From: a virus
DNA length: 64,000 bases
Strand: one strand, 5' to 3'
IMG/VR virus record: IMGVR_UViG_3300044613_001897
The notes beneath the pieces were generated by a model that was not told where the DNA came from, searched no databases, and worked only from the letters and a program-made list of their open reading frames with translations. The translations under genes were made by a program, and so were the position numbers. Below, piece by piece: positions 1 through 64,000 of the stretch. Positions within the stretch are counted from its first letter, which is position 1. Every line of letters begins with the position of its first letter.

Positions 1-510
1 GATTGATCAAGATGGAGTAATGGAACTTATTCATATTGAATGGGACTTTCTAGATTATAACGAGTTTCAAGAACATATTAAAACTTTAGAGACTATATTA
101 TTAGAGACTAACTGGAAAGAGTATGCTGGATATATAAAATCTATTCATAAAGAGATGATGCTAAATGGAGCAACCTCTGAACAAATAGGAGACTATAAGG
201 CAAAGTTATTCGGATTAACAGAGGCTATCAGAGTATTTAAAACTATATAGTATGACAGATATAAACTTTTTAAATACAATGATTGATACAGTATATAATA
301 TATTAGTATCAGAAACTTGCGAATGGCCATACGAATTAGAAATGAATGATAAACAAGAATTTGTTTCTAAAATGATTGAACATTACGCAAAAAAGGAGGA
401 TTATGAGAAATGTAGTAAACTACAATCTTTACTTAAAGATTTAAGTAGTTAATGAAATTTCTATAATTATAAATAGAAACTTATTTTTTAACAATTAAAA
501 CAAAAAGGTC

Positions 511-696
511 ATGGAAAAGTTACAAGAACTGTTCGACTCTTTGAAAGCTAATTGGACTGCATTTGAAGCAGAACACAATGCTTTTGTTGCTAAAGGCAAT
601 AAAGCAGCTGGTGGTCGTGCAAGAAAATCAATTCAAGCTTTGAAGAAAGACGTTACGGCGTATAAGCAAGAAAGTGTTGCATCTACTAAAGCGTAA
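511..696 (+). CDS. Histone H1-like (Hc1-family) small basic protein
   Basis: 61 aa with GNKAAGGRARK motif typical of Bacteroidota Hc1-like proteins. Confidence 0.75.
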   Translation: MEKLQELFDSLKANWTAFEAEHNAFVAKGNKAAGGRARKSIQALKKDVTAYKQESVASTKA

Positions 697-1023
697 TCAA
701 ACAATATAAGTGTCTATTGTACTGCTGAGAAGTAATATTATAGACACTTATTTTTTCTTAACTAAACAACTCTAAATGGATTCTGATAGTAATGATAGTA
801 AAGATAGGAAGAAAAATAATGGCACTCGGCCAATTAGAAAACAGAATGATGTTATATCTGATGATAGCAATGTTTCTGAATCCTTTGGGTTTCGACATTC
901 TATTTGCTATGACACTATCATTAACTGGATCATTACTGATTACGGATATTATTTTTTACTGCCTATCAGCATTCTTTTTTGGATTATTTTTGTATTCGCG
1001 CCATAATTATCATAAAAGATTAA

Positions 1024-1182
1024 ATGGCAAAGAAAAATAAAGACAGTGGTTCTGTAAGAGGTGGTTATCAAAGAAAGCCTAAAAAAAGAAGACCTGGGAT
1101 TCATTCTAAAAAACGAGTTTCTAAATTAAAAGCTTCAAAGCATTATAAGAAACTTAACAGAGGTCAAGGTAAAACAAAATAA
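1024..1182 (+). CDS. Small very basic protein (52 aa, not in ORF track)
   Basis: Translated by hand: MAKKNKDSGSVRGGYQRKPKKRRPGIHSKKRVSKLKASKHYKKLNRGQGKTK; fills the gap between neighbouring genes. Confidence 0.7.
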   Translation: MAKKNKDSGSVRGGYQRKPKKRRPGIHSKKRVSKLKASKHYKKLNRGQGKTK

Positions 1183-2218
1183 TTAAATCTAACAACTATG
1201 CCAGCACCTATATCAATATTTCTAAATACGGTAAAGAATTTTTATCCTGCAGACTTTATGAATTTTGTAAAAGGATACAAAAAGACAAGTCCTAATATTA
1301 AAGTAGTACAATCGAAAGATGATGATTTGTACTATGGGTTCTTTAAAGGTGATACTGAGGCGCAGTTCAAATATGATAAAGATGATTTGTCATTAATGAC
1401 CGATCTAACCAAGACTCAGGTATTTCAAATTGTAAGAAAAGCTTAAAATAATTTGGTTATTACAAAAATATTTTTTATATTTACAATAATATGGAAAATA
1501 TAGTAATAAGACAATACAAAAACTCTAACGGTACGTTCGATTATTGGTTATTCGATTCGCTATATTCGTTAATTAATCCAGTATCTACTTTTATAGATGT
1601 TAATAAAGATGAAAAGTCTATATTGAACGAATTCAAGAAAGGTTATAGCCCTAAAAAGATTAAGGTTAAAGAAACGACACCTACCGTACCTACAAAAACA
1701 ATCACAACACCTAATACAAAAGGTATAAAATCTACCAAAGAAAATTTAGAAAAAGTTTTTGATCAATTCTTTGGAAATTAGAAAAAAGTACTTATATTTA
1801 GTATAAATTAAAATTTTTTATTAACAAAACCCAATTAGTTATGTCAGCAGTACTAACAACATCGGCAGCATTTACAGCAGCCGCACAATTGGAGAACGAA
1901 AGATTAGTTCTCCGTAGACACATTTTTAACACATTCCAAAACCTAACGGACTTTTTGAAAGAGACGTATGGTGCAGATTTTGGATATGAAAGACGATATA
2001 CTTATATCGGACCAAGAGTAGCAAGAACCAAGTTCTTCGGTACAAAATGGAATGGAGATTCTGAAACAACTCAGAATATTCTTAACAGAATCAATACTCG
2101 CTATAAAGGTGTATTGAGTGCTAAAATGACAGGCACTAAGTCAAACTCACTTACAGTTTATTTAAACTCGTAATACCGACCTCAACAAACGCTATTTTTA
2201 CTACATGAACCAACCAGT

Positions 2219-2250
2219 GCCCGTGCATATTTATATGTGCGGGCTTTTTT
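2219..2250 (+). terminator. Intrinsic terminator
   Basis: GCCCGTGCATAT-loop-ATATGTGCGGGC followed by a T run. Confidence 0.75.
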
Positions 2251-2785
2251 AAACAATTAATTAACAAAATGAAAAAGGCCTTATTTATACTATTATTATT
2301 TACAGCATCTTGCAACTCTAAGAAAGGTATCATAACAGAGATTAAACAAACATCTGATACTTGTAATTGTATTTATGTTGCAAGTGTATTAGATATCACT
2401 CAACCTATGATGGTAGGTATTGATAGATGTGGTAAATATAAATTAAATGATACTGTCCTTATCGATTCATTAAAATAAAACAAAAATATGTTAACAAATC
2501 TATTAATCGCAATATTTTGTACTATTATATTATGCTCGTTTGTGTATGCAATACAAAATGCAGCTAAATCTGTAAAATATTATGATCCTAAGTATAATGA
2601 AGAAATGTTTAAGGAGTTATACGCAGAGCCTACAGATCTAAATGAATTTTTAAATAAAACGGAACCGGAGGATATTGAATTTACTATTGAAACAAAGAAG
2701 AAGTCTTCTAAAAAGAAGTCACCTAAAAAGTCAACAGCTAAAATGGAATCTGGTAAAAATCCTAAATCACCAAAAAAGAAATCAA

Positions 2786-3556
2786 ATGAATGATACTAAA
2801 TTAGCAATATCATCGATATTCGTTGTATTAATGGTTCTAGTTATTATACTATCATTATCTACTTGTAATGAATATAATAAGGCTAAAGAATCTAGTAATC
2901 TATTGTACTCGTTAACCGATTCACTAGAAACTTTCAGAAACAAAGATAGCCAACACGTAGCTAAGATTTCTATATTAGAAACTAGTTCAGTTAAAGATTT
3001 CTTAGCATTACAATCTAAGGACTCTGTTATACAAAAACTACAAGCCACTGTTAAACACAATAAGTCTAAATTAGGAAAAGACGGGTCGGTTACTGTAATA
3101 TCCGGCACCACACAAGTTGATGGTGCAACAACTACTACAGTTACTGATGGTACTAGTGTTACTAAAGGAGATACTGTATATCTATATCCTAAATATGACT
3201 TTACTATTAACCAATTCGGTAAATGGGTAACAGGTAATGGTTCTAGCACTAAAGATAGTACTAGATTGAATATTAAGGTTGATAATGATTATACAGTACT
3301 ATTGGGCTATGAAAAACGAAAAGTGCCTGGTAAACTATTACCTAAGACTGTGCCATATGTAGAAGTTACTAATGAGAATCCTTATACAGAGACTAAATCT
3401 ATGCGTAGCTATAAAGTTAGCGCACCTAAACAAAAGAACTTTGGTGTAATGGTTGGGGTAGGATATGGTGGATACTTCGATCCTAGCAGGTTGCGAGTAG
3501 GCCATGGTATCCAAGGCTCTGTTATATTAGGTTATCAAATTATTCCTATAAAATAA
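2786..3556 (+). CDS. Membrane-anchored envelope protein, possibly spanin-like
   Basis: N-terminal TM helix (likely ATG at 2786), coiled segment, C-terminal amphipathic beta strands (FGVMVGVGYG...LGYQII). Confidence 0.4.
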   Translation: MNDTKLAISSIFVVLMVLVIILSLSTCNEYNKAKESSNLLYSLTDSLETFRNKDSQHVAKISILETSSVKDFLALQSKDSVIQKLQATVKHNKSKLGKDGSVTVISGTTQVDGATTTTVTDGTSVTKGDTVYLYPKYDFTINQFGKWVTGNGSSTKDSTRLNIKVDNDYTVLLGYEKRKVPGKLLPKTVPYVEVTNENPYTETKSMRSYKVSAPKQKNFGVMVGVGYGGYFDPSRLRVGHGIQGSVILGYQIIPIK

Positions 3557-4464
3557 ATTTATGTCAGTAAAACAAAAATTATCGGATTGGTGGAAATATG
3601 ATTCCATAATACATCATTTTTTAGTAACTTGTTTTGTAGACCCGTATTACGAAACTAAACAAGGTATAAAGAATATAATCAAGTGGTTTCCAATTATTTG
3701 GAAAGATAGAGACTACGACCATGACTATATTTATAATGTGTTGTTATTTAAACTTAAAAAGCAACGAGACTATATAGCAAAACGAGAATGGCATAAAGAA
3801 ACCGTTAACGAGATGAACTTTGTTATTTCTGAACTAGAAAAATCTAGAGAAGATTATAGTTCTGAGACAATAAAGGGACATGAAGCAAAATGGGGCGAGT
3901 TTACATATGAATTCATAGAATCTGAATTTGCTAACTGCAGTGAACTTATCGACACTAGAAAGAAATATATGACTGAGGCTGAATATGCAGACATGCAAGA
4001 AGACTTTCGTAATAGAATTCGATTATCTCGCATTAAATATGATAGAGACAGAATAAATGCATTTACTTTATTAGGTAAACATATACCTAATTGGTGGGAC
4101 TAAATTAACTTATAATGTATACAATACTAGAAATTAGGACAAATACAGATGCGTCTACAAGAGACTTATCTTTTGGTACATTTGATGTACTTACAGAATC
4201 GAGTAGCTGTAATGAAGATAAATGGATATCAGTTCCCCACGAATTATTTTTTGCTCATAGAATGGAATGTGATAAACAATTATTTGATTATATAGAAAAA
4301 AGAGACTTTCCAACGTGGGAGGCAACTATAGATGATTTAGAGTCTATTGGATATTCATTTAAAGCAGCTATGTTAGATTATATTAATGAATATGTTCCAG
4401 AAAACTTTTTTAATATTATGCCTACATATGATCCTGATTTTGATTTAAACTATACTAAACATAT

Positions 4465-5046
4465 ATGAATATAAAACGAGGACGTGGCCAACCTAAACTA
4501 AACTTATCTGAAGCCCAAATTAGATATGCTATGGCCAATACAACCTCTAATCTAAAGGCTGCTGAATGGCTACGAGTAGATATATTCACGTATAAAAAGT
4601 ATGCTAAATTATATATAGATCCGGATACTGGTAAGAATCTATATGATTTACATTTAAGCGAACAAGCAAGAAAAGCATATTATACTAGATTAAACCCGCC
4701 TGATCCTACCTTGAAATCAACTAAGATGTCTAGACTACAAGTTACGGCACCATTAGATGATATATTTGCTGGTAAACATCCTAATTATAGTAGAAAGAAA
4801 CTTATCAATCGAATGATAAAGGAGGGGATGATAGCTGAATGCTGTGATAACTGCGGGTATTCTACCAAACGAGAGTTTGATTTCAAGATTCCATTAAAAC
4901 TTTGGTATCGAGATAATGATACAAAGAATTTAGCGAAAGATAATATTAGATTATTGTGTTTCAACTGCTTTTACTTATTAGCATTTGCAGTATATCCTGA
5001 CTTGCAGGATTTGCATAAAGTAAATATTCTTAAAAGAAGTTACTAA
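4465..5046 (+). CDS. HTH plus degenerate HNH/Zn-binding protein
   Basis: N-terminal HTH-like segment; CDNC...LLCFNC pattern of HNH-type Zn fingers. Confidence 0.5.
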   Translation: MNIKRGRGQPKLNLSEAQIRYAMANTTSNLKAAEWLRVDIFTYKKYAKLYIDPDTGKNLYDLHLSEQARKAYYTRLNPPDPTLKSTKMSRLQVTAPLDDIFAGKHPNYSRKKLINRMIKEGMIAECCDNCGYSTKREFDFKIPLKLWYRDNDTKNLAKDNIRLLCFNCFYLLAFAVYPDLQDLHKVNILKRSY

Positions 5047-5098
5047 ATAATTTGGTTTTTTGAAATATTTTATCTATCTTTAAGTATAAATAAAAAAT

Positions 5099-6394
5099 AT
5101 GCTAAAAGAGTTTCAACTATTACAACAATTTATAACCGAAGTAAATGAGTCTAACCAAACGACTCATAAATTAGCCGTTCTCAAACGGTATGCTGATAAT
5201 GAGTTTATACAAAAGGTGTTACATTATACATATAATCCATTATTTCAGTACTATGTAACGCCTGAAACTTTAGAAAAAAATTACGAAGAAGACTTAGGTA
5301 CATTGTATCAGTTTTCCAATTTATTTGAAATGCTTGATTGTCTTCGTAGCAGAGAAGTTACAGGACATAAGGCTATCAATTCTGTGAATGACTTCTGCTA
5401 TCAATATGAAGAGTCTAAAGATTTAATCTATAAAATTATCGGTAAAGATTTAGAGATTCGAATGGGCGATACTTTGATTAATAAAGTTATTCCAAACCTT
5501 ATCCCTACATTTGATGTCGCATTAGCTACACCGTTTGAAGATGTGAATCCTGATTTAAACAAATCTGCTTATTTTGCCTCTAGAAAAATGGATGGGGTCA
5601 GGTGTCTTGCTATCATAGATGATAAGGGCAAGTGTACCCTATGGAGCAGACAGGGTAAGCAATTCGACACATTGCAGCTAATAGTTAATGACATTGAATC
5701 GTTAGGTCTAAAATCGATAGTTTTAGATGGTGAAATTTGTTTAGCCACAAAAGATGGAGCAGATGATTTTCAGTCGGTAATGAAGGAGATCAGAAGAAAG
5801 AATCATACCATTCAGAATCCTAAGTTTCTGATGTTTGATTGTATAGATTTAGCAGATTTTTCTGCCAAGAAAGGTAATAAACCTTTACTAGAACGATTGG
5901 AGCAACTACAATCCATTATACCTGATTCGTACGAGAGGTTGAGTATATTAGAACAAAACATTATAAAAGATTATTCACAGTTAGAGGAACTATTGAATGA
6001 TGCTAATTCAAAAGGTTGGGAGGGTCTAATACTCAGAAATAACGTAGGTTATGAAGGTAAACGAAGCAAAAATATGCTGAAATGTAAAACTTTCCAAGAC
6101 TCAGAGTATGTAGTCACTGGTATTGAATATGGTCCGTTTAGAATTATAGAGAATGGTATTGAAAAGACTATTGATACAGTATCGAACATTAAGATAAAAC
6201 ATAAAGGTTCTGATGTATCAGTTGGTAGTGGCTTTTCATTAGAACAAAGAATGGATTATTTTGAAAATCCTGAATCAATATTAGGTAAAACTATAACGGT
6301 TAAATATTTCCAGGAGACTATTAATAAAGATGGTAAGTATAGTTTACGTTTTCCGACATTAAAACATGTATACGAAAATGGAAGAACCGTTTAA
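5099..6394 (+). CDS. lig: ATP-dependent DNA ligase
   Basis: KMDGVR motif I, LDGE, EGLILR, VGSGF, SLRFP. Confidence 0.95.
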   Translation: MLKEFQLLQQFITEVNESNQTTHKLAVLKRYADNEFIQKVLHYTYNPLFQYYVTPETLEKNYEEDLGTLYQFSNLFEMLDCLRSREVTGHKAINSVNDFCYQYEESKDLIYKIIGKDLEIRMGDTLINKVIPNLIPTFDVALATPFEDVNPDLNKSAYFASRKMDGVRCLAIIDDKGKCTLWSRQGKQFDTLQLIVNDIESLGLKSIVLDGEICLATKDGADDFQSVMKEIRRKNHTIQNPKFLMFDCIDLADFSAKKGNKPLLERLEQLQSIIPDSYERLSILEQNIIKDYSQLEELLNDANSKGWEGLILRNNVGYEGKRSKNMLKCKTFQDSEYVVTGIEYGPFRIIENGIEKTIDTVSNIKIKHKGSDVSVGSGFSLEQRMDYFENPESILGKTITVKYFQETINKDGKYSLRFPTLKHVYENGRTV

Positions 6395-6965
6395 ATTGCT
6401 AGTTAATATTTATAATAAACGGTATGGCACAAACACTATATTCACATCAAATAGCATTAACTGAATCAGTAAAAAAGCTACAAGAAATTGGGCAACGAGT
6501 TTCACCGTACACAACCAACTTTAATTGGAATCAAAGATCTAATGGACAAGTTGCTGTTGAATTTGATGATGAACAAGATAATACTATATCAGTATATTTT
6601 CATCCTGTAGATATCAAGTATGGTATATATGAAATAGAATTCAACGTAAACAGATATAGTAGTAAAGCATTTAAAACGAGTACTACACACTTCTTTAAAA
6701 TAATATCTACTGTAGTTGAGGTTGTTGAACAATTCATCGAAAAGTATAAACCGTTTCAATTGAATATAGAACCTGATGAATTGGTTGGAAAGTCCGGTCA
6801 AAAGTATCGTATATGGATGGAATATTTGAAAGCTAACATAAAAGATCAAGGTTACATACTAGGTAAAACACCGAACGGATTTACTATACAAATACGAAAG
6901 AATTTACCTAATAATTAATTTGGTTTTATCATTATTTTTCATTATGTTTATGTAAATTAAAAGAT

Positions 6966-7379
6966 ATGCGAATCTATTTAGATGATGTAAGAACTCCGAT
7001 TGATCCTGATTGGATAGTTGTAAGAAACTTTGATGAATTTGTTGCTAAAGTTACTGAGGTTGGTCTTGAGAATATAGAAGTAATTTCTTTAGACCATGAT
7101 TTAGGTGATAGTGCAATGAAAGAATGGTATAATAACGTATCAGTAAATTATCAATTGGATTATTCGAACATTACTGAGAAGACAGGATATGATTGTGCTA
7201 AATGGTTGGTTGAACAATGGATGAATGGTGCTCCTGTAGTTACTGTTTATACACATTCTGCTAATGCGATAGGTGCCGGAAATATCTGCGGGTACATCAA
7301 CAATTATAAACATATTACTAGATTGCCACAAGACTGCATTAGAGTAAAAATTGAACACACAATACTAGAAAATTTTTAA
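6966..7379 (+). CDS. Cyclic-phosphate-processing receiver-like domain protein
   Basis: IYLDDVR, ISLDHDLG, TGYDCAKWL, HSAN motifs. Confidence 0.75.
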   Translation: MRIYLDDVRTPIDPDWIVVRNFDEFVAKVTEVGLENIEVISLDHDLGDSAMKEWYNNVSVNYQLDYSNITEKTGYDCAKWLVEQWMNGAPVVTVYTHSANAIGAGNICGYINNYKHITRLPQDCIRVKIEHTILENF

Positions 7380-8472
7380 TTATGTCATACAGTAGATTCG
7401 GTTCATCAGTTTGGTACACATTTTGGTCATCAGCATTCGAGTCTGAAACCAGATTGCAATTACCAACCAAAAAATTAAAAAATCAACAGGTGTTTGAAAT
7501 CTGTGATTTTCCATCTTATTATATTACGTATGGTGAGATAAAGAGAAACGGTATAACCAAGATTATACATGAAGTGCGTGAGTTCTATTCAAAAGAACAT
7601 GAAAAAGAAGGTCCTAGTTTTTTAGATAAAGACTCTTTAGGTTCTTTTGTTGAAGTAACATATTCACCAAAGAATCCTAGTATAAAAGAACTACAGGAAC
7701 TGGAAACGTACTTGTATGCATTTGTGGATGATGTCGATACTCATTTTGAATTATTCAATTTCTTTTATTATGAATGGTATATTACTATTCGAAACAGAAT
7801 TTCATGGTGGTATAGAGATAACATTAAGAATAAATTATGGCCGAAGTAAGATATGATATAAAATTATTTAAGTATGATAAAGATCAAAGGATACTGAGTG
7901 CTAATGCTAATGACTTACATGTACCTGGATATATTCCTGCATTTCCTAATAATAGGAAACAATTCTTTATTGAAAATACTAAAACCAAAGGATTTAGAAG
8001 ATTTAGATTAATATCAGAAAATTCTAGTATGTGGATATTCAATAGTGAGGATGATATACTATGCTTTATTATAAAACCTGAACAAATAAAATTATGACAA
8101 AAGACAGAATACAAATTAACGGAGTTTGGTATGTTAAAGAAACTATCAACGAAGAGCCAATAGAACTCGATGTAGTAGACTTTATTGGTTGTTCTTATGA
8201 AACAAGCGATTATGTTTGGGAAGCCACTAAAATTTACAAAAGTTTAGCAAGTGATATATTGTATGATGGTGTAGATATAAAATTTACTGATAAGACAGTA
8301 ACCCCTTGGAAAGAAGATCATTGGGATAACAATACGTGGATTTTAGGTATATACAAGAATAACCCAGAATCTATGCCCGATGCTGAAGAGTCTATGAATA
8401 CAGAAGGTATCAGACATTTCAGAGCATTTATTGGGAAATTAATTGATAGAGAATGGTTAAATACAAATAATA

Positions 8473-9771
8473 ATGAATAATAATTTAGACCAACAATATA
8501 TAGCACTACTTCAAGACATTCTTGATAATGGTACTAAAAAACAAACAAGAAATGGTGACACCATATCTGTATTCGGTAGACAGATAAGACATTCTATGAA
8601 AGATGGCTTTCCACTCTTAACTACGAAGAAGATTCATTTCAAATCAGTTGTAAGCGAGTTGCTTTGGTTTTTACAGGGTAGAACTGATTTAAGATGGTTA
8701 CTAGAGCAAGGAAACACTATTTGGGTAGGTGATTGCTACCAAGCATATTTGAAAAGTAGAGAAAAGATTCAACAAGAATACAAAGAAAAATGGGGTGATG
8801 AAATATCAAATAACCCTCTTACACAAGAAGAATTCATCAACAAAATAAAAACAGATGATGAGTTTGCTAAGAAGTGGGGAAGTCTCGGAAAGGTATACGG
8901 ACATCAATGGAGAAGATGGACAAACTATACTGGTGATGAAATTAATGAAGGTACTTATGAAATGACCAATGAACCAATTGACCAAATATCTGAATTGATT
9001 AGACAATTGAAAGATAATCCTGATTCACGTAGGTTACTTATATCGGCTTGGAATCCAGCAGAAGTTGATGATTGTGTTTTACCACCTTGTCATTATGGAT
9101 TTCAAGTTTATACGAGAGAGTTGAGTCGACTTGAAAGAATACAATTAAGACTTAAAGCTGGGTGGAAACCTAAAGGATATATTGAAAATTTTGAACATGA
9201 GGATTTGAATGGATGGAATATACCAACTAGAGCAATCTCTTTAATGTGGAATCAACGTTCAGTAGATACGTTCCTTGGTTTACCTTTCAATATTGCTTCT
9301 TATGGTCTTTTATTAGAATTAATAGCTAAAGCAGTAAACATGGTTCCTGACCAATTAATAGGAAACTTAGGTGATGTGCACCTTTATAGTAACCATATTG
9401 AGCAAGCAAAAGAACAGATTGGTAGAGACCTAACTTTAGATGAAAGAATTGAACTTGCATCTTCAGATATACATTTTGACCCAGGTGATTTTGGTATTGG
9501 GTTGACTATAACTGAAGAACATTGTCATAAAGTATGTGATGAATATGGTGTACCTCGAAGAACAAGACAACCATATACATTACCAACCTTAAACATTAAC
9601 ACTGAGTTTTGGTCTTATGAAGGAGGAGAATGCGGTGAGGGACCTTTAGATGCTATAGCTGTATTTAATTCATTTAAAGATGTGAACTTTTGTAAATGTT
9701 TATTAGAAGAGGATATACAATTAGGTAATTATCAATCACACCCAGCAATTAAAGCACCTTTATCAAATTGA
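8473..9771 (+). CDS. thyA: Thymidylate synthase (with insertions)
   Basis: FPLLTTKK, ELLWF, DSRRL..SAWN, LPPCH, QRSVDTFLGLPFNIASY, HLYSNH. Confidence 0.97.
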   Translation: MNNNLDQQYIALLQDILDNGTKKQTRNGDTISVFGRQIRHSMKDGFPLLTTKKIHFKSVVSELLWFLQGRTDLRWLLEQGNTIWVGDCYQAYLKSREKIQQEYKEKWGDEISNNPLTQEEFINKIKTDDEFAKKWGSLGKVYGHQWRRWTNYTGDEINEGTYEMTNEPIDQISELIRQLKDNPDSRRLLISAWNPAEVDDCVLPPCHYGFQVYTRELSRLERIQLRLKAGWKPKGYIENFEHEDLNGWNIPTRAISLMWNQRSVDTFLGLPFNIASYGLLLELIAKAVNMVPDQLIGNLGDVHLYSNHIEQAKEQIGRDLTLDERIELASSDIHFDPGDFGIGLTITEEHCHKVCDEYGVPRRTRQPYTLPTLNINTEFWSYEGGECGEGPLDAIAVFNSFKDVNFCKCLLEEDIQLGNYQSHPAIKAPLSN

Positions 9772-10409
9772 TTGATATTTATTAATTATGCGAACATTAA
9801 CAATATTAGCTACAGAAATCTATCAAAAATTAGGAAAACAATACCCTAATTTAACAGAACGTAAGAAGGCTACTAAACAACATATACTAACAGAAATTTC
9901 ACAATGGGCTATAAAAAAAGGCACATTTAATGATGTTATAGCATTCACGCCGGTTGAATTTAAAGGTACTGCAGATAGCAGCCCATTTGAAGTAAGATTG
10001 GCTTATGATATTGATGATAACTTTTGGGAATTAAAATTTGGAGACTTAAATGCATCTACTCCCGAAGAACAATTTAAGTGGAATGATAAAGATCCATATA
10101 GATTACAAAAGGCGCTATTTCTTCAAACCGTACTAACTAAGGAAATATTACCGTTTATAAAAACTACAAATAGCGAAGGTATAAAATTTCAGCCATATGA
10201 TGGTGATGGATTAGAAGATGAAAGATTAAGTTATTTTCAAAATATGTTTAAAAAATTAAATAAGAATGATTTTGATTTTTCTAAAGGTTATTTAGAAGAG
10301 GATGATACTTGGTATATAACTAAAAAAGTATAATTAATTTAAAATTAAAGTAAACAAATTATTTGGTTTTTTGACAAATTATACTTAGCTTTAAGTATAA
10401 TTAAAAGTT

Positions 10410-11000
10410 ATGATAAAATATTGTAAATCTTGCAATAGTACTATACCAAACGAAAGGTTACGATTATTACCAAACGCTATTCATTGTGTAAACTGCTCTA
10501 CTGTAGATAAAGTATCTGCAATACCTATTATACATCATAAGACAGGTAACGAAATTCAGATAGTTGCTGATCCTGAAGTAGCTGCCGAGTTTCATAGATT
10601 ATCTTCTAGAGTAGGATTTGGCACATTGCGCGGATTAAAAGCTGGTAAGTCTGGTGGCACTGATGTGCGGCAGGTTATAAACAAAACTAAACCTAGAACT
10701 AATGTATTTATTCCTATGGCCGATGAAGAGACTTTCAATAAGTTAGATAAAAAGGTTATGGATGCTTATGATTTACTAGGTAAAGATAGAGCTATGCGGA
10801 TTATACAAGAAGCCGTAACTACTAGATTAGTATCAGAAGGTCAAGGCATTAAACTTAAAAAGATTATAGATGCTCTTTCAGATAATCAAACATTTACAGT
10901 TGGTGTAGAGAAAGAATCTTATGTACCAAAAAATATTAAACAAGATGCTGTTGTATCTAATGATATATCTTATGTATTTAAACATTGGAAAAGAAATTAA
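10410..11000 (+). CDS. TraR/DksA-like C4 zinc-finger protein
   Basis: CKSC..IPNERLRLLP..HCVNC at the N-terminus. Confidence 0.7.
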   Translation: MIKYCKSCNSTIPNERLRLLPNAIHCVNCSTVDKVSAIPIIHHKTGNEIQIVADPEVAAEFHRLSSRVGFGTLRGLKAGKSGGTDVRQVINKTKPRTNVFIPMADEETFNKLDKKVMDAYDLLGKDRAMRIIQEAVTTRLVSEGQGIKLKKIIDALSDNQTFTVGVEKESYVPKNIKQDAVVSNDISYVFKHWKRN

Positions 11001-11002
11001 TA

Positions 11003-11191
11003 ATGTGTGGAGATAACTTAAAAAAGATTCTAAAAGAATATTATGCGGTTTATGAAAAAGAACCAAGACACCAAAACGAGAAAAATGGTGTAATATTAGC
11101 ACACTATAATACAAAAGAAGAAGCTGAAAAGGCGAGAGTTAAATATGGATATGATAATGATAACTATTATGTAGATAAACTCATATATTAA
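11003..11191 (+). CDS. Hypothetical protein; probable distal relic cassette gene
   Basis: ATG at 11003; followed directly by the TAAC box of the first hairpin site; no upstream hairpin site seen. Confidence 0.5.
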   Translation: MCGDNLKKILKEYYAVYEKEPRHQNEKNGVILAHYNTKEEAEKARVKYGYDNDNYYVDKLIY

Positions 11192-11201
11192 TTTTTATTG
11201 A

Positions 11202-11255
11202 ATATAACGTCCGATGATAAACAATCGTTTTAATGTTGTTTATCATTTGTTATGT
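11202..11255. repeat. attC-like hairpin site 1 (short class, 54 bp)
   Basis: ATATAAC gtccg ATGATAAACAA tcgttttaatg TTGTTTATCAT tt GTTATGT. Confidence 0.85.
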
Positions 11256-11294
11256 TCAGTTTTTATTTGTATTTTTGTAAAAAATTAGAATGTT

Positions 11295-11594
11295 ATGGTA
11301 ATAAAATGTAAAAAATGGGTATTATTTAATATATTGAAGGTTAAAGCACATTTTTTAAGACTCAAACACTTTATAATAACAGGAAAAGATATTGAAAAAC
11401 TCCCATCACCCCAAGAAGGTTATTGTAGAGCTTATTTTTTTGAAATAGAAGGTGATTCATATGTATTGAAACATCACGAAATACCACTTTTTTTAATAGA
11501 AAAGTTCTACGAAGACTTCAATAATAAAAATGGTAAGTTAATGGGTTTGAAAAGGGAAGAAGTTGTTAGGTGGGTTTTAGAAAATAAAAATTGA
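11295..11594 (+). CDS. Cassette 1 gene, hypothetical
   Basis: Single ORF between hairpin sites; its stop lies in the terminal inverted repeat. Confidence 0.75.
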   Translation: MVIKCKKWVLFNILKVKAHFLRLKHFIITGKDIEKLPSPQEGYCRAYFFEIEGDSYVLKHHEIPLFLIEKFYEDFNNKNGKLMGLKREEVVRWVLENKN

Positions 11595-11635
11595 ATATAA
11601 CGGTTGAGGATATAAAATCGTTTTAATGTTTTATA
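11595..11635. repeat. Truncated short-class site fused to site 3
   Basis: ATATAAC ggttg AGGATATAAAA tcgttttaatg TTTTATA runs directly into TTATAAC of the next site. Confidence 0.75.
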
Positions 11636-11752
11636 ACGTTTTGCAGATATACGCAGTTCTAATGAAAAATTAAATAGATATGGAAAACTTAAATGATACA
11701 AACAAACCTTCGAATAACGCAGAACAAGAATTGCGTATATCTGATGTTATAG
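11631..11752. repeat. attC-like hairpin site 3 (long class, 122 bp)
   Basis: ATAAC..CAGATATACGCAgTTCT ... AGAAtTGCGTATATCTG at GTTAT. Confidence 0.85.
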
Positions 11753-11907
11753 GTAGTAAAAAAATCGAATTAACTACTGATGAATTACTTAATTTATTAA
11801 AGGAAGCATATAGAAATGGTTATGCTACCTATGAAATGGCTGATGCTGGATTAGAGCCATACGATGCTGATGGATATGCAAGATGGGTTTTATTAGGTTT
11901 GGACTAA
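11680..11907 (+). CDS. Cassette 2 gene, hypothetical; starts inside the hairpin loop
   Basis: N-terminal ...QELRISDVIGS is encoded by the right arm of site 3. Confidence 0.75.
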   Translation: MENLNDTNKPSNNAEQELRISDVIGSKKIELTTDELLNLLKEAYRNGYATYEMADAGLEPYDADGYARWVLLGLD

Positions 11908-11919
11908 AATTTTTATTAC

Positions 11920-11973
11920 TCATAACGGTTGAGTGTAAAAAATCGTTTTAATGTTTTTTACACTTTGTTATAA
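11920..11973. repeat. attC-like hairpin site 4 (short class, 54 bp)
   Basis: TCATAAC ggttg AGTGTAAAAAA tcgttttaatg TTTTTTACACT tt GTTATAA. Confidence 0.85.
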
Positions 11974-12012
11974 GTATGTATTATTTTTGTTTTACCTTAT
12001 AAAAAAGAAACT

Positions 12013-12165
12013 ATGGAAGAAGAAAAAGTTATTTGTCCGAAATGTGGGAATGAAGAAAATTTCCACTTCAATTACGATTATAGTAAAAAGGAACTACCTA
12101 TAATTGACGTGTTATGTAATGAGTGTGGAGAATTTTTTGAATTAGAAAAATCAAAACAAAAATAA
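12013..12165 (+). CDS. Cassette 3 gene, 50 aa zinc-ribbon protein (not in ORF track)
   Basis: MEEEKVICPKCGNEENFHFNYDYSKKELPIIDVLCNECGEFFELEKSKQK; two CxxC pairs. Confidence 0.8.
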   Translation: MEEEKVICPKCGNEENFHFNYDYSKKELPIIDVLCNECGEFFELEKSKQK

Positions 12166-12171
12166 TATTAC

Positions 12172-12304
12172 TTATAACGTTTCGCAGCTAAACGCTGTTG
12201 CGTAATAAAGCGATAAATGCACAATAAAGTAGATAGGTTTATTAAATAAAAAACAGTTTATTATATGAAAAATCAAAGCAATAGCGATTTATGTGCTGTT
12301 ATGG
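12172..12304. repeat. attC-like hairpin site 5 (long class, 133 bp)
   Basis: ATAAC gtttc GCAgcTAAACGCTgTTGC ... GCAAtAGCGaTTTAtgTGC t GTTAT. Confidence 0.8.
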
Positions 12305-12627
12305 CTATGTTGCCTACGCACGGATTCCACAAGACATTGGGAAAAATAGAAATTTTAGGGGTAAGAGTAAAATCAACAACATCAAACAACACTATGTACA
12401 TGACTATAATTGATGGTGATATGTTGTGGGTTTATGATTATGAAACCGAATTAGATTTTACAAAAAAAGATTATGACAATAAGTTACTTCAAGAGTTCAC
12501 ACCTAAAATTTATGAATGGATTATGACGCCACCATTTAATTTAGAACACGCTCAACACGGAATGGCTTGTGAAAAGTTTGGTGATGTCCGTTCTGAATTT
12601 TTGCAGAAACGCTCGTTAGGCAATTAG
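12265..12627 (+). CDS. Cassette 4 gene, hypothetical; in-frame start inside the hairpin loop
   Basis: MKNQSNSDLCAVMA is encoded by the loop and right arm of site 5. Confidence 0.75.
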   Translation: MKNQSNSDLCAVMAMLPTHGFHKTLGKIEILGVRVKSTTSNNTMYMTIIDGDMLWVYDYETELDFTKKDYDNKLLQEFTPKIYEWIMTPPFNLEHAQHGMACEKFGDVRSEFLQKRSLGN

Positions 12628-12681
12628 CCATAACGTCTGATGATAAACAATCGTTTTAATGTTGTTTATCATTTGTTATAG
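12628..12681. repeat. attC-like hairpin site 6 (short class, 54 bp)
   Basis: Core differs from site 1 at one base (GTCTG vs GTCCG). Confidence 0.85.
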
Positions 12682-12724
12682 GTAGTTTCATTTTTTATTT
12701 TACAAATTATAAATTTTCATAAAT

Positions 12725-13024
12725 ATGACAGAAGAACGAATAAAAGAATATGTAGTAAATGGTGGAAAACTTTTTACTATCAAAACAATTGACACTATTA
12801 GGGATGGTGGAACAAAAGTATTGGACACAACTGGTGGTAAATTTTACATAAATAAGGATAGTAAAAAGTTTCATTCTGGTTACTCACCAAGTGATGAAAA
12901 TTTAATAACAGATTTTTTGTTGGTAGAATATCTGATTGAAAGAATTGAAACATACATTAAACGATGTGACGAAGATTTGGAACGAAATAAAAATCTGTTA
13001 ATAGAAATTAAAAATAAAAAATGA
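12725..13024 (+). CDS. Cassette 5 gene, hypothetical
   Basis: Single ORF between site 6 and the integrase-proximal site. Confidence 0.75.
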   Translation: MTEERIKEYVVNGGKLFTIKTIDTIRDGGTKVLDTTGGKFYINKDSKKFHSGYSPSDENLITDFLLVEYLIERIETYIKRCDEDLERNKNLLIEIKNKK

Positions 13025-13030
13025 TATTAC

Positions 13031-13088
13031 CTATAACTCTTATATATACGCACCACAATATAATCAATTAATAATCAATAAGTTATAA
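13031..13088. other. Putative attI-like primary recombination site with IHF-like box
   Basis: CTATAAC without the array hairpin, directly upstream of the integrase ATG; contains AATCAATAAGTTA, matching WATCAANNNNTTR. Confidence 0.6.
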
Positions 13089-13886
13089 ATGCAAGTTCTT
13101 AAAAATTTTCAAGAAAAATTAAGATATAAAAACTATTCTCAGAGTAGTATAAATTTATATACATCATATTTAAAAAATTTTATCGAATATGGTGGGATAA
13201 AAGACCCATACCAAATTAGAACACAACAAATAGTATCGTTTCTTGAAAAATATCCTTACACATCATGCAGCCAACAAAACCAATATATAGGTGCTCTAAA
13301 ACTTTTTGCTAAATATATTTTAAATAAAAAAGACATACATTTAACAAAAATAGAAAGACCAAAATCAGAAAAGAAACTTCCAAGAGTTATTGATGGTGAG
13401 TTTATAAAAGAAAAACTAAACCAAATTGAAAATCTTAAACACAAAGCAATTCTTACGCTAACTTATTCAGTTGGATTAAGAGTATCTGAAATTGTTAACC
13501 TAAAAATTGAAGATATTGATTCAAAAAGAATGCTTATTCATATCAAAAATGCAAAAGGTAGAAAAGACAGAATAGTTCCTCTTTCGCCAAATGTACTTAA
13601 TCTGTTAAGAGATTATTTCAAAGAATATAAACCAATTGAATACCTCTTTAATGGTCAATTTACAAACCAATATTCAATAGGTAGCTGCCAGAAAATATAT
13701 AAGAAATATATTGACAATACATCATCAATCCATACCTTGCGACATTCATCTTTTACTAACTTATTAGAAAGCGGAACTGATTTACGAATAATACAAAAGA
13801 TTGCAGGACATTCATCATCGAAAACTACTGAGATATACACTCATGTATCTAATCAATTATTATCTTCTGTTAATTTACCTATTTAA
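13089..13886 (+). CDS. Tyrosine recombinase (integron-integrase-like, short form)
   Basis: N-terminal SAM-like domain, KLPRVI, GLRVSE (R), AKGRKDR (K), HTLRHS (HxxR), GHSS..TTEIY (H,Y): full catalytic set. Confidence 0.93.
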   Translation: MQVLKNFQEKLRYKNYSQSSINLYTSYLKNFIEYGGIKDPYQIRTQQIVSFLEKYPYTSCSQQNQYIGALKLFAKYILNKKDIHLTKIERPKSEKKLPRVIDGEFIKEKLNQIENLKHKAILTLTYSVGLRVSEIVNLKIEDIDSKRMLIHIKNAKGRKDRIVPLSPNVLNLLRDYFKEYKPIEYLFNGQFTNQYSIGSCQKIYKKYIDNTSSIHTLRHSSFTNLLESGTDLRIIQKIAGHSSSKTTEIYTHVSNQLLSSVNLPI

Positions 13887-14373
13887 TAGGCAGAATTTCC
13901 AAATTATATACAGGGTGAATCTCAGTCCAGTTATGTCTTTTGTCATAAACAAATGCACCAGTAACTATAACTTTATCCCCCTTCTTAGGTACTAGAATAG
14001 GATTGTCAAACATATGGCAGATAGGAAATATTGTACTATGTCCACAAACTATCTCTGCTACTAAGCATGAATCTTGTTTGGTGTAATTTTTATTAACTAA
14101 ATATACCTTTTGAGAACTAACCGAATCTAACTTTAATTTTATATGAATATCACCATCAAATGAATTTTCAATATGATGTATAACACCAGACACAGTTATA
14201 TTATGATTAATTACATGAAGTCTTTTATTGTCATATACCTTTTGCCATAACCTAAATTGATGTGTTGTTAACGAATCAGTATTTGTATTGAATGCTAGGA
14301 GAAATGATAGAAGTAATGGTGACATAAAATAGGTTATACAGATAAGTATAAATAGTAAAAACTTTATGTTCAA
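13879..14373 (-). CDS. Secreted OB-fold-like protein
   Basis: Signal peptide; DGDIHI, LVAEI, VTG, EIHPV pattern; the only convincing minus-strand gene in the window. Confidence 0.55.
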   Translation of the reverse strand: MNIKFLLFILICITYFMSPLLLSFLLAFNTNTDSLTTHQFRLWQKVYDNKRLHVINHNITVSGVIHHIENSFDGDIHIKLKLDSVSSQKVYLVNKNYTKQDSCLVAEIVCGHSTIFPICHMFDNPILVPKKGDKVIVTGAFVYDKRHNWTEIHPVYNLEILPIK

Positions 14374-14495
14374 AAATATTAAAAATTTATTGGTAATTTA
14401 ATCTTTATTTCTTATATTAATGTATTAATAGAGCAGAAACTATTTAAAAAACGGGAGTAACTGAAAATCCTTAAGAGTAGGACAAATAAAATCGT

Positions 14496-14819
14496 ATGAA
14501 ATATTACTTAAAAGCATTACAAAATTATGCAAACTTCGATGGCAGAGCTACCAGATCTGAATATTGGTACTTTGTATTATTTAACTTTTTAATAGCGTTT
14601 GCTGTTGGGTTCGTAACAGCAATCATAGGTCTGCCAGCATTGTCTACATTGTATACGCTTGGTCTACTAGTTCCAGGATATGCAGTAGCAATTAGAAGAA
14701 TACATGATACAGGTAAAAGTGGTTGGTTTGTATTAATACCAATATATAACTTTGTATTATTGGTTTCAAAAGGGCAAGATGTCGAGAATAAGTTCGGCCC
14801 TGTCCCTACAGCAGAATAA
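14496..14819 (+). CDS. DUF805 family membrane protein
   Basis: YANFDGRATRSEYW and RRIHDTGKSGW motifs. Confidence 0.9.
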   Translation: MKYYLKALQNYANFDGRATRSEYWYFVLFNFLIAFAVGFVTAIIGLPALSTLYTLGLLVPGYAVAIRRIHDTGKSGWFVLIPIYNFVLLVSKGQDVENKFGPVPTAE

Positions 14820-14838
14820 TATTAGTTTTTGATAAGTT

Positions 14839-14864
14839 AAGCCTCCGTAAATCGGGGGCTTTTC
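14839..14864 (+). terminator. Intrinsic terminator
   Basis: AAGCCTCCG taaat CGGGGGCTT followed by T-rich tail. Confidence 0.7.
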
Positions 14865-15105
14865 TTACTATCATATATAATATTTCTACTATATCTTAAA
14901 ATTTCTTAAAATTTGAGCTAAAATTTGGTTTTTTGGTATTTTATACCTACATTTAAGTATATTAAAAGATAAAGATTATGAAACAAATGGTTAAAACTTT
15001 AAAAGAAACTTATTCTGAAACACCGAATGAGATTATAGGAGGTGTTGCAGTACTAATATTATGGACTGTTATATTATTTGCATCATTATACATATCTAGT
15101 ATTAT

Positions 15106-15459
15106 ATGATAGATTCGAACTATCCAGATTGGACTCCCGAATTAGTACTGGAAGATATTTATCCTCCTATTATTCGCAGTAAAGATGAGAACTATAACTT
15201 TGTTGTATTAGGTGGTAAATGGTATGTTGCTCCTAAAAATGTAACTCTTGAAATGGTTCGTACACAATGGAAACATCCTTATAGAGATATTACCAGCACA
15301 ACTACACTAGTACCTACTATAAAGAGTTTCGAGGTACTATCTAGTAATGGTAAGGACTATTATACCGTAACTATACAAGGCTCTTATAACTCTTGTACTT
15401 GCCCCGGGTTCGGGTTCAGAGGATATTGCAAACATGTTAAACAATTTTTACAAGAATAA
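15106..15459 (+). CDS. SWIM zinc-finger protein
   Basis: SCTCPGFGFRGYCKHV. Confidence 0.8.
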   Translation: MIDSNYPDWTPELVLEDIYPPIIRSKDENYNFVVLGGKWYVAPKNVTLEMVRTQWKHPYRDITSTTTLVPTIKSFEVLSSNGKDYYTVTIQGSYNSCTCPGFGFRGYCKHVKQFLQE

Positions 15460-16253
15460 ATTTGGTTTCATCAATTATTTTACTTACATTTAAAATATGA
15501 AAATAGATAAAAACACAAAAATAATGCTTGAAATATATAGGAGAGCATTTGCTGCAAGTACACCAATTGGTGATTTTGATAAATTAATGGATGAAGCTGA
15601 AATAAATGAATTTGGTCAAAAAACTATTCCATTTATGGATTATGAATTAGATGATGACATTGCTCAAAAAATAATCAATACAGTGCTTAAAGAATATAAA
15701 GTACCAAAACATAAACATCAAATGTTTTTTACTACTTACTGGCTTGGATGTTCACCTAAACACAAAACAATATGAATAAGTTTGAATTTTTAAAAGTATA
15801 TAATAGTCCATTTAAAAGACCTAAACTAAATCTTTATATTGGTAAAGTAGCAATTGGTACACCATATTTCTTTCCTCGTAAAACAGTTAAATCTAAAACT
15901 AAAGAAGGTTATTTAGAATTTGTACCTAAAAAAATAGGATTTGATTTTGTTGGTTTAGGTTATAAATTAAAATGGGATGATACAGATTATAGATTTGAAT
16001 GGTCTCCAGTTTGGTCATTTGTATTTTTTAAATGGCAAATTGCTATAACATTTAACGCACCACAAGAATATCATTATTGGGAAGCTTGGTTATATTACCA
16101 AAAAAATACAGATACAACCAAATCTAAATTAGAAAGAATACAGCAATGTATGAAAGAATTTTCATTGCTATATACAGTTTCTAGTAACGGAGATAAACAA
16201 ACTATAGATTACTATACTAAAGTGCTAAAAACTAAATATTTAAAAAAAACAAA

Positions 16254-16778
16254 ATGAACAAATTAAAAGTAACGATGATGACACTAATGATGTGTTTTAT
16301 GACAATAACATTATTTGCACAACCAGATAGTGTTTATGTAATCAAACGCTCAGATACAATGAATGGAAAAACATACATATATGGAAATAGAAATTTTGTT
16401 GTTGCAAATGATACTAAAGAAGAAGGATTTATAGTTGACACTTATATTAATGATAATTTATCTATTCAAATGATAACTGTAGTTATGGTTGGTATTGGAA
16501 GCTGTAATGAAAATGATGAAATTATTATTCTATTTGAAAATGGTGAAAAAATAGTTAAAAAATCATGGAAATCCTTCAATTGTGATGGAGAAGCTTATTT
16601 TAATATTAATGAATTAGAAATGAAACTGCTAAGAACACTACCTATGGCTAAAATAAGAATGACTAATGGTAGAAGTTTTGATAGCTATACAGGAAATGTT
16701 ATTGCTAAAGATAAAAGATATTTTATACAACTATTATACGCATTAGATAATAAGTTAATATTAGAAAAGAAAAATTAA
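16254..16778 (+). CDS. Secreted hypothetical protein
   Basis: Signal peptide ending LFA-Q, Bacteroidota-like. Confidence 0.5.
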   Translation: MNKLKVTMMTLMMCFMTITLFAQPDSVYVIKRSDTMNGKTYIYGNRNFVVANDTKEEGFIVDTYINDNLSIQMITVVMVGIGSCNENDEIIILFENGEKIVKKSWKSFNCDGEAYFNINELEMKLLRTLPMAKIRMTNGRSFDSYTGNVIAKDKRYFIQLLYALDNKLILEKKN

Positions 16779-16782
16779 TAGT

Positions 16783-18547
16783 ATGGAAACTAGTAATAAA
16801 CAAACAGCAATTGAGTGGTTAATTGAAAAAACAACAGAAAGTGGACATTTGTGGTTTACAGATAAACCATATAGTATGGATGAACTTAGTTTAATCATTG
16901 AAAAAGCCAAAGAAATAGAAAAGCAACAAATGGCAGATGCTTTTTATGCACCTGCAAACGAAGCTGAATCAAATAACTTTGATGAGTATTATACCCAAAA
17001 GTACAAAGATGAAAATTGAGTTGACAGAGCAAGAATCTGAAATTATATTGGTAAAAAGTTAAAACCGAAATACAAAACATATGGAAAATAATATGACACA
17101 CGAAGAAGCATACAATAAAGCATTAAAAGTCAAATGGAAAGTAGAACCATGCTTTTCTGGTGAAGAATGTTGGTGTAGACTTATTGTTCCTGATGAACCT
17201 ATAAAATATAGTACTGATGATATAGAAGAAGTATGTATAGTTAGCTCGGCATCTATAAATAAACAAATGGCTGAACACATTGTAAACATTCATAATCAAT
17301 ACATAAATAATGGAAAATAAACACACACAACAAGTAGACTTCAGCAATCCAAATGCTGATAAAATAACTTCAGGAACTACAAATAAACCTTTGGAAAATA
17401 AACAAACAGCAGTAGAATGGCTAGAACAAGAATTTATTGCCTTACAAAATTATGGTATGAATGAACTTGGATTATTTGCAAAAGCAAAAGAAATGGAACA
17501 ACATCAATTTAAGAAAATGATAGAAGCATTTTCTATTTTATTAAAAATAGAGAACAAACAAGACCTTTAGTTTTTGAAAATGGCTTTTTTGCAGGATTTT
17601 ATTATGCTTTAAAAAGTTCAGAAGATTATTACGATAAACTTGAAAAAACTCAATTAGCGGATGATGATTTCACAAGAGAATATCTGCAAGAAATAAGTAG
17701 TGAAATTTATAACAAAATAAATTAATAATATGGAAAATAAACACACAGCAATACAACAACTAATTAATGAAATAGTTGAACATCTTACTTATGATGATGA
17801 TTTAAGTGATGATTCAAGAATGACTCTTGAAACTATTAGATTAAGATGTTTAGGTAAATTATCAATTGAGAAGGAGCAGATAATGGATGCCTTTTGGAAT
17901 GGTGATAATACTGATTGCACATCAGAACAAAATAGTAAAGAATTTGCAGAACAATATTATATAGAAACTTATGAAAGTAAGGAAATTTACGCTAAAGATG
18001 TAATATTAGGATATAAAACTTCTATAGATGCTCAAATGTTAGATAGGATTGAACCTAAACAAGAAAATAATCTTGAAGAAGCTGCTGAAAAATTATATCC
18101 AAAAGAAGGTGAAGATTATACATATGGTGATTTAGGGTTAATTCAACAAGATGCGTTTAAATTTGGAGCTAAATGGCAACAAGAAAGAATGTATAGTGAG
18201 GAAGATATGGCAGAATCATTTATGGCTTGCCGGAAAGCAAATGTATCTGATGGAATTGAATGTAAATTATCATTTAAAGAATTTATTGAACAATATAAAA
18301 AGAAATAACAATGAATAATAATTTAGAATTTGAAAACACAGACCCAAGTCCTGATAGTATAGAAGATAATCACCCAAGAACTAATTATGGTGAAGGATGG
18401 ATACAAGAAAGAATGTATAGTGAGGAAGAAGTTTTAGAAATATTATTAAAACATCAATCTGATTATAGAAGTGCTGTAAGAAATACATCCCCTTTAAATT
18501 GGAGTTTTGATATTAATAAATGGTTTGAACAATTTAAAAAGAAATAA
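16783..18547 (+). repeat. Cluster of modular paralogous ORFs (KQTA(V/I)EWL / QERMYSEE / EQ(F/Y)KKK)
   Basis: Peptide and DNA blocks shared among ORFs 16783, 17310, 17730 and 18311; identical 27 bp at 18179-18205 and 18403-18429. Confidence 0.8.
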
Positions 18548-20252
18548 TATGACAGTAAAAGAATTTTCAAATAAAACAAGTGAGTTAATTAAAATGCATC
18601 CTACTCAATCAGATTTATTATGTATTGCTACAACAGATGCTTTTGATGAAGAAGATGAATCACCTATGTTAGACAAACTAATGGATTGGTGTTTAGAAAT
18701 ATGTGCAAATAATGTTACAATTCAAAAAGAAATAATATGACAATAGAAAAATGGTTATCAGATGTTTACTATGATGAATATAGTACATACATCTGGAATA
18801 AAGAACAAGATGGAGGAAATCAATTAGTTGCCGATATTAGAGGTTGGGGTAGATTACAAAATGAATTTAGTATTCAAGAAGAAGCAGAGAAATTTCAAAA
18901 TGAAGTAGGCCAATTTATAGTACAAGCTATTAAAGAAAAAATTGAACGTGATTTTAAATCAGAATAATATGACTACAACATATAAGATACAGTATCTAGA
19001 TAAAACTAAAGGATTCAATACTACAGAAATGGTATTCTCTGACTATAGTATAGCAGCACAATGGGGCAAAACCAATCTAGAAAATTTCCATACCGATATG
19101 ATTAAAGTATTGTTCGGGGCTATAACAAATTAGCATATATACCAAAAAACAATAACCTGCAGGTGCACTATTAATAAAACAAGTAATAACATACATAATA
19201 TGATAACAAAAATAAAAGCAGCATTAATAACATTAGCAATAATGTCAGTAATAACATTACCTTTAATAGTAATAGAATTAGGATATATATTAGAAGCAAT
19301 GTATCTATTATTGATAATACTAGTATCCATAACAGTATATGGAATATATAACTTGGTACTAAAAGAGATAGACTCAGATAAGAATAAGAATTAAATATAC
19401 TTTAACGCTACCGCTGAATCGGAATTAAATATACTTTAATAAGAATTAAATCTTATAACTATTATTAGCCAAAGAAGGGAATGAGTATAGAGACATACGG
19501 TTGTAGAGTATTAATATAAGAATTGCTATACCGACCCTATAATTAATCCTATGAGGCTACTGAGGTTATTTAAGATAGTATAATGCGATAGCAGTAAGAA
19601 AGCAATACCGTACAGGAACTTGTTCGAATAAGTTTTTGACTGTTTAACAGTACACTGTACAGTATTGAACTGCACTATATTTATTACTGTATAAAGACTA
19701 ATAACAATTGCACAATTAAAATTTTTTACAGTACTAACAATTAAAGAAATAACTCAAATACTAGAATACTTTAAGTAAAGGGAATACTAACTAACAATTA
19801 AAAGAAATAACTGAATGCTAAATACAGATATCTTAACAATTAATAAATGACACAGTAATACTAATTGCAAATTGCTAAATTAATTAACTGTAATATAATA
19901 TAGGTACAGTATACTAATTGAAAAGCGTGATTCAAAAATCCTCGGAGTGGAATGAGGTTGAACAAGTAAGGAGGCCACCAACACAAACAGTAAATTATTT
20001 ACAGTACTATTATAATGTTATAGTATATCTATACATTGTTGATCAAATTTAATATCTGTAACAGTTTTTATTTTTGTACAGGTATTATTTCCATGTTTAC
20101 TAGTACATATATAATATTATTTAATATAACCCATCATATTATAATATTCTTTAATATCTTAAAAAGTATTAAAATTTAAACAAAGTTGCTATTTCGGTTG
20201 GTTTTTACCGGTTTAGTACTTATCTTTAAGTATAAGGTTTAATAAAAACATT

Positions 20253-20816
20253 ATGAGTAAGGAAATTAGAGAAATGATTGATAAAGTTAGGAATATTAAA
20301 ACTGGGACATATAATGGTACTGCTGGTGGTAATATGGGTACTATAAGCAGACAATATGTTGCTGGTAAAAAAAACACTTATAAGAAAGATGAATTTATAA
20401 TTGATGAATTTATACCAAGAGCTGATTTAAAACAAGACCAAACAAAATCCTACATTGTAAAAGGATTTGCGGATGATGAATTTTTAGGTTTTAAAAATGC
20501 TGTTGATTGGAATGATGTTTATAAAAAAGTCGATGAAATACGTAATAAAGAATTAAATATTATAAACTCAACTGATTTAACAAAAGCAATTGAGTTTATG
20601 AAGAAAAATGAAGCTGGGTTTGTTAAAATAATGAAACACATACAAGAATCTGAAAATCTATCTAAACCATTAGCATTTTTAAATCTAATTAAAGACTACT
20701 ATAAAAATAATGGATTTATATTTACAATCGAAGTCATTGCTAAAATAATGATAAAATACGGATATGATTTCAAATCTTTTAAAGAAATACGTGATTTATA
20801 TTATAAAGAATATTAG
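20253..20816 (+). CDS. Hypothetical protein, possibly cassette-derived
   Basis: Followed by a copy of the attI-like junction (20889-20911). Confidence 0.55.
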   Translation: MSKEIREMIDKVRNIKTGTYNGTAGGNMGTISRQYVAGKKNTYKKDEFIIDEFIPRADLKQDQTKSYIVKGFADDEFLGFKNAVDWNDVYKKVDEIRNKELNIINSTDLTKAIEFMKKNEAGFVKIMKHIQESENLSKPLAFLNLIKDYYKNNGFIFTIEVIAKIMIKYGYDFKSFKEIRDLYYKEY

Positions 20817-21090
20817 TGGGTGGGAAAAAAATAAAACAAAAAGATTATAACCACAAAACTTAATACGAAGCGATAATGAAGCATTGCATATAACTCTTAT
20901 ATATATGTACCTTAATCTAGATTGAGTCATAGTAATATTCTTATATACAATTTCTTAAATAATTAGATTGAATTTCTAGAGTATCATATTATAATATTCT
21001 TTAATATCTTAAAAAGTATTAAAAGTTTAATCTAGATTTGGTTTTACGATATATTTTACCTACATTTAATAATATTAAAAGATAAAGAAT

Positions 21091-21360
21091 ATGAAAAAGT
21101 TACAATTTACCAGTAAAGCCTTAGCAATTGCAAGTGTGCTGGTATGTACAGTTTTTATTAGTAGTTGCACCGAAAACAAAAGAGTAAGATCTTTTGGTGG
21201 AACACAAGAACTTACCCTTAAGACAAATGAAAAACTATTAAACATTACTTGGAAAGACAGCAATATGTGGGTGCTTACGGAAGATACGGTTACACATATC
21301 AAATACTTTAGGGAAAATTCTTCTTGGGGTGTTTGGGAGGGTGAGATTATCGTAAAATAA
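21091..21360 (+). CDS. Putative lipoprotein
   Basis: Signal peptide with ISSC lipobox. Confidence 0.6.
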   Translation: MKKLQFTSKALAIASVLVCTVFISSCTENKRVRSFGGTQELTLKTNEKLLNITWKDSNMWVLTEDTVTHIKYFRENSSWGVWEGEIIVK

Positions 21361-23363
21361 TGCAAATTAATAATCAATAAGTTATATATATAAAAAGTGC
21401 TATATCTTAAAAAGTATTAAAAAATGCACAAAAGGTTGTTTTTATGGATTATTATACCTATCTTTAAGTATAAGGTTAAAATAAAAAAAAATACAAATAT
21501 GAAAGGACAATATGTAATAATAGACCTTCGGAATATGGACTTTATGAAAAATAATGAAGGTAAGATAATATATTATGATACCGAAGATGAAGCGTGTTCT
21601 ACTTGTGGAATGTATGAGTTTGAAGATGCTTGGGTAATGAAATTGATATACAATCATATCGAAGCGAAACTCACGGTCAGTTCGTATTAAGGGATCATAT
21701 TAAGGAAAGTTTTATATCTTAAAAAGTATTAAAAGTTACCAGAATATTTGGTATTACGGAATAAAGTCCTTATATTTAAGTATATTATTAATTAACAAAT
21801 AAAAATTGACAAATGACAAAATCAACAATCTTCGGTACAAGTAAAGGATATGATATCCAGTTAGGTAACGTATACGAGTCTGACAAGGCAGTTACCTTGT
21901 TCCCGAGACAATCAGGTAAAGATGAACATGCTATTAAAGATGCTATGGGATTCAAGGTACTGGAGCTTAATAAAGCTGGTAGACGATTTACTTGTGAATT
22001 CTTTAATAGCAATCGTAAAGTAATCGCCACAAGAAAGGTGTATAGAGAGTATGTAGAAGCAATGATAGATCAAATGTCACTTGAAGTAGGAACTATTCAA
22101 CCAGTAGAGGTTGAGGCTACTGAAGTGGTGTCTGCATAAGATATAGAGTAAGGGCGATGCATGAGTCTCGCAGAAGCAGCGTTGCCCACTCTTTTAAAAG
22201 CTGTCGGTGAGTTAAACCGTCTTAAACAATCCGAAAGTGGGAATTGGTTGTGGATATTATGTTCCTGCATGGTGGTGTTTTCACTATATCTAAACATCTT
22301 TATAACCGGGTTGCAACCCATATAGAGCTCTGTGAAAAATATTAAATTAAAACCATTGGTTCTGCCGGGCCACTTCGGACCGCCGCCAGGGTCCATTAAC
22401 AGGCTCTGGCAAGCGAGGGCCATTAACCGGTATATAAGCTGGGGTAGTGCAGTTGTGAAAATAAGCCTGACTGATCATTGGGTGCCACAGCTGCACAATT
22501 ATTTTTAAACTAATTAACTAAACTATATGTCTGTACAGATATCTAAAAATTGGAATTATATCCCCAGAGCATCAGATTGGAACCCTTCTGCAGAGCGATG
22601 GAAAAAGAATGCTGATGAAAGAGTCGCAGTGGCTAACTTAAAGCATAAACTGTTTAAAGAATTGCGTGAAGCAGGCTATGACCCAAAAAAGCGAATGAAC
22701 TTATCTGAACCATTCAAAGCTGTTATCTGGTAATATTTTATTGTTTTAACCGTAGGCGGTCCAGGCACATTAGTGTCGGGACTTTCCTATGTTAGATATC
22801 CCTTGTATGGGTATTAATGGGTCTGACCCTTGTTTCCCTTGTTTGTACCGTATACGGAGGTCATATTAAACTTTTTTATAATATCTTAAAATTTCTTAAA
22901 AGTTTCTCAAAAGGTTGGTTATTCGGTATATAATACCTATCTTTAAGTATAAGGTTAAATAATATGAAAACAATGACAATCAAAGTATTAAGCGAGCAAA
23001 GTGCTCACTCTACAGAAGACTTATTAAAATGCTATGCTGATGCTATCGAGAATGAGACAGGTATCGCACCTAAGAGTTTATTCCCCTTTCAATTCGAGAA
23101 TTATGAGATATCATATGACTCAAAGCTTAATAAGACTCTTATATCACTGCATAACTTTTATGTACTGTATGAGGGTGATATGGGTACAGTAACTCTAGTT
23201 AACAATAATGACGAGAAAGGTTGGTTTTTTGCTTATTAATAGCATCATATAAGGCTTTTTCCTAATATCTTAAAAAGTCTTAAAAAATGACCAAACGGTT
23301 GTTTTAACCAGAAAAAGGTATTATATTTAAGTATAAGGTTAAATAATTAAAAATAAAACAAAA

Positions 23364-24170
23364 ATGACAAAAATGACAGAATTACAATTGACACCAGCAG
23401 AATTAGAAATGATAACCATTAAAAGAGAGCAAGAGGAATTAGCTAAAAAAGAGCAGCAATTGAAAAAACAATTAGAACTACAGTCTGAGATTGCTGCTGC
23501 TGAAAAAGCTATAGCATCTTTAATAGCTGAAGATGATAAACAGATAGCAGCAGCTAAAGCGTTCGGTCCCAAATTACCAGGTTGGAATTTAGAAATCAGA
23601 ACTAGGCCTGACCAGAAAATGGTAAAGAATAGTTGGGAAGATGCAGATCCAATTTGGTCTAAGACATTTGAAAGAAGAACTGCTGTGATTACCTATAAGA
23701 ACTTTACTATAGAAGTTAGTAAGCATATAGTATATAGTTCTAGTTGGAGATCAAGAGGAGAAGATAAAGGATATAAAATGTCTCTTCTGGGTCCTGATGT
23801 AGATTATACATATAGAAGTAAAATGCTTATTAATCCAGCAACCATTATTAAAAAGGTAGAAGAGATTGAATCAGCTAAAAAAGCTAAAGAAGAAGCTAAA
23901 GCTAAACAATTATCAGCAGTAGAGTCTACCATAGCAAAGCTTAAAGCTACTTATAATGATGCTACTATAGTAGAAGGAACATCAGGAGCTTATAGCAATC
24001 CATATAGTAGAAAAGATTGGATTAACTATCCTATAGTTACAGTAACTCTTGCTAATGGAGTTAAAGTAGTATATAGAATTTATTCAGATGGTAGCTTAGG
24101 TAGATTAGAAATCACTTTCCCTAACCAAAAGGATGCTTATAGTTTGTTATCAGCATTGAATACCATATAA
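23364..24170 (+). CDS. Hypothetical early protein with coiled coils
   Basis: Long ORF behind a promoter module. Confidence 0.6.
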   Translation: MTKMTELQLTPAELEMITIKREQEELAKKEQQLKKQLELQSEIAAAEKAIASLIAEDDKQIAAAKAFGPKLPGWNLEIRTRPDQKMVKNSWEDADPIWSKTFERRTAVITYKNFTIEVSKHIVYSSSWRSRGEDKGYKMSLLGPDVDYTYRSKMLINPATIIKKVEEIESAKKAKEEAKAKQLSAVESTIAKLKATYNDATIVEGTSGAYSNPYSRKDWINYPIVTVTLANGVKVVYRIYSDGSLGRLEITFPNQKDAYSLLSALNTI

Positions 24171-24889
24171 TATATTAGGGTACCTAATAGCATAAGTATA
24201 TTAGGGTCCGTGTAGGGGGCTGGTAGGGTACCTAAGTAAAACTCTTTAGCCCCCTATCAAACCCTATAGCCCCCAAGAATAGGGTATAATAACCATATAA
24301 CCGACGGTCCTAAAGGGGCTTGGGTCCTGCTATACCTGTATTCATATTGTACATAATTTTTTCTATGGGGGAAAAATCCTTAATGTACTACACTGCATAC
24401 CCTATTACTACTATACTTATATATAGTATCTAATTATGGTCTGCCGGCCCTAAACTCCCATATATGGTTTTTCATTAATATCTTAAAATTTCTTAAAAAA
24501 TGACATTTCGGTTGGTATTATGGTATATTATCCTTACATTTAAGTATATTAATTAAATAATAAAAAAAGACTACTATGAGTTCTGAAATTCGCTCTTTAC
24601 TTAACCTTATTTTTAAGATGTGTATATATGGTATAACCATTTGTTTATTAGGGATATTTGTACGACCATTACTTAATCCTAATATACCGAGTGAAATTAT
24701 ATTTACTGTATTTGGTTCTATTGCTACTTGGTTGGCTGTGGGAGCTAGGATCGATTAATTAAAAACCAGAATTATGAAAATACTAAATGAACTATATCTT
24801 AAAAAGTATTAAAATTTTAGAAAAAGGTTGGTATTACGGTATATTATCCTTACATTTAATAATATTAAAAGATAAAAAAAGGTTAAAAT

Positions 24890-26218
24890 ATGGAAACTAC
24901 AAAAAAATTGACAGTCGAGGGCTATAGGTCCCACGCTCAGAGATTTATAGCTAAAGGTATAGATTGGAGTAATCCTCCGAGCGATGATACTATGCGGAAT
25001 GCTGTGTTAAATTTATACGACTATTGTGGATATAAAAGGCCGGAGGTCTTTATTGTGGATTCCACTTATAGCGCAAAAATTTTATTTGATAAAGTAGGTA
25101 AAGACTTACTGTTATCTAATATTAAAGAAAATGCTCTAGAGCATATACGTAGATTATTGAATGCTATAGATAAAGAGATAGAGAATAATCTTAGTTGTGA
25201 TAATATTGAGACTGTAGACTATAATGACCAAAATAATTTTGATAGGGCAATATGTCGTTTATGGGATGAAGCAAGGGTTATCAACCCTCTATGTATGAGT
25301 TTAGGTACCGTTCTTGATAGATGGGATAGTAACTATGAAGTGGATATTTTTTCTGAACATTTAACTGATCATAGGCTTGGATTGCTTACGATATCAGAAT
25401 TGGATTATATAAAGTCTGTCGTTAATCCGTTTGCTAAGTATAACGAGTTTTTTGAATTATATAAAGATTTCACTCTTAATATTTTTACTGCTATTATGCT
25501 TAAGAATATTTGTATTGTAGTGCGTAAGCCTGTAGCGCTGCACATTAATACTGGAGAGCTGCCTGGATTTGGGCTTTGGAGTATGAATAATGTAAATGGG
25601 CCTGCCGTGGAGTATATGGATGGATACTCCAGATATTTTATTAATGGATTAGAACTTACAGAAGAGTTGTTTAATAAGTTAAGTAGTAAAGAGTATACTT
25701 TAGAAGACTTATTGGCGGAACCTAATGAGGAGAGAAAGGCTGCTGCTTTGTTATTCTATCAAACAAAATTTGGTGATGAGTTTGTGTTTAGATTTTTGTC
25801 CGATAAATTAAAAAAGGTAAGTTCTTATGTAGATAAAAAGCCTATACAATATATGGATGGCACTACTAAAGGAATGAATATTGGAGTGTATACTTTATTT
25901 AAAGGTAGAGTAACCTCAAGTAATAGTAACACTAGAGTAGCTTATGTGCGGTGTTATTGCCCTTCCACAGATAGAATGTTCTTTTTAGGGACAGATCCTA
26001 AAGTAAAAACTGCTAAGGATGCTATAGCTGCATTATATAGAATACCTAAAGTTTTAGTAAATGATATTATGGAAATTAGAAGGCAGGGCGAAAGGTTTTC
26101 TACAGTACTCACTCCTAAAGGTAATAGAATAGCTAAAAAATTAACGGAGGAGGAGTTAAGTGATATGGTACCAATCTCGGGCGATGAATATTTTAGTAAA
26201 ATTACTTATGAATATTAA
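24890..26218 (+). CDS. DUF6745-like domain protein
   Basis: GPAVEYMDGYSRYFING, EPNEERK and YVRCYCPSTDRMFFL motifs. Confidence 0.6.
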   Translation: METTKKLTVEGYRSHAQRFIAKGIDWSNPPSDDTMRNAVLNLYDYCGYKRPEVFIVDSTYSAKILFDKVGKDLLLSNIKENALEHIRRLLNAIDKEIENNLSCDNIETVDYNDQNNFDRAICRLWDEARVINPLCMSLGTVLDRWDSNYEVDIFSEHLTDHRLGLLTISELDYIKSVVNPFAKYNEFFELYKDFTLNIFTAIMLKNICIVVRKPVALHINTGELPGFGLWSMNNVNGPAVEYMDGYSRYFINGLELTEELFNKLSSKEYTLEDLLAEPNEERKAAALLFYQTKFGDEFVFRFLSDKLKKVSSYVDKKPIQYMDGTTKGMNIGVYTLFKGRVTSSNSNTRVAYVRCYCPSTDRMFFLGTDPKVKTAKDAIAALYRIPKVLVNDIMEIRRQGERFSTVLTPKGNRIAKKLTEEELSDMVPISGDEYFSKITYEY

Positions 26219-26273
26219 TTTGGTTTCCTGCAGAATTATACTTAGATTTATTAAACATTAAAAATAAAATAAA

Positions 26274-26507
26274 ATGAAAACAATGACAAAAGTAAATGTA
26301 GCTCCAAGCTCTACTTCCGGACATTATATTGAGAACGCGAAAAATGTAGTAGCATTGGATACTGTGCGTGAGGTATTTTTTGTAGATGGTCCTAGCATTT
26401 TGACCTCGCAAAATCATACTACAGTTAAAAATGAAACTGACTGTATAATTACTCCGCAGGATGTATATAATCCATTTTCTAAGAGATGGGCGATGGCTAG
26501 AGACTAA
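26274..26507 (+). CDS. Small partner protein of the DUF6745-like gene
   Basis: SGH...H...YNPF..ARD pattern; adjacent position. Confidence 0.45.
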   Translation: MKTMTKVNVAPSSTSGHYIENAKNVVALDTVREVFFVDGPSILTSQNHTTVKNETDCIITPQDVYNPFSKRWAMARD

Positions 26508-27561
26508 AATTTTAATTATGACTCAGTTAACATTAACACACTTATGGATTGATAATGGCCTTTTGTTGGCTAATGATAGGATCCATGGGCTGTTGGTGTT
26601 AACTACTGAGCATACCTTCAATACTATGACTAATGACTCGCTTAAACGTAATTGGGCTGTAAATAGTTATGGGGTTAAGTATAGAAAAATACGTGCGCAG
26701 AAGCGGTGTTATATTGCTACTCCTATAGAAGTACTTAAGGAGTGTATTTCCGATACTGAGATATATAGTTTAGTGCAGGACTCATTTTACAATACATATT
26801 GAAAAACATTATATATCCCACTACATATTATAATTTTTTACTATATCTTAAAAAGTATTAAAATTTAAACATTTAGATAAAAAAGGTTGGTTTTTGAGCA
26901 TTTAGTACTTATCTTTAAGTATAAGGTTAAAATAATAAAGAATATGAAAAAGACGCAAAAAGCTAAAATGGTTATAGTACCAATGGCACATCCAAAGTTT
27001 GGTATAGTATATCAATTGAATGAGGGTAACTCGGTATATGGGCAGTATGCTTCTCAAGCAGCAGCAGAAGTTATTAAGCTAAAAGTGCTAAGACTGCGCG
27101 AGGAGATTAAGATTATTGATGCTACACAAAACACTCAATTAGAAGTAGAACTTTAACATATTAACCATATTTCTAATATCTTAAAAAGTATTAAAAATTT
27201 GGCTTTTTGATATAATTTCCCTACATTTAAGTATAAGGATTAATTAATAAACAATAAAAAACAAAAAGTTATGATACCAAACGCATTAACAAAGAGCTCA
27301 GGGTCTTTAAGCAAAAAAGGGGACCAAATTATCGAAGGATTGATAGCTAAATATCCAAATGCTAACCCAAGAAGCTTAGCAGTTCTTATAAGCAATTCTT
27401 TAAAAGAAAACAGAATCCACGGATGCAGAGTGCGACCAGATGAAAAGCATGTACACGTATATGTAAAAGGTTCTGAATACGTTTACAGAATTTCTAAATA
27501 GAATTTGGTATTTTGAAATAATTTACTTAGATTTAATAATAACAATAAAACCTATATAACA

Positions 27562-28734
27562 ATGACACAAGAAATTATTTGTACTGTAGTACAAGAAGGA
27601 AGATTCGTAAAAGCGTATGACGCTAAAGGAAATGATATTAGTAAAATAGTCCCGCAGAAACTTAGATTGGAGGCACGCGCCTTAGGTTGTGGTATTATTG
27701 GTAATGGTGACAACTGGCGATTATCAACAGATGCTGCGCAGCCAATAACTAATATAGCGCCTGAGGTAACCTATAAAGAGCCTGTAGTGATGGAATTGAA
27801 AGCTACTAATAAAGTGGACTCTGCTGAGGTTACTAATGTAGTTGAGTTTATCCATAAGGAATCTGCTAACCTTAGACCTAAGCATTTTTTTATGACAGAC
27901 TTGAAATGGAAATATCTAGTTCGAGCAGTTATGCGAGGTAAAAATATTATGATGACGGGACCGAGTGGTACCGGTAAGACTATGGCGGTTAAGCATTTAG
28001 TTGAGTCTTTACAGCGACCTTTCTACTATTTTAACTTAGGCTCAACACAAGATCCTAGATCTACCTTAATCGGTAATACACACTTCAAGAAAGATGAAGG
28101 TACTTATTTTGCTCAATCATTATTTGTGTCAGCTATGCAGACTGAAAATGCAGTTATACTTTTAGATGAGATTTCTAGAGCGCATCCTGAAGCTTGGAAT
28201 ATTTTAATGACTGTGCTAGATCCTAACCAAAAATATTTGCGCTTAGATGAGAAAGATAACTCTCCTACAATTAAGGTTGCTAATAATGTATCTTTCATTG
28301 CGACTGCTAATATTGGTAATGACTATACTTCTACTAGAACTATGGACCGAGCATTACTAGATAGGTTTATTACTGTTGAAATGGATGTGCTTAATAAAGA
28401 AGAAGAAACTACTTTATTGACAATGTTATATCCGACTGCTGATAAAGGTACTGTAAGTACTATTGCAGAGATTGCAGACATTACTAGAAAAACTGTGCGG
28501 TCTGAAAATCCTAGAATTTCTACTAGCTTATCGACTCGTGCTACTGTTGAGATGGGCTCACTATTAGTAGACGGATTTAATTTGCAAGAAATTGCTGAGG
28601 TGGCCATTTATCCTTTCTATTCTGAGGATGGTGGTGTAGAGTCTGAAAGAACTTATATGAAGCAATTGGTTCAAAAGTATATCACTACTACAGATAAAAA
28701 GTTATTTGATACTAATGACGCTAATCCATTTTAA
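27562..28734 (+). CDS. MoxR/CobS-like AAA+ ATPase
   Basis: GPSGTGKT Walker A, ILLDEISR Walker B, IATAN, DRALLDRF. Confidence 0.92.
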   Translation: MTQEIICTVVQEGRFVKAYDAKGNDISKIVPQKLRLEARALGCGIIGNGDNWRLSTDAAQPITNIAPEVTYKEPVVMELKATNKVDSAEVTNVVEFIHKESANLRPKHFFMTDLKWKYLVRAVMRGKNIMMTGPSGTGKTMAVKHLVESLQRPFYYFNLGSTQDPRSTLIGNTHFKKDEGTYFAQSLFVSAMQTENAVILLDEISRAHPEAWNILMTVLDPNQKYLRLDEKDNSPTIKVANNVSFIATANIGNDYTSTRTMDRALLDRFITVEMDVLNKEEETTLLTMLYPTADKGTVSTIAEIADITRKTVRSENPRISTSLSTRATVEMGSLLVDGFNLQEIAEVAIYPFYSEDGGVESERTYMKQLVQKYITTTDKKLFDTNDANPF

Positions 28735-28747
28735 TATTGTTATATAG

Positions 28748-28795
28748 GTCCTGGGCATTGGATAGTAGTAATATACTATCCGGCCCGGGTTTCTA
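28748..28795 (+). terminator. Stem-loop / probable terminator
   Basis: CCTGGGC..TGGATAGTA-loop-TACTATCCGGCCCGGG followed by TTT. Confidence 0.55.
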
Positions 28796-28929
28796 TGATA
28801 TCTATAACTCAACAACTGCGTCGAGTATCCATATAATAAAAAAGTTTAATATCTTAAAAAGTATTAAAATTTGAGATAAAATTTGGTTTTTTGATACAAT
28901 TTCCCTACATTTAAGTATAAGGTTAAAAT

Positions 28930-31047
28930 ATGAAAGTGATTAAAAAATTACCCACAATTACAAACGGTTATAGCACATCCAAATATTGGATAGACGACTA
29001 TACTTACGAAAGATTAGAAAGTACAGGTACGGATATTATAGCATTAGCCAGCTTCCAAAAGGCGATAGCAAACTTTGTCAGAATTACTACCGGGGTAGAT
29101 ATTCCTGTAAAGTATAATACTAAAGATTCTAGTTTTACAGATGGTGAGGTGGTTGTGTTATCTGCTAAATTGGATGACAAATTATTTGACTGTAATGTGG
29201 GCTTAGCTTTACATGAGGGCAGCCACTGTTTATTAACTGACTTCAAGGCACTTAGACGTCTTGTAGACGGTAACCATCCAAAAGTTCATAAATTTATAAA
29301 TGCTGCTCTAGAAAAACATATTGGAGATGCAGAGCAAAAACTTAATGCTTCTATAAACTGGCGCGAACGTTTGAAATATATTCTAAATATAGTAGAGGAT
29401 AGGCGTATAGATAACTATGTGTATAATGCTGCGCCTGGGTATCGAGGGTACTATTTAGCTATGTATGAACAATACTTTAATAATAAAGAGGTTGATGCTG
29501 CATTGATTAAAAATAAGATGTGCACGCCTGATTATGATGGGTATATATTTCATCTATGCAATATTATGAACCCTAATCGAAATTTGAATGCGCTACCTAA
29601 GTTACAAAAGCTATGGGACACATTAGATTTATATAATATTTCTAGAATTCAAAGTACAGAAGATGCTATTGATATAACTCTTCAGTTAGCTTCAATTATA
29701 GAAGATGAATTATTATATATTGATGAGGATACTACTCCAGGTATGAATCCTAATTCGAGTACAGAAGATCCTGAGCAAGAAGAAAATGATCCTGGGCAAT
29801 CAGAGGATGGCTCCGATATATCAGAATCCGATGAATCTAAGGATGGTTCTGGAGATGGTGCTGCTGATAATGGTAATCCTTTAGATCGAGTTGATGTGTC
29901 TCCACAACGTAGTCAATCAGCAAAACAAAAATCTAAAGTATCAACTACCGATAAGAAGGAGGAAAAGAAACTGCAGGATGCAATACAAAAACAAAAGGAT
30001 TTTTTGGATGGTGATGTAAATAAAAAGTCAGTTAATAAAAAAGAATTCCAGCAATTAGATACGATTAATTCTGGAGATGTTTCTGTAGAAAATGTGTTTG
30101 ATAAAAAGACTGATTGTATTGTTATAAATCGAATCACAGAAGCTACTATGAGTATGTTTCCAAACATCTTTACATATGATTATACTGCATTTAAAAAATC
30201 AGGAGGTGTTTATAACCCGGATGGTAAAAGTCGTGCACAACGTAATTTTAATGCAGTCACTGAGGGTATTATGCTTGGTGCAATGCTAGGTCGTAAACTT
30301 AAGCTTAGAAATGAAGATAACTCGTTAAGTACAACTAGGTTACGTGATGGTAAGATAGATAGAAGATTGATTGCTGATCTAGGGTATGGTGCCGAGGCTG
30401 TATTTTCTAAAATAGTACATAAGACTGTCAACCCAGTATTTATTCATTATTCAATAGATGCATCAGGTAGTATGTCTGGAACCGCATTCTATAATGCGTT
30501 AAAGTCTGCAGCTGCAATTGCTAAGGCAGCATCTATGATAAAAGGTGTGAATGTACAAATAAGTTTTAGAATAACGACAGAATTAAATGGCCAAGTAAAA
30601 CCTGCTATTGTTATAGGATATGATTCTAAAAAGAATACTTTACAACATTTAACATCCAAAATGTATTTGGTGGACGCGAATGGATCGACGCCAGAAGGTC
30701 TTTGCTTTGAAGCTATATATAAGACAATGACTACAGCATTAAAACGAAATGTTGATGGTATCTTTATTAATATATCTGACGGCGAGCCTGCATTTGGTGG
30801 TAGAGGAGTAAGCTATAGTGGTAATATGGCTTTAGAACATACAAGAACTCAAGTTGAGCGTTTTAGAAATGCTGGATATAAAATCTTAAGTTATTTTGTT
30901 TGTTCAGATACCTATTGGAATGCTAGGATTAAACGAGACTTTATTCATATGTATGGTAAAGATTCTCAATTTATAGATCCTGTTAATCTTAATGATTTAG
31001 CTAAAAGTTTAAATAGTACTTTACTAGCTCCGGTATATGGTAACTAA
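28930..31047 (+). CDS. CobT-like metallopeptidase-vWA protein
   Basis: HEGSH (HExxH), NIVEDRRID, acidic linker, MIDAS DASGSM, TPE, ISDG. Confidence 0.88.
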   Translation: MKVIKKLPTITNGYSTSKYWIDDYTYERLESTGTDIIALASFQKAIANFVRITTGVDIPVKYNTKDSSFTDGEVVVLSAKLDDKLFDCNVGLALHEGSHCLLTDFKALRRLVDGNHPKVHKFINAALEKHIGDAEQKLNASINWRERLKYILNIVEDRRIDNYVYNAAPGYRGYYLAMYEQYFNNKEVDAALIKNKMCTPDYDGYIFHLCNIMNPNRNLNALPKLQKLWDTLDLYNISRIQSTEDAIDITLQLASIIEDELLYIDEDTTPGMNPNSSTEDPEQEENDPGQSEDGSDISESDESKDGSGDGAADNGNPLDRVDVSPQRSQSAKQKSKVSTTDKKEEKKLQDAIQKQKDFLDGDVNKKSVNKKEFQQLDTINSGDVSVENVFDKKTDCIVINRITEATMSMFPNIFTYDYTAFKKSGGVYNPDGKSRAQRNFNAVTEGIMLGAMLGRKLKLRNEDNSLSTTRLRDGKIDRRLIADLGYGAEAVFSKIVHKTVNPVFIHYSIDASGSMSGTAFYNALKSAAAIAKAASMIKGVNVQISFRITTELNGQVKPAIVIGYDSKKNTLQHLTSKMYLVDANGSTPEGLCFEAIYKTMTTALKRNVDGIFINISDGEPAFGGRGVSYSGNMALEHTRTQVERFRNAGYKILSYFVCSDTYWNARIKRDFIHMYGKDSQFIDPVNLNDLAKSLNSTLLAPVYGN

Positions 31048-31489
31048 TATTGAATCTATATGGAATGCAGTACTGCAGTATGCTAATAGCAATGGTGTGA
31101 CAGTATTGATACAAGGTAAAGCAGCTGAGTTTGATCCTGCTTCTAATATTATATACATACCCAAACGACATTCGCATACAGTACCAGGATTAGTAATGCT
31201 AATCCATGAGTTGGGTCATATAGGGCAGACACTACCGCCGTTCCCTATTAATACCCTAAAAGGGCAGAAGGCTGCTATTATATGGTATGAGCATAATGCT
31301 TGGGATAATGGGTGGAATTTGATAGTCGAATATCAAATACAAGATCTACTTTATATACCGTATAGTATTGACCGATTAAATTGTATGCATAGCTATATGG
31401 ATTACATTTATAAAAAAGCTAGCACTAAACAGATACGGTCTTTATTTGAAGGATACACTGCACTAATTACTAGATTTACTAATAAATAA
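31037..31489 (+). CDS. HExxH metallopeptidase-like protein
   Basis: IHELGH...EHNAW. Confidence 0.6.
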   Translation: MVTNIESIWNAVLQYANSNGVTVLIQGKAAEFDPASNIIYIPKRHSHTVPGLVMLIHELGHIGQTLPPFPINTLKGQKAAIIWYEHNAWDNGWNLIVEYQIQDLLYIPYSIDRLNCMHSYMDYIYKKASTKQIRSLFEGYTALITRFTNK

Positions 31490-32057
31490 ATTTGGTTTTA
31501 TGAATAATTTTTACTATCTTTAAAGTAATAAAATAAAAAATATGAAAAACAACGCAGAAATGATTGGCACAATACTAGGTGCCCTACTTGTAGTATTGTT
31601 ACAAATAACAATACCTGGTATTATAGTATACCTAACGTATCCCTATATAATAACGGTGATACCTGGATTGGTGAATACAGGCTTTATGGTAAAGAGTATA
31701 TCATTATGGGATAGTATATGTATAACTTTCTTTTTTGATGCATTATTATTTGGATTACATAAACTAACTAAAGCAAAACAAGATAACAAATAAAACTAAA
31801 AACTATGCCAGATTTTACAGTTGATGATATGTCTATAGATGCATACGATTATGTATCTGCATGCGGACCTGAAGAGATTAGAGAACTTATTCAGGAATTA
31901 AAGGACAATGGATATTTAAGCCCAGGTGTATCGGGCACATTGGATGATTGGATCAATCCCGAGTGGCTTGATACAATTAATTTGCTACATTCGAATAAGC
32001 ATAGATTGTCAGTTGAAGATGAAAATATTATACGGTTTATAGCAAGCAAACTCTGAT

Positions 32058-32600
32058 ATGAAAATTATATTTCTAGACCACGATGGTGTAATCTGTTTAC
32101 TAAATAACTTTGGTAGCCGCTCTAAAAAGAATGGTTATATAGGATTAAACAGCTCAGTAGAATCTAGATTTGATAATTTTGATCAAAAAGCAGTTAAAGT
32201 TTTAAATTCAATTATTGAAGAAACAGATTGTGAGATAGTAGTATCTTCAGATTGGCGAACATGGGCTACATTAGAAGAAATGGGTCAATATTATTTATTA
32301 CAGGGTATAATTAAGCAACCTATAGGATATACTACAAGAGTATTACCTGCAGGATTAGTTTATTACCATAGAGATACTGAGTCGGAGGAAACTCGCAGTT
32401 ATGAAATACAAGAATGGTTAAAGGACCATCCAGAAGTAACTAAATGGGTTGCTGTTGATGATCTAAATATGAGTGTACGGTGTATTTTTGATAATGGTGA
32501 TTATATGTGGGGGTTACCAAATTTTGTTTGCACACCAATATCAACTGAGGGAATAAAACAAACAGGAATAAAAGATAAGATAATTTCTTTTTTAAAATAA
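32058..32600 (+). CDS. HAD-family phosphatase (Swiss-army-knife RNA repair-like)
   Basis: IFLDHDGV, IVVSSDWR, EIQEWL, WVAVDD. Confidence 0.85.
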   Translation: MKIIFLDHDGVICLLNNFGSRSKKNGYIGLNSSVESRFDNFDQKAVKVLNSIIEETDCEIVVSSDWRTWATLEEMGQYYLLQGIIKQPIGYTTRVLPAGLVYYHRDTESEETRSYEIQEWLKDHPEVTKWVAVDDLNMSVRCIFDNGDYMWGLPNFVCTPISTEGIKQTGIKDKIISFLK

Positions 32601-33049
32601 TTTGGTTTTCTAAACAAAAATTATTAGCTTTATATAAATTAAATTGTATGAATTACTTTCAAAAATTAGTAGCTGAAAAAGAAGCTCGTGAAAAATTTGA
32701 TCAAGACTCGCAGCGGTTAAAAGAATTAATTTTTACTACTAATGAGTATCATTCATTATATGATGGTCATTTTTTAGATAAGATGAGTGAATTTTTATCG
32801 CAATATAAAAAATCGGTTACTAATAAAATACCTATAACAAAACAAGTATGATAGATATCAATATTATAGTCATATTGTTAGTGATTAATACAATTGCAGT
32901 TACTATTCTATATAGTATTATCAAAACATTAAAAGATCAAATTAGCCAGTTAACGCAATTTAATCGTGAACAGATTATACTTAATAGACATTTGGTAGCT
33001 AATATAACAAAAATTGTAAATAACGAACAAGTAGTTCAAATACCTTATT

Positions 33050-33772
33050 ATGGAGAATTCGGCGAAGCGTAGTTTATATTTTTTAGGTGATGTACATGGT
33101 AATTGGAAATATCTTGAATGGGAGTTATCGACATCGTTTAAGGCATTTGTAGACTCTGATATAATACAAGTAGGTGACTTTGGTGTAGGATTTCGCACCA
33201 TTGAACGAGAAATGGCAGCATTGTATGAAATAAATGATACTTTATTTGCCGTTAATGCAATGCTGTATGTTATACGAGGTAATCATGACGATCCTACTTA
33301 TTTCAGCACTAATAAGTTAGAATTTAGTAACATAAAGTTCTTAAAAGATTATACAGTACTAAATTGTTCAGGTAAAAATATATTATGTGTAGGAGGAGCG
33401 ATATCTATAGATAGAGTTTATAGACATCACAATAACATGCATCACTTTAAAGGAGAAGAATTTAACTTGAACTTAGAGTTAGTCCCTACAAATAAAAAGA
33501 TAGATATTTTGGTTACACATACTGCACCTACTTTTTGTTATCCAACAGGATTCAATAATTTAGTATATTCTTTTGCTGCAAATGATCCTACTTTATTGGA
33601 TGACTTGACTAAAGAGCGTAAATTATTAACTGAATTATTTGATTACTTGAAAGAAACAGATAATAATATTACTCATCACTACTATGGACATTTTCATTCA
33701 GACAAAGTAGAATCGATAAACGATACTAAGCATGTTTTGATTGGTATTAATAATTTTGTGGACTTTAGATAA
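33050..33772 (+). CDS. Calcineurin-like metallophosphoesterase
   Basis: GDVHG, VGDFG, RGNHD, GGAISID, THTAP, GHFH. Confidence 0.9.
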   Translation: MENSAKRSLYFLGDVHGNWKYLEWELSTSFKAFVDSDIIQVGDFGVGFRTIEREMAALYEINDTLFAVNAMLYVIRGNHDDPTYFSTNKLEFSNIKFLKDYTVLNCSGKNILCVGGAISIDRVYRHHNNMHHFKGEEFNLNLELVPTNKKIDILVTHTAPTFCYPTGFNNLVYSFAANDPTLLDDLTKERKLLTELFDYLKETDNNITHHYYGHFHSDKVESINDTKHVLIGINNFVDFR

Positions 33773-34552
33773 GCTTGATATATGAATTTCTTATATATTA
33801 AAAGATATTTATATAATATTTTAAAATTTACCCTATAAACTCATAATTTTGCAATGTATATATAGGCTATTATAGCATAAAATACGGGTGTTATAGGGTA
33901 AAAATAAAGCTCTAAGGGTATCAATTATCTATATATTCACAGAGAAATTTCACTAAATATTAAATAAATTATTAATATCTTAAAATTTCTTAAAATTTGA
34001 GCTAAAATTTGGTTTTTTGATATAATTTATCTATCTTTAAGTATAAGGTTAAATAATTAACAAATACACAAAATGACAGACATAGAAAAAACAATAATAG
34101 TAAAAGCGCTTAAGACAAATTTAGCAGACTCTGACGCACAATGGGCTAATAAGATATCGCACGCTCAGATAGTAGGATTCCTACAGGGTACTTTAAAAGG
34201 TCTTATATCGCATTTAGAATCTGATAATTAAAAATATAAACTATGGCTAAAAAAACAAATTCAAGCACAGACAACACTTCATTCCATGAAGTAACATTTC
34301 GAGCATCAGTTAATCAAATTATTTTAGCATTTGGTAAACCTACCATCCAGGACAACACAGGTGAGGACAAAGTGAATTTCAAATGGGATATGGAGACATC
34401 TGAAGGGGATGTATTTACAATTTACGATTGGAAGGAATATCGAGAATTAGGTTTGGATCAAAAAGTTGAATGGCATATTGGAGCAGAAGACCAATTAACA
34501 AGCATTATTGCTAAGAAAGAAATATTAAAAGCCCTATAAAAAAGGCTTATTT

Positions 34553-34767
34553 AGTCAGGTGGCGGAATTGGTAGACGCTACTGGGGTGCTACCCAGATGA
34601 TAAGCAAGGGGCTAAACATATACTACGAAGAGGTATGAGGTATTACGACCTTAAAGATAGGACTAACAAACAGCCTATACGAAAGGATTAAATTCCATAT
34701 AAAGAAAACCCGTAGACCATCCCTGTTAGCAAGTAACTTAATACAGGTTCGATTCCTGTCCTGACGC
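34553..34767 (+). ncRNA. tRNA-like RNA with a large structured insert
   Basis: GTCAGG/CCTGAC acceptor, D-arm GGCGGAATTGGTAGACGC, T-arm ACAGG TTCGATT CCTGT; about 165 nt between D and T arms. Confidence 0.7.
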
Positions 34768-34808
34768 TAGTTTTTTTGAGTTCGTTGATATTTATATAAA
34801 AGACACAT

Positions 34809-35420
34809 ATGTCAAATATTAATGAACTTAAAAAATATCACATTTTATATAGAACAACTAATACTGTAACAGGAAGGTTCTATATTGGTATACATTCAAC
34901 TTCAAATTTAAAAGACAGGTATTTAGGAAGTGGTGTAAGATTTCGCAACGAATTAAAAAAGTACGGACCCAAATGCTTTGTGTTTGAAATTCTAGAGCAC
35001 TGCAGTAGCAGGCAAGTTGCTCTACAGAGAGAGTTTGAAACTCTAAAAACGTTGCTAAGTAATCCAAACTGCTTAAACCTATGTCAAGGAGGTAGAGCTG
35101 GTGGACTAGATGAATTAGCTAGAGATAAAAGTAAAGAAAGAAGAGACTGGTTAAAAGAGAACGATATTGAGTGGTATGCAAGCTATAGGGAGAAAATAAG
35201 TGATGGACTGAAAAGACGAGGTCAAACAACACCTGGAAATTTTACGGGAAGAACTCACTCATCGGCAACTATTGAAAAGATGAAACAGGCTGCAAAAGGA
35301 CGAGGTACGGGAAACCAAAACTCTCAGTACGGCACTTGTTGGATAACAAATGGCAACTTAAATAAAAAAATAAAGAAAACCGATCCTATTCCAGAAGAGT
35401 GGTACAAGGGTAGAGTATAA
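34809..35420 (+). CDS. GIY-YIG homing endonuclease with NUMOD3-like motif
   Basis: ILYRTTN...FYIGIH, YLGSG, FTGRTHSSATIEKM. Confidence 0.88.
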   Translation: MSNINELKKYHILYRTTNTVTGRFYIGIHSTSNLKDRYLGSGVRFRNELKKYGPKCFVFEILEHCSSRQVALQREFETLKTLLSNPNCLNLCQGGRAGGLDELARDKSKERRDWLKENDIEWYASYREKISDGLKRRGQTTPGNFTGRTHSSATIEKMKQAAKGRGTGNQNSQYGTCWITNGNLNKKIKKTDPIPEEWYKGRV

Positions 35421-35543
35421 ATCTTGATCAACAAAGCATTCATGTTAACCCGGACTTGTGGGGTGCTTTGAAAAACAAACAAGAAAGGGAGCTCTATTAT
35501 TTGGCTGGCTTTTAAGATGGTGCTCAAACAAGTCAGCAGTACT

Positions 35544-35627
35544 GCCCCGGTGGTGGAATGGTAGACACGCCGCACTTAAGATGCGGTGAATGTTAAATTC
35601 GTGCAGGTTCGAGTCCTGCCCGGGGTA
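35544..35627 (+). tRNA. trnL-UAA: tRNA-Leu(UAA)
   Basis: GCCCCGG/CCGGGGT acceptor, CCGCA-CTTAAGA-TGCGG anticodon arm, long variable arm, GCAGGTTCGAGTCCTGC. Confidence 0.95.
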
Positions 35628-35720
35628 CTAAAAAAAGATAGTTTATAATTAATTTGGTTTTCTAAACTAATTTTACTATCTTTAAAGTATTATATTAATT
35701 AACCAATAAAAACAAAAAGT

Positions 35721-35927
35721 ATGTTTTACGAAGTAAAAGTAAAGGTCGAGTTCGATGCAGGAAATGGAAAAGTTAAAAATAAAACTGAATCGTATTTAGT
35801 TGATGCAATGTCAGTAACAGAAGCTGAGGTTCGTGTTGTAGAATATTTCAAAGGTAGTGTTATACCATTTGAAGTTAAAGGTGCGCAGGTTTCTAGAATT
35901 ATTGATGTTATAAAATCATCTAAATAA
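35721..35927 (+). CDS. DUF4494-like protein
   Basis: YLVDAMSVTEAE motif. Confidence 0.75.
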   Translation: MFYEVKVKVEFDAGNGKVKNKTESYLVDAMSVTEAEVRVVEYFKGSVIPFEVKGAQVSRIIDVIKSSK

Positions 35928-36299
35928 TATGAGTACGAAATATTCAAATGGACAAACAGTAGTATTTCAATTAACAGAAAATACTTTTAAAGTTGGTACT
36001 ATACTAAGTTCTAAACCTACACCTAAACGTATTGAATATATGGTGTATGGTGAAGATGGTAAAGTTTATAGTGCTATACCTAATAAGACAGAAGGCTTAT
36101 ATAGAATCTGTCCTATGTTAACTGAAAAGTTTTGTGCAAAACATAATATCGAAGCTAATGTAGATGAATCAGTATTGAAGCAATTATCAGAAAAGATTAT
36201 TCCTGATTCTGATTTAGATACTAGCATTTTTGATGCCTCATTTGGTGACACGGCTCTAGAGCCAGTAGTTTCTGAATCTGAATCATAATTATATTATAC

Positions 36300-36696
36300 G
36301 GGGGTGACAGGTATTGACTGACATCTAATAGTATATCTTCAGCTCGGTGAATGGTTATTTACACCGAACAAAAATTGTAACCAAAAAATAAACGCAACAG
36401 AATTGTCTGCATTTACATTTGAAGATGCTATTGCATTTGTAACAAATGATGCGCTTGTAGCAGCGTAATAACAGAAGCCTACTACCTTACAGCAACTTTA
36501 GATATAGGTTAAATTGTTGTTTGTTTTGCTAATTTTCTCAAAATTAGATGGTGGATAAGTTGGCTTCCCATAATAGTCAGCCCCTTCTTTATTGGAATTC
36601 TAAAGTAGTTAGATTAAACTTTGAATTATCCTATGCTGTAAATAAAAGATGTATTGATTACTGGACAGGACCCGGATTCGATTTCCGGCACCTCCT
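36300..36696 (+). ncRNA. ssrA: tmRNA
   Basis: GGGGGTG/CACCTCC acceptor with G3.U70, T-arm CCGGA TTCGATT TCCGG, tag ORF 36394-36468 ATELSAFTFEDAIAFVTNDALVAA*. Confidence 0.9.
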
Positions 36697-36849
36697 CTAA
36701 ATTACAAAATATGAAACTGTTTGCCAGATTATTAAATAATATACTGACCAATATAGTTGGGTCGGTGTGTATTGAAATTTCATGGATCTTATCAAATTTA
36801 GGAGCAATTAAGTTAGCAGATAAATTTTATTCATTAGGTTGTTATTTTT

Positions 36850-37383
36850 ATGGAAATTACAGGGACTAAACAAAATATACTACTTACTGGTGGGTTTGGT
36901 ACTGTAGGGACACCATTGGTAGATAAGTTGATAGATGTAGGTTGTTATATCTATATTATAGATAACTTAAGTAAGCAAGAATCTTTAGAATCGTATACAA
37001 ATATGAATTTTAGAGTTAAAGCATCTTATACAGATATATCATACAGCTCATATATTTGGGCTGATATAAAGTTCTCCCATATAATTCATTTAGCTGCATA
37101 CACAAACGAAGAGGCTGCTGACGTGGATTATATTAAAGCATATACCGACAACTTACTTGGTACTATACGTATGATTAATAAATGTATAGATAAAAATATT
37201 AACTTTATATACTTACATTATCCTGAAACTACTGGATATCTTGGATTAATTAAAAATCAAGTTCTTGAAGTTATTGAATACTATTCGAAATACAAAAATT
37301 TACATTGTTCTATTATTAATTGTGATTCGAATCAATCGTTAGAAGATATTCATTCGAATATTCTACAATCAGTATTAAATTAA
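36850..37383 (+). CDS. NAD-dependent epimerase/dehydratase-like protein (short)
   Basis: LLTGGFGTVG, IDNLS, IIHLAA; C-terminal half of the family absent. Confidence 0.7.
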   Translation: MEITGTKQNILLTGGFGTVGTPLVDKLIDVGCYIYIIDNLSKQESLESYTNMNFRVKASYTDISYSSYIWADIKFSHIIHLAAYTNEEAADVDYIKAYTDNLLGTIRMINKCIDKNINFIYLHYPETTGYLGLIKNQVLEVIEYYSKYKNLHCSIINCDSNQSLEDIHSNILQSVLN

Positions 37384-37626
37384 TTTGGTATTTCGAAAGA
37401 TTATACTTACATTTAAGTTAAATATTAATTATGAACTTTAAAATTAACGACAGAGTCGTTGTAGAATTTCTTGGTAAAAACTATAACTCAACAATAACTT
37501 CTATGTACAAACATGATGATAAGTTATTTTGTGTACTTGCTGATGATGGTACTAAGATACCTGCAGTAGGTTATGATACTAATAAGGGAAAGTGGGCAAA
37601 TATTATTTCTAAACTAAACTAAATAT

Positions 37627-38214
37627 ATGAAAAAAATATTTAAGTACATACAGGATCATAGAATTTACATTTTAGATACTAACAAACTACAACAAAAATA
37701 TATTAAAGTTACGCCAATACTATTCGCATTTTTAATGATTAATATGTTTTGTGTAATGTTAGGATTTGTTAGTTCTAGAAATATAGTTAATACTGATTAT
37801 ATGACTAAGGAACAAAAGGTGCATATCATTAATGATTTAGATAAGTTTTCCATAGCTGAATATAAACAAGCATTGGCAGATTTGAATGTTAAATATCCTA
37901 GAGTAGTTTATGCTCAGGCACTAGTAGAATCTAATAACTTTAAATCATCAATCTTTATAGAGAATAATAATTCTTTAGGAATGAAGGAGGCAGTAATCCG
38001 GCCTACCATTAATGTGGGTACTAATAGAGGACATGCTATATATAATTCATGGAGAGATTGTGTTATTGATTATGCGTTATGGCAATCATATCATATAAAA
38101 AATATACATTCCGAAGATGAATATTTACAACTATTAGCTTCTATATATGCGGAAGATCCGAACTATATGTTAGCAATTAAACAAAGATTAAATCAATTCA
38201 ATAACGCAAAATAA
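37627..38214 (+). CDS. Glucosaminidase-type peptidoglycan hydrolase with TM anchor
   Basis: AQALVES, NNSLGMK, YAEDPNY (GH73-like). Confidence 0.8.
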   Translation: MKKIFKYIQDHRIYILDTNKLQQKYIKVTPILFAFLMINMFCVMLGFVSSRNIVNTDYMTKEQKVHIINDLDKFSIAEYKQALADLNVKYPRVVYAQALVESNNFKSSIFIENNNSLGMKEAVIRPTINVGTNRGHAIYNSWRDCVIDYALWQSYHIKNIHSEDEYLQLLASIYAEDPNYMLAIKQRLNQFNNAK

Positions 38215-39814
38215 TATAACAGTGATACAAGATAAGAAAGTAAAACAAACTATAGAAAGACTTAAAAAACGAGTACATAAGTTTTATCCAGGAGCATTCG
38301 TTGAATTGCTAGATGACGGGGGGTATGTACTAGTTGATACCCAAGGTACTAATTTATTCAATGAATATTTTATACAACCAGCGCCGTCATATTTACGAGC
38401 TTGGGAATTAGGTATTTTATGTGCCAAAACAACACAAAACTTTAATAGAACACATCCTGACAGATTAATTTTATCTAATAAGGAGGAGCGACCGGCTAAG
38501 AAAATGAAACGACGAAAGGTGGTTACCGCAGAATAGTGCCATATTTATTTAAAAACCATAATGGTCGAAATTGACTTCGATAAATTTGACACAGAAGCTA
38601 CTTTTAGACTTTGGCTATTATCCGATGAGGGTAGAGTAATATTTGATTATGTATATATGGTAGTAATAGAATCATTTGATAAACCAATTAGACATATACC
38701 AGTAATCACTAAAAAATACGATGGTACTGTATATAGTATTGATATGCAGAATATTAAAGGATTCTGCACAAAAGGTATATCACACTATGAATATTTAGAA
38801 GAATATGAAAAGTGCGCAACTTTAGTTAATATTTTAAAACAATTAAATAATGAATAATATTCTAATAACAGCAGACATTATAATATCACTAATGGCATTG
38901 GTTGGTATTCTTTATTCTTTGCAGAATAAACAAAATCGTATAGACTTTTTGGAGTCTGAATTACTTATTAAATCTAAGTTGATTGAATGTCTTCAAGACG
39001 AATACACCAAGCTAGAAACCAAGGACAAATAATATGTCACAGCATATTAAAGATATGTTTGATGAAATTTTAAACGACGAATTCGATCCTAATAACGATT
39101 TGTTTTCGCCAGTTACATACCCTTTATTGTCTGATAAGACACGTGTATTAGAAAAGTTAACTAAATTGCAAGAATTAATCGATGACCAGGATACTACTAG
39201 ATTGTTCATATCTTTTTGTATAGACAAAATTAATCAGGATTACAGATTAACACTTAAATGTATTGATAAATTAAATGATATATACAATCAGTTGTAATAT
39301 TTATATAAAATAGTAATATGGATGAATTAGATGACACTAGCAATGATTTATTCATTAATGATAAGGACTATGATTTTTTCAAATCATTGCCTGATGATGA
39401 AAAAATTTTATGTTTATTCGACATTTGGTATAGTGGCGAGCCAGTAGAAATATATGATTCAACTGATGATGATATCCAATCTATGATCAATTTGTCAATA
39501 CAATCAGAAGACACTGCTAACGTACTTATTACTAACGATATATTAGTTATCAATAGTAATGATTCAAAGGTTTTATCAGAGGCGGTGTCTAACTTTTTTA
39601 AGGTTGGTCTTATTTTAGAAAGATTATTTGTATCTGAAGCAGGACTACTTACTTATAAACGACAAAAGTATTGTAGAATTTATTCAATAATTGGTCCTAG
39701 TTTACCAATTATCTATAATTAAATGAAATTTTTTGATAATTATATTTGTAGGCTGATGCCTATATATTCATTAACAATTAATAATTGATTATTGAAAATT
39801 AGCAAATGCTACCC

Positions 39815-39839
39815 GGGCGCCCCGTAAGGCGCCTTTTTT
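39815..39839 (+). terminator. Intrinsic terminator
   Basis: GGGCGCC ccgtaa GGCGCC TTTTTT. Confidence 0.75.
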
Positions 39840-40130
39840 AAACTAAATTATAAGTTATGATACAAATTAACTTCAATAAGATTATACGAAATGGTGATAA
39901 GCTCTATTATCTTAATCGTATTATCGATGAGAGCTTACTAAAGGATAATACATCCGAATATAAAGAATTTTTAGGTGTTGATACAGTATTACGGAAAGAT
40001 AATATGTTATTCTTTTGCGAAACTATACCAGATATTGAGTTTGAAGATGTTATAAAAACAGTTCCAGAAATAGTTACTGAATAATTTGGTTATATCATCT
40101 TTTTTTATTACTTTTAAGTAAATTAAAGAT

Positions 40131-41057
40131 ATGAATCAAACATTAGGTTATGCTTGTATTAACACCGAATTACGTAAGTTCGGTATAACTACTAATAGAG
40201 GGCTACGAGCAGCCACAATTAAAAAGAATGGTATAATTGCAGCATCCGAGTTAGCATTACAAAATGCGCAGGATCTATATAAAACCATTGAATGGAATGC
40301 AAAGAATAATATTAACTTATATAGAATTAGTTCTGACATACTCCCGTGGGCTGGTAAGATAGAGATACCCAACTACCCACATTATAAGCAAATCTCCCTT
40401 GCATTAGCGTCTGCGGGTAAACTAGCACGGGATACAGGACAGCGATTAACTGCGCACCCCGGACCGTTTAATTTATTAGCTTCTCCAAAAGAATCTGTTG
40501 TATTAAATACAATCGAAGATTTAGAAACACATTCCAAACTATTCGATTTATTAGGATTATCAGAAACACCATATAATAAAATTAATATTCATATTGGAGC
40601 TACATACGGTGATAAAAATAGTGCTGCAAAAACTTGGGTCAAAAATTTTAAACGATTATCAGAATCTTGTAGGAAACGATTGACAGTAGAAAATGATGAT
40701 AAAGCATCTATGTTTTCCGTACGAGATTTATATGATATGGTTCATTCTGAACTAAATATTCCTATAGTTTTCGATTATCATCATCACAAGTTTTGTACTG
40801 GAGATTTGTCAGAAGAAAACGCATTACGATTGGCAGTTTCAACATGGGGTGATATAAAACCTGTTGTACATTATAGCGAATCTAAAGCTATTCATGAAAA
40901 TAATCAATCTATAAGACCGCAAGCACATTCAGATTTTCTTTCTGAATTTATAGATACGTACGGTTTAGATATAGATATTATGCTGGAATGCAAGGCTAAA
41001 GAACAAGGTCTACTGCAGTACAGAAAAAAATATTTAGATAAAAACTTTGTTTTATGA
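40131..41057 (+). CDS. uvsE: UV damage endonuclease
   Basis: LGYACIN, YRISS, RLTAHPG, INIHIG, RLTVENDD, FDYHHH, HYSES, AHSD, ECKAKE. Confidence 0.95.
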   Translation: MNQTLGYACINTELRKFGITTNRGLRAATIKKNGIIAASELALQNAQDLYKTIEWNAKNNINLYRISSDILPWAGKIEIPNYPHYKQISLALASAGKLARDTGQRLTAHPGPFNLLASPKESVVLNTIEDLETHSKLFDLLGLSETPYNKINIHIGATYGDKNSAAKTWVKNFKRLSESCRKRLTVENDDKASMFSVRDLYDMVHSELNIPIVFDYHHHKFCTGDLSEENALRLAVSTWGDIKPVVHYSESKAIHENNQSIRPQAHSDFLSEFIDTYGLDIDIMLECKAKEQGLLQYRKKYLDKNFVL

Positions 41058-41219
41058 AAAAGTTTACTATATTTAATGTATTTTAATTATTAATGTTTAA
41101 ATAATAAGTAATTTATAATAATTGATTATTAATAAGATAGTTAATTAATAAATATAATTGTATATTTATACGAGTACGTAGTACGAAGTATAATGCAACG
41201 GAAACATAAAATTTAAGAT

Positions 41220-41390
41220 ATGAGATACAAAGAATTCATTGTAAAAAAGTTAGAAGAGCAAATTAACATGATTCAAAGTTTAGAAAGAACTTTTGATTCT
41301 GGAACAATTTCTAAGCACGAAGCTTTATTGAAATTAAATCAAATTACTAAAGGTTTATCAATAGCTCTTGAGAGATTAGAATTGGAGTAA
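41220..41390 (+). CDS. Small hypothetical protein (56 aa, not in ORF track)
   Basis: MRYKEFIVKKLEEQ...LERLELE; its stop overlaps the next ATG. Confidence 0.65.
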   Translation: MRYKEFIVKKLEEQINMIQSLERTFDSGTISKHEALLKLNQITKGLSIALERLELE

Positions 41391-42433
41391 TGAATAAAAC
41401 AGTACTTAAGTATTCAGTTGGTGCAATATCATTATTATTAGCATGTGTCGCTGCATATTTTTCGATTACTGGATTATCCAAGCTATTTGCCGGTTCTGGT
41501 ACTGCCATTTTAATAATGGCATCTACATTAGAATTAGGTAAACTAGTTACTGTATCGTATTTGAATAGATTCTGGAAAGTTACTAAACTATCTTTAAAGA
41601 TATATCTATCATCCGCCGTATGTATTCTAATGTTAATAACATCATTAGGTATATACGGATTTCTAACTGCGGGTTATCAGATAACTAAAAATAAATTTGA
41701 ATTATCAAATACTTCAGTAACTTATTTTGAAAATCAAAAGTTAACGGTTGATAATAAAAGTAATTCTATTCAGAAGAATATAGATAACTTAAACGAAAGA
41801 TTGCAAAATCTATATACTTTACGTAATAATACAGAAAACAGAATTAATAAATCGTTTGATAGTAATAAATTTTCAGTTAGCAATTCACAATCTAAAACTG
41901 CTAAACAATTTGATTCTGATATTAAATTATTACAGTTAAAAATTGAAACTTTAGAATCTGACAGATTAATGTTGATGGATAGTAGTGCTAATATACAAGT
42001 ATCAATTACTAAAGCTAAGCTATCAAATGAATCTGCAAATGAATTAGGGCCGTTAATGTATGTAGCTAAAGTTACAAATATTGATATTGATGTTATAGTA
42101 TCAGTACTAATTCTTTTATTTATTATAGTGTTTGATCCTTTAGCTATAGCATTATTGTTAGTATTTAATAACTTAAGTGCAGAAAAACATGATAATGAGT
42201 TTGTATATATCAAAGATGGGTATGACGATAAAAATAAAGAAGATATTATACCGGATATTAATATTAATACTAAGCCCCTTAATGACACTGATGTTATACA
42301 CGATATATCAGAACCAAATATTGAACCTGACCCATTTAATACCACAATATTTGCTGAGTTAGAAAAGAAATTAGAAGAGCCTACTTCCATATATCAACCA
42401 CCGGCTCCTAGATTATATGGTGATATAAGATAA
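41390..42433 (+). CDS. Multi-pass membrane coiled-coil protein
   Basis: Three TM helices (LELGKLV, TSLGIYGFL), coiled coil, IVFDPLAI. Confidence 0.7.
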   Translation: MNKTVLKYSVGAISLLLACVAAYFSITGLSKLFAGSGTAILIMASTLELGKLVTVSYLNRFWKVTKLSLKIYLSSAVCILMLITSLGIYGFLTAGYQITKNKFELSNTSVTYFENQKLTVDNKSNSIQKNIDNLNERLQNLYTLRNNTENRINKSFDSNKFSVSNSQSKTAKQFDSDIKLLQLKIETLESDRLMLMDSSANIQVSITKAKLSNESANELGPLMYVAKVTNIDIDVIVSVLILLFIIVFDPLAIALLLVFNNLSAEKHDNEFVYIKDGYDDKNKEDIIPDININTKPLNDTDVIHDISEPNIEPDPFNTTIFAELEKKLEEPTSIYQPPAPRLYGDIR

Positions 42434-42477
42434 TTCTTTAAAAAGATTTGTATATACGATTTTAAATTATTATATTC

Positions 42478-43128
42478 ATGTTAATTATGAATAAGAAGGA
42501 CCTATTATATGAAGACAAGTTGATACAACCTAATCAACCTATATCTGTCGAATCAACAGAAGAATCGGTTATCGTTCCAGATGATTGGTCAATTTATAAC
42601 GAGATTGAATATGGTGTTAGTCTAGAAGAATCTGTAATTTTTATACAGGGTGATATAATATTAGGCACATTATTTGATATCATTATGAAGATTAGGTTAA
42701 TATTAAGCCAAAGAGCAGAAAATGATGATACACCAATAACAATAGTTTTAAATTCAGATGGTGGTGATGTATATGAAGCATTAGGTATTATTGATTATAT
42801 TCATTCATTATCTGTAAAGGTCAATATTATAGCTCGTGGTAGAGCTTGTTCAGCTGCAGCTTTATTATTAGCTTGTACAACAGGTATACGCGCAGCAAGT
42901 AAATATACATTTATTATGGTACACGAATTAAGTACATCAAATTCAGGAACAGCTACAGATATAAAAGTTAATGCTAATCATGTTGATGAATTAGATATGA
43001 TTATGTATAACTTATTAGCACAATATACTACGCAAAAGAAAGAGTATTGGGAAAAGGTAGCAAGAAAAGACTTTTATATGACAGCTGAAAAGGCTGTTGA
43101 GTTAGGAGTTATTGATCAAATTATATAA
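42478..43128 (+). CDS. clpP: ClpP-like protease
   Basis: NSDGGDV, GRACSAA (Ser), IMVHE (His), DFYMTAEKAVELG. Confidence 0.88.
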   Translation: MLIMNKKDLLYEDKLIQPNQPISVESTEESVIVPDDWSIYNEIEYGVSLEESVIFIQGDIILGTLFDIIMKIRLILSQRAENDDTPITIVLNSDGGDVYEALGIIDYIHSLSVKVNIIARGRACSAAALLLACTTGIRAASKYTFIMVHELSTSNSGTATDIKVNANHVDELDMIMYNLLAQYTTQKKEYWEKVARKDFYMTAEKAVELGVIDQII

Positions 43129-43144
43129 ACAAAATAAATAAGTT

Positions 43145-43906
43145 ATGTTAACAGAACAACAAATTGTAGATAATTGGAATAAGTTTCTAGAATTAATAGA
43201 AACAGAATTTCCGGATAGAGCTAGCGCTTTATTGGTTATGTATAAAGAACTAGAAGATCGTATAGTATCTATGCCAGCATCCGGTGTGGAACATTATCAT
43301 AATGCGTTCCCGGGCGGATATGTAGATCATATTATCAGAGTACATAAATGTGCAATGGAATTGTATGAGTTATGGGCAAAAATGGGAGTAGATGTATCAG
43401 GATTTACTAAAGAGGAATTAGTATTTGCAGCATTCCATCATGACTTAGGTAAAGTAGGATTTCCTGGTAATGGTAATGAAATCTATATATTCAATAATTC
43501 TGAATGGCATAGAAAACATCAAGGTAAAATCTATACACATAATCCTAATAATCCATTTACAATGGTTCCTGATTTGTCGTTATATTTACTACAACATTAT
43601 AATATTCCAGTTACCTGGAACGAATATCTAGCAATTAAGATTCATGATGGTTTATATGATGATGCTAACAAACCATATTTTATTTCCAGAACAGCAGATG
43701 CAAAATTAAAAAATTGTTTACCATTAATTATGCATCATGCAGATCATATGGCATCAATTATTGAATATGATAGATGGAAAGTAACAAATGGGTCTGTTCC
43801 GGTTACTAGCAATAGCAATGCTACTGTAAAATCTTCTATAAAGAAGACTACTACACCACTTGCTGATGACAATTTGAAAAAAGCTTTTGATGATTTATTT
43901 AATTAA
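43145..43906 (+). CDS. HD-domain phosphohydrolase
   Basis: HNAFPGGYVDH, HHDLGK, HDG, HHAD. Confidence 0.88.
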   Translation: MLTEQQIVDNWNKFLELIETEFPDRASALLVMYKELEDRIVSMPASGVEHYHNAFPGGYVDHIIRVHKCAMELYELWAKMGVDVSGFTKEELVFAAFHHDLGKVGFPGNGNEIYIFNNSEWHRKHQGKIYTHNPNNPFTMVPDLSLYLLQHYNIPVTWNEYLAIKIHDGLYDDANKPYFISRTADAKLKNCLPLIMHHADHMASIIEYDRWKVTNGSVPVTSNSNATVKSSIKKTTTPLADDNLKKAFDDLFN

Positions 43907-44213
43907 TTTATTATGGAAATTACTGCAATTATAATACTATCCGCATACAGCATTGCGACTTCATATTTTATATATAAGCTAATACGAAGAGAGGAAGTTA
44001 TAGAGGAATATTACGAAGAAACTATTCAATTGGTAGAGTCAAAACTTATCAATGTAAAATTAAAAATGGAAGAAACTATAGAACAATTATCAGTTATTGA
44101 TCAACGAGGGTCATTTGAAGCTGATGATGAGGTTGGTTTCGCATTCAAAGAAATAAAAAAATTAAACGAAGAACTATTACAGTTCATTTTAGAATATAAC
44201 AAAACAGACCAAA

Positions 44214-45023
44214 ATGCCTAGAAAAGCATCCCCGAATAGTAGTAAATATTACTTTACAGATGTAACAGAACAAGCCATTATAGACTATAATACTAGTTCT
44301 GATGATAGTGAACGAAATAAAATATATGAACAGCATTTAAAATATGCGTTTAATAAATTAGCAGAAAATTTAATTCATAGATTTAAGTTTTATCATTTTG
44401 ATATACCATATGAAGATGTAAAGCATGAAACAGTTGCCCATTTAATAGAAAAAATCAATAAATTTACTGCAGGCAAAGGTAAAGCATTTAGTTATTTTTC
44501 GATAGTAGCAAAAAATTATTTAATTAATGAAAATAATGGAAACTATTATACTGCAAAAAACACAGATGATTTACTTGTTGTTGATGACACTAGGCAGATA
44601 GCAAACGAAATTTCTAGAGCAAATAAACTAGAAGACGATAAAGAATTTATGGATCTATTTATTGATTTTACTGAGGAGAATATGGCTCAATTTACAATGG
44701 ATGTTATGAATAAGAAAAATACTAAAGTCACTAAAGTACGACTATTTGAAACACAAACCGAATGTTTAATAGCAGATTCAATATTAGAACTATTTAAAAC
44801 TAGAGAAAATATTGAGGTATTCAATAAGAAAGCCTTATATATTTTAATTAAAGAGCGTTCTGGTGAAGATAAGACGCAAGATATAACGAAAATACTCAAA
44901 CGAGTAGAAATGTTATACAAGGATATATTTGTTAATTGGTCTAAAACAGGAAAGTTAGAAACAAAATATTTATCAAGTAATATATTTATAAATAAAAATG
45001 GACATTCACGGAGAACTATTTAA
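44214..45023 (+). CDS. Late sigma-factor-like protein (gp55-like)
   Basis: Sigma region 2-like segment EKINKF..GKGKAFSYFSIVAKNYL; lies just upstream of the structural operon. Confidence 0.6.
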   Translation: MPRKASPNSSKYYFTDVTEQAIIDYNTSSDDSERNKIYEQHLKYAFNKLAENLIHRFKFYHFDIPYEDVKHETVAHLIEKINKFTAGKGKAFSYFSIVAKNYLINENNGNYYTAKNTDDLLVVDDTRQIANEISRANKLEDDKEFMDLFIDFTEENMAQFTMDVMNKKNTKVTKVRLFETQTECLIADSILELFKTRENIEVFNKKALYILIKERSGEDKTQDITKILKRVEMLYKDIFVNWSKTGKLETKYLSSNIFINKNGHSRRTI

Positions 45024-45418
45024 AGGTAAATCTTTTAGCGACATATTAAAAGATATTTATGATAACTCTAAAAAGAAAGATAGGCAAGTTAATCTACTCA
45101 TTGCTGAACTTAAGCCATTGATTAAAAATATAGGTGATGCAACAATAATAGTGCCATTAATTAAAGAGTACTTAGAAATAGGAGTTAAAAATGATGAGCA
45201 TCTAGTAAAATTGGCTGCTGTTGCACAACGACTAATGACTGCTGCAGCAAAATCAAATCCTGAAATGGGCGACTATGGATTAACCGATGAAGAAAAACGA
45301 CAGTTACTAAACGAAATTTCTAGTATTGAAAATAGTGAATCGGTAGTTGCAAATACCATACAGAATATACAACACGAACAAAAGAGTATAAATTTATATC
45401 AACAAGATTTAGAAGAAG

Positions 45419-46576
45419 ATGTCTCTATTTAATGTAAAAGGAGAATCGCTCCAATTGATACCAGCTAAAGTTAACCAGACTTACTACAAAGATGATAAGC
45501 CTGAAAATACTTTTTATGTGTCAGCATTAATATTGGATGGGTATAGCTCGCAACGAGAAGTTTTTGCAAGACCGTTATTTTCAAATATGAAACAACCACC
45601 TCTAGAAGGTGAAACAGTCTTATTATTAGGTACTATAGGTAGTTATGCAAGTGGTATAAGTTCCAATGAAGAATTATATTATTTAGGTATAATAAATCTA
45701 CAGGGTAGTGTACATCACAATTCTATACCGAATATAAATGAAGTTGAAACTAGAAATGAAGGAGGAGGAAATGCTCAATCATATCAAACTACCGGAGCAG
45801 GTAGTACTAAAAAACAACAACAAGCAAAAATAGATAGTAAATTTCCTGAATCAAGAAATGTAAAAGCTATACAACCTTACGTTGGTGATGTATTAATTGA
45901 GGGTAGATTCGGTAATAGTATTAGATTAACTAGCACATTAAAATCTACTAATGTATATACTAAAAATGCTAATTGGCAGAAAGGCGATGGTACAGAGGGT
46001 GATCCTATGTTAATATTACGAGCATCTAAACCTACACAAAATACTAATAAAGTAAATGATTTTATTACTGAAGATTTTACTAAAGATGATTCTATAATTA
46101 CATTACAAAGCACCCAAGCATTAAACTTTACACCAGGATCAAGTGTTACTGATTCGATTAAGAATCAAAGTTTAGATTCATGGGATAAAGGTCAAAAGTT
46201 TGGAGGTAAGCAAATATTAATATCGTCAGGCAGAGTAGTGTTTAATTCAACACAAAATGAAATAATAGCATTTGCTAAAAAAGGAATAGGATTGTCATCA
46301 GCCGATGCTATATCATTAGATGCACAAAAAAATATTGAAATGAGTGCTACTAAAATTTTATTAGGCAAAAATGCTGATGAGCCATTAATTATGGGTAATA
46401 AAATGAAAGATTGGATGGAACAACTAATAGATGCTATAGGTAAATTAACTGCAATAACAGCAGTTGGCCCATCATCACCATTAGATCAATCACCATTATG
46501 GCCAAAAATTGTTGCACTAAAAAATCAATTTCAAAATAACTTAAGTCAAATATCATTCACAAAACAATCAAAGTAA
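45419..46576 (+). CDS. Baseplate hub/spike (gp5-like) protein
   Basis: PLEGETV OB-fold motif, GDVLIEGRFGNSIRL, beta-repeat C-terminus; gene context. Confidence 0.7.
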   Translation: MSLFNVKGESLQLIPAKVNQTYYKDDKPENTFYVSALILDGYSSQREVFARPLFSNMKQPPLEGETVLLLGTIGSYASGISSNEELYYLGIINLQGSVHHNSIPNINEVETRNEGGGNAQSYQTTGAGSTKKQQQAKIDSKFPESRNVKAIQPYVGDVLIEGRFGNSIRLTSTLKSTNVYTKNANWQKGDGTEGDPMLILRASKPTQNTNKVNDFITEDFTKDDSIITLQSTQALNFTPGSSVTDSIKNQSLDSWDKGQKFGGKQILISSGRVVFNSTQNEIIAFAKKGIGLSSADAISLDAQKNIEMSATKILLGKNADEPLIMGNKMKDWMEQLIDAIGKLTAITAVGPSSPLDQSPLWPKIVALKNQFQNNLSQISFTKQSK

Positions 46577-47030
46577 ATAATTATTAAAAACGATAGTATG
46601 AAATCAAAAGAATTTATATCTGCACTACGACTAATCATTCGAGAGGAAGTTACAAAAGCTGTAAGATCTGAGGTAAGTAGGGTATTATCCGAAGGAACAC
46701 AACAACCAGTAGTTAGACAGCAACCAGTACAAACTAAACCAGTTGTATCAAAAACACAAAAATTTAAAAACGAAATACTGCAAAGTCTATTAGAAACGAC
46801 AGACCCAATACAAAGAGGTGGCGCTCCTGTTGGATTTGAGGAGTGGCCAACTATGGAATATAATGGTGCATCATTTATGGGACATAATACTCCAGGTATA
46901 ATAAATGCAGCTCCTGATGGTATGAATATTGATCAAATTGAACAGGTAGCTCCTGATGTTGCTCAAGCATTAACTAAAGATTATAGTTCATTAATGAAGG
47001 CGATTGATAAAAAACGAGGAATAAAATAAG

Positions 47031-47498
47031 ATGGCCAGAAGAATAAGGCAGATATTATCTATAAATACAAATGATGCTATACGACCAATGAATACTGCGG
47101 TCGGTATTAAATTACCATTTTCTGGTAAAACAGGTAACTTATTTGACTTATCGTATACAACAGAAGAACAAGCTATTTCAAATTTGAAAAATCTTTTACT
47201 TACTAGAAAAGGTGAAAGATATATGCAGCCATCTTTCGGTACTGACATATACGATTCATTATTTGAACAAAATACTGAAGATCTACCTAATATATTACGA
47301 GATGGCATTTCCGCAGATATAGCTTTTTGGTTGCCGTATATAATTATAAATGAATTAACGGTGTCTCAAAATTCTAAATACGAATCTGAACCTATCGGAC
47401 ATATATTACAAATAAGTCTAACAGTTCAAGTTACTGAAAATGGAGCTAGTACACCGATAACAATAACAGTAACACCATCAACAATAACTGTGGAATAA
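47031..47498 (+). CDS. Baseplate wedge gp25-like protein
   Basis: LKNLLLTRKGERYMQPSFG. Confidence 0.9.
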   Translation: MARRIRQILSINTNDAIRPMNTAVGIKLPFSGKTGNLFDLSYTTEEQAISNLKNLLLTRKGERYMQPSFGTDIYDSLFEQNTEDLPNILRDGISADIAFWLPYIIINELTVSQNSKYESEPIGHILQISLTVQVTENGASTPITITVTPSTITVE

Positions 47499-49381
47499 TG
47501 GCTAATACAACAGATGTAAAATATTTAGGAAAAGACTTTACTCAATTAAGAACAAACTTAATTGAATTTACAAAGAACTATTTCCCAAACACATATACCG
47601 ATTTTAATGAATCATCACCAGGTATGTTATTTTTGGAAATGTCATCTTATGTAGGTGATGTTCTAAGTTTTTATACTGATAAGCAAATAAAAGAGTCTTT
47701 ATTAGTAACCGCTGAAGAAAAGACGAATCTATACTCATTAGCACAATCTTTAGGTTATAAAGTAAAAAATAAGATAGCAAGTTCGGTAGATATAGATGTA
47801 TTTCAATTATTACCATCGGTAGTAAGCGGAAGTACTGTAGTTCCTGATTGGAGTTACGCACTAACAATATCATCAGGAATGGTGGTTAAATCTAAATCAT
47901 CTACTGCAGAATTTAGAACATTAGAGACTGTTAATTTTAAAACTTTAGAGAACGATCCTAATGCAAATGTAAGTGCATATCAAATTAATGATGTAACTAA
48001 TCAAATTGAATATTATCTATTAAAGAAATCAGTTAAAGCCGTTGCAGGCAATATTCAAACAGCAACATACACATTTACAGATCCTAAACGTTTCGATAGA
48101 ATACTATTGAATACAGAAAATATTATTGAGCTAGTAGACATTATTGATTCTGATAATAATAATTGGTATGAAGTTCCAAATTTAGCACAGGATACAATAT
48201 TTGAAACTATAGCAAATGTAGTACAGAATGACCCGGTATTATCACAATATAATACACCAGTTCCATATTTGCTGAAATTAAGAAAAACAGCCAGACGATT
48301 TATTACAAGATTTAGAACTGATGGGACTTTAGAGATACAATTCGGAGCGGGCATATCTGCTGATTTGGATGAAGAAATAATACCTAATCCAGATAATGTA
48401 GGTTCCGGACTACCAAGTTTACAGTTAATGTATGACTTTCCTATAGATCCATCAAACTTTATGTATACTAAAAGTTATGGATTAGCACCAGCTAATACAG
48501 TATTAACAGTTAGGTATACTACAGGTGGTGGGATAGAATCCAACGTACCAGCTTTTGATTTAGATCAGATCATAGAATTAAATTTTGATATAAACGATTC
48601 TGGACTAAATGCAAATTTAGTAAATCAACTTAAGGCGTCGGTTGCTTGTACTAATCCAAATCCTGCATCAGGAGGTAAAGATGGTGAATCAGAAGATGAT
48701 GTTAGAAATAATACATTAGCATTTTTTGCCGCACAAAGTAGAGCAGTTACCGATCAAGATTATATAATTAGAGCATATTCTATGCCTCCGAAATTTGGAG
48801 CTATATCAAAAGCTTATGTTATACAAGATGTACAGGTTAATCAACAGACAAATCAAGCAGTAGCCAATCCATTAGCATTAAATTTATATACTTTAGGATA
48901 CAATTCAGATGGTACATTAACAGTACTTAATAACGCAGTTAAAGAAAACTTAAAGAATTATTTAACGCCATATAGAATGTTAACAGATGCAATCAATATT
49001 ACAGATGCATTCATTATTAATTTCGGTATAGAATTTGATATAATAACATTACCAGAATTTAATTCTAACGAAGTATTGATAAAATGTATTGATACATTAA
49101 AACAATATTTTGATATTAAAAAATGGCAAATAAATCAACCTATTATTATATCAAAAATATATACTTTATTAGATAGAGTGGATGGTGTACAAACTGTACC
49201 TAGAGTATCAATAAATAATATAGCAAATAAAGAGTTAGGATATTCAGAAAATATTTATCCTATGTCTACACAAGATGGGGGTAGTACTAGAAATGGTGTG
49301 ATCTATCCATCAATGGACCCTAGTATCTTCGAAATAAAATATCCAAATAACGACATAAAAGGTCGTGTAATAAGCCTATAA
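47498..49381 (+). CDS. Baseplate wedge gp6 / baseplate J-like protein
   Basis: DF..LR..L, YVGDVLSFY, FGAG, GGKDGES, QSRAVTDQDY. Confidence 0.88.
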   Translation: MANTTDVKYLGKDFTQLRTNLIEFTKNYFPNTYTDFNESSPGMLFLEMSSYVGDVLSFYTDKQIKESLLVTAEEKTNLYSLAQSLGYKVKNKIASSVDIDVFQLLPSVVSGSTVVPDWSYALTISSGMVVKSKSSTAEFRTLETVNFKTLENDPNANVSAYQINDVTNQIEYYLLKKSVKAVAGNIQTATYTFTDPKRFDRILLNTENIIELVDIIDSDNNNWYEVPNLAQDTIFETIANVVQNDPVLSQYNTPVPYLLKLRKTARRFITRFRTDGTLEIQFGAGISADLDEEIIPNPDNVGSGLPSLQLMYDFPIDPSNFMYTKSYGLAPANTVLTVRYTTGGGIESNVPAFDLDQIIELNFDINDSGLNANLVNQLKASVACTNPNPASGGKDGESEDDVRNNTLAFFAAQSRAVTDQDYIIRAYSMPPKFGAISKAYVIQDVQVNQQTNQAVANPLALNLYTLGYNSDGTLTVLNNAVKENLKNYLTPYRMLTDAINITDAFIINFGIEFDIITLPEFNSNEVLIKCIDTLKQYFDIKKWQINQPIIISKIYTLLDRVDGVQTVPRVSINNIANKELGYSENIYPMSTQDGGSTRNGVIYPSMDPSIFEIKYPNNDIKGRVISL

Positions 49382-49385
49382 TATT

Positions 49386-50480
49386 ATGATAATAGCATTG
49401 ACCCCATATAAAGACGCTACAATATACGAAGATTATCCGAATAAGAACACCGGATTAGATGAGATATTAGAACTACAAAAGGTTGCATATAGCACAGGTA
49501 GCTATGCAGAATCTAGAGCGTTAATATACTTTAACCAATCAGAAATTTTAGAGACTTTAGATTATGTATCTAATCACACAGCAAGTAATGCAACTTGGTC
49601 AGCATCACTAAAACTAAATACAGTACAAACATCACAGGTACCGTTAGAATATTCAATTGTTGTTGGAGCAATATCAGATTCTTGGACCAACGGAACAGGA
49701 AAATTTGCTGATGCAGAATTATCAGGGGGGGCTACCTGGACATATAGAGCAGGTGAAGCAGGTGCAGTATGGGCAACAGGTAGTTTTCCAATAGGCACTA
49801 CAGGTTCATATTATTCCAATCCTGGTGGAGGAACTTGGTATACAGCATCACAAGCAACACAATCATTTACATTTAAGGAAGATAATGATGTGAATGTAAA
49901 TGTGTCATCAATAGTAGAAGATTGGGAAGCATCGAATTATCTTAATAATGGATTTATAGTACGATTAGGAAATATACTATCACCAGAAGTATTACCAGGT
50001 ACAAATCTGCAATTCTATAGTTCAGATACACATACTGTATATAGTCCTCAATTATTTATACAATGGGACAATGTAACTCAATTTAATTCTGGATCATTAC
50101 CTGCTATATCTATTAACGATCAACCTATTATATATTTAGATGGATTTAAGGGAGAATATACAACCGATTCAATAGTTAGAGTATTCGTTAAGTCAAGACC
50201 GATGTATCCAAAAAGAACATTTAGTCAGAACCCTTCATATGGTACTGTATATGCGTTACCTACTCAATCATATTATAGAATACTTGATGGTCATACTAAT
50301 GAAGTTATTGTTGACTATAGCGAGTATACAAAATTAGCATGTAACACAGCAGGAAACTACTTCGATTTTTCTACATCAGTATTATATCCTGAACGATTCT
50401 ATAAGTTTCAATTTAAGTCGATAATATCGAGTAGTACAGTATATTTTATAGACGATTATTTATTTAAAATAGTTAACTAA
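49386..50480 (+). CDS. Virion structural protein (DNRLRE-like)
   Basis: KDATIY...NTGLDEILE...RALIYF...NNGFIV...YSPQL. Confidence 0.6.
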   Translation: MIIALTPYKDATIYEDYPNKNTGLDEILELQKVAYSTGSYAESRALIYFNQSEILETLDYVSNHTASNATWSASLKLNTVQTSQVPLEYSIVVGAISDSWTNGTGKFADAELSGGATWTYRAGEAGAVWATGSFPIGTTGSYYSNPGGGTWYTASQATQSFTFKEDNDVNVNVSSIVEDWEASNYLNNGFIVRLGNILSPEVLPGTNLQFYSSDTHTVYSPQLFIQWDNVTQFNSGSLPAISINDQPIIYLDGFKGEYTTDSIVRVFVKSRPMYPKRTFSQNPSYGTVYALPTQSYYRILDGHTNEVIVDYSEYTKLACNTAGNYFDFSTSVLYPERFYKFQFKSIISSSTVYFIDDYLFKIVN

Positions 50481-51610
50481 TGAGTTTCAAAAATTATAGA
50501 AAGTTAGGGTTTGCAGTTACCGAAAGTGACACTGCAGTACCTAGAAATGATTTAGGGTATCTAATATTAGATAAAAATAATAATCCACAGTCTATATCAA
50601 TTCCTATAGTTACACAGCTATTTGAATTTGGTAAGTATAGAGAGGTAGTTGATATTGAATTTCTAGAATTATTTCCACCTATATTTACCCCACCTGTAGA
50701 TGTTGCTGCATTACTAGCACAGATTACTGCATTAAACGCTGCACTAAGTGCTAGTTTATTAGTTCAAGTAGAACCTACACCTGTAGAATTTGATTTGTGG
50801 AGAACTAGAAAAACATTTAAACGAATTGTCGACAAACCTGTAAACCCATATGGTGCAGGTACCGACGCGTGGACATCTGACCAACAATGGGCAGATTTTA
50901 ATTCGGTTATACAATTAATTTTCGGACCATCACTTACGCCTGAATTACAAACATTAATATCTGAATATAGAACTGAAGTAGCGTTAATAACTGCTACCAT
51001 AGGCGACGCACCGCAGCCTGGCGGATTGTTTGGTGGTGGTGTAAATTTTGGTGTACAAGTATCATTAACATCTGTAGATGATGCAATACAACCACAACAA
51101 TCACCGCAACCACTTACATATACTGACATTAGTGCTATAGGGCAGTTTATTAATGATGAGAATATTGGAGATGTAGATACATTCTCACCATTATTGAATC
51201 AATCGACAATGGCTCTCCTACAAAATACAAACAGATCTTTAATATCAGATGTGAAGGATAGTCAAATAAATGCGTTAGTGTGGGGGGATATACCATGGCC
51301 ATATTATACATATATCAATCCAATTTCAAATCGACCATTTGTCACATCAATGAGCGAATTTAGACATCATTGTAAAAAGATAGTATATTGGCTAACTATA
51401 CCACAAATGATGAATATCAATAATGATGCTACAATTAATGCTATCATAGGGAATACTTCTTGGCGTGTACTGAATAATACAGCAACACAGGCTGAACTAG
51501 AAGCGTTATATGAAACTATAGGTAGATTAGAAAATACACCGTTAAAAGATAGTCAAGGTACTACAATAGCACCAGTAGGAGCAACCGGATATTTCGTTAA
51601 TATAAGATAA
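50480..51610 (+). CDS. Putative structural protein
   Basis: Position in the baseplate operon; translationally coupled. Confidence 0.5.
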   Translation: MSFKNYRKLGFAVTESDTAVPRNDLGYLILDKNNNPQSISIPIVTQLFEFGKYREVVDIEFLELFPPIFTPPVDVAALLAQITALNAALSASLLVQVEPTPVEFDLWRTRKTFKRIVDKPVNPYGAGTDAWTSDQQWADFNSVIQLIFGPSLTPELQTLISEYRTEVALITATIGDAPQPGGLFGGGVNFGVQVSLTSVDDAIQPQQSPQPLTYTDISAIGQFINDENIGDVDTFSPLLNQSTMALLQNTNRSLISDVKDSQINALVWGDIPWPYYTYINPISNRPFVTSMSEFRHHCKKIVYWLTIPQMMNINNDATINAIIGNTSWRVLNNTATQAELEALYETIGRLENTPLKDSQGTTIAPVGATGYFVNIR

Positions 51611-51614
51611 ATCT

Positions 51615-52268
51615 ATGTCACAACTTAAATTTTTTGCTTTAGATTCAACAGGACAGCCAAAACTAACGCAGTCAGGATCAAAGGCCGCAACAATAATACG
51701 ACAATTAAATCAAGCTATTATAGATAATAGGGATTATTCATTTGGATGGTTTAAAGGGCTAAATGTCGAAACAACCGATGCTAACGCATACGAATTTGCG
51801 GATGAATTACGAGAATATGCAAAATTTAATGCAAAAAAATCTATATGGGATAACACATTAGCTACAGGCAATTATTTTAAATGGGACTATTATGCTCAAG
51901 AATCAAGAGCTACTGCATCACTTAACATAGTAGATACCGAGTTTATTAATGACAGAGCATTCCAAATAAAATCATCAGAACAAAATGGTGATTCTAATTT
52001 TATTGAATATTATGGTAGATATCGACCGGAACTTTTTGAGATATATGATGTGTATTATACCGTAGTTCCTACTGCAGGAATAATAATATTACCACCACCA
52101 TATGATACTTTAAATAGAGAGCATGTATTAGCATGGTTCAAAGGAGTAAATTTAGCACCAACAACAGCTGCTCTAGATAGATATAGAGAAAGAATAAAAA
52201 ACTATTTAACAGATCCAAGGGTTCAGCCCGATATTAAAATTGATGTTGGGATATTTATATCTAAATAA
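51615..52268 (+). CDS. Hypothetical protein in structural operon
   Basis: Gene context only. Confidence 0.45.
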   Translation: MSQLKFFALDSTGQPKLTQSGSKAATIIRQLNQAIIDNRDYSFGWFKGLNVETTDANAYEFADELREYAKFNAKKSIWDNTLATGNYFKWDYYAQESRATASLNIVDTEFINDRAFQIKSSEQNGDSNFIEYYGRYRPELFEIYDVYYTVVPTAGIIILPPPYDTLNREHVLAWFKGVNLAPTTAALDRYRERIKNYLTDPRVQPDIKIDVGIFISK

Positions 52269-52273
52269 CGGTA

Positions 52274-55200
52274 ATGTCATTTTCCTTCATAAACAGCGAT
52301 AGTTTAATACAAGTACAGAATTTACCAGATACTGGTAAGTACTATGATGATAGAATAATAGATCTAATACCATCATCATATTATGATATACTTACATTAC
52401 CGACCTCATCAATAAATTTAGAATTACATGCATACGATTTAGTCGGTAATTATTTAACTGGAACTAGTTACGCCAATACTAACTATTGGGGGTATAGTAG
52501 TAGTATAGCAGCACCTGTTATAAGGTTGAATGTAGATGTAAACAGTATATTGGAAGAATTAGGCCTGCTTCGAGGGCAATATCTATTAGGTACAAATTTG
52601 TATAAACCTGAAGTAGGAAATTATAATACATCATCGTTTTACATAAAAGAAATATCAACAACTAGAAGAGAATTACGATTATATCCTGTTAATGACGATA
52701 GTACACAATTTCAAACAGAGTATACTAACTTTATAGATAGTTGGAATAGTAACTTTCTGTATTGTATAGATGATTCAGTTAGAAGATATGAACATTATCA
52801 ACAAAACTTTTATTTCGACAATAACGCAGTATCGTTTGCATCATATACATCATCATTAGCTACGCCATTGGCAGTCTATACAAATACAACATCCAGTGCG
52901 TTCGATCAATATATATTAGGCATAAATAACGATACTAATTGGTACACAAATGGCGCGGCAAATAGCAACACTATAACCATCGGCGGGACGATTGCTACTG
53001 GGTTAACTGTTGCACCATCACAACAGTATTTAGATGCATTTGCATCAAAAGCAGCAATAACCGCATTATGGTTTAAGTCAGCTGATATTGAAATAACACC
53101 TGATACTATACAAGCATTTGAATTCGAAATTAAAGAATATATAAATACATTTGCATCTACAGTAACTGTACAACAGATAAAAAGTATATATGATAGTATA
53201 CTAACAAAAGAATTTTGGAGAAAGGATTCGAATGGTACACCGATATATGTAGGACAAACATACTTTAACACGATACGAACGGCACTACCATCTTTTCCTG
53301 GGTTACCTCCGTTACCGCCACCACCATCAACATTCGCTAAGGCAAGATATTCATTACAACCGTTTAATGTATATAATGATAAATTAGTATTAAATTTTGG
53401 TAACAATAATTTAGCTAAAATAATCAATATAGCTAAAGAAGACCCATATGCTATTATTGTAAAATTGTCGCAACCATTAGATTTACAATTTCAAGAATAT
53501 GATAGATTATGGATAGCTACCGAACTTATAGAACCATTAATAGATAAAATCTTATTAATCAATCTAATAGTTCAACAGCTAGGTAACAATCTACGTGGTC
53601 CTAATTTTGATATCGATATAGAAGAGGCGCAAAGTATAGCAACATCATTACAATCTTGGAATGATTTATTATCGGCAAATGTTGCAACAAATCAACAGAT
53701 AATAAATAAGTATTTTAGTTCTAGTTTAGATGGGATAGTATTAAATATAGATTATACAGACTTTAAAAACTTTATACATTTTAGTTCTGCTGAAGAACGA
53801 GTATCTAATTTTAAGTATAAACTAGAATTAATAGAATATTATACTAATAGAATTAATGTACTAAATAGTTCTACAGGCTCACTTCTAGATATAAATGTAT
53901 TAGAGTCTGAAAGTAATAGAAATAAAATTATTTCAGGATTCGATGATTTTGAAAAATATTTATTCTATCAAACAAATGACACATATCAATTATATACATT
54001 CGAGACAGGCTCAATACTACCATGGCCTAAACAAAATGTAGCCAACTCATATATATCATACGAAAATCAAGTATCGACAACTAGTTCAATAGCTGAAACA
54101 TATTTTAGTGATTTATTACAACAGGCACAGACATATGACTCATATAATTTACATAGCTTAAGAAAGACTATTCCTGTACATTTACAAGATGACCAATTTA
54201 ATGCTGATTATATCTTATTTGTAGATATGATTGGTCATTACTATGATATTATTTGGTCATACATTAATGATATGACTAAAATCAATACTAGATTAGAAAA
54301 TCCTAGAGATGGTGTATCTAATGATTTAATATATGGAATAGCTAAATCATTAGGATTAGATGTATATAATGGTAGAAACATACAAGAACTTTGGAAATAT
54401 TCATTAGGTGTTGACACAAGCGGTAGTTATATACAAACAGGTAGTATTCAATCATTATCATATGAGCAAGGCACAAAAGAAGTATGGAGAAGAGTAATTA
54501 ATAACTTACCATATCTTTATAAGACAAAGGGAACTGCAAGAAGTATTAAAGCATTATTATCTTGTTATGGAATTCCTACTAGTATATTGAATATACGAGA
54601 ATATGGTGGTGTCGCTTCTGATGAAAACGATTTATTTCCTTATTGGGTGCATGATATATTTACATATGCACATAAAGCTACAGGTGATGATTCAAATTAT
54701 GTCATAACACCATGGCAAGCATTCACAAAAGTTACAAAAGACCTCCCGGCCGGATATCAAACTAGTAGTTTAGTAATATCTACAACATCAACCGGAACAA
54801 GTACAGGACCGACAACTACTACAATACCTACAGTAGGTATACAAACAGGAACATCATCGACTAGAAATACACCAAGATCAAGCACGATAGTTAATAGAAG
54901 TACTGATACACAATCGACACAATACCCGGATGCTATAGAGTTTAGATTTAGAACTGACGACAATTTTACATATGCATATAATCAAGAATATTCATTATTA
55001 AGATTGAATTCAGTTAATTATCAGTTCACAGGAGAAACTTGGTCACAGATACAAACACAATGGAATCAAACAAATATAATATGGTCATATGCAAGTACAT
55101 CATTAGCAGTAGCTAATCCATTCTTTGAAGTTACATTAAAACGTATAACAGATAAACAAGGAACATTGACATTATATATGTCAGGTAGTAATGGGTATCT

Positions 55201-56707
55201 ATCCGCGTCAATTGAGGATGTATATTTATTTAATAATGAGTGGATAACTGCTGCAGTACAACGAGGCATATCTACAGATGTGACATCGTCTAACAATCAA
55301 TCTTATACATTAAAATACCAAAGAGGGTATTACGGAAAGATAGTACAATCAGGTAGCGCAGCGATAGATTTAAGCACAGTATCAACAAGCGGCTCATATA
55401 ATGCAAACTGGACTTCTGGTAGTTATATTGCATTTGGGCAAGGTGGATTGAATACTGCTATATCCGGTAATTATTCTAATAAGTTTAATGGATTTTATCA
55501 AGAATTAAGATATTGGTATGGTACGTTGAGTGATTATGCTATTAGCAATCATACTTTATCACCCAATTCATATAATGGTAATGAACATTTTTCTGCGTAT
55601 TACGATTTAGTATTTAGAACATCATTATCAAGAAAAGATTTGGTGGTAAATGGTACATTTGGATACCAACAACAGTTATCACATCACCCTAATCAAAATA
55701 TAAACACCGGCTCATCTGCAATATTCGTTAATAGAGTGGGCGTAAATAGTGTACCTTTTGAAGGAGTAGAGGATGCATATTACACACTTTATGCAGATTT
55801 AACTTCAAAAGTAATATCAAGCGAAAAGATTAGAATACAATCACAATCGTTAAATGGTACAGCACTACAAACAGATAAGAGAGTGACTATATCATCATTA
55901 GATAAAAATTCTAATGATTCAAATAAATTAGGTATATTCTTTTCTCCACAGACAGGAATTAATGAAGATATCGTAAACCATATGGGGTATATATCTTTAG
56001 ATGATTATATAGGTGACCCTAGATATGCGTATGAGTATAATTATAAAACGTTAGTAGACTTATCTTCAGAATATTGGAAAAAGTATAATAATAAAAATGA
56101 CTTTGAAGCATATTTTAGAGCACTACAAATATACGATTTATCAATATTTAGACAGATTAAAAAGTTTGTGCCGGCTCGAGCAAATTTAATATCCGGTATA
56201 TTAGTAGAGCCAAACTTATTAGAAAGAAGTAAAGCTAGAATAGTAAGAAATATAGTTCTTGAAGAAGCATCAATATTTATACCAACTGCAGGTGGTAGTA
56301 CATATGCCGCAACAGGTATACCAGTGTCTGCAATAAATAACCCATTACCTGCAGGTGGCGCTAACATATTTGCGGCACAGCTAATGACAGGAACTGTAGC
56401 CGATAATGCACAAGGTACAGCACCTACCCCAGTTGCCTCTCCTATAGGTACACAGACAGTTATTGGTGGTCAATATATATTACCTACAACATCAACAAAT
56501 ATAGTTACCGGTGTTGTAATGGATACAACAACCAACACATCATTGTCGGACGGATTTATTACGGGAACTAAATTGGTTAGTGCAGGCATTAATATACCAA
56601 GTTTAGACACTGTAGATGGTGGTCCGGTAGTGTCAGTAATACAAGCAAATAGTACACAGATATTTACACAACCTTTAGGGACAACCGGAAATTTAGAAAT
56701 TAGATAA
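52274..56707 (+). CDS. Large baseplate wedge/structural protein
   Basis: YLYKTKGTARSIKALL..YGIP...IREYGG motif, LamG-like segment, FVPARA. Confidence 0.7.
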   Translation: MSFSFINSDSLIQVQNLPDTGKYYDDRIIDLIPSSYYDILTLPTSSINLELHAYDLVGNYLTGTSYANTNYWGYSSSIAAPVIRLNVDVNSILEELGLLRGQYLLGTNLYKPEVGNYNTSSFYIKEISTTRRELRLYPVNDDSTQFQTEYTNFIDSWNSNFLYCIDDSVRRYEHYQQNFYFDNNAVSFASYTSSLATPLAVYTNTTSSAFDQYILGINNDTNWYTNGAANSNTITIGGTIATGLTVAPSQQYLDAFASKAAITALWFKSADIEITPDTIQAFEFEIKEYINTFASTVTVQQIKSIYDSILTKEFWRKDSNGTPIYVGQTYFNTIRTALPSFPGLPPLPPPPSTFAKARYSLQPFNVYNDKLVLNFGNNNLAKIINIAKEDPYAIIVKLSQPLDLQFQEYDRLWIATELIEPLIDKILLINLIVQQLGNNLRGPNFDIDIEEAQSIATSLQSWNDLLSANVATNQQIINKYFSSSLDGIVLNIDYTDFKNFIHFSSAEERVSNFKYKLELIEYYTNRINVLNSSTGSLLDINVLESESNRNKIISGFDDFEKYLFYQTNDTYQLYTFETGSILPWPKQNVANSYISYENQVSTTSSIAETYFSDLLQQAQTYDSYNLHSLRKTIPVHLQDDQFNADYILFVDMIGHYYDIIWSYINDMTKINTRLENPRDGVSNDLIYGIAKSLGLDVYNGRNIQELWKYSLGVDTSGSYIQTGSIQSLSYEQGTKEVWRRVINNLPYLYKTKGTARSIKALLSCYGIPTSILNIREYGGVASDENDLFPYWVHDIFTYAHKATGDDSNYVITPWQAFTKVTKDLPAGYQTSSLVISTTSTGTSTGPTTTTIPTVGIQTGTSSTRNTPRSSTIVNRSTDTQSTQYPDAIEFRFRTDDNFTYAYNQEYSLLRLNSVNYQFTGETWSQIQTQWNQTNIIWSYASTSLAVANPFFEVTLKRITDKQGTLTLYMSGSNGYLSASIEDVYLFNNEWITAAVQRGISTDVTSSNNQSYTLKYQRGYYGKIVQSGSAAIDLSTVSTSGSYNANWTSGSYIAFGQGGLNTAISGNYSNKFNGFYQELRYWYGTLSDYAISNHTLSPNSYNGNEHFSAYYDLVFRTSLSRKDLVVNGTFGYQQQLSHHPNQNINTGSSAIFVNRVGVNSVPFEGVEDAYYTLYADLTSKVISSEKIRIQSQSLNGTALQTDKRVTISSLDKNSNDSNKLGIFFSPQTGINEDIVNHMGYISLDDYIGDPRYAYEYNYKTLVDLSSEYWKKYNNKNDFEAYFRALQIYDLSIFRQIKKFVPARANLISGILVEPNLLERSKARIVRNIVLEEASIFIPTAGGSTYAATGIPVSAINNPLPAGGANIFAAQLMTGTVADNAQGTAPTPVASPIGTQTVIGGQYILPTTSTNIVTGVVMDTTTNTSLSDGFITGTKLVSAGINIPSLDTVDGGPVVSVIQANSTQIFTQPLGTTGNLEIR

Positions 56708-56750
56708 TAAAATCAGAAAAAAATATATTTATTAATAAAATAGAAATAAT

Positions 56751-57419
56751 ATGGGATTCTTAGATAACACCACAGTAACCGTAGATGCGATTTTAACTAA
56801 AAAAGGAAGAGAGTTATTGTCAGCAGGTTCACAAGATTTTAACATTACAAAATTTGCATTATCTGACGATGAGGTAGATTATACATTGTGGAATCCAAAT
56901 CATCCAAATGGTAGCGATTATTATGGCACAGTAATACAAAATATGCCATTATTAGAAGCTACGAGCGATGAAACACAAGTAATGAAATATAAATTAATTA
57001 CATTACCTTTATCAAGTCAGTATATACCAGTAATTCAAGTTACAAATTCATCATATGTATATTCTGCAGCCACAGGCCAAGTGGATATTATACGGCCTAC
57101 AACAACCGCAGGTGGATCAACAGTTAATACATTAGGTACGTTAAACTCTACAGCAGGGTATACAGCAATATTATCAGATGGTGAGTTCTTTAATTTAACA
57201 ATTGATACACCAGTATCAAACACATCTACTATACCACAATTTATAGGCGATATACAAACAAATAGAAGCGTATCTGTAGTTGGGCTATCATTTAGAATTA
57301 GTCCTAAACGCCAACCATCAGCCGCTGAAGGAGATAAAACTGCTATATTAACTTTAATTGGTAATGAAACCGGTGGTTTAGTAACTATTAATTTGACAAT
57401 ACAAGCATCAACAATATAA
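56751..57419 (+). CDS. Baseplate/tail structural protein
   Basis: DAILTKKGRELL...ITKFALSDDEVDY. Confidence 0.65.
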   Translation: MGFLDNTTVTVDAILTKKGRELLSAGSQDFNITKFALSDDEVDYTLWNPNHPNGSDYYGTVIQNMPLLEATSDETQVMKYKLITLPLSSQYIPVIQVTNSSYVYSAATGQVDIIRPTTTAGGSTVNTLGTLNSTAGYTAILSDGEFFNLTIDTPVSNTSTIPQFIGDIQTNRSVSVVGLSFRISPKRQPSAAEGDKTAILTLIGNETGGLVTINLTIQASTI

Positions 57420-57430
57420 AATAAAAACAT

Positions 57431-58507
57431 ATGAACATATTTTCAACATTTCAGTCAAACGACATACGATCTAATATTATAAGAGTAATATCTAACGGTA
57501 TATGGTCAAATAATACTCCCGATTTAAGTACATTCTTCACATCATCTGCACAGACAGATACACAGAAGAAATATTTTTATCAAGTATGGAACGCAAGTCC
57601 AGTAGCTTCAGGGTCTGAACAACAATTTTCGGTAGCATATGGTAATCGTTTTGGTAGTGGTAGCAATCAATCACAATCATCTGTTGATGATCCAACAAAA
57701 GCGATATATTCGCAAATGAAGGTAACTGTATTAGAGCCTGGAGATAATATATTTACATTTAATAGTGGTAGTACAACACAAGATTCAGATCAAATATATG
57801 TACTTACAATAGATAGAGCTAGAATTAAAGATAGCCTAGATCCAGGGGGTTGGGAACTTTATTTAGCGACATTAAGCGGATCCGCAGTAGCTAACAATGT
57901 ACATACAGGATCTAACGTAAAAGTTAAAGGAGATAACTCGGTAGTGTCGTTAATCGATGATAGCGAAGTTATAACAACGGGTGTTAATATAACAAATGCA
58001 TTAAAACGATATAATATAATAAGTGGGTCATTAGTAGGAGGAGCATATACAGATGGTGGCGGAAATTATCATTACTACGGATTTGTATATCCACAATTAG
58101 GACTAATGGTATTTAATGGATTAGCACTAAATCAATATGTCGCATTTAATTCAGTATCAGGAAGTATAGCAGGTGATAATGCATTCAAATTATTTACATC
58201 AATATCCGGTGCAGCAGCAATAAATTCTACTTATGATTTTTCTGCAGTAAATAATCAAAAAACTATTTCTAGTAATTACTTTGTACGAGTTGGAAATTCT
58301 GATTATAACTTTAGTAATAATCCAACATTTATATCTGGCGCCAATGGCCAAATATTACAACCATTTATAAATGACCCACAAACATTCGTTACTACAGTTG
58401 GATTATATAATAATAATAATGATTTATTAGCAGTAGCAAAAGTTTCTAGACCGTTATTGAAAAATGCAGATTCTGAATTACTTGTTAAAGTAAGAATCGA
58501 CTATTAA
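57431..58507 (+). CDS. Tail/baseplate structural protein
   Basis: C-terminal FSNNPT...TTVGLYN..DLLAVAK..P. Confidence 0.65.
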   Translation: MNIFSTFQSNDIRSNIIRVISNGIWSNNTPDLSTFFTSSAQTDTQKKYFYQVWNASPVASGSEQQFSVAYGNRFGSGSNQSQSSVDDPTKAIYSQMKVTVLEPGDNIFTFNSGSTTQDSDQIYVLTIDRARIKDSLDPGGWELYLATLSGSAVANNVHTGSNVKVKGDNSVVSLIDDSEVITTGVNITNALKRYNIISGSLVGGAYTDGGGNYHYYGFVYPQLGLMVFNGLALNQYVAFNSVSGSIAGDNAFKLFTSISGAAAINSTYDFSAVNNQKTISSNYFVRVGNSDYNFSNNPTFISGANGQILQPFINDPQTFVTTVGLYNNNNDLLAVAKVSRPLLKNADSELLVKVRIDY

Positions 58508-58521
58508 AATTGACATAACAT

Positions 58522-60426
58522 ATGGCTAATTATGGTGTTTTTAAAGCTATACCCCCATATGATTTTACTCGTACAACGTTTAGAACATATAAGCAGTGGC
58601 AATTAACAAAGCAAAACTTTCTATCTGCCAGTTATGTCACAGACGACCATATATCGGTATATTCATATTATGAGCCTAACATAAATTTATATCCTGGAGG
58701 TATAGTGACGTATAGTGCATCAATAGGGCCTATAGACCCCATTAATACTAGTACTAGTAATGGATATATAAGTCCACAACTTAATAATTCTGCAGTATAT
58801 TATTTATTACGACATCAGTATTACACAAATCCATATACAAATAACTCTTTTGGCAACACAGATCCTGAATATGCGATTAAAAATTTATACGAATCAGGAT
58901 CCGTAATATCAATACCACAACGATATTATGGTGAAGAAATAAAGCCTGGATCTGTGTTTATAGATATAGATGGTATAAACGTATCAGGTACAGGTAGCAT
59001 TCAATTAAATATTATTGATGATAAACAAGGAAATTTAGTAGACACTACATATTCTAGTTCAGTTGCGTTAGAATCTAGAAAATTATATTTAGGATTTAAT
59101 GAAAGCAGATATAAACCAAATTTAAACACAAATATGGTATTCGCTACAGTACGCAAATACGATGTGCCATTCTCTAACTATACAGTTTCTAGTAAAAATA
59201 TTGAAATTGTTAATTCGGATATAATCGATACGTATTATGCAGGCGTCTCAGGTTCTGTAGGGCTAGCATCAAGGTTTACTTGGTATAGTAGTTATGTTCG
59301 AATACAAGAACAACGAGGGACTACATATTTATCTCCTGAAAAGGATGATGATTTTTCGATATCATTATGGACATTCGTAGAAAATCCAGTACCAGGATTC
59401 GGCTCTAATGATCCATATTCATATATTGTATCTAAAAGAAAATTAGGAGAGCGAGTAGTAGCAACTCCAGGAGCAACAGCCACATCGGTAATGACAGTAA
59501 CTCCAGATTATCCGTATAATACTAATAAATTTCCTTTTGAACTTCGAATAGCAGCACGATCTGGACCAACTACCTTTGGTTCAATATCTAATACCAATAC
59601 GTTAACATCATTAGAAGCTGTTCGATCAGATGGTATCAATACCATCGTATTAAGTGGTTCAATACAAACTGGAGTAAATGGTCCGGTATATAAAAATGCA
59701 TCAAAAAGGAGTGCATATCATGTTGTATATCAAAAAACCGGAAGTATGTTAGAATTGTATATAGACGGTGTATTAATAGATTCGAAGCCTGATAATGTAG
59801 AATTTAATTTTAACAATAAATGTGATATTTTCCTAGGTAATCTAGATACCTCGTTATATTATGGCCCGCCATATAGTAGCTTTCCATTTGCTGATTTTCA
59901 TGGATTACTAGGTACGATAGATGAATTCCAATTATTCAGACGAGCCTTAAGACCAGAAGAAATAACCATTTTAAGTACACCACAACACGCAGTTAACTCT
60001 AATGTTATAGGAAATGTATTTTATAGTCACGGAATAATAAATATATCAGATACTAGACCTAAATATAAAGACTTATCAAAAAATATAGCAAGTTGGAATA
60101 CAATATCTGGCTCGCAACCAGGAGGACCTGGAGCGTTTAATAAGTTTAACCTTTGGTATAAATCTACACAACCAATAGAAGAGGTAGAAGTTCTATGCAG
60201 AATTAGAGAGGATGAATTTACATTCACATCAAACCCTACTATATTGGAAGATTATAGAAGTCAAAAGGTAGCAGGTTTTGTTACAAGTTCATATTTTAAA
60301 CCATATATCACAACAATTGGATTATATAATGATAGCGGCTCATTAGTAGCAACAGGAAAATTAGCAAGTCCTATATCTAAAATATTAGACGCAGACTTAA
60401 ATTTTCTAGTTAGATTTGATATTTAA
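58522..60426 (+). CDS. Tail structural protein with LamG-like domain
   Basis: FSISLW, HVV..LYIDG, IDEFQLF; C-terminal domain paralogous to the preceding gene. Confidence 0.7.
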   Translation: MANYGVFKAIPPYDFTRTTFRTYKQWQLTKQNFLSASYVTDDHISVYSYYEPNINLYPGGIVTYSASIGPIDPINTSTSNGYISPQLNNSAVYYLLRHQYYTNPYTNNSFGNTDPEYAIKNLYESGSVISIPQRYYGEEIKPGSVFIDIDGINVSGTGSIQLNIIDDKQGNLVDTTYSSSVALESRKLYLGFNESRYKPNLNTNMVFATVRKYDVPFSNYTVSSKNIEIVNSDIIDTYYAGVSGSVGLASRFTWYSSYVRIQEQRGTTYLSPEKDDDFSISLWTFVENPVPGFGSNDPYSYIVSKRKLGERVVATPGATATSVMTVTPDYPYNTNKFPFELRIAARSGPTTFGSISNTNTLTSLEAVRSDGINTIVLSGSIQTGVNGPVYKNASKRSAYHVVYQKTGSMLELYIDGVLIDSKPDNVEFNFNNKCDIFLGNLDTSLYYGPPYSSFPFADFHGLLGTIDEFQLFRRALRPEEITILSTPQHAVNSNVIGNVFYSHGIINISDTRPKYKDLSKNIASWNTISGSQPGGPGAFNKFNLWYKSTQPIEEVEVLCRIREDEFTFTSNPTILEDYRSQKVAGFVTSSYFKPYITTIGLYNDSGSLVATGKLASPISKILDADLNFLVRFDI

Positions 60427-60438
60427 AAATAAAATGTT

Positions 60439-60840
60439 ATGGCACGAAAAAAGATGTCACAAAAATTCGTAGCAAAAAAATACGGATTTCGTTCAGGTTT
60501 GGAATTAGAAATATCCGACCAATTACAAAAGAAAAATATAATCTTTGAATATGAAAAAAAGAAGATTGATTATGTAGTCCCGGCTCGTAAGGCAAAATAT
60601 ACTCCAGACTTTGTTTTAGCAAATGGTATTATTATCGAAACCAAAGGTAGATTTTTAGCTGACGATAGAAAGAAGCAATTGTTAGTTAAAGAACAAAACC
60701 CTGAACTAGATATTCGATTTGTATTCTCTAGTTCGAAAGCTAAATTATCAAAAGCTAGTAAAACAACTTATGCCGATTGGTGTATAAAAAACGGATTCAA
60801 ATATGCTGATAAAACTATTCCTGAGGAATGGTTATATTAG
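60439..60840 (+). CDS. T7 endonuclease I-like Holliday junction resolvase
   Basis: FRSGLE, YTPDF, IETKG, DIRFVF, TYADWC. Confidence 0.92.
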   Translation: MARKKMSQKFVAKKYGFRSGLELEISDQLQKKNIIFEYEKKKIDYVVPARKAKYTPDFVLANGIIIETKGRFLADDRKKQLLVKEQNPELDIRFVFSSSKAKLSKASKTTYADWCIKNGFKYADKTIPEEWLY

Positions 60841-60874
60841 GATAAATGAAAAAAGTTTTTTATATTACTGTGGG

Positions 60875-61807
60875 ATGGAAAGATTGTTAGAATTATTAGA
60901 TAATATTTTAGGTAAAGGTAAGCCAACAAATAAAGGTAACTATGCATACCATTGTCCTTTTTGTAATCACCAAAAGCGCAAATTAGAAATACAGATTACG
61001 TCTACCGATGATGGTGAAAATCATTGGCATTGTTGGACATGCAACGCCTCAGGTAAAAAATTAGTAAATCTATTTAAAAGATTACAGCAACCTAGAGAGG
61101 TAATTGCCGAACTATTATCATTACTAAAATTACCTAATTACTATAAAGATAATAATACTGTAGTAAAGGCATCAATACTAAGATTGCCGGATGAGTTTAT
61201 ACCATTATGGAGAAACTCTGGAACAATAGAACAGAGGAATGCGTTAAACTATCTTACTAATTATAGAAATACATCATTATCAGAAATGATAAAGTATAAT
61301 ATCGGGTATTGCGAAAGGGGTAAGTATTCTAAAATGATTATAGTACCTAGTTATGATTCTAATGGTAACTTAAACTATTTTGTTGGTAGATCATATTATA
61401 AAACAGATGGATTTAAACATAAAAATCCAGATGTATCAAAAGATATAGTAGGATTTGAGCTATTTATAAATTGGGACTATCCTATTGTATTAGTTGAGGG
61501 TAGTTTTGATGCGATAGCTGTAAGAAGAAATGCTATACCATTATTTGGAAAGACAATATCAGAAAATCTTAGAAAAAAGATAATAGAAAATAAGGTTAAA
61601 GAAATATACATTTGTTTAGATAAGGATGCTCAAAAACAAGCGATAGAGCATGCAGAAGAATTTATGTCGAATGGAATAAATGTATATTTTGTTGATTTAG
61701 CACAAAAAGATCCTGCTGAAATAGGATTTGAAAAAATGATACAAATAATTAAAGACACTCCTCCGTTAACATTTAGTAAGTTAATAGAATATAAGTTAGA
61801 TTTATGA
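60875..61807 (+). CDS. DNA primase (Zn finger plus TOPRIM)
   Basis: CPFC..HCWTC, LVEGSFDA, LDKDA; likely ATG at 60875. Confidence 0.9.
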   Translation: MERLLELLDNILGKGKPTNKGNYAYHCPFCNHQKRKLEIQITSTDDGENHWHCWTCNASGKKLVNLFKRLQQPREVIAELLSLLKLPNYYKDNNTVVKASILRLPDEFIPLWRNSGTIEQRNALNYLTNYRNTSLSEMIKYNIGYCERGKYSKMIIVPSYDSNGNLNYFVGRSYYKTDGFKHKNPDVSKDIVGFELFINWDYPIVLVEGSFDAIAVRRNAIPLFGKTISENLRKKIIENKVKEIYICLDKDAQKQAIEHAEEFMSNGINVYFVDLAQKDPAEIGFEKMIQIIKDTPPLTFSKLIEYKLDL

Positions 61808-64000
61808 TAACAAAAGTACAAAGTAAATTAAATGAAATAGATAAAATCTTTCACATATCTGACGTACACATTCGAAACTTAAAAAGACATGAAGAATATA
61901 ATCAAGTATTTGATAGATTGTATGCATATATAGAAAAGAATAAAACGCCTAATAGCGTAATATTCTTAGGTGGTGATATAGTACATGCTAAAACTGATAT
62001 GACGCCAGAATTAGTACAAATGGTACAAAAGTTTTTGAAGGCTTGTGCAGATATCTGTACTACTATTCTAATTACCGGAAATCATGATTGTAATCTGAAT
62101 AATAAAAATAGATTAGATGCATTAGATCCTATTGTAAATGCAATCAACCATACAGAATTAATCTATCTAAAAGAAAGCGGCGTATATCATATAGCTAATA
62201 TACATTTTACAGTTATGTCTGTATTTGATAGACCTGTTAACTTTATAAAAGCAAATGAATTTGAAGCTGATTATAAGATAGCATTACATCACGGCGCAGT
62301 AGACACATCAGTTACTGACACTGGACATAAGCTGTCAAACATACATGTACCAGTAAATATGTTTGATGGTTATGATTTAACATTATTAGGTGACATACAT
62401 GTACCTGCGCAGTATCTTAATAAAGAAAACACAGTAGCATACCCGGGCAGCACAATCCAGCAAAATTATTCAGAATCATTGAATCATGGGATTCTAGTAT
62501 GGGACGTTAAGACCAAAAAATCAGAGTTTGTAGTTATTCCAAATGATTATGGATTCTATACTTTAGATATAGTTGATGGTAAATATATATTACCTAATGA
62601 TTTACCGAAAAACTTAAGATTACGGTTACGAGTTCAAAATACTAATACTGCTGATATTAAGACTATATTAGCCGATATTAAAACCCTGTACAACGTCTTA
62701 GAGACCCCTATACAAAAGATTAATACGAATAGGGGGCATAGTATATCTAACATAAACAAGGTTAATATAGGGGATGTTAGGGATATAGAATTTCAAAACC
62801 AATTATTATCAGATTATTTAAAACAAACTAAAAATACAGATGATATTATAATTGATGGTGTAAAACATGTTAATAGAAAATGTAATAGCTTATTACATAA
62901 ATTAGAAACCAATAAAAACACAGTTTGGATACCAAAACGATTTACCTTTTCTAATATGTTTAGTTATGGTGAAAATAATGTAATTGACTTTTCACAGTTA
63001 AAAGGATTATATGGCATATTTGCGCCTAATGCAGCAGGTAAATCTACATTATTTGAATCGTTAGCTTTCTGTATATTTGATAAATGTAATAGAACATCTA
63101 GAGCAGAACAGATACTAAATAGTAAATGTAAAAACTTTTCTAGTAGATTTGAATTTACTATAGATAATGATACATATGTAATAGAACGAAATGGTAAAAC
63201 AATTCGAGAACATATTAGAGTAGAAGTAAACTTTTACCAGTTACTAGAATCAGGCGAACAAAAGTCATTAAATGGTAAAGAACGAAGTGATACAAATAAA
63301 GTAATCCGTACTTACTTAGGAACATATGAAGATTTCGTATTAACAGCATTATCAGTACAGAATAACAATACTGGATTTATAGATATGGGACAAAGAGAAC
63401 GAAAAGAACTATTAGCTCAATTTCTAGATTCAGATATATTTGAACATTTATATAAAATAGCCAATGAAGAAAGTAAAGATATATCAACTATAATAAAAGA
63501 TCTAAGCAAAAAAGATTTAGATGGTCAATTAGCCATAATTAATGTAGATCTAGAAAAAGCTGAAGATCAATTAGCAGACTTAAATGTTAATAAGATAGAA
63601 AAGGATAATGAAATTCATCAAGTTTTTGAGGAGATAAACACGTTATCAGAATCGTTAATACCATTAACCATAACAAATACTGATATTAATAGATTATTGA
63701 TAGATCAATCAAATATAAAAGTTAAAATAGTAGATACTCATACAAATATTAACAATATAAATAAAGAAATACAGGAACTACAAAATCAAATAGATTCTAA
63801 TAAGGCTAAATTACAATTGGTAAACTTAGATGAAATTAATTCGTATATAGCTTCTAAAGATTCTATACAAAAACAATTAACGCAGATTCAAAGAGATGAA
63901 AAGAAAGTTGAGGTAGACATTCAACATAAGGAGGCGAAAATGTCTAAATTAGATAAACTAGAGTATGACCAAAATTGTAACTATTGTATGAACAATATTT
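61804..64000 (+). CDS. Fused SbcD(Mre11)-SbcC(Rad50) recombination nuclease/ATPase, truncated by window end
   Basis: Translated by hand: SDVH, GGD, GNHD, GDIH, then in frame FSNMFSYG, APNAAGKS (Walker A) and a coiled coil. Confidence 0.88.
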   Translation, partial: MITKVQSKLNEIDKIFHISDVHIRNLKRHEEYNQVFDRLYAYIEKNKTPNSVIFLGGDIVHAKTDMTPELVQMVQKFLKACADICTTILITGNHDCNLNNKNRLDALDPIVNAINHTELIYLKESGVYHIANIHFTVMSVFDRPVNFIKANEFEADYKIALHHGAVDTSVTDTGHKLSNIHVPVNMFDGYDLTLLGDIHVPAQYLNKENTVAYPGSTIQQNYSESLNHGILVWDVKTKKSEFVVIPNDYGFYTLDIVDGKYILPNDLPKNLRLRLRVQNTNTADIKTILADIKTLYNVLETPIQKINTNRGHSISNINKVNIGDVRDIEFQNQLLSDYLKQTKNTDDIIIDGVKHVNRKCNSLLHKLETNKNTVWIPKRFTFSNMFSYGENNVIDFSQLKGLYGIFAPNAAGKSTLFESLAFCIFDKCNRTSRAEQILNSKCKNFSSRFEFTIDNDTYVIERNGKTIREHIRVEVNFYQLLESGEQKSLNGKERSDTNKVIRTYLGTYEDFVLTALSVQNNNTGFIDMGQRERKELLAQFLDSDIFEHLYKIANEESKDISTIIKDLSKKDLDGQLAIINVDLEKAEDQLADLNVNKIEKDNEIHQVFEEINTLSESLIPLTITNTDINRLLIDQSNIKVKIVDTHTNINNINKEIQELQNQIDSNKAKLQLVNLDEINSYIASKDSIQKQLTQIQRDEKKVEVDIQHKEAKMSKLDKLEYDQNCNYCMNNI

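Follow-up and report, generated by a model that had tools for sequence, protein, structure and literature searches.

Can a phage carry a device that captures and shuffles single genes in the manner of an integron, and can it do so without an integron integrase? The question arises at positions 11003–13886 of a 64-kb stretch of viral DNA (the window), where a row of single-ORF units separated by hairpin sites ends beside a tyrosine recombinase gene. A reading made from the sequence alone had proposed an integron-like capture and shuffling platform in a large phage. Cassette turnover among related phages supports this proposal, but the enzyme is not an IntI and recombination remains inferred. 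Our own reading, to which we assign a probability of roughly 0.8, is that of an integron-like gene-cassette platform on a large phage, with a short Xer-type recombinase that most likely acts on attC-like hairpins.

Results

Positions 11003–13886 hold six units with a single ORF each and five complete hairpin sites, then an attI-like site, then the recombinase gene. The sequence-only reading had described five single-ORF units alternating with hairpin sites bounded by TAAC and GTTAT; all these elements are present, a few bases off the positions first given, but the ORFs number six, with 11003–11191 representing a distal cassette truncated at its 5' end. TAAC cores are found at 11205, 11634, 11923, 12175 and 12631, with one more at 11598 that belongs to a partial site fused to the following one; the TAAC nearest the integrase lies at 13034. 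The features are as follows:

11003–11191, + strand: ORF1, 62 aa; distal cassette whose own 5' hairpin site is lost, the initial ~38 nt being backbone
11197–11262, + strand: site 1, short type; R'' extension, TAAC 11205–11208, spacer, 12-bp L stem, loop TCGTTTTAATG, GTTA 11249–11252, R' extension
11295–11594, + strand: cassette ORF2, 99 aa, no known family; 20-nt inverted ends on both sides
11590–11636, + strand: site 2a, partial, short type; TAAC 11598–11601, 3' arm cut and fused onto the TAAC of site 2b
11626–11761, + strand: site 2b, long type; TAAC 11634–11637, 17-bp L stem, GTTA 11746–11749; ATG and ~22 first codons of ORF3 in the loop
11680–11907, + strand: cassette ORF3, 75 aa; N-terminal leader encoded within site 2b
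11915–11980, + strand: site 3, short type; TAAC 11923–11926, GTTA 11967–11970
12013–12165, + strand: cassette ORF4, 50 aa, zinc-ribbon-like; Pfam zinc-ribbon matches weak, all below cut-off
12167–12311, + strand: site 4, long type with bulge; TAAC 12175–12178, GTTA 12298–12301; ATG of ORF5 in the loop; read by eye
12265–12627, + strand: cassette ORF5, 120 aa, no known family
12623–12688, + strand: site 5, short type; TAAC 12631–12634, GTTA 12675–12678
12725–13024, + strand: cassette ORF6, 99 aa; 27-nt inverted ends on both sides, 93% complementary
13026–13088, + strand: attI-like junction; end of the last cassette, TAAC 13034–13037 and conserved TCTTATATATACGCACC; 51 nt ahead of the recombinase ATG
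13089–13886, + strand: tyrosine recombinase, 265 aa, XerA/Xer-like; catalytic residues intact, no IntI insertion

Several of these units recur elsewhere. ORF1 matches a site-flanked cassette of a related locus (L035) at 88% DNA identity from window position 11032 up to exactly TAAC+G, homologues of ORF3 are present in two other arrays (L033 and L075), and ORF6 has a homologue (70% DNA identity) in the 462-kb phage LR756500.1, located there outside any cassette.

The sites follow the order TAAC, 5–6 nt, stem, loop, stem, 1–2 nt, GTTA. Sites 1, 3 and 5 are 48-nt hairpins with the conserved loop TCGTTTTAATG, and their stems differ between sites yet stay complementary; sites 2b and 4 extend over 116–127 nt and have their 3' arm inside the following ORF. 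A structure-based finder requiring TAAC, 5–7 nt, two complementary stem strands, 1–3 nt and GTTA returned four matches in the 64-kb window, all within the array and all on the + strand, as against ~0.7 in twenty shuffles (both strands together). Site 4 was missed by the strict finder owing to its bulge, but is supported by eye and by folding. Applied to 80 related viral loci, the finder gave 339 + strand sites upstream of the recombinase versus 4 downstream of it and 6 on the minus strand.

Folded as single-stranded DNA, the short sites reached z-scores of −3.8 to −5.5 (site 1: −12.5 kcal/mol, z = −5.46; site 3: z = −3.76; site 5: z = −4.87). Site 2a alone does not fold (z = −0.48), and site 4 folds weakly, its minimum-energy fold pairing ATAACG with TGTTAT at a z-score of only −0.92. 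The fold of the + strand is the more stable one in four of the five window sites, and stem mismatches are G.T in 364 cases versus A.C in 31; the + strand, which is sense for the ORFs and the recombinase, appears to be the folding strand. Measured against bacterial attC sites, the architecture and the TAAC/GTTA cores fit, whereas the full 7-mer consensus (RYYYAAC/GTTRRRY) is only partly matched and the short sites, which share a conserved T.G pair at stem position 7, are devoid of bulged bases.

Just upstream of the recombinase gene, TAAC 13034–13037 is followed by TCTTATATATACGC. The corresponding consensus in 72 loci is TAAC-TATTATATATA, and the base at which a cassette end meets it is the same for all 62 distinct ends. 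This element lies 50–55 nt upstream of the recombinase ATG in 72 of the 80 loci, meeting the integron criterion of an attI beside the integrase gene. The junction does not fold (z = +0.67), and homology of the window with the related phage contigs G001, L167 and L168 begins exactly at its TAAC. An exact-pattern scan for the window's version of the sequence retrieved only G001 among viral contigs and nothing from metagenome contigs.

A further integron criterion is that the inverse core of a cassette be complementary to the core at the opposite end of the same cassette, and this is met as well. The 10 nt after GTTA are complementary to the 3' end of their own cassette at 7.40 of 10 positions, compared with 3.57 for the adjacent end and 3.54 for random sequence; the own end was the better partner in 263 cases and the adjacent end in 14 (Wilcoxon p = 2e-44), and the pair types at cassette ends covary. 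Own-end complementarity is the integron signature of circular intermediates. It joins site architecture, confinement of the sites to the array and crossover within TAAC as features that are established as far as sequence comparison reaches.

The expectation that cassettes should vary beside a fixed integrase in related phages is borne out, as cassette number and identity differ between the window, L167/L168 and G001 while the recombinase and the flanks are retained. The flanks of L167/L168 match the window at 94.5% (9727–11041) and 92.2% (13034–14437) but enclose two cassettes instead of six, the left-flank homology with L167 stopping at 11041; G001, 98–99% identical to the window backbone, has at least three cassettes, which differ from those of the window. 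The right breakpoint in these comparisons falls exactly at TAAC. Among L017, L028 and L029, whose backbones are 97% identical, a 956-nt cassette with TAAC-to-TAAC boundaries occupies rank 8 or rank 1 and is 99.9% identical. L017 and L062 have recombinase genes of only 73% identity and share a 271-nt cassette at 97.5%; three different right-hand sequences follow the 3' TAAC of this cassette. Discrete mobile cassettes with exact boundaries in different arrays and positions are a hallmark required of integrons, and the comparison documents cassette gain, loss, reordering and transfer alike. The body of site 2b also occurs in L167 (86% identity), between different flanks, and here crossovers are seen not only at TAAC but also at the GTTA box; GTTA-box crossovers are not predicted by a one-sided integron model. 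Homologous recombination could move existing cassettes, since hairpin bodies are reused almost unchanged: in 362 pairs of sites, identity is 80% or more while both flanks differ. Across distant relatives the array flanks were not syntenic, and the array therefore moves with the recombinase and not with a fixed phage locus.

The orientation noted at the outset, with cassette ORFs reading toward the integrase, holds for 283 of 289 unique cassettes across relatives. The classical criterion of promoterless ORFs that point away from attI and are expressed from Pc is not met: the ORFs point toward attI and the integrase, and many start inside a site. The 278 cassette proteins fall into 247 clusters, with a Pfam family in only ~6 of 150, and the cargo includes a methyltransferase, an RNA ligase and an exonuclease. 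A promoter of its own for every cassette is unsupported, the Bacteroidota −7 motif TAnnTTTG being found upstream of only 14% of cassette ORFs (34% in relaxed form); the mode of cassette expression is an inference at present. We also considered a shufflon or invertase of the Rci or Fim kind, in which segments between inverted repeats flip and occur both ways round, and rejected it, as the sites are all co-oriented and 98% of the ORFs in the 289 cassettes share one orientation. Counting against our reading, the G.T bias in the stems is equally compatible with folding of RNA, given that all units of the array point the same way and might be transcribed together.

It is improbable, yet cannot be fully dismissed, that the hairpins are regulatory or structural repeats like the promoter-stem-loop modules (PeSLs) known from T4-type phages, that homologous recombination during co-infection shuffles the cassettes and that the recombinase has an unrelated job. 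Hairpin bodies of 40–115 nt that are highly conserved and common to unrelated cassettes would suit such repeats, as would the further repeated intergenic modules of this phage, but the attI-like site is found next to 62 different cassette ends with which it has only TAAC in common, own-end complementarity implies circular units, the sites occur only beside the recombinase in ~70 loci and nowhere else in the 64 kb, and even the relaxed −7-like motif precedes no more than 34% of cassettes. Hairpins acting mainly in RNA, by way of processing, stability or a start codon presented in the loop, with their link to breakpoints being secondary, strike us as very unlikely: the strong G.U-compatible mismatch bias on the sense strand, the ATG within the loop of 93 long sites and the co-orientation of all units can be accommodated, whereas there is no RNA rationale for conserved TAAC/GTTA boxes whose extended arms find their partner only at the far end of the same cassette, and breakpoints exactly at the boxes as well as an unstructured attI-like partner also speak against it.

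The recombinase beside the array had been called intact, rightly so: the ORF at 13089–13886 (265 aa) is uninterrupted, and R131, K156/K159, H215, R218, H241 and Y250 are invariant across 33 homologues. It is not an IntI, as the IntI-specific insertion, the I2 helix region within the catalytic domain, is absent and the integron-integrase score stays below the cut-off. In the alignment with VchIntIA (2a3v), recombinase residues 175–206 face IntI residues 179–258, leaving ~48 aa absent, and the structure model predicts no extra helix; the NCBIfam integron-integrase model TIGR02249 scored 152.8 versus a cut-off of 265, in two stretches. The best PDB sequence match is XerA (4a8e, E = 8.5e-36), the Xer/XerA family model NF040815 gave 184.7 versus a cut-off of 220, and the XerC and XerD scores were far below their cut-offs. 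By these measures the protein resembles XerA at least as much as IntI. A Xer/XerA chromosome-dimer resolvase acting at a single dif was nevertheless rejected, as the family cut-offs are missed and the gene resides on a phage, linked to an array of several sites. Among 185,579 species genomes, none yielded a relative of the recombinase exceeding 53% full-length identity, which makes lysogeny an unlikely role for the enzyme; an integrase serving mainly lysogeny was discarded on this ground and because the gene is always tied to the array.

Among the isolated phages in INPHARED, the best recombinase matches were Polaribacter Freya/Leef and Cellulophaga Ingeline (34–38% identity); the finder gave no TAAC...GTTA sites in Freya_10 or Ingeline_1, and these relatives were therefore not used for comparison. 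Bacteroidota genomes contain homologues of 40–53% identity accompanied by arrays of the same site type, and LR756500.1 carries an array without a recombinase within 16 kb. A Bacteroidota host is probable, although the evidence is indirect. The chromosomal homologues and the recombinase-free array leave a narrow opening for genuine recombination sites served by a host enzyme, either the chromosomal homologue or host Xer, with the phage protein doing another job such as dimer resolution; the presence of the attI-like site 50–55 nt ahead of the phage gene, seen in 72 of 80 loci, and the invariable linkage of array and gene render this very unlikely.

Discussion

In the phage-borne cassette platform that we favor, the recombinase would recombine hairpin sites working like attC as well as the unstructured attI-like site upstream of its own gene. 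The mobile unit extends from the C of one TAAC through the TAA of the next, comprising hairpin body, GTTA box, one ORF and the cassette 3' end. Excision between two sites would yield a circle whose hairpin is completed by pairing between the two ends of the same cassette, and insertion would take place at the TAAC of the attI-like site. With the + strand folding, the geometry of site, attI and integrase would be that of the recombinogenic bottom strand of a classical integron, the ORFs residing on the opposite strand from classical cassettes. Catalysis by the 265-aa protein, sites acting as folded single strands and an integron-like replicative resolution are inferred, and there is neither experimental nor read-level evidence for recombination and circles.

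Comparison with classical integrons (IntI; for example class 1, Vibrio cholerae IntIA/VCR, PDB 2a3v) reveals extensive likeness. In both, the hairpins have TAAC/GTTA cores, an inner stem, a central spacer left unpaired and a loop that varies; attI is unstructured and neighbors the integrase gene; array, attI and integrase (sense) follow one another in this order on the folding strand; crossover falls within the AAC core; the two ends of a cassette are mutually complementary; the cargo is very diverse and ORFan; and site bodies are homogeneous among unrelated cassettes, as with VCRs. The phage system differs in that its enzyme lacks the ~48-aa IntI insertion, its ORFs occupy the folding strand and point to the integrase, a start codon and an N-terminal leader are encoded in many sites, short sites have no extrahelical bases, and the whole is phage-borne.

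Archaeal XerA and the XerCD-dif system used by CTX phage belong to the same protein class, and exchange of one strand of a hairpin substrate has a Xer precedent in CTX phage attP with XerCD/dif. Those systems, however, operate at a single site, for whole-genome integration or dimer resolution, in contrast to cassette arrays with a dedicated attI. T4-type PeSL cassettes and the pdif modules of Acinetobacter plasmids are small gene modules between repeated stem-loops or Xer sites, located in hyperplastic regions. PeSLs are not known to have a dedicated recombinase or a defined crossover core; pdif modules have double-stranded sites in alternating orientation, whereas the sites of the phage array are all co-oriented hairpins.

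Closest in setting are the attC-type sites that Qi et al. 2023 (PMC9892861) reported in virulent phages including a Polaribacter phage, with DNA methyltransferases among the cassette cargo as in our arrays; their 17 clusters were without an integron integrase and the sites were tested with bacterial IntI1, and neither a dedicated short phage recombinase nor attI nor cassette turnover between related phages is described there. Our literature search found no description of a system such as the present one, an absence that is not proof of novelty.

The IntI insertion is held to be essential for attC recombination, and its lack in the phage enzyme counts against our reading; recombination of folded attC sites by integrons is likewise thought to depend on this IntI-specific domain (PMC8138268, PMC4792948). 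We lean, with considerable reservation, toward a second, IntI-free integron lineage, in which short Xer-like recombinases without the I2 insertion would act on folded hairpins. Large Bacteroidota phages in their hundreds would share its cassette pool, as would Bacteroidota chromosomes, where the homologue has 347 aa and the geometry is inverted, and many cargo proteins would obtain their start codon and a common N-terminal leader from the recombination sites. If a cassette platform does work without the IntI domain, the origin of integrons from Xer-like enzymes would become directly testable, and virulent-type phages would possess a dedicated gene-capture device, through which ORFan accessory genes would likely be exchanged rapidly. 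Being compact (265 aa) and having sites defined by structure, the enzyme could also attract interest for use as a recombination tool. Finally, breaks in the assemblies of these phages at this locus may be due to the array.

Organization of the cassette array

The window is of phage origin, encoding a baseplate wedge protein, a DNA ligase and a thymidylate synthase. Its array of small ORFs and hairpin sites is arranged as follows:

10410-11000: DksA/TraR-like gene, left neighbour of the array
11003-11191, + strand: ORF1, small ORF of the array
11205 (TAAC), + strand: short site, 48 nt, loop TCGTTTTAATG
11295-11594, + strand: ORF2, small ORF of the array
11598 (TAAC): partial site, fused to the site with TAAC at 11634
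11634 (TAAC), + strand: long site, 116-127 nt
11680-11907, + strand: ORF3, small ORF of the array
11923 (TAAC), + strand: short site, 48 nt, loop TCGTTTTAATG
12013-12165, + strand: ORF4, small ORF of the array
12175 (TAAC), + strand: long site, 116-127 nt
12265-12627, + strand: ORF5, small ORF of the array
12631 (TAAC), + strand: short site, 48 nt, loop TCGTTTTAATG
12725-13024, + strand: ORF6, small ORF of the array
13089-13886: tyrosine recombinase gene, 265 aa
13879-14373: convergent ORF, right neighbour of the array

One site architecture recurs in all inter-ORF gaps of the array. Its conserved left arm terminates with TAAC and is followed, after a spacer of 5-6 nt, by an inner stem whose two strands enclose a loop; 1-2 nt further on come GTTA and the right arm. 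In the three short window sites, the stem sequence varies from site to site with complementarity kept, and ssDNA folding gave z = -3.8 to -5.5; in the long sites, the ATG of the next ORF lies inside the loop and the 3' arm is coding. A structure-based finder for this architecture returned four matches in the whole 64 kb, all on the + strand and all inside the array, relative to ~0.7 in shuffled sequence (both strands summed); the strict version missed the long site at 12167-12311 owing to a bulge. The sequence-only reading, which described single-ORF units alternating with TAAC/GTTA hairpins beside an intact tyrosine recombinase, was right on the alternation but counted five ORFs instead of six; the 265-aa recombinase indeed retains all catalytic residues.

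Downstream of ORF6, the sequence runs ...ATTACCTATAAC, then TCTTATATATACGCACC, 51 nt ahead of the recombinase ATG. This attI-like stretch is unfolded as ssDNA (z = +0.67). The equivalent position in 72 related loci is TAAC-TATTATATATA, with most bases 86-98% conserved, and clustering of the 60 nt on its left side gave 62 distinct groups; hence, many different cassettes abut the same base of a single conserved half-site, which, to judge from the sequences, is how an attI would appear. A second, split attI-like copy is present at 20889-20911 and 21365-21386. Its ATAACTCTTATATATATGTACC half lies 3' of an ORF (20253-20816) with a 3' end similar to the cassette ends adjoining attI in two related loci (L008, L027), its AATTAATAATCAATAAGTTATA half is identical to window 13066-13087, and the halves are separated by a promoter module and a lipoprotein gene (21092-21360). 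Neither a recombinase nor a hairpin adjoins this copy (20889-21386).

Recombinase relatives and site distribution

IMG/VR contigs, the longest of 310 kb, contained 219 relatives of the recombinase. More than 6,000 proteins matched at E <= 1e-40, hundreds of them at 75-99% identity; these are annotated by JGI as XerD, and nearly all of the matches listed were exactly 265 aa long. In 80 fetched loci, 339 finder hits lay upstream of and on the same strand as the recombinase gene, with a spacing of 300-400 bp and a maximum of 13 in 6 kb; 4 lay downstream and 6 on the other strand. The site consensus is A-T-T-R-C-x-Y-[A/C]-TAAC-G-K-T-T-G...T-GTTA-[T/G]-R-x-G-Y-A-G-T. Contigs end less than 2 kb upstream of the recombinase gene in 26 of the 80 loci and downstream in 6, an excess compatible with repetitive arrays or with arrays that vary within the population.

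The recombinase contains the Pfam domains Phage_integrase and SAM_4. Its NCBIfam scores were 184.7 bits for XerA/integron-integrase (NF040815; cut-off 220), 152.8 bits in two stretches for integron integrase (TIGR02249; cut-off 265), 151.5 bits for XerC (cut-off 335.15) and 148.1 bits for XerD (cut-off 329.6). The top PDB sequence match was Pyrococcus XerA (4a8e; E = 8.5e-36, full length), and the top Foldseek neighbours of its AlphaFold model (pLDDT 86.6) were XerA and IntIA with nearly equal E-values. Across 33 homologues (42-95% identity), residues R131, K156/K159, H215, R218, H241 and Y250 do not vary. On alignment with VchIntIA, residues 175-206 face IntI residues 179-258, so that the phage enzyme lacks ~48 residues, among them the IntI-specific region, and the model has no extra helix there. 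Published work regards the IntI insertion as essential for attC recombination (Smyshlyaev et al., PMC8138268), and the IntI-specific domain has been tied to the single-strand pathway (Escudero et al. 2016, PMC4792948). A lysogeny role for the recombinase is unlikely, since a search of 185,579 species genomes gave no full-length homologue above 53% identity.

Cassette turnover and the circular-unit signature

Comparison of relatives bore out a variable cassette content at a fixed recombinase. L167, a 158.5-kb contig whose recombinase is 95% identical to that of the window, and L168 match the window flanks (9727-11041 at 94.5%, 13034-14437 at 92.2%) and carry two small ORFs between them versus six in the window. 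Two further contigs are 98-99% identical to the window, G001 from 13026 onward and L169 from 13048, its contig start; upstream, three or more unrelated cassettes, their sites of the form CGCTAAC...GTTAGCGG, are present in G001. The right-hand breakpoint in the window lineage is exactly TAAC; the left boundary of the window array is not site-specific. The ORF1 cassette recurs in another array (L035; 88% DNA identity, ending exactly at TAAC+G), and its 5' site in the window is replaced by backbone sequence.

Cassette order varies as well. The backbones of L017, L028 and L029 are 97% identical, and a 956-nt cassette in them (99.9% identical, TAAC to TAAC) occupies rank 8 counted from the recombinase in L017 and rank 1 in L028/L029; the L028 contig start falls within a second copy. 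L017 and L062, whose recombinase genes are only 73% identical, have a 271-nt cassette in common (97.5% identity; third in L017, first in L062). Depending on the genome, its 3' TAAC is followed by a long, a short or the attI-like site, which places the crossover within TAAC. Rank 1 of both displaced cassettes fits insertion at the attI-like site.

Hairpin bodies are themselves reused: 362 long-site pairs are at least 80% identical with both flanks differing, and the long hairpin at 11626-11761 recurs in L167 (86% identity) with limits exactly at TAAC and GTTA and a different ORF body behind. This reflects either past exchange at both boxes over evolutionary time or homogenisation of the bodies, as in VCRs, whose site bodies are homogenised. 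Such reused, conserved bodies would also permit cassette movement by homologous recombination between them, the main rival explanation, which however leaves the cassette junctions with the attI-like site unexplained, and likewise the complementarity between the two ends of a cassette. For 287 cassettes, the 10 nt after GTTA were compared with the 3' end of the same cassette (the 10 nt preceding the next TAAC) and with the adjacent upstream end, the physical hairpin partner in the array. Complementarity to the own end amounted to 7.40/10 positions versus 3.57 for the adjacent end (random pairs 3.54), the own end being better in 263 cases and the adjacent one in 14 (Wilcoxon p = 2e-44). Pair types covary (position 2: TA 76, CG 53, GC 44, AT 16), and T.G at position 7 is conserved in 73% of cassettes. 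Integron cassettes have the same pattern, which there results from a circular cassette form and crossover in the core.

The comparative evidence thus supports the proposal that the phage carries an integron-like cassette platform, with catalysis by the recombinase inferred; that the locus would work like an integron is supported at this level only, as catalysis, strand choice and expression are not shown. It departs from the integron definition in lacking the IntI domain and in cassette orientation. Integron fragments have been described in phages, along with 17 attC clusters without integron integrase (CALINs), some of whose sites are recombined by IntI1 (Qi et al. 2023, PMC9892861); the present recombinase-linked system is not described there, and we found no published description of a recombinase-linked phage hairpin-cassette system in the literature searched.

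Inferred folding strand and ORF orientation

Along the + strand, the order is array, attI-like site and recombinase (sense), with crossover in the 5' TAAC. In a classical integron, this geometry is that of the recombinogenic bottom strand. The phage ORFs differ from the classical arrangement in lying on this putative folding strand and reading toward the recombinase, as had been inferred from the window and now holds for 283 of 289 unique cassettes across relatives. The + strand fold is more stable in 4/5 window sites. When stems were re-detected with Watson-Crick pairs only, internal mismatches comprised 364 G.T/T.G versus 31 A.C/C.A. This bias is equally expected from RNA folding, as the array may be one transcript, and the DNA-strand and RNA-folding readings cannot be separated here.

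Cassette cargo and a site-encoded leader

The median cassette is 360 bp long (ORF median 83 aa), and the TAA of TAAC often doubles as the ORF stop codon. The 278 cassette proteins form 247 clusters; about six of 150 scanned matched Pfam families (N6/N4 DNA methylase, RNA ligase, Rv2179c-like exoribonuclease, Arr-like domain, two DUFs), and PHROGs added little annotation. An A-rich tract precedes cassette start codons and, together with Bacteroidota homologues of the recombinase, points to the Bacteroidota host suggested earlier, for which support remains indirect only.

One ~115-nt long-site family (L004:4569-4693, L008:4858-4981, window 11634-11749 and relatives) contains a start codon and a conserved in-frame leader of ~22 aa (M...DKKLHISDV; MENLN...ELRISDV in the window), which continues in frame via a GTT-ATG or GTT-ATA box into cassette proteins that are unrelated to one another. 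One possible role of this leader is that of a targeting tag.

Further observations

After its thymidylate synthase gene, L167 carries a GIY-YIG/I-TevI-like homing endonuclease gene (6732-7607; compare window about 9771), to which no window sequence aligned in the window-L167 comparison. A ~100-nt intergenic module (window 14870-14998; copies 75-86% identical) is repeated about 10 times in G001, and L167 also has it ahead of small ORFs. The module differs from the hairpin sites and probably represents a phage promoter.

A 462-kb uncultured phage (LR756500.1) has seven co-oriented sites of the same architecture at 696-3190. The 16-kb stretch read contains no recombinase, and 5 kb from this array an ordinary non-cassette gene is homologous to window ORF6.

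Several Bacteroidota genomes (L131, Flavobacterium limicola, 5779-8920; L137, L097, L095, L092, L100, L102) encode a ~44% identical, 347-aa homologue with an N-terminal extension that scores above the NCBIfam XerA/integron-integrase cut-off. Their arrays have sites built in the same way, with T at -7 and G at +7, and resemble the phage arrays in own-end complementarity (7.0 vs. 3.5). They lie downstream of the 347-aa gene on the opposite strand, the recombinase gene thus being inverted relative to the phage layout, and an attI-like TAAC-TTRTATATA is located 100-900 nt past the recombinase stop codon.

The near-identical Polaribacter phage isolates Freya_1 to Freya_10 (MT732463-MT732472; 43,978-48,920 bp) encode a 38%-identical integrase. 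Depending on the record, its gene begins between base 68 and base 4165, which suggests a variable segment upstream of the gene; the finder, applied to Freya_10, detected no TAAC...GTTA sites there.

What the first reader, a model, noticed from the sequence alone, without database searches (positions are those of the whole stretch)
11249..13037. Each cassette's two ends are complementary to each other
Seen (cassette start vs reverse complement of its own end): cassette 1 GTTATGTTCAGTTTTTATTT vs GTTATATTCAATTTTTATTT; cassette 2 GTTATAGGTAGTAAAAA vs GTTATGAGTAATAAAAA; cassette 3 GTTATAAGTATGTATTATTTTTGTTTT vs GTTATAAGTAATATTATTTTTGTTTT; cassette 4 GTTATGGCTATGTTGCCTA vs GTTATGGCTAATTGCCTA; cassette 5 GTTATAGGTAGTTTCATTTTTTATTTT vs GTTATAGGTAATATCATTTTTTATTTT. 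Inference: the fully extended stem forms only when a cassette is circularised, which is the signature of units that move independently. The 17-27 bp pairing is much longer than the 7 bp R box of classical attC, and stop codons lie in or next to it.
Basis: partly seen in the sequence, partly recalled or inferred. Interest (0 to 1): 0.85.

Follow-up and report, generated by a model that had tools for sequence, protein, structure and literature searches.

The report
Integron-like gene cassettes in lake phage
A freshwater phage carries five small swappable genes, each with matching DNA ends that complete a folded recombination site when the gene loops out; it works like the integrons that spread antibiotic resistance, but its enzyme lacks the part thought essential for that job.

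Summary
The self-complementarity is real: own ends give the best of 120 possible pairings (cassette 2 is weak), and 250 of 268 cassettes from related phages pair better with themselves than with a neighbour. The region is a five-cassette array beside an attI-like site and a 265-aa tyrosine recombinase lacking the IntI I2 insertion. Units move: a 99%-identical phage has other cassettes at the same attI, shared cassettes change neighbours exactly at TAAC, and cultured Freya phages differ by one whole unit. The outer stem is about 15 nt, with a near-invariant G·T mismatch at position 11 that is mirrored in the hairpin's inner arm. The circularised site is therefore a two-armed substrate that folds best on one strand. 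Bacteroidota chromosomes carry the same sites with genes in classical orientation. I found no paper describing this; the scan has noted such arrays on other DNA many times. Verdict: an I2-less integron variant, activity untested.

The parts
11032..11207 (+). Truncated cassette 0: gene remnant (ORF 11003-11191) and intact 3' arm; 5' hairpin and 5' arm lost
   Evidence: L033 holds the same gene (87.5% over 176 nt) as a complete self-pairing cassette
11208..11600 (+). Cassette 1: short hairpin site (11204-11253), 5' arm from 11249, 99-aa ORF 11295-11594, 3' arm ending at TAAC 11601
   Evidence: no Pfam/NCBIfam/PHROG hit
11601..11636 (+). Remnant of a lost cassette: left part and inner hairpin of a short site joined directly to a cassette end
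   Evidence: sequence; the only such fusion among the loci scanned
11637..11925 (+). Cassette 2: long hairpin site (11633-11750) containing the start codon, 75-aa ORF 11680-11907
   Evidence: 86% homolog in L073 with other neighbours
11926..12177 (+). Cassette 3: short site (11922-11971), 50-aa CxxC zinc-ribbon-like ORF 12013-12165
12178..12633 (+). Cassette 4: long site (12174-12302) containing the start codon, 120-aa ORF 12265-12627
   Evidence: a 906-nt contig of run X4 matches only 12166-12635, with other flanks on both sides
12634..13036 (+). Cassette 5 (next to attI, presumably newest): short site (12630-12679), 99-aa ORF 12725-13024
13026..13054 (.). attI-like double-stranded site: 11-nt arm supplied by the last cassette, crossover in TAAC (13034-13037), 6-7-nt spacer, TATATA-containing second arm
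   Evidence: conserved 46-66 nt upstream of the recombinase in most loci; sequence left of TAAC differs in every relative
13089..13886 (+). 265-aa tyrosine recombinase (Phage_int_SAM_4 + Phage_integrase) with R131, K156, H215, R218, H241, Y250 invariant; no IntI I2 insertion

Best explanation
This is a phage-borne integron-like system run by the adjacent I2-less tyrosine recombinase. SHOWN: each unit runs from the C of one TAAC to the AA of the next and holds hairpin site, 5' arm, gene and 3' arm; units are gained and lost at TAAC, including at the attI-like site. SHOWN: in circular form the + strand folds into outer arm (own two ends), core, an uneven spacer (6 nt opposite 9-10 nt) and inner arm; both arms have a conserved T at position 11 facing G. 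INFERRED: the recombinase binds this folded + strand as a Xer-like two-armed site, cuts between AA and C, and makes one strand exchange with double-stranded attI; the second exchange is blocked because the spacers share only the first C; replication resolves the junction, as described for IntI and CTXphi. INFERRED: the G partner keeps the T in both arms only in the + strand fold and spoils one arm of each double-stranded array site, giving strand choice without extrahelical-base pockets. The self-complementary ends exist because the outer monomer needs about 11-15 bp of duplex; this favours integration of circles, and in a single-stranded array may pre-align the two TAAC ends of one cassette for excision. 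Genes face attI and are probably read from a phage promoter upstream of the array or carry their own starts in the long sites.
For: Self-pairing statistics. 362 sites upstream (324 kb) vs 1 downstream (428 kb) of the recombinase in 80 viral loci plus the window. Nearest phage record is 99% identical from 13026 onwards but has three unrelated cassettes at attI. Seven pairs of shared cassettes keep the 5' site while the flank changes at TAAC. Freya_9 lacks one 304-bp unit of Freya_10, break at AAC, 100% identity on both sides, same arm grammar. Position 11: G at 11 or 12 facing T in 240 of 244 outer stems, A:T in 2; inner arm A 97% vs G 76%. Other mismatches are G·T on the same strand: 35 vs 4 outer, 220 vs 45 inner; 56 vs 24 in bacteria, where genes lie on the opposite strand, like the bottom strand of attC (PMC5027507). 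Spacer identity attI vs sites 1.0, 0.04, 0.12 at positions 1-3. Gene-less 29-nt units with co-varying arms share the short site's loop. XerCD acts on folded single-stranded DNA without I2 (PMC4792948, PMC7790495).
Against: No recombination assay. No circular junction was seen in the four runs laid (contigs drop rare forms). I2 is reported as necessary for cassette capture (PMC7790495). Some arrays noted by the scan lack an adjacent recombinase (unchecked). A few viral homologs with 6 kb of upstream DNA show an attI-like site and no detected array (L065, L070, L078). The attI register (6 or 7 bp) is ambiguous. The crossover cannot be placed more finely than the shared TAAC.
Confidence: 0.7

Rival explanations
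1. The array is real but is moved by another enzyme (host XerC/XerD, the host's longer cassette recombinase, or a true IntI); the adjacent gene is dispensable.
For: The cassette end consensus resembles a XerD arm (mean 7.1 of 11; arm sequence from PMC7399989 Table 1). Hosts carry XerC, XerD and a 350-390-aa homolog. Class 1 IntI1 can recombine attC sites from other phages (PMC9892861).
Against: The attI-like site sits at a fixed distance from the phage gene and arrays lie only on that side; catalytic residues are invariant in 48 homologs; no IntI above cut-off in F. palustre, F. psychrophilum or F. limicola, which carry arrays. The XerD likeness is partly forced by the TTA core and A/T richness.
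Confidence: 0.12
2. Recombination is on double-stranded DNA (arm-spacer-arm sites); end complementarity is a by-product of how cassettes are made, for example by template switching, and is not needed for movement.
For: The right half of each site is a neat 11-6-11 layout in double-stranded form. The enzyme looks Xer-like and lacks I2.
Against: Exchange maps to the left TAAC, where the double-stranded spacer is 9-10 bp. Variable positions co-vary between ends hundreds of bases apart yet position 11 is almost never paired, and mismatches are biased to G·T on one strand.
Confidence: 0.12
3. The repeats are homologous-recombination hotspots or regulatory hairpins (terminators, processing sites) and genes are swapped by phage recombination between similar repeats.
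For: Short sites are near-identical between phages and very abundant in lake samples (summed depth over 2000 vs about 5 for the backbone); T-rich runs follow some hairpins.
Against: Exchange at attI leaves only TAAC shared; long sites are dissimilar in sequence yet share the grammar; no Rfam match; cassette-specific end pairing is not explained.
Confidence: 0.06

Closest known systems
Classical integrons (IntI, attI, attC cassettes; class 1 and sedentary chromosomal integrons)
   Same: Tyrosine recombinase gene pointing away from an attI-like site; array of single-gene units; hairpin sites with AAC/GTT core; crossover in that core; one strand folds better through G·T pairs; own ends pair in the circle.
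   Different: No I2 insertion; TIGR02249 score 152.8 vs cut-off 265; core consensus GTTAK rather than GTTRRRY; spacer 6 vs 9-10 nt instead of 5-6 on each arm; symmetric G·T mismatch in both arms instead of extrahelical bases near L''; genes inverted, with start codons often inside the site (86 of 135 long sites).
Phage CALINs and integrons of Qi et al. 2023 (PMC9892861), including Polaribacter phage P12002L
   Same: attC-like sites and small-gene cassettes in phage genomes.
   Different: Those were found with classical attC models and either carry a true IntI or no integrase; here a dedicated non-IntI recombinase and attI-like site are conserved across about 70 viral loci. I did not check whether the P12002L sites belong to this family.
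CTXphi / IMEX integration by XerCD
   Same: A recombinase without I2 acting on a folded single strand with one strand exchange (PMC4792948, PMC7790495).
   Different: CTXphi uses host XerC and XerD at dif and integrates a whole genome; its stem mimics duplex DNA. Here one phage-encoded enzyme builds an array of small cassettes.
Xer/dif and pdif modules
   Same: 11-bp arms and a 6-bp spacer; the end-arm consensus resembles the XerD arm; best structural matches include archaeal XerA and XerH.
   Different: pdif sites are double-stranded, 28 bp and use host XerC/D; the tree separates this enzyme from Bacteroidota XerC/XerD.

Membership tests
Integron (IntI/attI/attC) | Tyrosine recombinase with intact RKHRH-Y catalytic set | tested here: met
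   R131, K156, H215, R218, H241, Y250 invariant in 48 homologs
Integron (IntI/attI/attC) | IntI-specific I2 insertion in the catalytic domain | tested here: not met
   Alignment to IntI4 (2a3v residues 178-259 vs query 174-207) and to IntI1 shows the insertion absent; TIGR02249 152.8 < 265; model has no extra helix there
Integron (IntI/attI/attC) | attI next to the integrase gene, receiving cassettes | tested here: met
   Conserved site 46-66 nt upstream; proximal cassette differs between near-identical phages
Integron (IntI/attI/attC) | Array of mobile single-gene cassettes exchanged at an AAC/GTT core | tested here: met
Integron (IntI/attI/attC) | attC anatomy: RYYYAAC/GTTRRRY, 5-6-nt spacer on both arms, extrahelical G and T near L'' | tested here: not met
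   Position 5 is T or G; spacer 6 vs 9-10 nt; G·T mismatch or one extra base in both arms; definition from PMC5027507. No attC covariance model was run.
Integron (IntI/attI/attC) | Genes on the top strand with attC 3' of the gene | tested here: not met
   257 of 268 phage cassettes have the gene on the other strand; Bacteroidota chromosomal arrays meet it (37 of 38)
Integron (IntI/attI/attC) | Recombination of one folded strand with replicative resolution | not testable with these tools
   Only indirect support from wobble bias and folding energies
Integron (IntI/attI/attC) | Pc promoter at attI driving the cassettes; SOS control of intI | not tested
   Genes face attI, so a Pc there could not express them
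Xer/dif (XerC, XerD, pdif, IMEX) | Enzyme belongs to XerC or XerD | tested here: not met
   TIGR02224 151.5 < 335, TIGR02225 148.1 < 330; host XerC/XerD form a separate clade, 95/87; hosts keep both besides the homolog
Xer/dif (XerC, XerD, pdif, IMEX) | 28-bp 11-6-11 site with conserved XerC and XerD arms | tested here: inconclusive
   Geometry similar, arm match 7.1 of 11, but host dif was not found for comparison
CALIN | Cluster of classical attC sites with no integrase nearby | tested here: not met
   An intact recombinase and attI-like site abut the array

The most novel reading that the evidence does not exclude
A widespread, active cassette system of Bacteroidota and their phages in which a small Xer/IntI-related recombinase without I2 recombines folded single strands, reading symmetric G·T mismatches instead of extrahelical bases: either a surviving stage before I2 was acquired or an independent route to integron function, with phages using gene-inverted cassettes.
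Probability: 0.5. Interest if true: 0.9.

Novelty: new variant of a known kind. Interest (0 to 1): 0.74.

Why it matters
I2 is held to be the innovation that made integrons possible, and published work notes the lack of intermediates (PMC7790495). An I2-less enzyme with its own attI and cassette arrays makes that origin question directly testable with a standard assay. Integrons are reported as rare in Bacteroidetes (PMC9024848); these arrays sit beside homologous recombinases in Flavobacterium, Chitinophaga and other chromosomes and in large lake phages, and the enzyme falls below the IntI profile cut-off. Cultured Freya phages already differ by whole cassettes, so a laboratory model exists. 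Gene-less and decayed cassettes bear on the open question of how cassettes are made.

Tried and rejected
No whole genome was held. A degenerate genome-wide pattern for the sites did not beat its reversed control. A dif pattern found no convincing host dif, so the dif likeness stays a lead. The class 1 control was small and automatic delimitation failed for several cassettes; only four clear cases are quoted. No circular-junction joint in four runs; these are contigs, so this is no evidence of absence, and no RNA holder was listed. The go-back joint 12165 to 11198 is off the crossover and most likely another genome's cassette end. Cassette 4 protein and a cassette 5 start motif had no match in viral contigs. 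Atlas searches for cassettes 4 and 5 gave nothing above lead level. Rfam: none. Apart from one weak isolated candidate at 48541-48704, no other sites in the window. Eight literature searches found no description; the Freya paper (PMC8776804) never mentions cassettes or integrons; the library misses most subscription papers. The tree does not place the enzyme relative to IntI (one long IntI1 branch, 92/87, not starred), so 'ancestral' is not claimed. Rejected: CRISPR-like or tandem repeats (units are whole genes), IS/MITE inverted repeats (no transposase, no target duplication, site shared between neighbours).

Full report
Observation. The five start/end pairs are present as described. Beyond the shared core, each start pairs best with its own end; the self assignment is the top of 120 permutations (57 vs 45) and far above random pairs in the window. 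Cassette 2 is the exception in strength: it pairs equally with the end of cassette 5. The circle-form junction folds more stably than the array junction on the + strand for all five cassettes.

Anatomy. Between the genes lie hairpin sites, short (50 nt) or long (118-129 nt), each opening with TAACG and closing with TGTTA. A 36-nt remnant at 11601-11636 is a short site fused to a cassette end; a deletion between two short direct repeats would explain it (inference). Upstream lies a cassette that has lost its 5' part; L033 holds it whole. After cassette 5 comes an unpaired TAAC followed by a TATATA motif, then a 265-aa tyrosine recombinase with all catalytic residues, below the cut-offs for IntI, XerC and XerD, and without the I2 insertion. 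The model's best structural matches are archaeal Xer, IntI4 and XerA. The window looks like part of a large phage (primase, MoxR AAA and CobT-like genes; ligase and thymidylate synthase by my reading) from lake water. A Bacteroidota host is inferred from the homologs.

Family. In 80 viral loci plus the window, sites lie upstream of the recombinase (362) and not downstream (1), and an attI-like site sits 46-66 nt before the gene in most. In 268 unique cassettes self-pairing exceeds neighbour pairing in 250. Pairing covers positions 1-10 and 12-15; at position 11 the end carries T and the start carries G, in register or after one extra base, in 240 of 244 self-pairing cassettes. The inner arm of the hairpin shows the same defect, and the spacer is 6 nt on one strand and 9-10 on the other. 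Remaining mismatches favour G·T on the + strand, also in bacteria where genes lie on the other strand. Four gene-less 29-nt units with co-varying arms use the same loop as the short site's inner hairpin, so the outer and inner arms are the same kind of element.

Mobility. The nearest virus record is 99% identical from 13026 onward and has three unrelated cassettes at the same attI. Eleven close homologs show different ends left of TAAC. Shared cassettes keep the site 5' of the gene while flanks switch at TAAC, which fixes the unit as site-gene, crossover at the left core. A contig of run X4 carries cassette 4 with other flanks, another carries the recombinase with other DNA left of attI. Cultured Polaribacter phages Freya_9 and Freya_10 differ by one 304-bp unit at attI with the same grammar; the describing paper does not mention it. 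These could be assembly variants of mixed lysates, which would still imply precise loss.

Bacteria. Homologs at about 40-48% identity are mostly in Bacteroidota, are longer (about 350-390 aa or more), and have the sites downstream in reverse polarity (85 vs 3), mostly about 126 nt, with genes in classical orientation (37 of 38) and the same position-11 rule. The four genomes checked keep XerC- and XerD-sized recombinases separately, and three Flavobacterium genomes with arrays have no IntI above cut-off.

Mechanism. Read on the - strand the layout is that of an integron: divergent integrase, attI, cassettes each followed by their site, but with inverted genes. The + strand corresponds to the recombinogenic bottom strand of attC (PMC5027507). 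I infer one strand exchange at AA|C between the folded + strand and duplex attI, blocked from a second exchange by lack of spacer homology and resolved by replication; XerCD with CTXphi is the precedent for doing this without I2 (PMC4792948, PMC7790495). The long end pairing supplies the duplex arm for the outer monomer. The G at position 11 would leave the conserved T in both arms only in the + strand fold. None of this is assayed.

The ends can pair in the linear array too. End pairing of 10-12 nt occurs in some class 1 cassettes, so length alone is not the novelty; the symmetric mismatch, uneven spacer, missing I2 and inverted genes are.

Verdict. It works like an integron but fails three defining tests (I2, attC anatomy, gene orientation), so I file it as a new variant, not a member. 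No describing paper was found in the searchable library. The scan has recorded such arrays in at least 30 genomes; those notes are unchecked and are not counted as support. Interest 0.74.

Noticed in passing
window 5051, 10359, 14924, 15461, 21037, 31491, 34008, 35653, 37384 (+ strand): A repeated 35-40-nt intergenic motif beginning with TTTGG and ending in an A/T-rich box precedes many genes; at least 12 further copies in the nearest record G001. Probably a phage promoter; the copy at 10359 could read through the array.
   Followed up: partly
L212-L214 (match at 1501-1794): 73-77% homologs of the cassette 1 protein sit in other phages with no hairpin site; L214 keeps what looks like a decayed 3' arm. 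Suggests exchange between cassettes and ordinary phage genes.
   Followed up: partly
L012:5604, L020:5921, L023:5908, L029:348; L030:5886, L045:3103: Gene-less cassette bodies of 29 nt (four variants) and 51 nt with co-varying arms, several next to attI.
   Followed up: partly
L161-L166 (Polaribacter phages Freya_1 to _10); also Cellulophaga phage Ingeline and Polaribacter phage Leef hits: Genome length differences of 44.0-48.9 kb among Freya isolates track the DNA upstream of the 'integrase'; some of these cassettes hold several genes. The enzyme was read as a sign of lysogeny in PMC8776804.
   Followed up: partly
L094, L092, L108, L128 (Deltaproteobacteria and Nitrospirae MAGs): I2-less homologs outside Bacteroidota; L094 shows TAAC/GTTA-bounded small genes downstream of the recombinase and L092 has four sites.
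   Followed up: no
L100, L159, L122, L134 and others: Chromosomal homologs reach 480-580 aa through N-terminal extensions that were not characterised.
   Followed up: no
window 13879-14373 (- strand): A 164-aa ORF converges on and overlaps the end of the recombinase; one of few minus-strand genes, with a local GC-skew reversal; no significant family hit.
   Followed up: no
window 27562-31047: MoxR-like AAA ATPase followed by a CobT/vWA-like 705-aa protein.
   Followed up: no
window 52274-56707: 1477-aa protein with no Pfam or PHROG match, within a run of large unannotated genes (45419-60426).
   Followed up: no
window 11001-13000: GC skew is positive on the + strand, so the strand that folds best may be the lagging-strand template, which would favour hairpin formation; skew may instead reflect coding bias.
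   Followed up: no

What the first reader, a model, noticed from the sequence alone, without database searches (positions are those of the whole stretch)
11631..12304. Recombination hairpins contain the start codon and N-terminus of their gene
Seen: ORFs 11680 and 12265 start within the loops of the long sites and read in frame through the right arm and the GTTAT box (ELRISDVIGS; DLCAVMA). Inference: the site travels with the downstream gene, so the crossover is at the left (TAAC) box. That makes this a site-first cassette in which one sequence serves as both att hairpin and coding/translation-initiation DNA. It may also leave recognisable LxIxxV-type N-terminal peptides on unrelated small phage proteins.
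Basis: partly seen in the sequence, partly recalled or inferred. Interest (0 to 1): 0.75.

Follow-up and report, generated by a model that had tools for sequence, protein, structure and literature searches.

The report
Phage genes starting inside recombination hairpins
In this large phage of Bacteroidota-type bacteria, two small genes begin inside the folded DNA hairpins that serve as cut-and-paste sites of an integron-like gene-cassette array, so one stretch of DNA is at once recombination site, translation start and the first ~20 codons of the protein.

Summary
Confirmed. ORFs 11680 and 12265 start in the loops of two long TAAC...GTTA hairpins and read in frame through the right arm and the GTTA box. 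This is a family-wide design, not chance. In 141 related phage loci, 177 of 246 sites of this length class have such a start (39 on the reverse strand, 70 with shuffled loops).

The hairpins are sites of an integron-like cassette array. It ends at a lone TAAC next to a Xer-type tyrosine recombinase (13089-13886) that lacks the integron-integrase insertion.

- **Main crossover at the left TAAC box.**
  - A 99% identical phage diverges exactly there.
  - The 11680 cassette recurs in four contexts with homology running from TAAC to TAAC.
  - Shared hairpins are linked to the downstream flank only (44 pairs against 0).
- **Folded strand.** It is the sense strand (G.T 331 against A.C 42).
- **Peptide motif.** Invariant arm bases produce L-x-I-x-x-V-x-x-S, found on unrelated proteins.
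- **Caveat 1.** The same protein bodies occur under other heads, or none, joined at the GTT codon, so the right box is a second exchange point.
- **Caveat 2.** ATG 12301 is not excluded for the second gene.

This scan has made the same observation on other phage DNA. I found no published description.

The parts
11205..11252 (+). Short-class (48 nt) hairpin site with a non-coding loop (TCGTTTTAATG). It heads the cassette with ORF 11295-11594.
11598..11633 (+). Truncated short-class site (TAAC, left arm, loop, part of the right arm), fused to the next long site.
   Evidence: it does not fold on its own
11634..11757 (+). Long site 1: TAAC box 11634-11637, 6-nt spacer, left arm 11644-11660, loop, right arm 11727-11743, GTTA box 11746-11749 with the outer box GTTATAGGTAGT reaching 11757.
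   Evidence: covariation in the site family
11680..11907 (+). Cassette gene (75 aa). The start codon is in the loop of site 1. Codons 1-23 (MENLNDTNKPSNNAEQELRISDV) are encoded by the loop, right arm and box. The conserved body (SKKIELTTDELLNLLKEAYRNGY...) has no ATG of its own before codon 53.
11923..11970 (+). Short-class site. Its TAAC (11923-11926) is the 3' boundary of the 11680 cassette. It heads the cassette with ORF 12013-12165 (zinc-ribbon-like, 50 aa).
12175..12301 (+). Long site 2: TAAC 12175-12178, bulged arms (about 12183-12203 and 12276-12297), GTTA 12298-12301.
12265..12627 (+). Cassette gene (120 aa). The start codon is in the loop of site 2. The head MKNQSNSDLCAV is followed by the conserved body MAMLPTHGFHKTLGKIEILGVRVK... 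An alternative start, ATG 12301, overlaps the box (GTTATG).
12631..12678 (+). Short-class site. Its TAAC is the 3' boundary of the 12265 cassette. It heads the last cassette (ORF 12725-13024), whose two ends, 12675-12701 and 13011-13037, are 27-nt inverted repeats.
   Evidence: (pair I1)
13026..13088 (+). End of the array: outer box ATTACCTA plus the lone TAAC (13034-13037), then an attI-like junction with no partner arm. From the TAAC onward the sequence is shared with G001 (match 99% identical over window 13026-14400).
13089..13886 (+). Tyrosine recombinase, 265 aa, XerA/XerC-like, without the integron-integrase insertion.

Best explanation
The two long hairpins are attC-like recombination sites of a phage-borne, integron-like cassette array, presumably served by the adjacent Xer-type tyrosine recombinase.

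A cassette runs from the C of one TAAC box to the TAA of the next. Each cassette therefore carries its hairpin at its 5' end, ahead of its gene.

The folded strand is the sense (+) strand. By analogy with integrons, it is cut at the AAC at the 5' base of the hairpin. Seen from the recombinase gene, the strand, the crossover position and the attI side match a classical integron. Only the cargo genes are flipped, so they point towards the recombinase and begin inside the site.

In the long site classes the loop holds an A-rich translation-initiation region and the ATG. The first 12-25 codons are encoded by the loop, the right arm and the GTTA box. Invariant bases of the right arm and box impose L-x-I-x-x-V-x-x-S on the peptide.

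The head is a portable module. It normally moves with its gene. It is also found on unrelated bodies, and the same bodies occur under other heads or none, joined at the GTT codon. That points to a second exchange point or to the way new cassettes are made.

Shown here by sequence comparison: the anatomy, covariation, cassette boundaries, strand bias, start context, and the head/body combinations.

Inferred, not shown: that the recombinase catalyses the exchange, that the substrate is single-stranded DNA, and that translation really starts in the loop.
For: **Anatomy.**

**Array next to the recombinase.** 567 sites lie upstream of the recombinase gene and 5 downstream in 141 loci, all detected on the gene's strand.

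**Hairpin is real.** RNAalifold on 60 sites gives 24 pairs, 17 of them with compensatory double changes.

**Folded strand.** G.T 331 against A.C 42 in the arms, in all length classes.

**Crossover at TAAC.**
- G001 is 99% identical over window 13026-14400, from the outer box and last TAAC on, and has unrelated cassettes before it.
- The same cassettes in different arrays have homology from TAAC to TAAC. In some pairs an attC follows in one locus and the attI-like sequence follows in the other.
- The 11680 cassette occurs in four contexts.
- Hairpin linkage is to the downstream flank only in 44 pairs and to the upstream flank only in 0.

**Circular form.** The 8 nt after GTTA pair with the 8 nt before the next TAAC in 185 of 394 units, but with those before the same site's TAAC in only 2 of 394.

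**Start in the loop.**
- 177 of 246 sites, against 39 on the reverse strand and 70 with shuffled loops.
- Start-context score: in-loop ATGs median +2.1, window genes +0.6, internal ATGs -3.9.
- No nearby alternative ATG in 58 of 90 genes.
- 25 or more database variants of the window's own head keep the frame.

**Motif.** L at -5 in 74%, I at -3 in 62%, S at +3 in 69% of 123 heads. The motif sits on 31 unrelated bodies.
Against: - There is no experimental evidence for recombination, for a circular intermediate or for the translation start.
- The recombinase lacks the I2 insertion that integron integrases are thought to need for hairpin substrates.
- The extra unpaired bases lie on the 5' arm next to the cut box. 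From memory, this is the opposite arm from the extrahelical bases of attC.
- The G.T bias would also arise from selection on mRNA folding.
- Site 2 folds weakly by itself (z = -1.4). Its gene has an in-frame ATG at the box (12301), conserved as MAM in all homologues.
- Most pairs with similar hairpins (414 of 483) share neither flank. The same bodies carry different heads. So hairpin and gene are not always co-inherited.
- The pair counts are not phylogenetically independent.
Confidence: 0.75

Rival explanations
1. The hairpins are recombination sites, but translation starts at or after the GTTA box (ATG 12301 for the second gene). The in-loop reading frames would then be untranslated, or only short leader ORFs that help downstream initiation.
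For: - GTTATG occurs in 16 of 90 loop-start genes, including 12265.
- All homologues of 12265 keep MAM right after the box.
- Untagged homologues of the 11680 body exist.
- 28 of 104 in-loop ORFs (first 80 loci) end just after the box, ahead of a separate start.
Against: - ATG 12301 and 12307 have poor start contexts (-3.8 and -5.1), against +4.0 for ATG 12265, and would sit in the box stem.
- The body of 11680 has no ATG before codon 53, and TTG 11731 scores -2.7.
- 58 of 90 bodies have no start of their own nearby.
- Open frames through the arm are far more frequent than in the controls.
Confidence: 0.12
2. The hairpins are mainly RNA or regulatory elements, such as terminators or start-codon-presenting stem-loops like the PeSL promoter/stem-loop cassettes of T4-type phages. 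Cassette exchange would then come from the phage's general homologous recombination at these repeats, without the neighbouring recombinase.
For: - The genome is T4-like (earlier notes).
- PeSLs flank ORFan genes and give mini-circles without a dedicated recombinase (PMC2839356).
- The G.T bias fits RNA folding as well.
- Short-class sites are often followed by a TAnnTTT[GA] box, in 39% against 12% background.
Against: - Breakpoints fall at one 4-nt box even where the flanking arms are unrelated.
- The arrays always abut the recombinase gene on one side, with an attI-like junction.
- The arms differ between sites, so they offer little homology for general recombination, yet the structure is kept by covariation.
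- The ends of a cassette pair with each other, not with their neighbours.
Confidence: 0.08
3. The cassettes are classical gene-first cassettes. The main crossover would be at the right-hand G/TTA, so each hairpin belongs to the upstream gene. The in-frame heads would be fused to whatever gene lands downstream.
For: - The same bodies sit under different heads, with the junction at the GTT codon.
- In one pair, homology starts at TTGTTAT (L005 against L047).
- 414 hairpin-sharing pairs have unrelated downstream flanks.
Against: - Hairpins are linked to the upstream flank only in 0 pairs, against 44 for the downstream flank.
- The array ends at a lone TAAC with no hairpin before the attI-like sequence.
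- The 11680 cassette keeps its hairpin in three of its four contexts (window, L087, L089), each with a different upstream gene.
Confidence: 0.05

Closest known systems
Integrons (IntI integrase, attI, attC-bounded cassettes; sedentary chromosomal integrons)
   Same: - An array of small cassettes on one side of a tyrosine recombinase gene, with an attI-like junction.
- Imperfect hairpin sites closed by AAC/GTT boxes, with a variable loop and arms kept complementary by covariation.
- A strand bias in folding.
- A crossover at the AAC at the 5' base of the folded strand.
- Cassette ends that pair only in the circular form.
- Site families shared by unrelated cargo, as with the Vibrio cholerae repeats.

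Sources: PMC8946536 for the integron features.
   Different: - The recombinase is Xer-like and lacks the I2 insertion (PMC7790495).
- Cargo genes lie on the folded strand and point towards the recombinase, so the site is at the 5' end of its gene.
- The site holds the start codon and N-terminus instead of following a promoterless ORF.
- The spacer asymmetry lies on the other arm.
- The host is a large lytic-type T4-like phage.
ORF-11, ORF-17 and ORF-18 of attI1 in class 1 integrons (translational coupling across the crossover point)
   Same: A short ORF with its own initiation region lies in a recombination site, reads across the crossover point into the cassette and supports expression of cargo that lacks a start region (PMC8876359). 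The 28 short leader ORFs that end just after the GTTA box resemble this.
   Different: - There it is a single fixed attI site and a non-fused leader peptide.
- Here it is every long attC-like site, the ORF usually continues in frame into the cargo protein, and the head moves with the cassette.
PeSL promoter/stem-loop cassettes of T4-type phages
   Same: Small ORFan genes in hyperplastic regions of T4-like genomes are flanked by conserved stem-loop modules that carry expression signals. The modules mediate shuffling and mini-circle formation (PMC2839356, PMC4122927).
   Different: - PeSLs recombine by homology over a zone and have no dedicated recombinase.
- Here the breakpoints are at a fixed 4-nt box, a recombinase gene abuts the array, and the arms vary in sequence.
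attC clusters without integrase (CALINs) reported in phage genomes
   Same: attC-type hairpins between small genes of virulent phages, including a Polaribacter phage and an uncultured myovirus (PMC9892861).
   Different: - Those were found with the IntegronFinder attC model, treated as classical attC sites and tested with IntI1.
- No Xer-type recombinase, site-first orientation or in-site gene starts were described.
- I could not test whether any of them belong to this family.

Membership tests
Integron | IntI-type integrase with the extra I2 alpha-helix insertion | tested here: not met
   The query aligns to VchIntIA (2a3v) residues 5-178 and 259-315 with its own residues 3-174 and 207-263, so about 48 residues of IntI are missing. 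TIGR02249 scores 153 bits against a cut-off of 265. The best family is archaeal XerA-type NF040815, also below its cut-off. The best PDB match is XerA 4a8e.
Integron | attC-type site: an imperfect hairpin with conserved AAC/GTT boxes at its base and a variable terminal loop | tested here: met
   TAAC...GTTA boxes are invariant. There are 24 consensus pairs, 17 with compensatory changes, in 60 sites. Length classes are 48, ~88, ~126 and ~190 nt.
Integron | One strand is the recombinogenic folded strand | tested here: inconclusive
   G.T 331 against A.C 42 shows that the + strand is the one selected to fold. Whether it folds as ssDNA or as mRNA cannot be told from sequence.
Integron | Crossover within the AAC/GTT triplet of one box, which defines the cassette boundaries | tested here: met
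   Homology breaks at TAAC in G001 against the window, in shared cassettes and at the array/attI junction. The position within TAAC is not resolvable.
Integron | attI next to the integrase gene, array on one side only | tested here: met
   567 sites upstream against 5 downstream of the recombinase gene in 141 loci. A lone TAAC is followed by a conserved junction.
Integron | Cassette is a promoterless ORF followed by its attC, expressed from Pc in the platform | tested here: not met
   The hairpin is linked to the downstream gene (44 against 0). Genes point towards the recombinase and start in, or just after, their own site.
Integron | Extrahelical bases and an unpaired central spacer as in attC | tested here: inconclusive
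   There is a constant asymmetry: the left spacer is 3-4 nt longer than the right. There is also an invariant G.T pair in the arm. Both are placed differently from what I recall of attC, and no protein-DNA data exist.
PeSL cassettes of T4-type phages | A sigma-70-type early promoter plus a terminator stem-loop, with exchange by homology and no dedicated recombinase | tested here: not met
   Breakpoints are fixed at one box, a recombinase abuts the array, and the arms vary. A promoter-like box is enriched only after short-class sites.
CALIN (attC cluster lacking an integrase) as defined by IntegronFinder | At least two hits to the attC covariance model and no IntI nearby | not testable with these tools

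The most novel reading that the evidence does not exclude
The long hairpin sites may be more than boundaries of mobile genes. They may act as a natural in-frame protein-assembly device. A portable head (promoter-proximal start region plus a 15-25-residue leader ending in L-x-I-x-x-V) would be joined at the fixed GTT codon to start-less cargo. This would be the way new phage cassettes are born and expressed, and possibly a way to give many unrelated small proteins a common N-terminal tag with a function of its own. All of it would be run by a compact Xer-type recombinase that handles folded single strands without the integron-integrase I2 helix.
Probability: 0.25. Interest if true: 0.85.

Novelty: new variant of a known kind. 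Interest (0 to 1): 0.72.

Why it matters
- **Recombinase chemistry.** Integrons are the textbook case of recombination on folded single strands, and their integrase is thought to need a special insertion for it. Here a much simpler Xer-type enzyme sits beside hundreds of attC-like hairpins in large uncultured phages (219 relatives of the recombinase in IMG/VR).
- **Three functions in one sequence.** The sites are built the other way round with respect to their genes. The same ~125 nt must fold, be cut, start translation and encode a tolerable peptide. This is an unusually tight overlap of functions and can be tested directly.
- **Annotation.** It explains a recurrent N-terminal motif on otherwise unrelated phage ORFans, which matters for annotation and protein clustering.
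- **Origin of cassettes.** It offers a handle on the unsolved question of how gene cassettes acquire their recombination sites.
- **Phage accessory genes.** It shows a route by which lytic phages swap small accessory genes, nearly all of unknown function.

Tried and rejected
- **Codon-position test.** I counted substitutions by codon position in loop-coded segments of homologous pairs. Only one usable pair existed in 80 loci, so there is no result.
- **Cassette-unit comparison by ORF body.** Too few homologous pairs (9) to be informative. I replaced it with the hairpin-based linkage test.
- **MFE-based site detectors.** The first, with RNA energy parameters, missed the bulged site 2. The same detector with DNA parameters returned nothing, and test folds of the known sites showed its cut-off was too strict. 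I replaced them with an arm-duplex score.
- **Cultured relatives.** The best recombinase match among 50,697 phage records is 38% identical (Polaribacter Freya and Cellulophaga Ingeline phages). The Freya_10 region upstream of its integrase has no TAAC/GTTA hairpins.
- **Near-DNA search in phages.** One weak hit only, to the last cassette gene in a 462-kb uncultured phage.
- **Promoter in the loops.** I saw no convincing Bacteroidetes-type -33/-7 pair upstream of the in-loop ATGs, only an A-rich initiation context. A TAnnTTT[GA] box is enriched only after short-class sites.
- **Extra candidate sites.** 10317-10410 and 12906-13000 fold weakly and lack the family's features, so I treat them as chance.
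- **Literature.** Searches for attC-like or integron-like phage systems found no description of this one.
- **Own genome.** The window's own assembly is not held, so it could not be searched.

Full report
**The observation**

Between 11200 and 13040 the window holds a row of small + strand ORFs separated by hairpin elements. Each element opens with TAAC and closes with GTTA.

- Three elements are 48 nt long with a conserved non-coding loop: 11205-11252, 11923-11970 and 12631-12678.
- One is a truncated copy (11598-11633).
- Two are long: 11634-11749 and 12175-12301.

In both long elements an ATG lies in the loop (11680 and 12265). The frame stays open through the right arm and the GTTA box into a 75-aa and a 120-aa ORF.

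Site 1 has 17-nt arms that are 94% complementary and folds better than shuffles (z = -2.6). Site 2 is more bulged and is convincing only as a member of the family.

**What the elements are**

Directly after the last cassette comes a lone ATTACCTATAAC (13026-13037) with no partner arm. After 51 nt of spacer comes a 265-aa tyrosine recombinase (13089-13886), which carries Phage_integrase and SAM_4 domains.

The recombinase is closest to archaeal XerA-type models and to IntI, but falls below the cut-off of each. Its best solved relative is Pyrococcus XerA. Against VchIntIA it aligns on both sides of a gap of about 48 residues, where IntI carries its specific insertion. It is therefore not an integron integrase by the usual criterion (PMC7790495).

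The protein has 219 relatives in IMG/VR. I fetched 141 loci in all.

- An arm-duplex detector for TAAC...GTTA hairpins finds 567 sites in the 570 kb upstream of the recombinase genes and 5 in the 742 kb downstream. The scan was on the gene's strand.
- Sites fall into length classes of 48, ~88, ~126 and ~190 nt.
- Sixty sites of the ~126-nt class give a consensus hairpin of 24 pairs. Seventeen of these pairs show compensatory double changes. The boxes, one T.A pair and one G.T pair are invariant.
- Mismatches in the arms are G.T 331 times and A.C 42 times, in every length class. The + strand, which is the sense strand of the cassette genes, is therefore the strand selected to fold.
- The left spacer is consistently 3-4 nt longer than the right one.

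**Where the crossover is**

Four lines of evidence point to the left TAAC box.

1. The nearest held virus record (G001) matches the window at 99% over 13026-14400. Within that match the only visible difference near the start is TA against GC in the outer box, and from the last TAAC on the sequence shown is identical. Upstream it carries three quite different cassettes, all with long sites whose ORFs start in the loop.
2. Cassettes shared between different arrays have homology that begins at the TAAC of the hairpin ahead of the gene and ends at the next TAAC. In several pairs that TAAC is followed by another hairpin in one locus and by the attI-like sequence in the other. An example is L017 against L028, 99.9% identical over 960 nt.
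3. The window's own 11680 cassette occurs on metagenome contigs L087, L089 and L090 with different upstream and downstream neighbours. In L087 and L089 the boundaries are TAAC...TAAC. In L090 the left arm is replaced and only the right boundary is at TAAC.
4. I took long hairpins at least 85% identical between loci. The downstream 120 nt alone is also shared in 44 pairs, the upstream 120 nt alone in 0, both in 25, and neither in 414. Unrelated flanks never exceeded 68% identity in 400 random pairs. These pairs are not phylogenetically independent, but the direction is unanimous.

A further signature concerns the cassette ends. The 8 nt after GTTA are complementary to the 8 nt before the next TAAC in 185 of 394 units (at least 7 of 8 positions). 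They are complementary to the 8 nt before the TAAC of the same site in only 2 of 394. The two ends of a cassette therefore match each other and not their neighbours, as expected if the unit also exists as a circle. In the window, 12675-12701 and 13011-13037 form such a pair (27 nt, 93%).

Turned so that the recombinase gene points away from the array, the folded strand, the cut box and the attI side are those of a classical integron (PMC8946536). What differs is that the cargo genes are inverted. They lie on the folded strand, point towards the recombinase and start in the site.

**Whether translation starts in the loop**

- Among unique sites of the ~126-nt class, 177 of 246 have an in-loop ATG that is open through the arm and box, and 138 of these run on for 45 codons or more. 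Among longer sites the figure is 21 of 23. The reverse strand gives 39 and 2. Shuffled loops give 70 and 7.
- The 48-nt and ~88-nt classes show no enrichment. Their genes start about 40 nt after the box.
- I built a start-context matrix from the 40 long ORFs of the window. In-loop ATGs score a median of +2.1, the genes themselves +0.6 (leave-one-out) and internal ATGs -3.9.
- In the window, ATG 11680 scores +4.5 and ATG 12265 scores +4.0. The alternatives TTG 11731, ATG 12301 and ATG 12307 score -2.7, -3.8 and -5.1.
- In 58 of 90 loop-start genes there is no in-frame ATG within 15 codons after the box. The conserved body of the 11680 protein has none before codon 53.
- Twenty-five or more database variants of the window's head (MENL[NK]NTDKTSENAEKELRISDVIGS) differ by amino-acid substitutions but keep the frame.
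- For 12265 an ATG at the box (GTTATG) is conserved in all homologues, so a second start cannot be excluded there.
- In the first 80 loci, 28 of the 104 in-loop ORFs are short and stop just after the box, 5-60 nt ahead of a separate start. This recalls the ORF-11 coupling at attI1 (PMC8876359).

**The peptide motif**

In 123 heads that read GTT as a codon, L stands at -5 in 74%, I at -3 in 62% and S at +3 in 69%. These positions correspond to the invariant TT and A of the right arm, the GTTA box and the outer box GGTAGT.

The x-L-x-I-S-(D)-V tag sits on 32 proteins that form 31 unrelated clusters.

**A complication**

The homologues of both window genes show the same conserved body under several different heads, or under none.

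- The 11680 body occurs with ...ELRISDV...NLNISDV...KLHISDV and ...QLNIGAV heads, and with short untagged N-termini.
- The 12265 body (MAMLP...) occurs with at least eight heads.
- The junction is within a codon of the GTT.

Conversely, most near-identical hairpins sit on unrelated bodies (414 pairs). There are two possible readings:

- the right box is a second exchange point, for instance through recombination of the other strand, as occurs at low rates in integrons;
- heads are copied onto new genes when cassettes are made, the unsolved 'cassette genesis' step.

I cannot separate these readings or give rates.

**Cargo, context and prior knowledge**

- Of 140 cassette proteins, only about ten match a Pfam family, among them a DNA methylase, an RNA ligase and an exonuclease.
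- No cultured phage has a recombinase more than 38% identical.
- The literature held here describes classical integron parts and attC clusters in some phages (PMC9892861) and PeSL cassettes in T4-type phages (PMC2839356). It does not describe this system.
- Earlier follow-ups in this scan reported the same phenomenon on other phage genomes. I read them after my main analyses, and my results agree with them.

**Verdict**

There are two qualifications: the right box is a second exchange point, and the start of the second gene is ambiguous. Recombinase activity, a single-stranded substrate and the translation start itself remain inferences.

Noticed in passing
alignment A2, columns 27/141 and 18/150 (in the window: long sites 11634-11749 and 12175-12301): In all 60 aligned ~126-nt sites one arm position is an invariant G.T pair and another an invariant T.A pair, while the surrounding pairs covary freely. 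This is a candidate recognition feature for the recombinase, and it is the source of the Leu and Ile of the peptide motif.
   Followed up: partly
window 11246-11277, 11964-11996; related loci: Short-class sites mostly end in TTTGTTA (44 of 59). In 39%, against 12% background, a TAnnTTT[GA] box follows about 11-22 nt after the box. The TTTG overlapping the recombination box may be the -33 element of a Bacteroidetes-type promoter carried by the cassette.
   Followed up: partly
L049:3718-3900, L012:4822-5015, L022:2126-2305 and others: About a quarter of the in-loop ORFs are 20-30-codon leaders that stop just after the GTTA box, 5-60 nt before a separate cargo start codon. They may be out-of-frame head/body joins, or ORF-11-like translational coupling.
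   Followed up: partly
L090:1060-1190: A copy of the 11680 cassette in which the TAAC box and most of the left arm are replaced by unrelated sequence, next to a 360-aa ATPase-like gene. It looks like a decayed, immobilised cassette, probably at the distal end of an array.
   Followed up: no
L084:1114-1243 and L085:1-105: Upstream of a head/body variant of the 11680 gene the left arm is atypical, and (seen in L084) the sequence begins with what looks like the 3' end of a tRNA gene (GGTTCGAATCC...CCA).
   Followed up: no
window 11598-11637: A short-class site stops inside its right arm (TTTTATA) and runs straight into the TAAC of long site 1. It does not fold alone. It looks like the scar of an off-target or microhomology event.
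   Followed up: partly
(75% identical), without a recombinase gene, lies about 8 kb from the array in the nearest relative.
   Followed up: partly
L083 (Polaribacter phage Freya_10, 1-4962): Ten Freya phage records place a 38%-identical integrase between 68 and 4165 nt from the record start, with small hypothetical genes upstream. No TAAC/GTTA hairpins were found there.
   Followed up: partly
window 12013-12165: The cassette gene between the two long sites encodes a 50-aa CxxC...CxxC zinc-ribbon-like protein, with weak sub-threshold Pfam matches only.
   Followed up: no

Follow-up and report, generated by a model that had tools for sequence, protein, structure and literature searches.

Can a tyrosine recombinase that lacks the I2 insertion of integron integrases run an array of gene cassettes? 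The question is raised by a 64,000-nt stretch of viral DNA (IMG/VR record IMGVR_UViG_3300044613_001897, here called the window), in which an intact recombinase gene (ATG to TAA) encoding 265 aa is preceded by a series of small genes and hairpin-forming sites. From sequence comparisons we put the probability that this enzyme runs a phage-borne, integron-like cassette system at roughly 0.92; the likely role of such a system would be to acquire and reshuffle small accessory genes. The window is AT-rich (26–36% GC) and, with matches to DNA ligase, thymidylate synthase, primase and baseplate wedge proteins as features of large tailed phages, reads as part of such a phage.

Upstream of the recombinase gene we found six TAAC-headed elements, namely five full hairpin sites and a truncated one (Table 1). 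Each full site is followed by one plus-strand gene of 50–120 aa, and these genes read toward the recombinase and its attI-like site.

Table 1 Features of the cassette array, the attI-like site and the recombinase gene in the window
Feature	Position	Strand	Description
Hairpin site 1	11205–11252	+	48 nt, 5/2 spacer; distal array end
Cassette A gene	11295–11594	+	99 aa; cassette ~11208–11600; no family match
Truncated site 2a	11598–11633	+	retains the left arm and the loop of a site of the 48-nt type; gene gone
Hairpin site 2b	11634–11749	+	116 nt, 6/2 spacer; contains the cassette C start codon
Cassette C gene	11680–11907	+	75 aa; cassette ~11637–11925
Hairpin site 3	11923–11970	+	48 nt, 5/2 spacer
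Cassette D gene	12013–12165	+	50 aa, CxxC zinc-ribbon-like (weak matches below cut-off); cassette ~11926–12177
Hairpin site 4	12175–12301	+	127 nt, imperfect stem; contains the cassette E start codon; based on sequence and fold
Cassette E gene	12265–12627	+	120 aa; cassette ~12178–12633
Hairpin site 5	12631–12678	+	48 nt, 5/2 spacer; heads the attI-proximal cassette
Cassette F gene	12725–13024	+	99 aa; cassette ~12634–13036
attI-like site	13034–13052	+	TAAC-TCTTATATATA; minus strand TATATA-N5-GTTA; non-palindromic, just before the start codon
Tyrosine recombinase	13089–13886	+	265 aa; core-binding and catalytic domains; without I2 insertion

The right arm of site 2a is cut where site 2b starts, and a cassette was apparently removed here through recombination or deletion at a TTATA microhomology in that arm. 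Site 4 was not caught by the strict site detector. Homologues of cassette C occur as cassettes in two viral relatives (L046 and L068), and a 906-nt contig of sequencing run X4 includes positions 12166–12635 between flanks that match nothing adjacent in the window. Four of the five cassette genes had no match in Pfam, NCBIfam or PHROG, and Atlas look-ups of cassette functions were blank or gave leads below 0.9, the latter for cassette F. In four of four runs, the summed contig depth at 11204–11337 and 12544–12677, which cover 48-nt sites, was far above that of the flanks; the short site is therefore common to many other genomes in those samples. Joints that could be taken for cassette circles (e.g. 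12165 to 11198) had short sides and 90% likeness and were rejected, as they probably stem from other phages that share the sites; no circular cassette was seen.

The 265-aa protein scored above the cut-offs of both Phage_integrase and Phage_int_SAM_4 in Pfam. The first-pass annotation had described it as devoid of the IntI-specific insertion, and alignment with IntI agrees: about 47 IntI residues are absent, the I2 region included. The annotation had located the gap between the patches YLFNG and HTLRH; about 16 residues are indeed missing there, but 29 of the ~47, including I2, are missing N-terminal of YLFNG. The two patches start at residues 185 and 215, with 25 residues between them and 30 from start to start, in line with the spacing of about 30 given before. 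The segment missing relative to IntI1 before YLFNG (WFWVF in IntI1) holds the I2 residues K219/Y220, and the match to VchIntIA (PDB 2a3v) falls into two pieces, chain residues 5–178 and 259–315. As had been predicted of IntI-specific HMMs, the integron-integrase model TIGR02249 misses the protein: the match breaks at residue 181 and reaches 152.8 bits, below the cut-off of 265. The distance from K..K.R to H..RH is 59 in this recombinase, 58–63 in 80 of 80 proteins of the viral set (window included) and 59–68 in 77 of 79 proteins from genome loci, compared with 105–106 in three of three canonical IntI and 69–74 in XerC/D-like proteins. Without the I2/intI_Cterm region the protein is not an IntI, though the cassette system that it probably runs is integron-like. 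Cury 2016 reports few I2-less recombinases near model-detected attC sites and judges recombinases without intI_Cterm near attC not to be IntI.

The catalytic residues R131, K159, H215, R218, H241 and Y250 (the RKHRHY set) were unchanged in all 27 aligned proteins, and the enzyme is therefore not a decayed IntI. Its top NCBIfam score was for XerA (184.7 against a cut-off of 220), and it remained under every cut-off of the IntI, XerA, XerC and XerD models. A structure model (pLDDT 87, pTM 0.62) returned 2a3v first in Foldseek with XerA close behind and thus does not discriminate between them. XerC, XerD and XerA are likewise simple two-domain recombinases; however, they differ in the longer catalytic distance given above and form a separate branch.

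In a 52-row tree the phage recombinases formed one clade (97/96) apart from IntI and Xer, nested with chromosomal Bacteroidota and rAID-type proteins (93/94) and then with Nitrospirota-type rows (94/91), with the IntI branch (100/99) and the Xer branch (100/100) separate. The rows were picked by hand, include only three IntI, and were grouped under names given after a 143-row quick tree had been seen, with which the 52-row tree agrees. Left out of the trees were L194, the duplicates L195–L198, L164, the odd proteins L186, L188 and L200, ORFs below 235 aa and near-copies at 85%. In AU tests with these three IntI rows, neither a clade of phage proteins with IntI (p = 0.07) nor one with Xer (p = 0.39) was rejected, and the tree is therefore compatible with loss of I2 or with its ancestral absence. 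The distinct clade proposed at first pass is thus present in the best tree, and the processing of hairpin cassettes proposed along with it is suggested by linkage and by junctions, as described below.

Recombinases linked to IS91 are also short (270–286 aa), lack I2 and share 37–42% identity with the window protein. They branched near the base of the tree, outside the cassette-associated clade, and members of this length class adjoin a transposase and not an array; protein shape alone therefore does not imply cassettes. In contrast to their pairing with an IS91 transposase, the ORFs that flank the window gene (99 and 164 aa) have no transposase match, and the next gene downstream is convergent.

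We then asked what lies beside the relatives. The viral set comprised 80 loci in the 57–100% identity class, some of them near-copies. In 177,573 nt upstream of these loci, a scan without constraint on the spacers called 316 sites, 235 of which had a left spacer 3–4 nt longer than the right. The corresponding figures were 2 of 28 for 231,089 nt of downstream sequence and 3 of 21 when the bases of the upstream DNA were shuffled. Where 3 kb or more of upstream sequence was available, 47 of 50 viral loci had at least two contiguous sites; the three loci without an array call were L067, where the attI pattern was unmatched yet six sites are listed, L074 with a single contiguous site, and L080, which has the attI-like motif and no array. 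The homologues are thus tied to oriented TAAC...GTTA hairpin arrays, the association that the first-pass annotation had made decisive. Among 350 distinct cassettes the longest ORF was on the recombinase strand in 313, on the opposite strand in 7 and absent in 30. The 313 proteins fall into 283 families; of the 264 families that reach at least 55 aa, 100 representatives were scanned, and 7 of them matched a Pfam model. Immunity families were found neither in the five window cassettes nor in the 100 cassette proteins of relatives. Cargo at two loci comprises an MT-A70 methyltransferase and an Rv2179c-like 3′-5′ exonuclease (L045:5429–5998 and L007:6488–7081).

The sites of this type share an asymmetric design. 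When the two arms were aligned with gaps, the 5′ arm was a net 3–4 bases longer in 265 of 315 distinct sites, as a bulge at positions 2–5 after AAC, and just 17 extra-base events fell at 3′-arm positions 7–12, the L-box positions. The same reading of attC sites in two control integrons, one of class 1 and one from a Shewanella phage, gave single extra bases on the 3′ arm, matching the extrahelical bases of attC described in Nivina 2016. The enzyme is without I2 and the site without L-box extrahelical bases, so both are without the matching parts. The strand on which the bulge comes first is the coding (plus) strand in phage sites, and it folded better in 350 of 365 of them; in chromosomal sites it is the non-coding strand, which folded better in 64 of 86. 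The strand bias therefore follows the bulge and not the coding strand. G.T pairs favoured the plus strand (196 versus 54), and base pairing in the stems is maintained by several pair types at each position, although pairing is partly built into the detector.

The other component is the attI-like site. Its motif TAAC-TATTATATAT was present 30–110 nt before the gene in 66 of the 67 loci with at least 700 nt upstream. The viral record nearest to the window (L001, from G001) encodes an identical recombinase and matches the window from 13026 rightwards, with other cassettes to the left; it ends inside its own array, and no empty-site state was therefore seen. Contigs of runs X7 and X14 likewise match from 13032/13033 and are preceded by unlike sequence. 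Crossover would thus be placed at or right after the AAC at 13035–13037.

Shared cassettes in different surroundings point to the unit that moves. Among 83 shared-cassette pairs, which are not independent because several share loci and which include one contig-edge artefact, 14 had a different left neighbour, and in 12 of these the upstream site was at least 96% identical. Ten pairs had a differing downstream site; in 9 of them the upstream sites were at least 96% identical, and in the tenth 75%. A misfit was the pair of L068_0 and cassette C of the window (88% identical), whose upstream sites are 60% and downstream sites 77% alike. The two ends of a cassette were complementary to each other at 4.71 of 6 nt (n = 431), compared with 2.28 for the flanks of the site in place (n = 428), as is expected if the site re-forms in a circle. 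A search of the distal array ends gave no sequence common to the arrays. A cassette therefore appears as a hairpin site with one downstream gene, crossover falls at the left 5′-AAC, and variable cassettes abut the attI-like site. With an attI-like entry site and single-gene cassettes that, by these comparisons, are mobile as units, the locus resembles an integron system in these two features.

Cultured phages provided junctions. Polaribacter phage Freya encodes a recombinase of the same clade (38% identical) beside an attI-like site and the same hairpins. We compared six of the nine other Freya isolates with Freya_10, and all six diverge from it exactly after AAC. Freya_1, 2, 5 and 9 are without blocks that run from just after the AAC of a site to the AAC of attI, Freya_8 is without a block between two sites, and Freya_6 has at attI an extra 472-nt segment, not present in Freya_10, that begins just after AAC. 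Three of the junctions are inside records; those of Freya_1, 2 and 8 are at the join of deposited record ends and could stem from assembly. The partner sites at the Freya junctions have only AAC in common. Another cultured phage, Cellulophaga phage Ingeline_1 (L082), also encodes a recombinase of this clade and has an attI-like site, with one or more bulged hairpins upstream.

These observations bear on the chemistry. The recombinase is likely an integrase that joins a folded, single-stranded hairpin to the double-stranded attI-like site at the 5′ end of its gene. According to this model, the folded coding strand would be cut at AA/C and joined to the attI-like site in one strand exchange followed by replicative resolution, as in integrons; resolution of this kind is proposed because the partner sites share only AAC. 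The asymmetric bulge, and not the docking of flipped bases by I2, would determine which strand is used and prevent a second exchange. Ordinary double-strand chemistry, in which duplex sites (or a hairpin that mimics a duplex, as in CTX phage) undergo two strand exchanges with no need of I2, would agree with the XerA-like closest sequence matches and with residue 158: this residue corresponds to S173 of IntI1, and 79 of 79 viral-set proteins that have the motif carry R or K there; S173R was among the IntI1 mutations selected for ancestral activity (Escudero 2020). We nevertheless regard it as unlikely, since the partner sites have AAC alone in common at the junctions, stem pairing is maintained by several pair types at each position (partly by construction), and a fixed one-sided bulge with a folding strand bias would be useless in a duplex.

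Whether the enzyme is needed at all can also be questioned, as the array might be shuffled by a host IntI, another recombinase or homologous recombination, and the gene be a passenger or an ordinary prophage integrase. Bartlau 2021, who report Freya genomes of 44.0–48.9 kb, took the integrase as a sign of a temperate lifestyle, and the 48-nt sites are near-identical repeats on which homologous recombination might act. However, the AAC junctions join unlike sites, the attI-like motif is fixed beside the gene across relatives of 57–100% identity, and the hairpins are without the bases that IntI binds. Furthermore, none of five Flavobacteriaceae genomes had an IntI match over the cut-off, although the 14 control genomes had none either and matches were scored in pieces. 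The side of the array and the polarity of the sites also switch together with the recombinase clade, as described below, and we consider this explanation improbable.

The least probable alternative, which we hold to be very remote, is that the repeats are expression elements only, acting as terminators or translation signals, and that the cassette-like variation is incidental. A start codon lies within the hairpin site in 123 of 313 cassettes, as such elements might have it; the precise AAC junctions, the complementarity of a cassette's own ends and the confinement of the sites to the region upstream of the recombinase argue against it, and an Rfam scan gave no match within the array.

Under the cassette-system reading, ribosome-binding signals would be supplied by the hairpin site. 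Transcription of the array would start from an upstream phage promoter. A scan for sigma-70 promoters remained at chance level (36 versus 36.9) and one terminator was found, at 14839. At least 13 copies of an intergenic motif, TTTGG...TAnnTTTAAGTATA, precede genes within 5037–37442. We take this motif to resemble the Bacteroidota promoter consensus, and its copy at 10362 could drive the array. From the promoter-like motif and the relatives we infer a Bacteroidota host.

Among 80 loci from genomes, about a dozen have the phage layout, belong to the phage clade and are probably prophages. The others are 41–48% identical to the window protein and come mostly from Bacteroidota, with some from Nitrospirota and other groups. 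Here mirror-image sites lie downstream of the recombinase gene, with the same bulge on the non-coding strand; the attI-like motif follows the stop codon in 48 of 65, compared with a mean of 17.9 and a maximum of 30 in shuffles, and in 56 of 66 segments the genes have the same orientation as the recombinase. Many bacterial contigs at genome loci L094–L162 stop 100–330 nt past the recombinase, several of them right at the attI-like GTT, a pattern that a variable array would produce by interrupting assembly.

The layout of these chromosomal relatives is that of rAID-1 (Ross 2019, bioRxiv 10.1101/471110; bioRxiv 2025.05.03.651265). In the available text of Ross 2019, rAID-1 of gut Bacteroidales is an XerD-like recombinase beside co-oriented small genes, whose intergenic repeat motifs are called reminiscent of integrons, with no mechanism given there. 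Two plasmid loci (L189 and L190) were recognised as rAID-type from their arrays of immunity genes; they fall among the chromosomal relatives in the tree, and the two recombinases are 38–40% identical to the window protein. rAID-1 differs from the window in that its array is downstream, its enzyme has ~367 aa with an N-terminal extension and its cargo is immunity genes, whereas the window has an upstream array and an enzyme of 265 aa. The short intergenic motifs of the rAID loci did not fit the bulged-hairpin pattern.

The window system resembles classical integrons (IntI1, VchIntIA) in an attI at the 5′ end of the recombinase gene with the array leading away from it, in one small gene per cassette, and in imperfect palindromes with AAC/GTT ends and an AAC crossover on the better-folding strand. 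It differs in several respects besides the I2 insertion of IntI. Classical attC sites have an unpaired central bubble and L-box extrahelical bases instead of the 3–4-nt bulge on the 5′ arm; classical cassettes have the gene upstream of its own attC and are read from Pc at attI, whereas the window genes are inverted and point to attI; and the window system is carried by phages of Bacteroidota. Cassette arrays in phage genomes have been described as phage integrons and CALINs (Qi et al. 2023, PMC9892861); these, however, have canonical IntI and attC and were found with IntegronFinder and attC models, and the strings Bacteroid- and Flavobacter- are absent from the accessible text of that paper. 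Likewise, the accessible part of Ghaly 2021 contains nothing on the bulged-hairpin site type. In a literature search with limited coverage of subscription journals, we found neither this type of site nor the Freya junctions described.

On balance, we lean towards the broader proposal that these loci represent a second, widespread class of integrons. Its I2-less recombinases would act on single-stranded bulged hairpins; the arrays would have inverted genes in phages of Bacteroidota and run forward in the chromosomes of Bacteroidota and Nitrospirota, with rAID as a derived branch. The class would have been missed by IntI and attC models and would represent a state of single-strand cassette recombination without need of the I2 helix. 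If true, this would explain the apparent rarity of integrons in Bacteroidota, where complete integrons are rare according to Neron 2022 (IntegronFinder 2), and would give rAID-type arrays a mechanism. In Escudero 2020, the I2 helix is presented as the innovation that enabled single-stranded hairpin recombination, and missing intermediates are named as a limit; this claim becomes directly testable with an enzyme that has no I2 and a hairpin design of its own, and Freya and Polaribacter offer a cultured phage–host pair. The system furthermore points to a large pool of phage accessory genes and to a compact, structure-guided recombinase of 265 aa.

Some further observations concern more distant matches and the rest of the window. 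A recombinase of Acinetobacter plasmids (TnpF/tyrosine-type; H52–H77, H90) is ~50% identical over residues 59–265, and one of these plasmid matches overlaps a tet(X3) annotation; the TnpF-type recombinase family may be linked to tet(X) mobility. Sequencing runs that match the window are recorded as lake-water, freshwater or unspecified metagenomes. An Rfam DUF805 RNA motif (14423–14487; 68.3 bits, above the gathering score) is located just upstream of a DUF805 gene (14496–14819), and the window further carries a tRNA-Leu(taa) at 35544–35628 and a phage tmRNA (tag ATELSAFTFEDAIAFVTNDALVAA) at 36300–36697.
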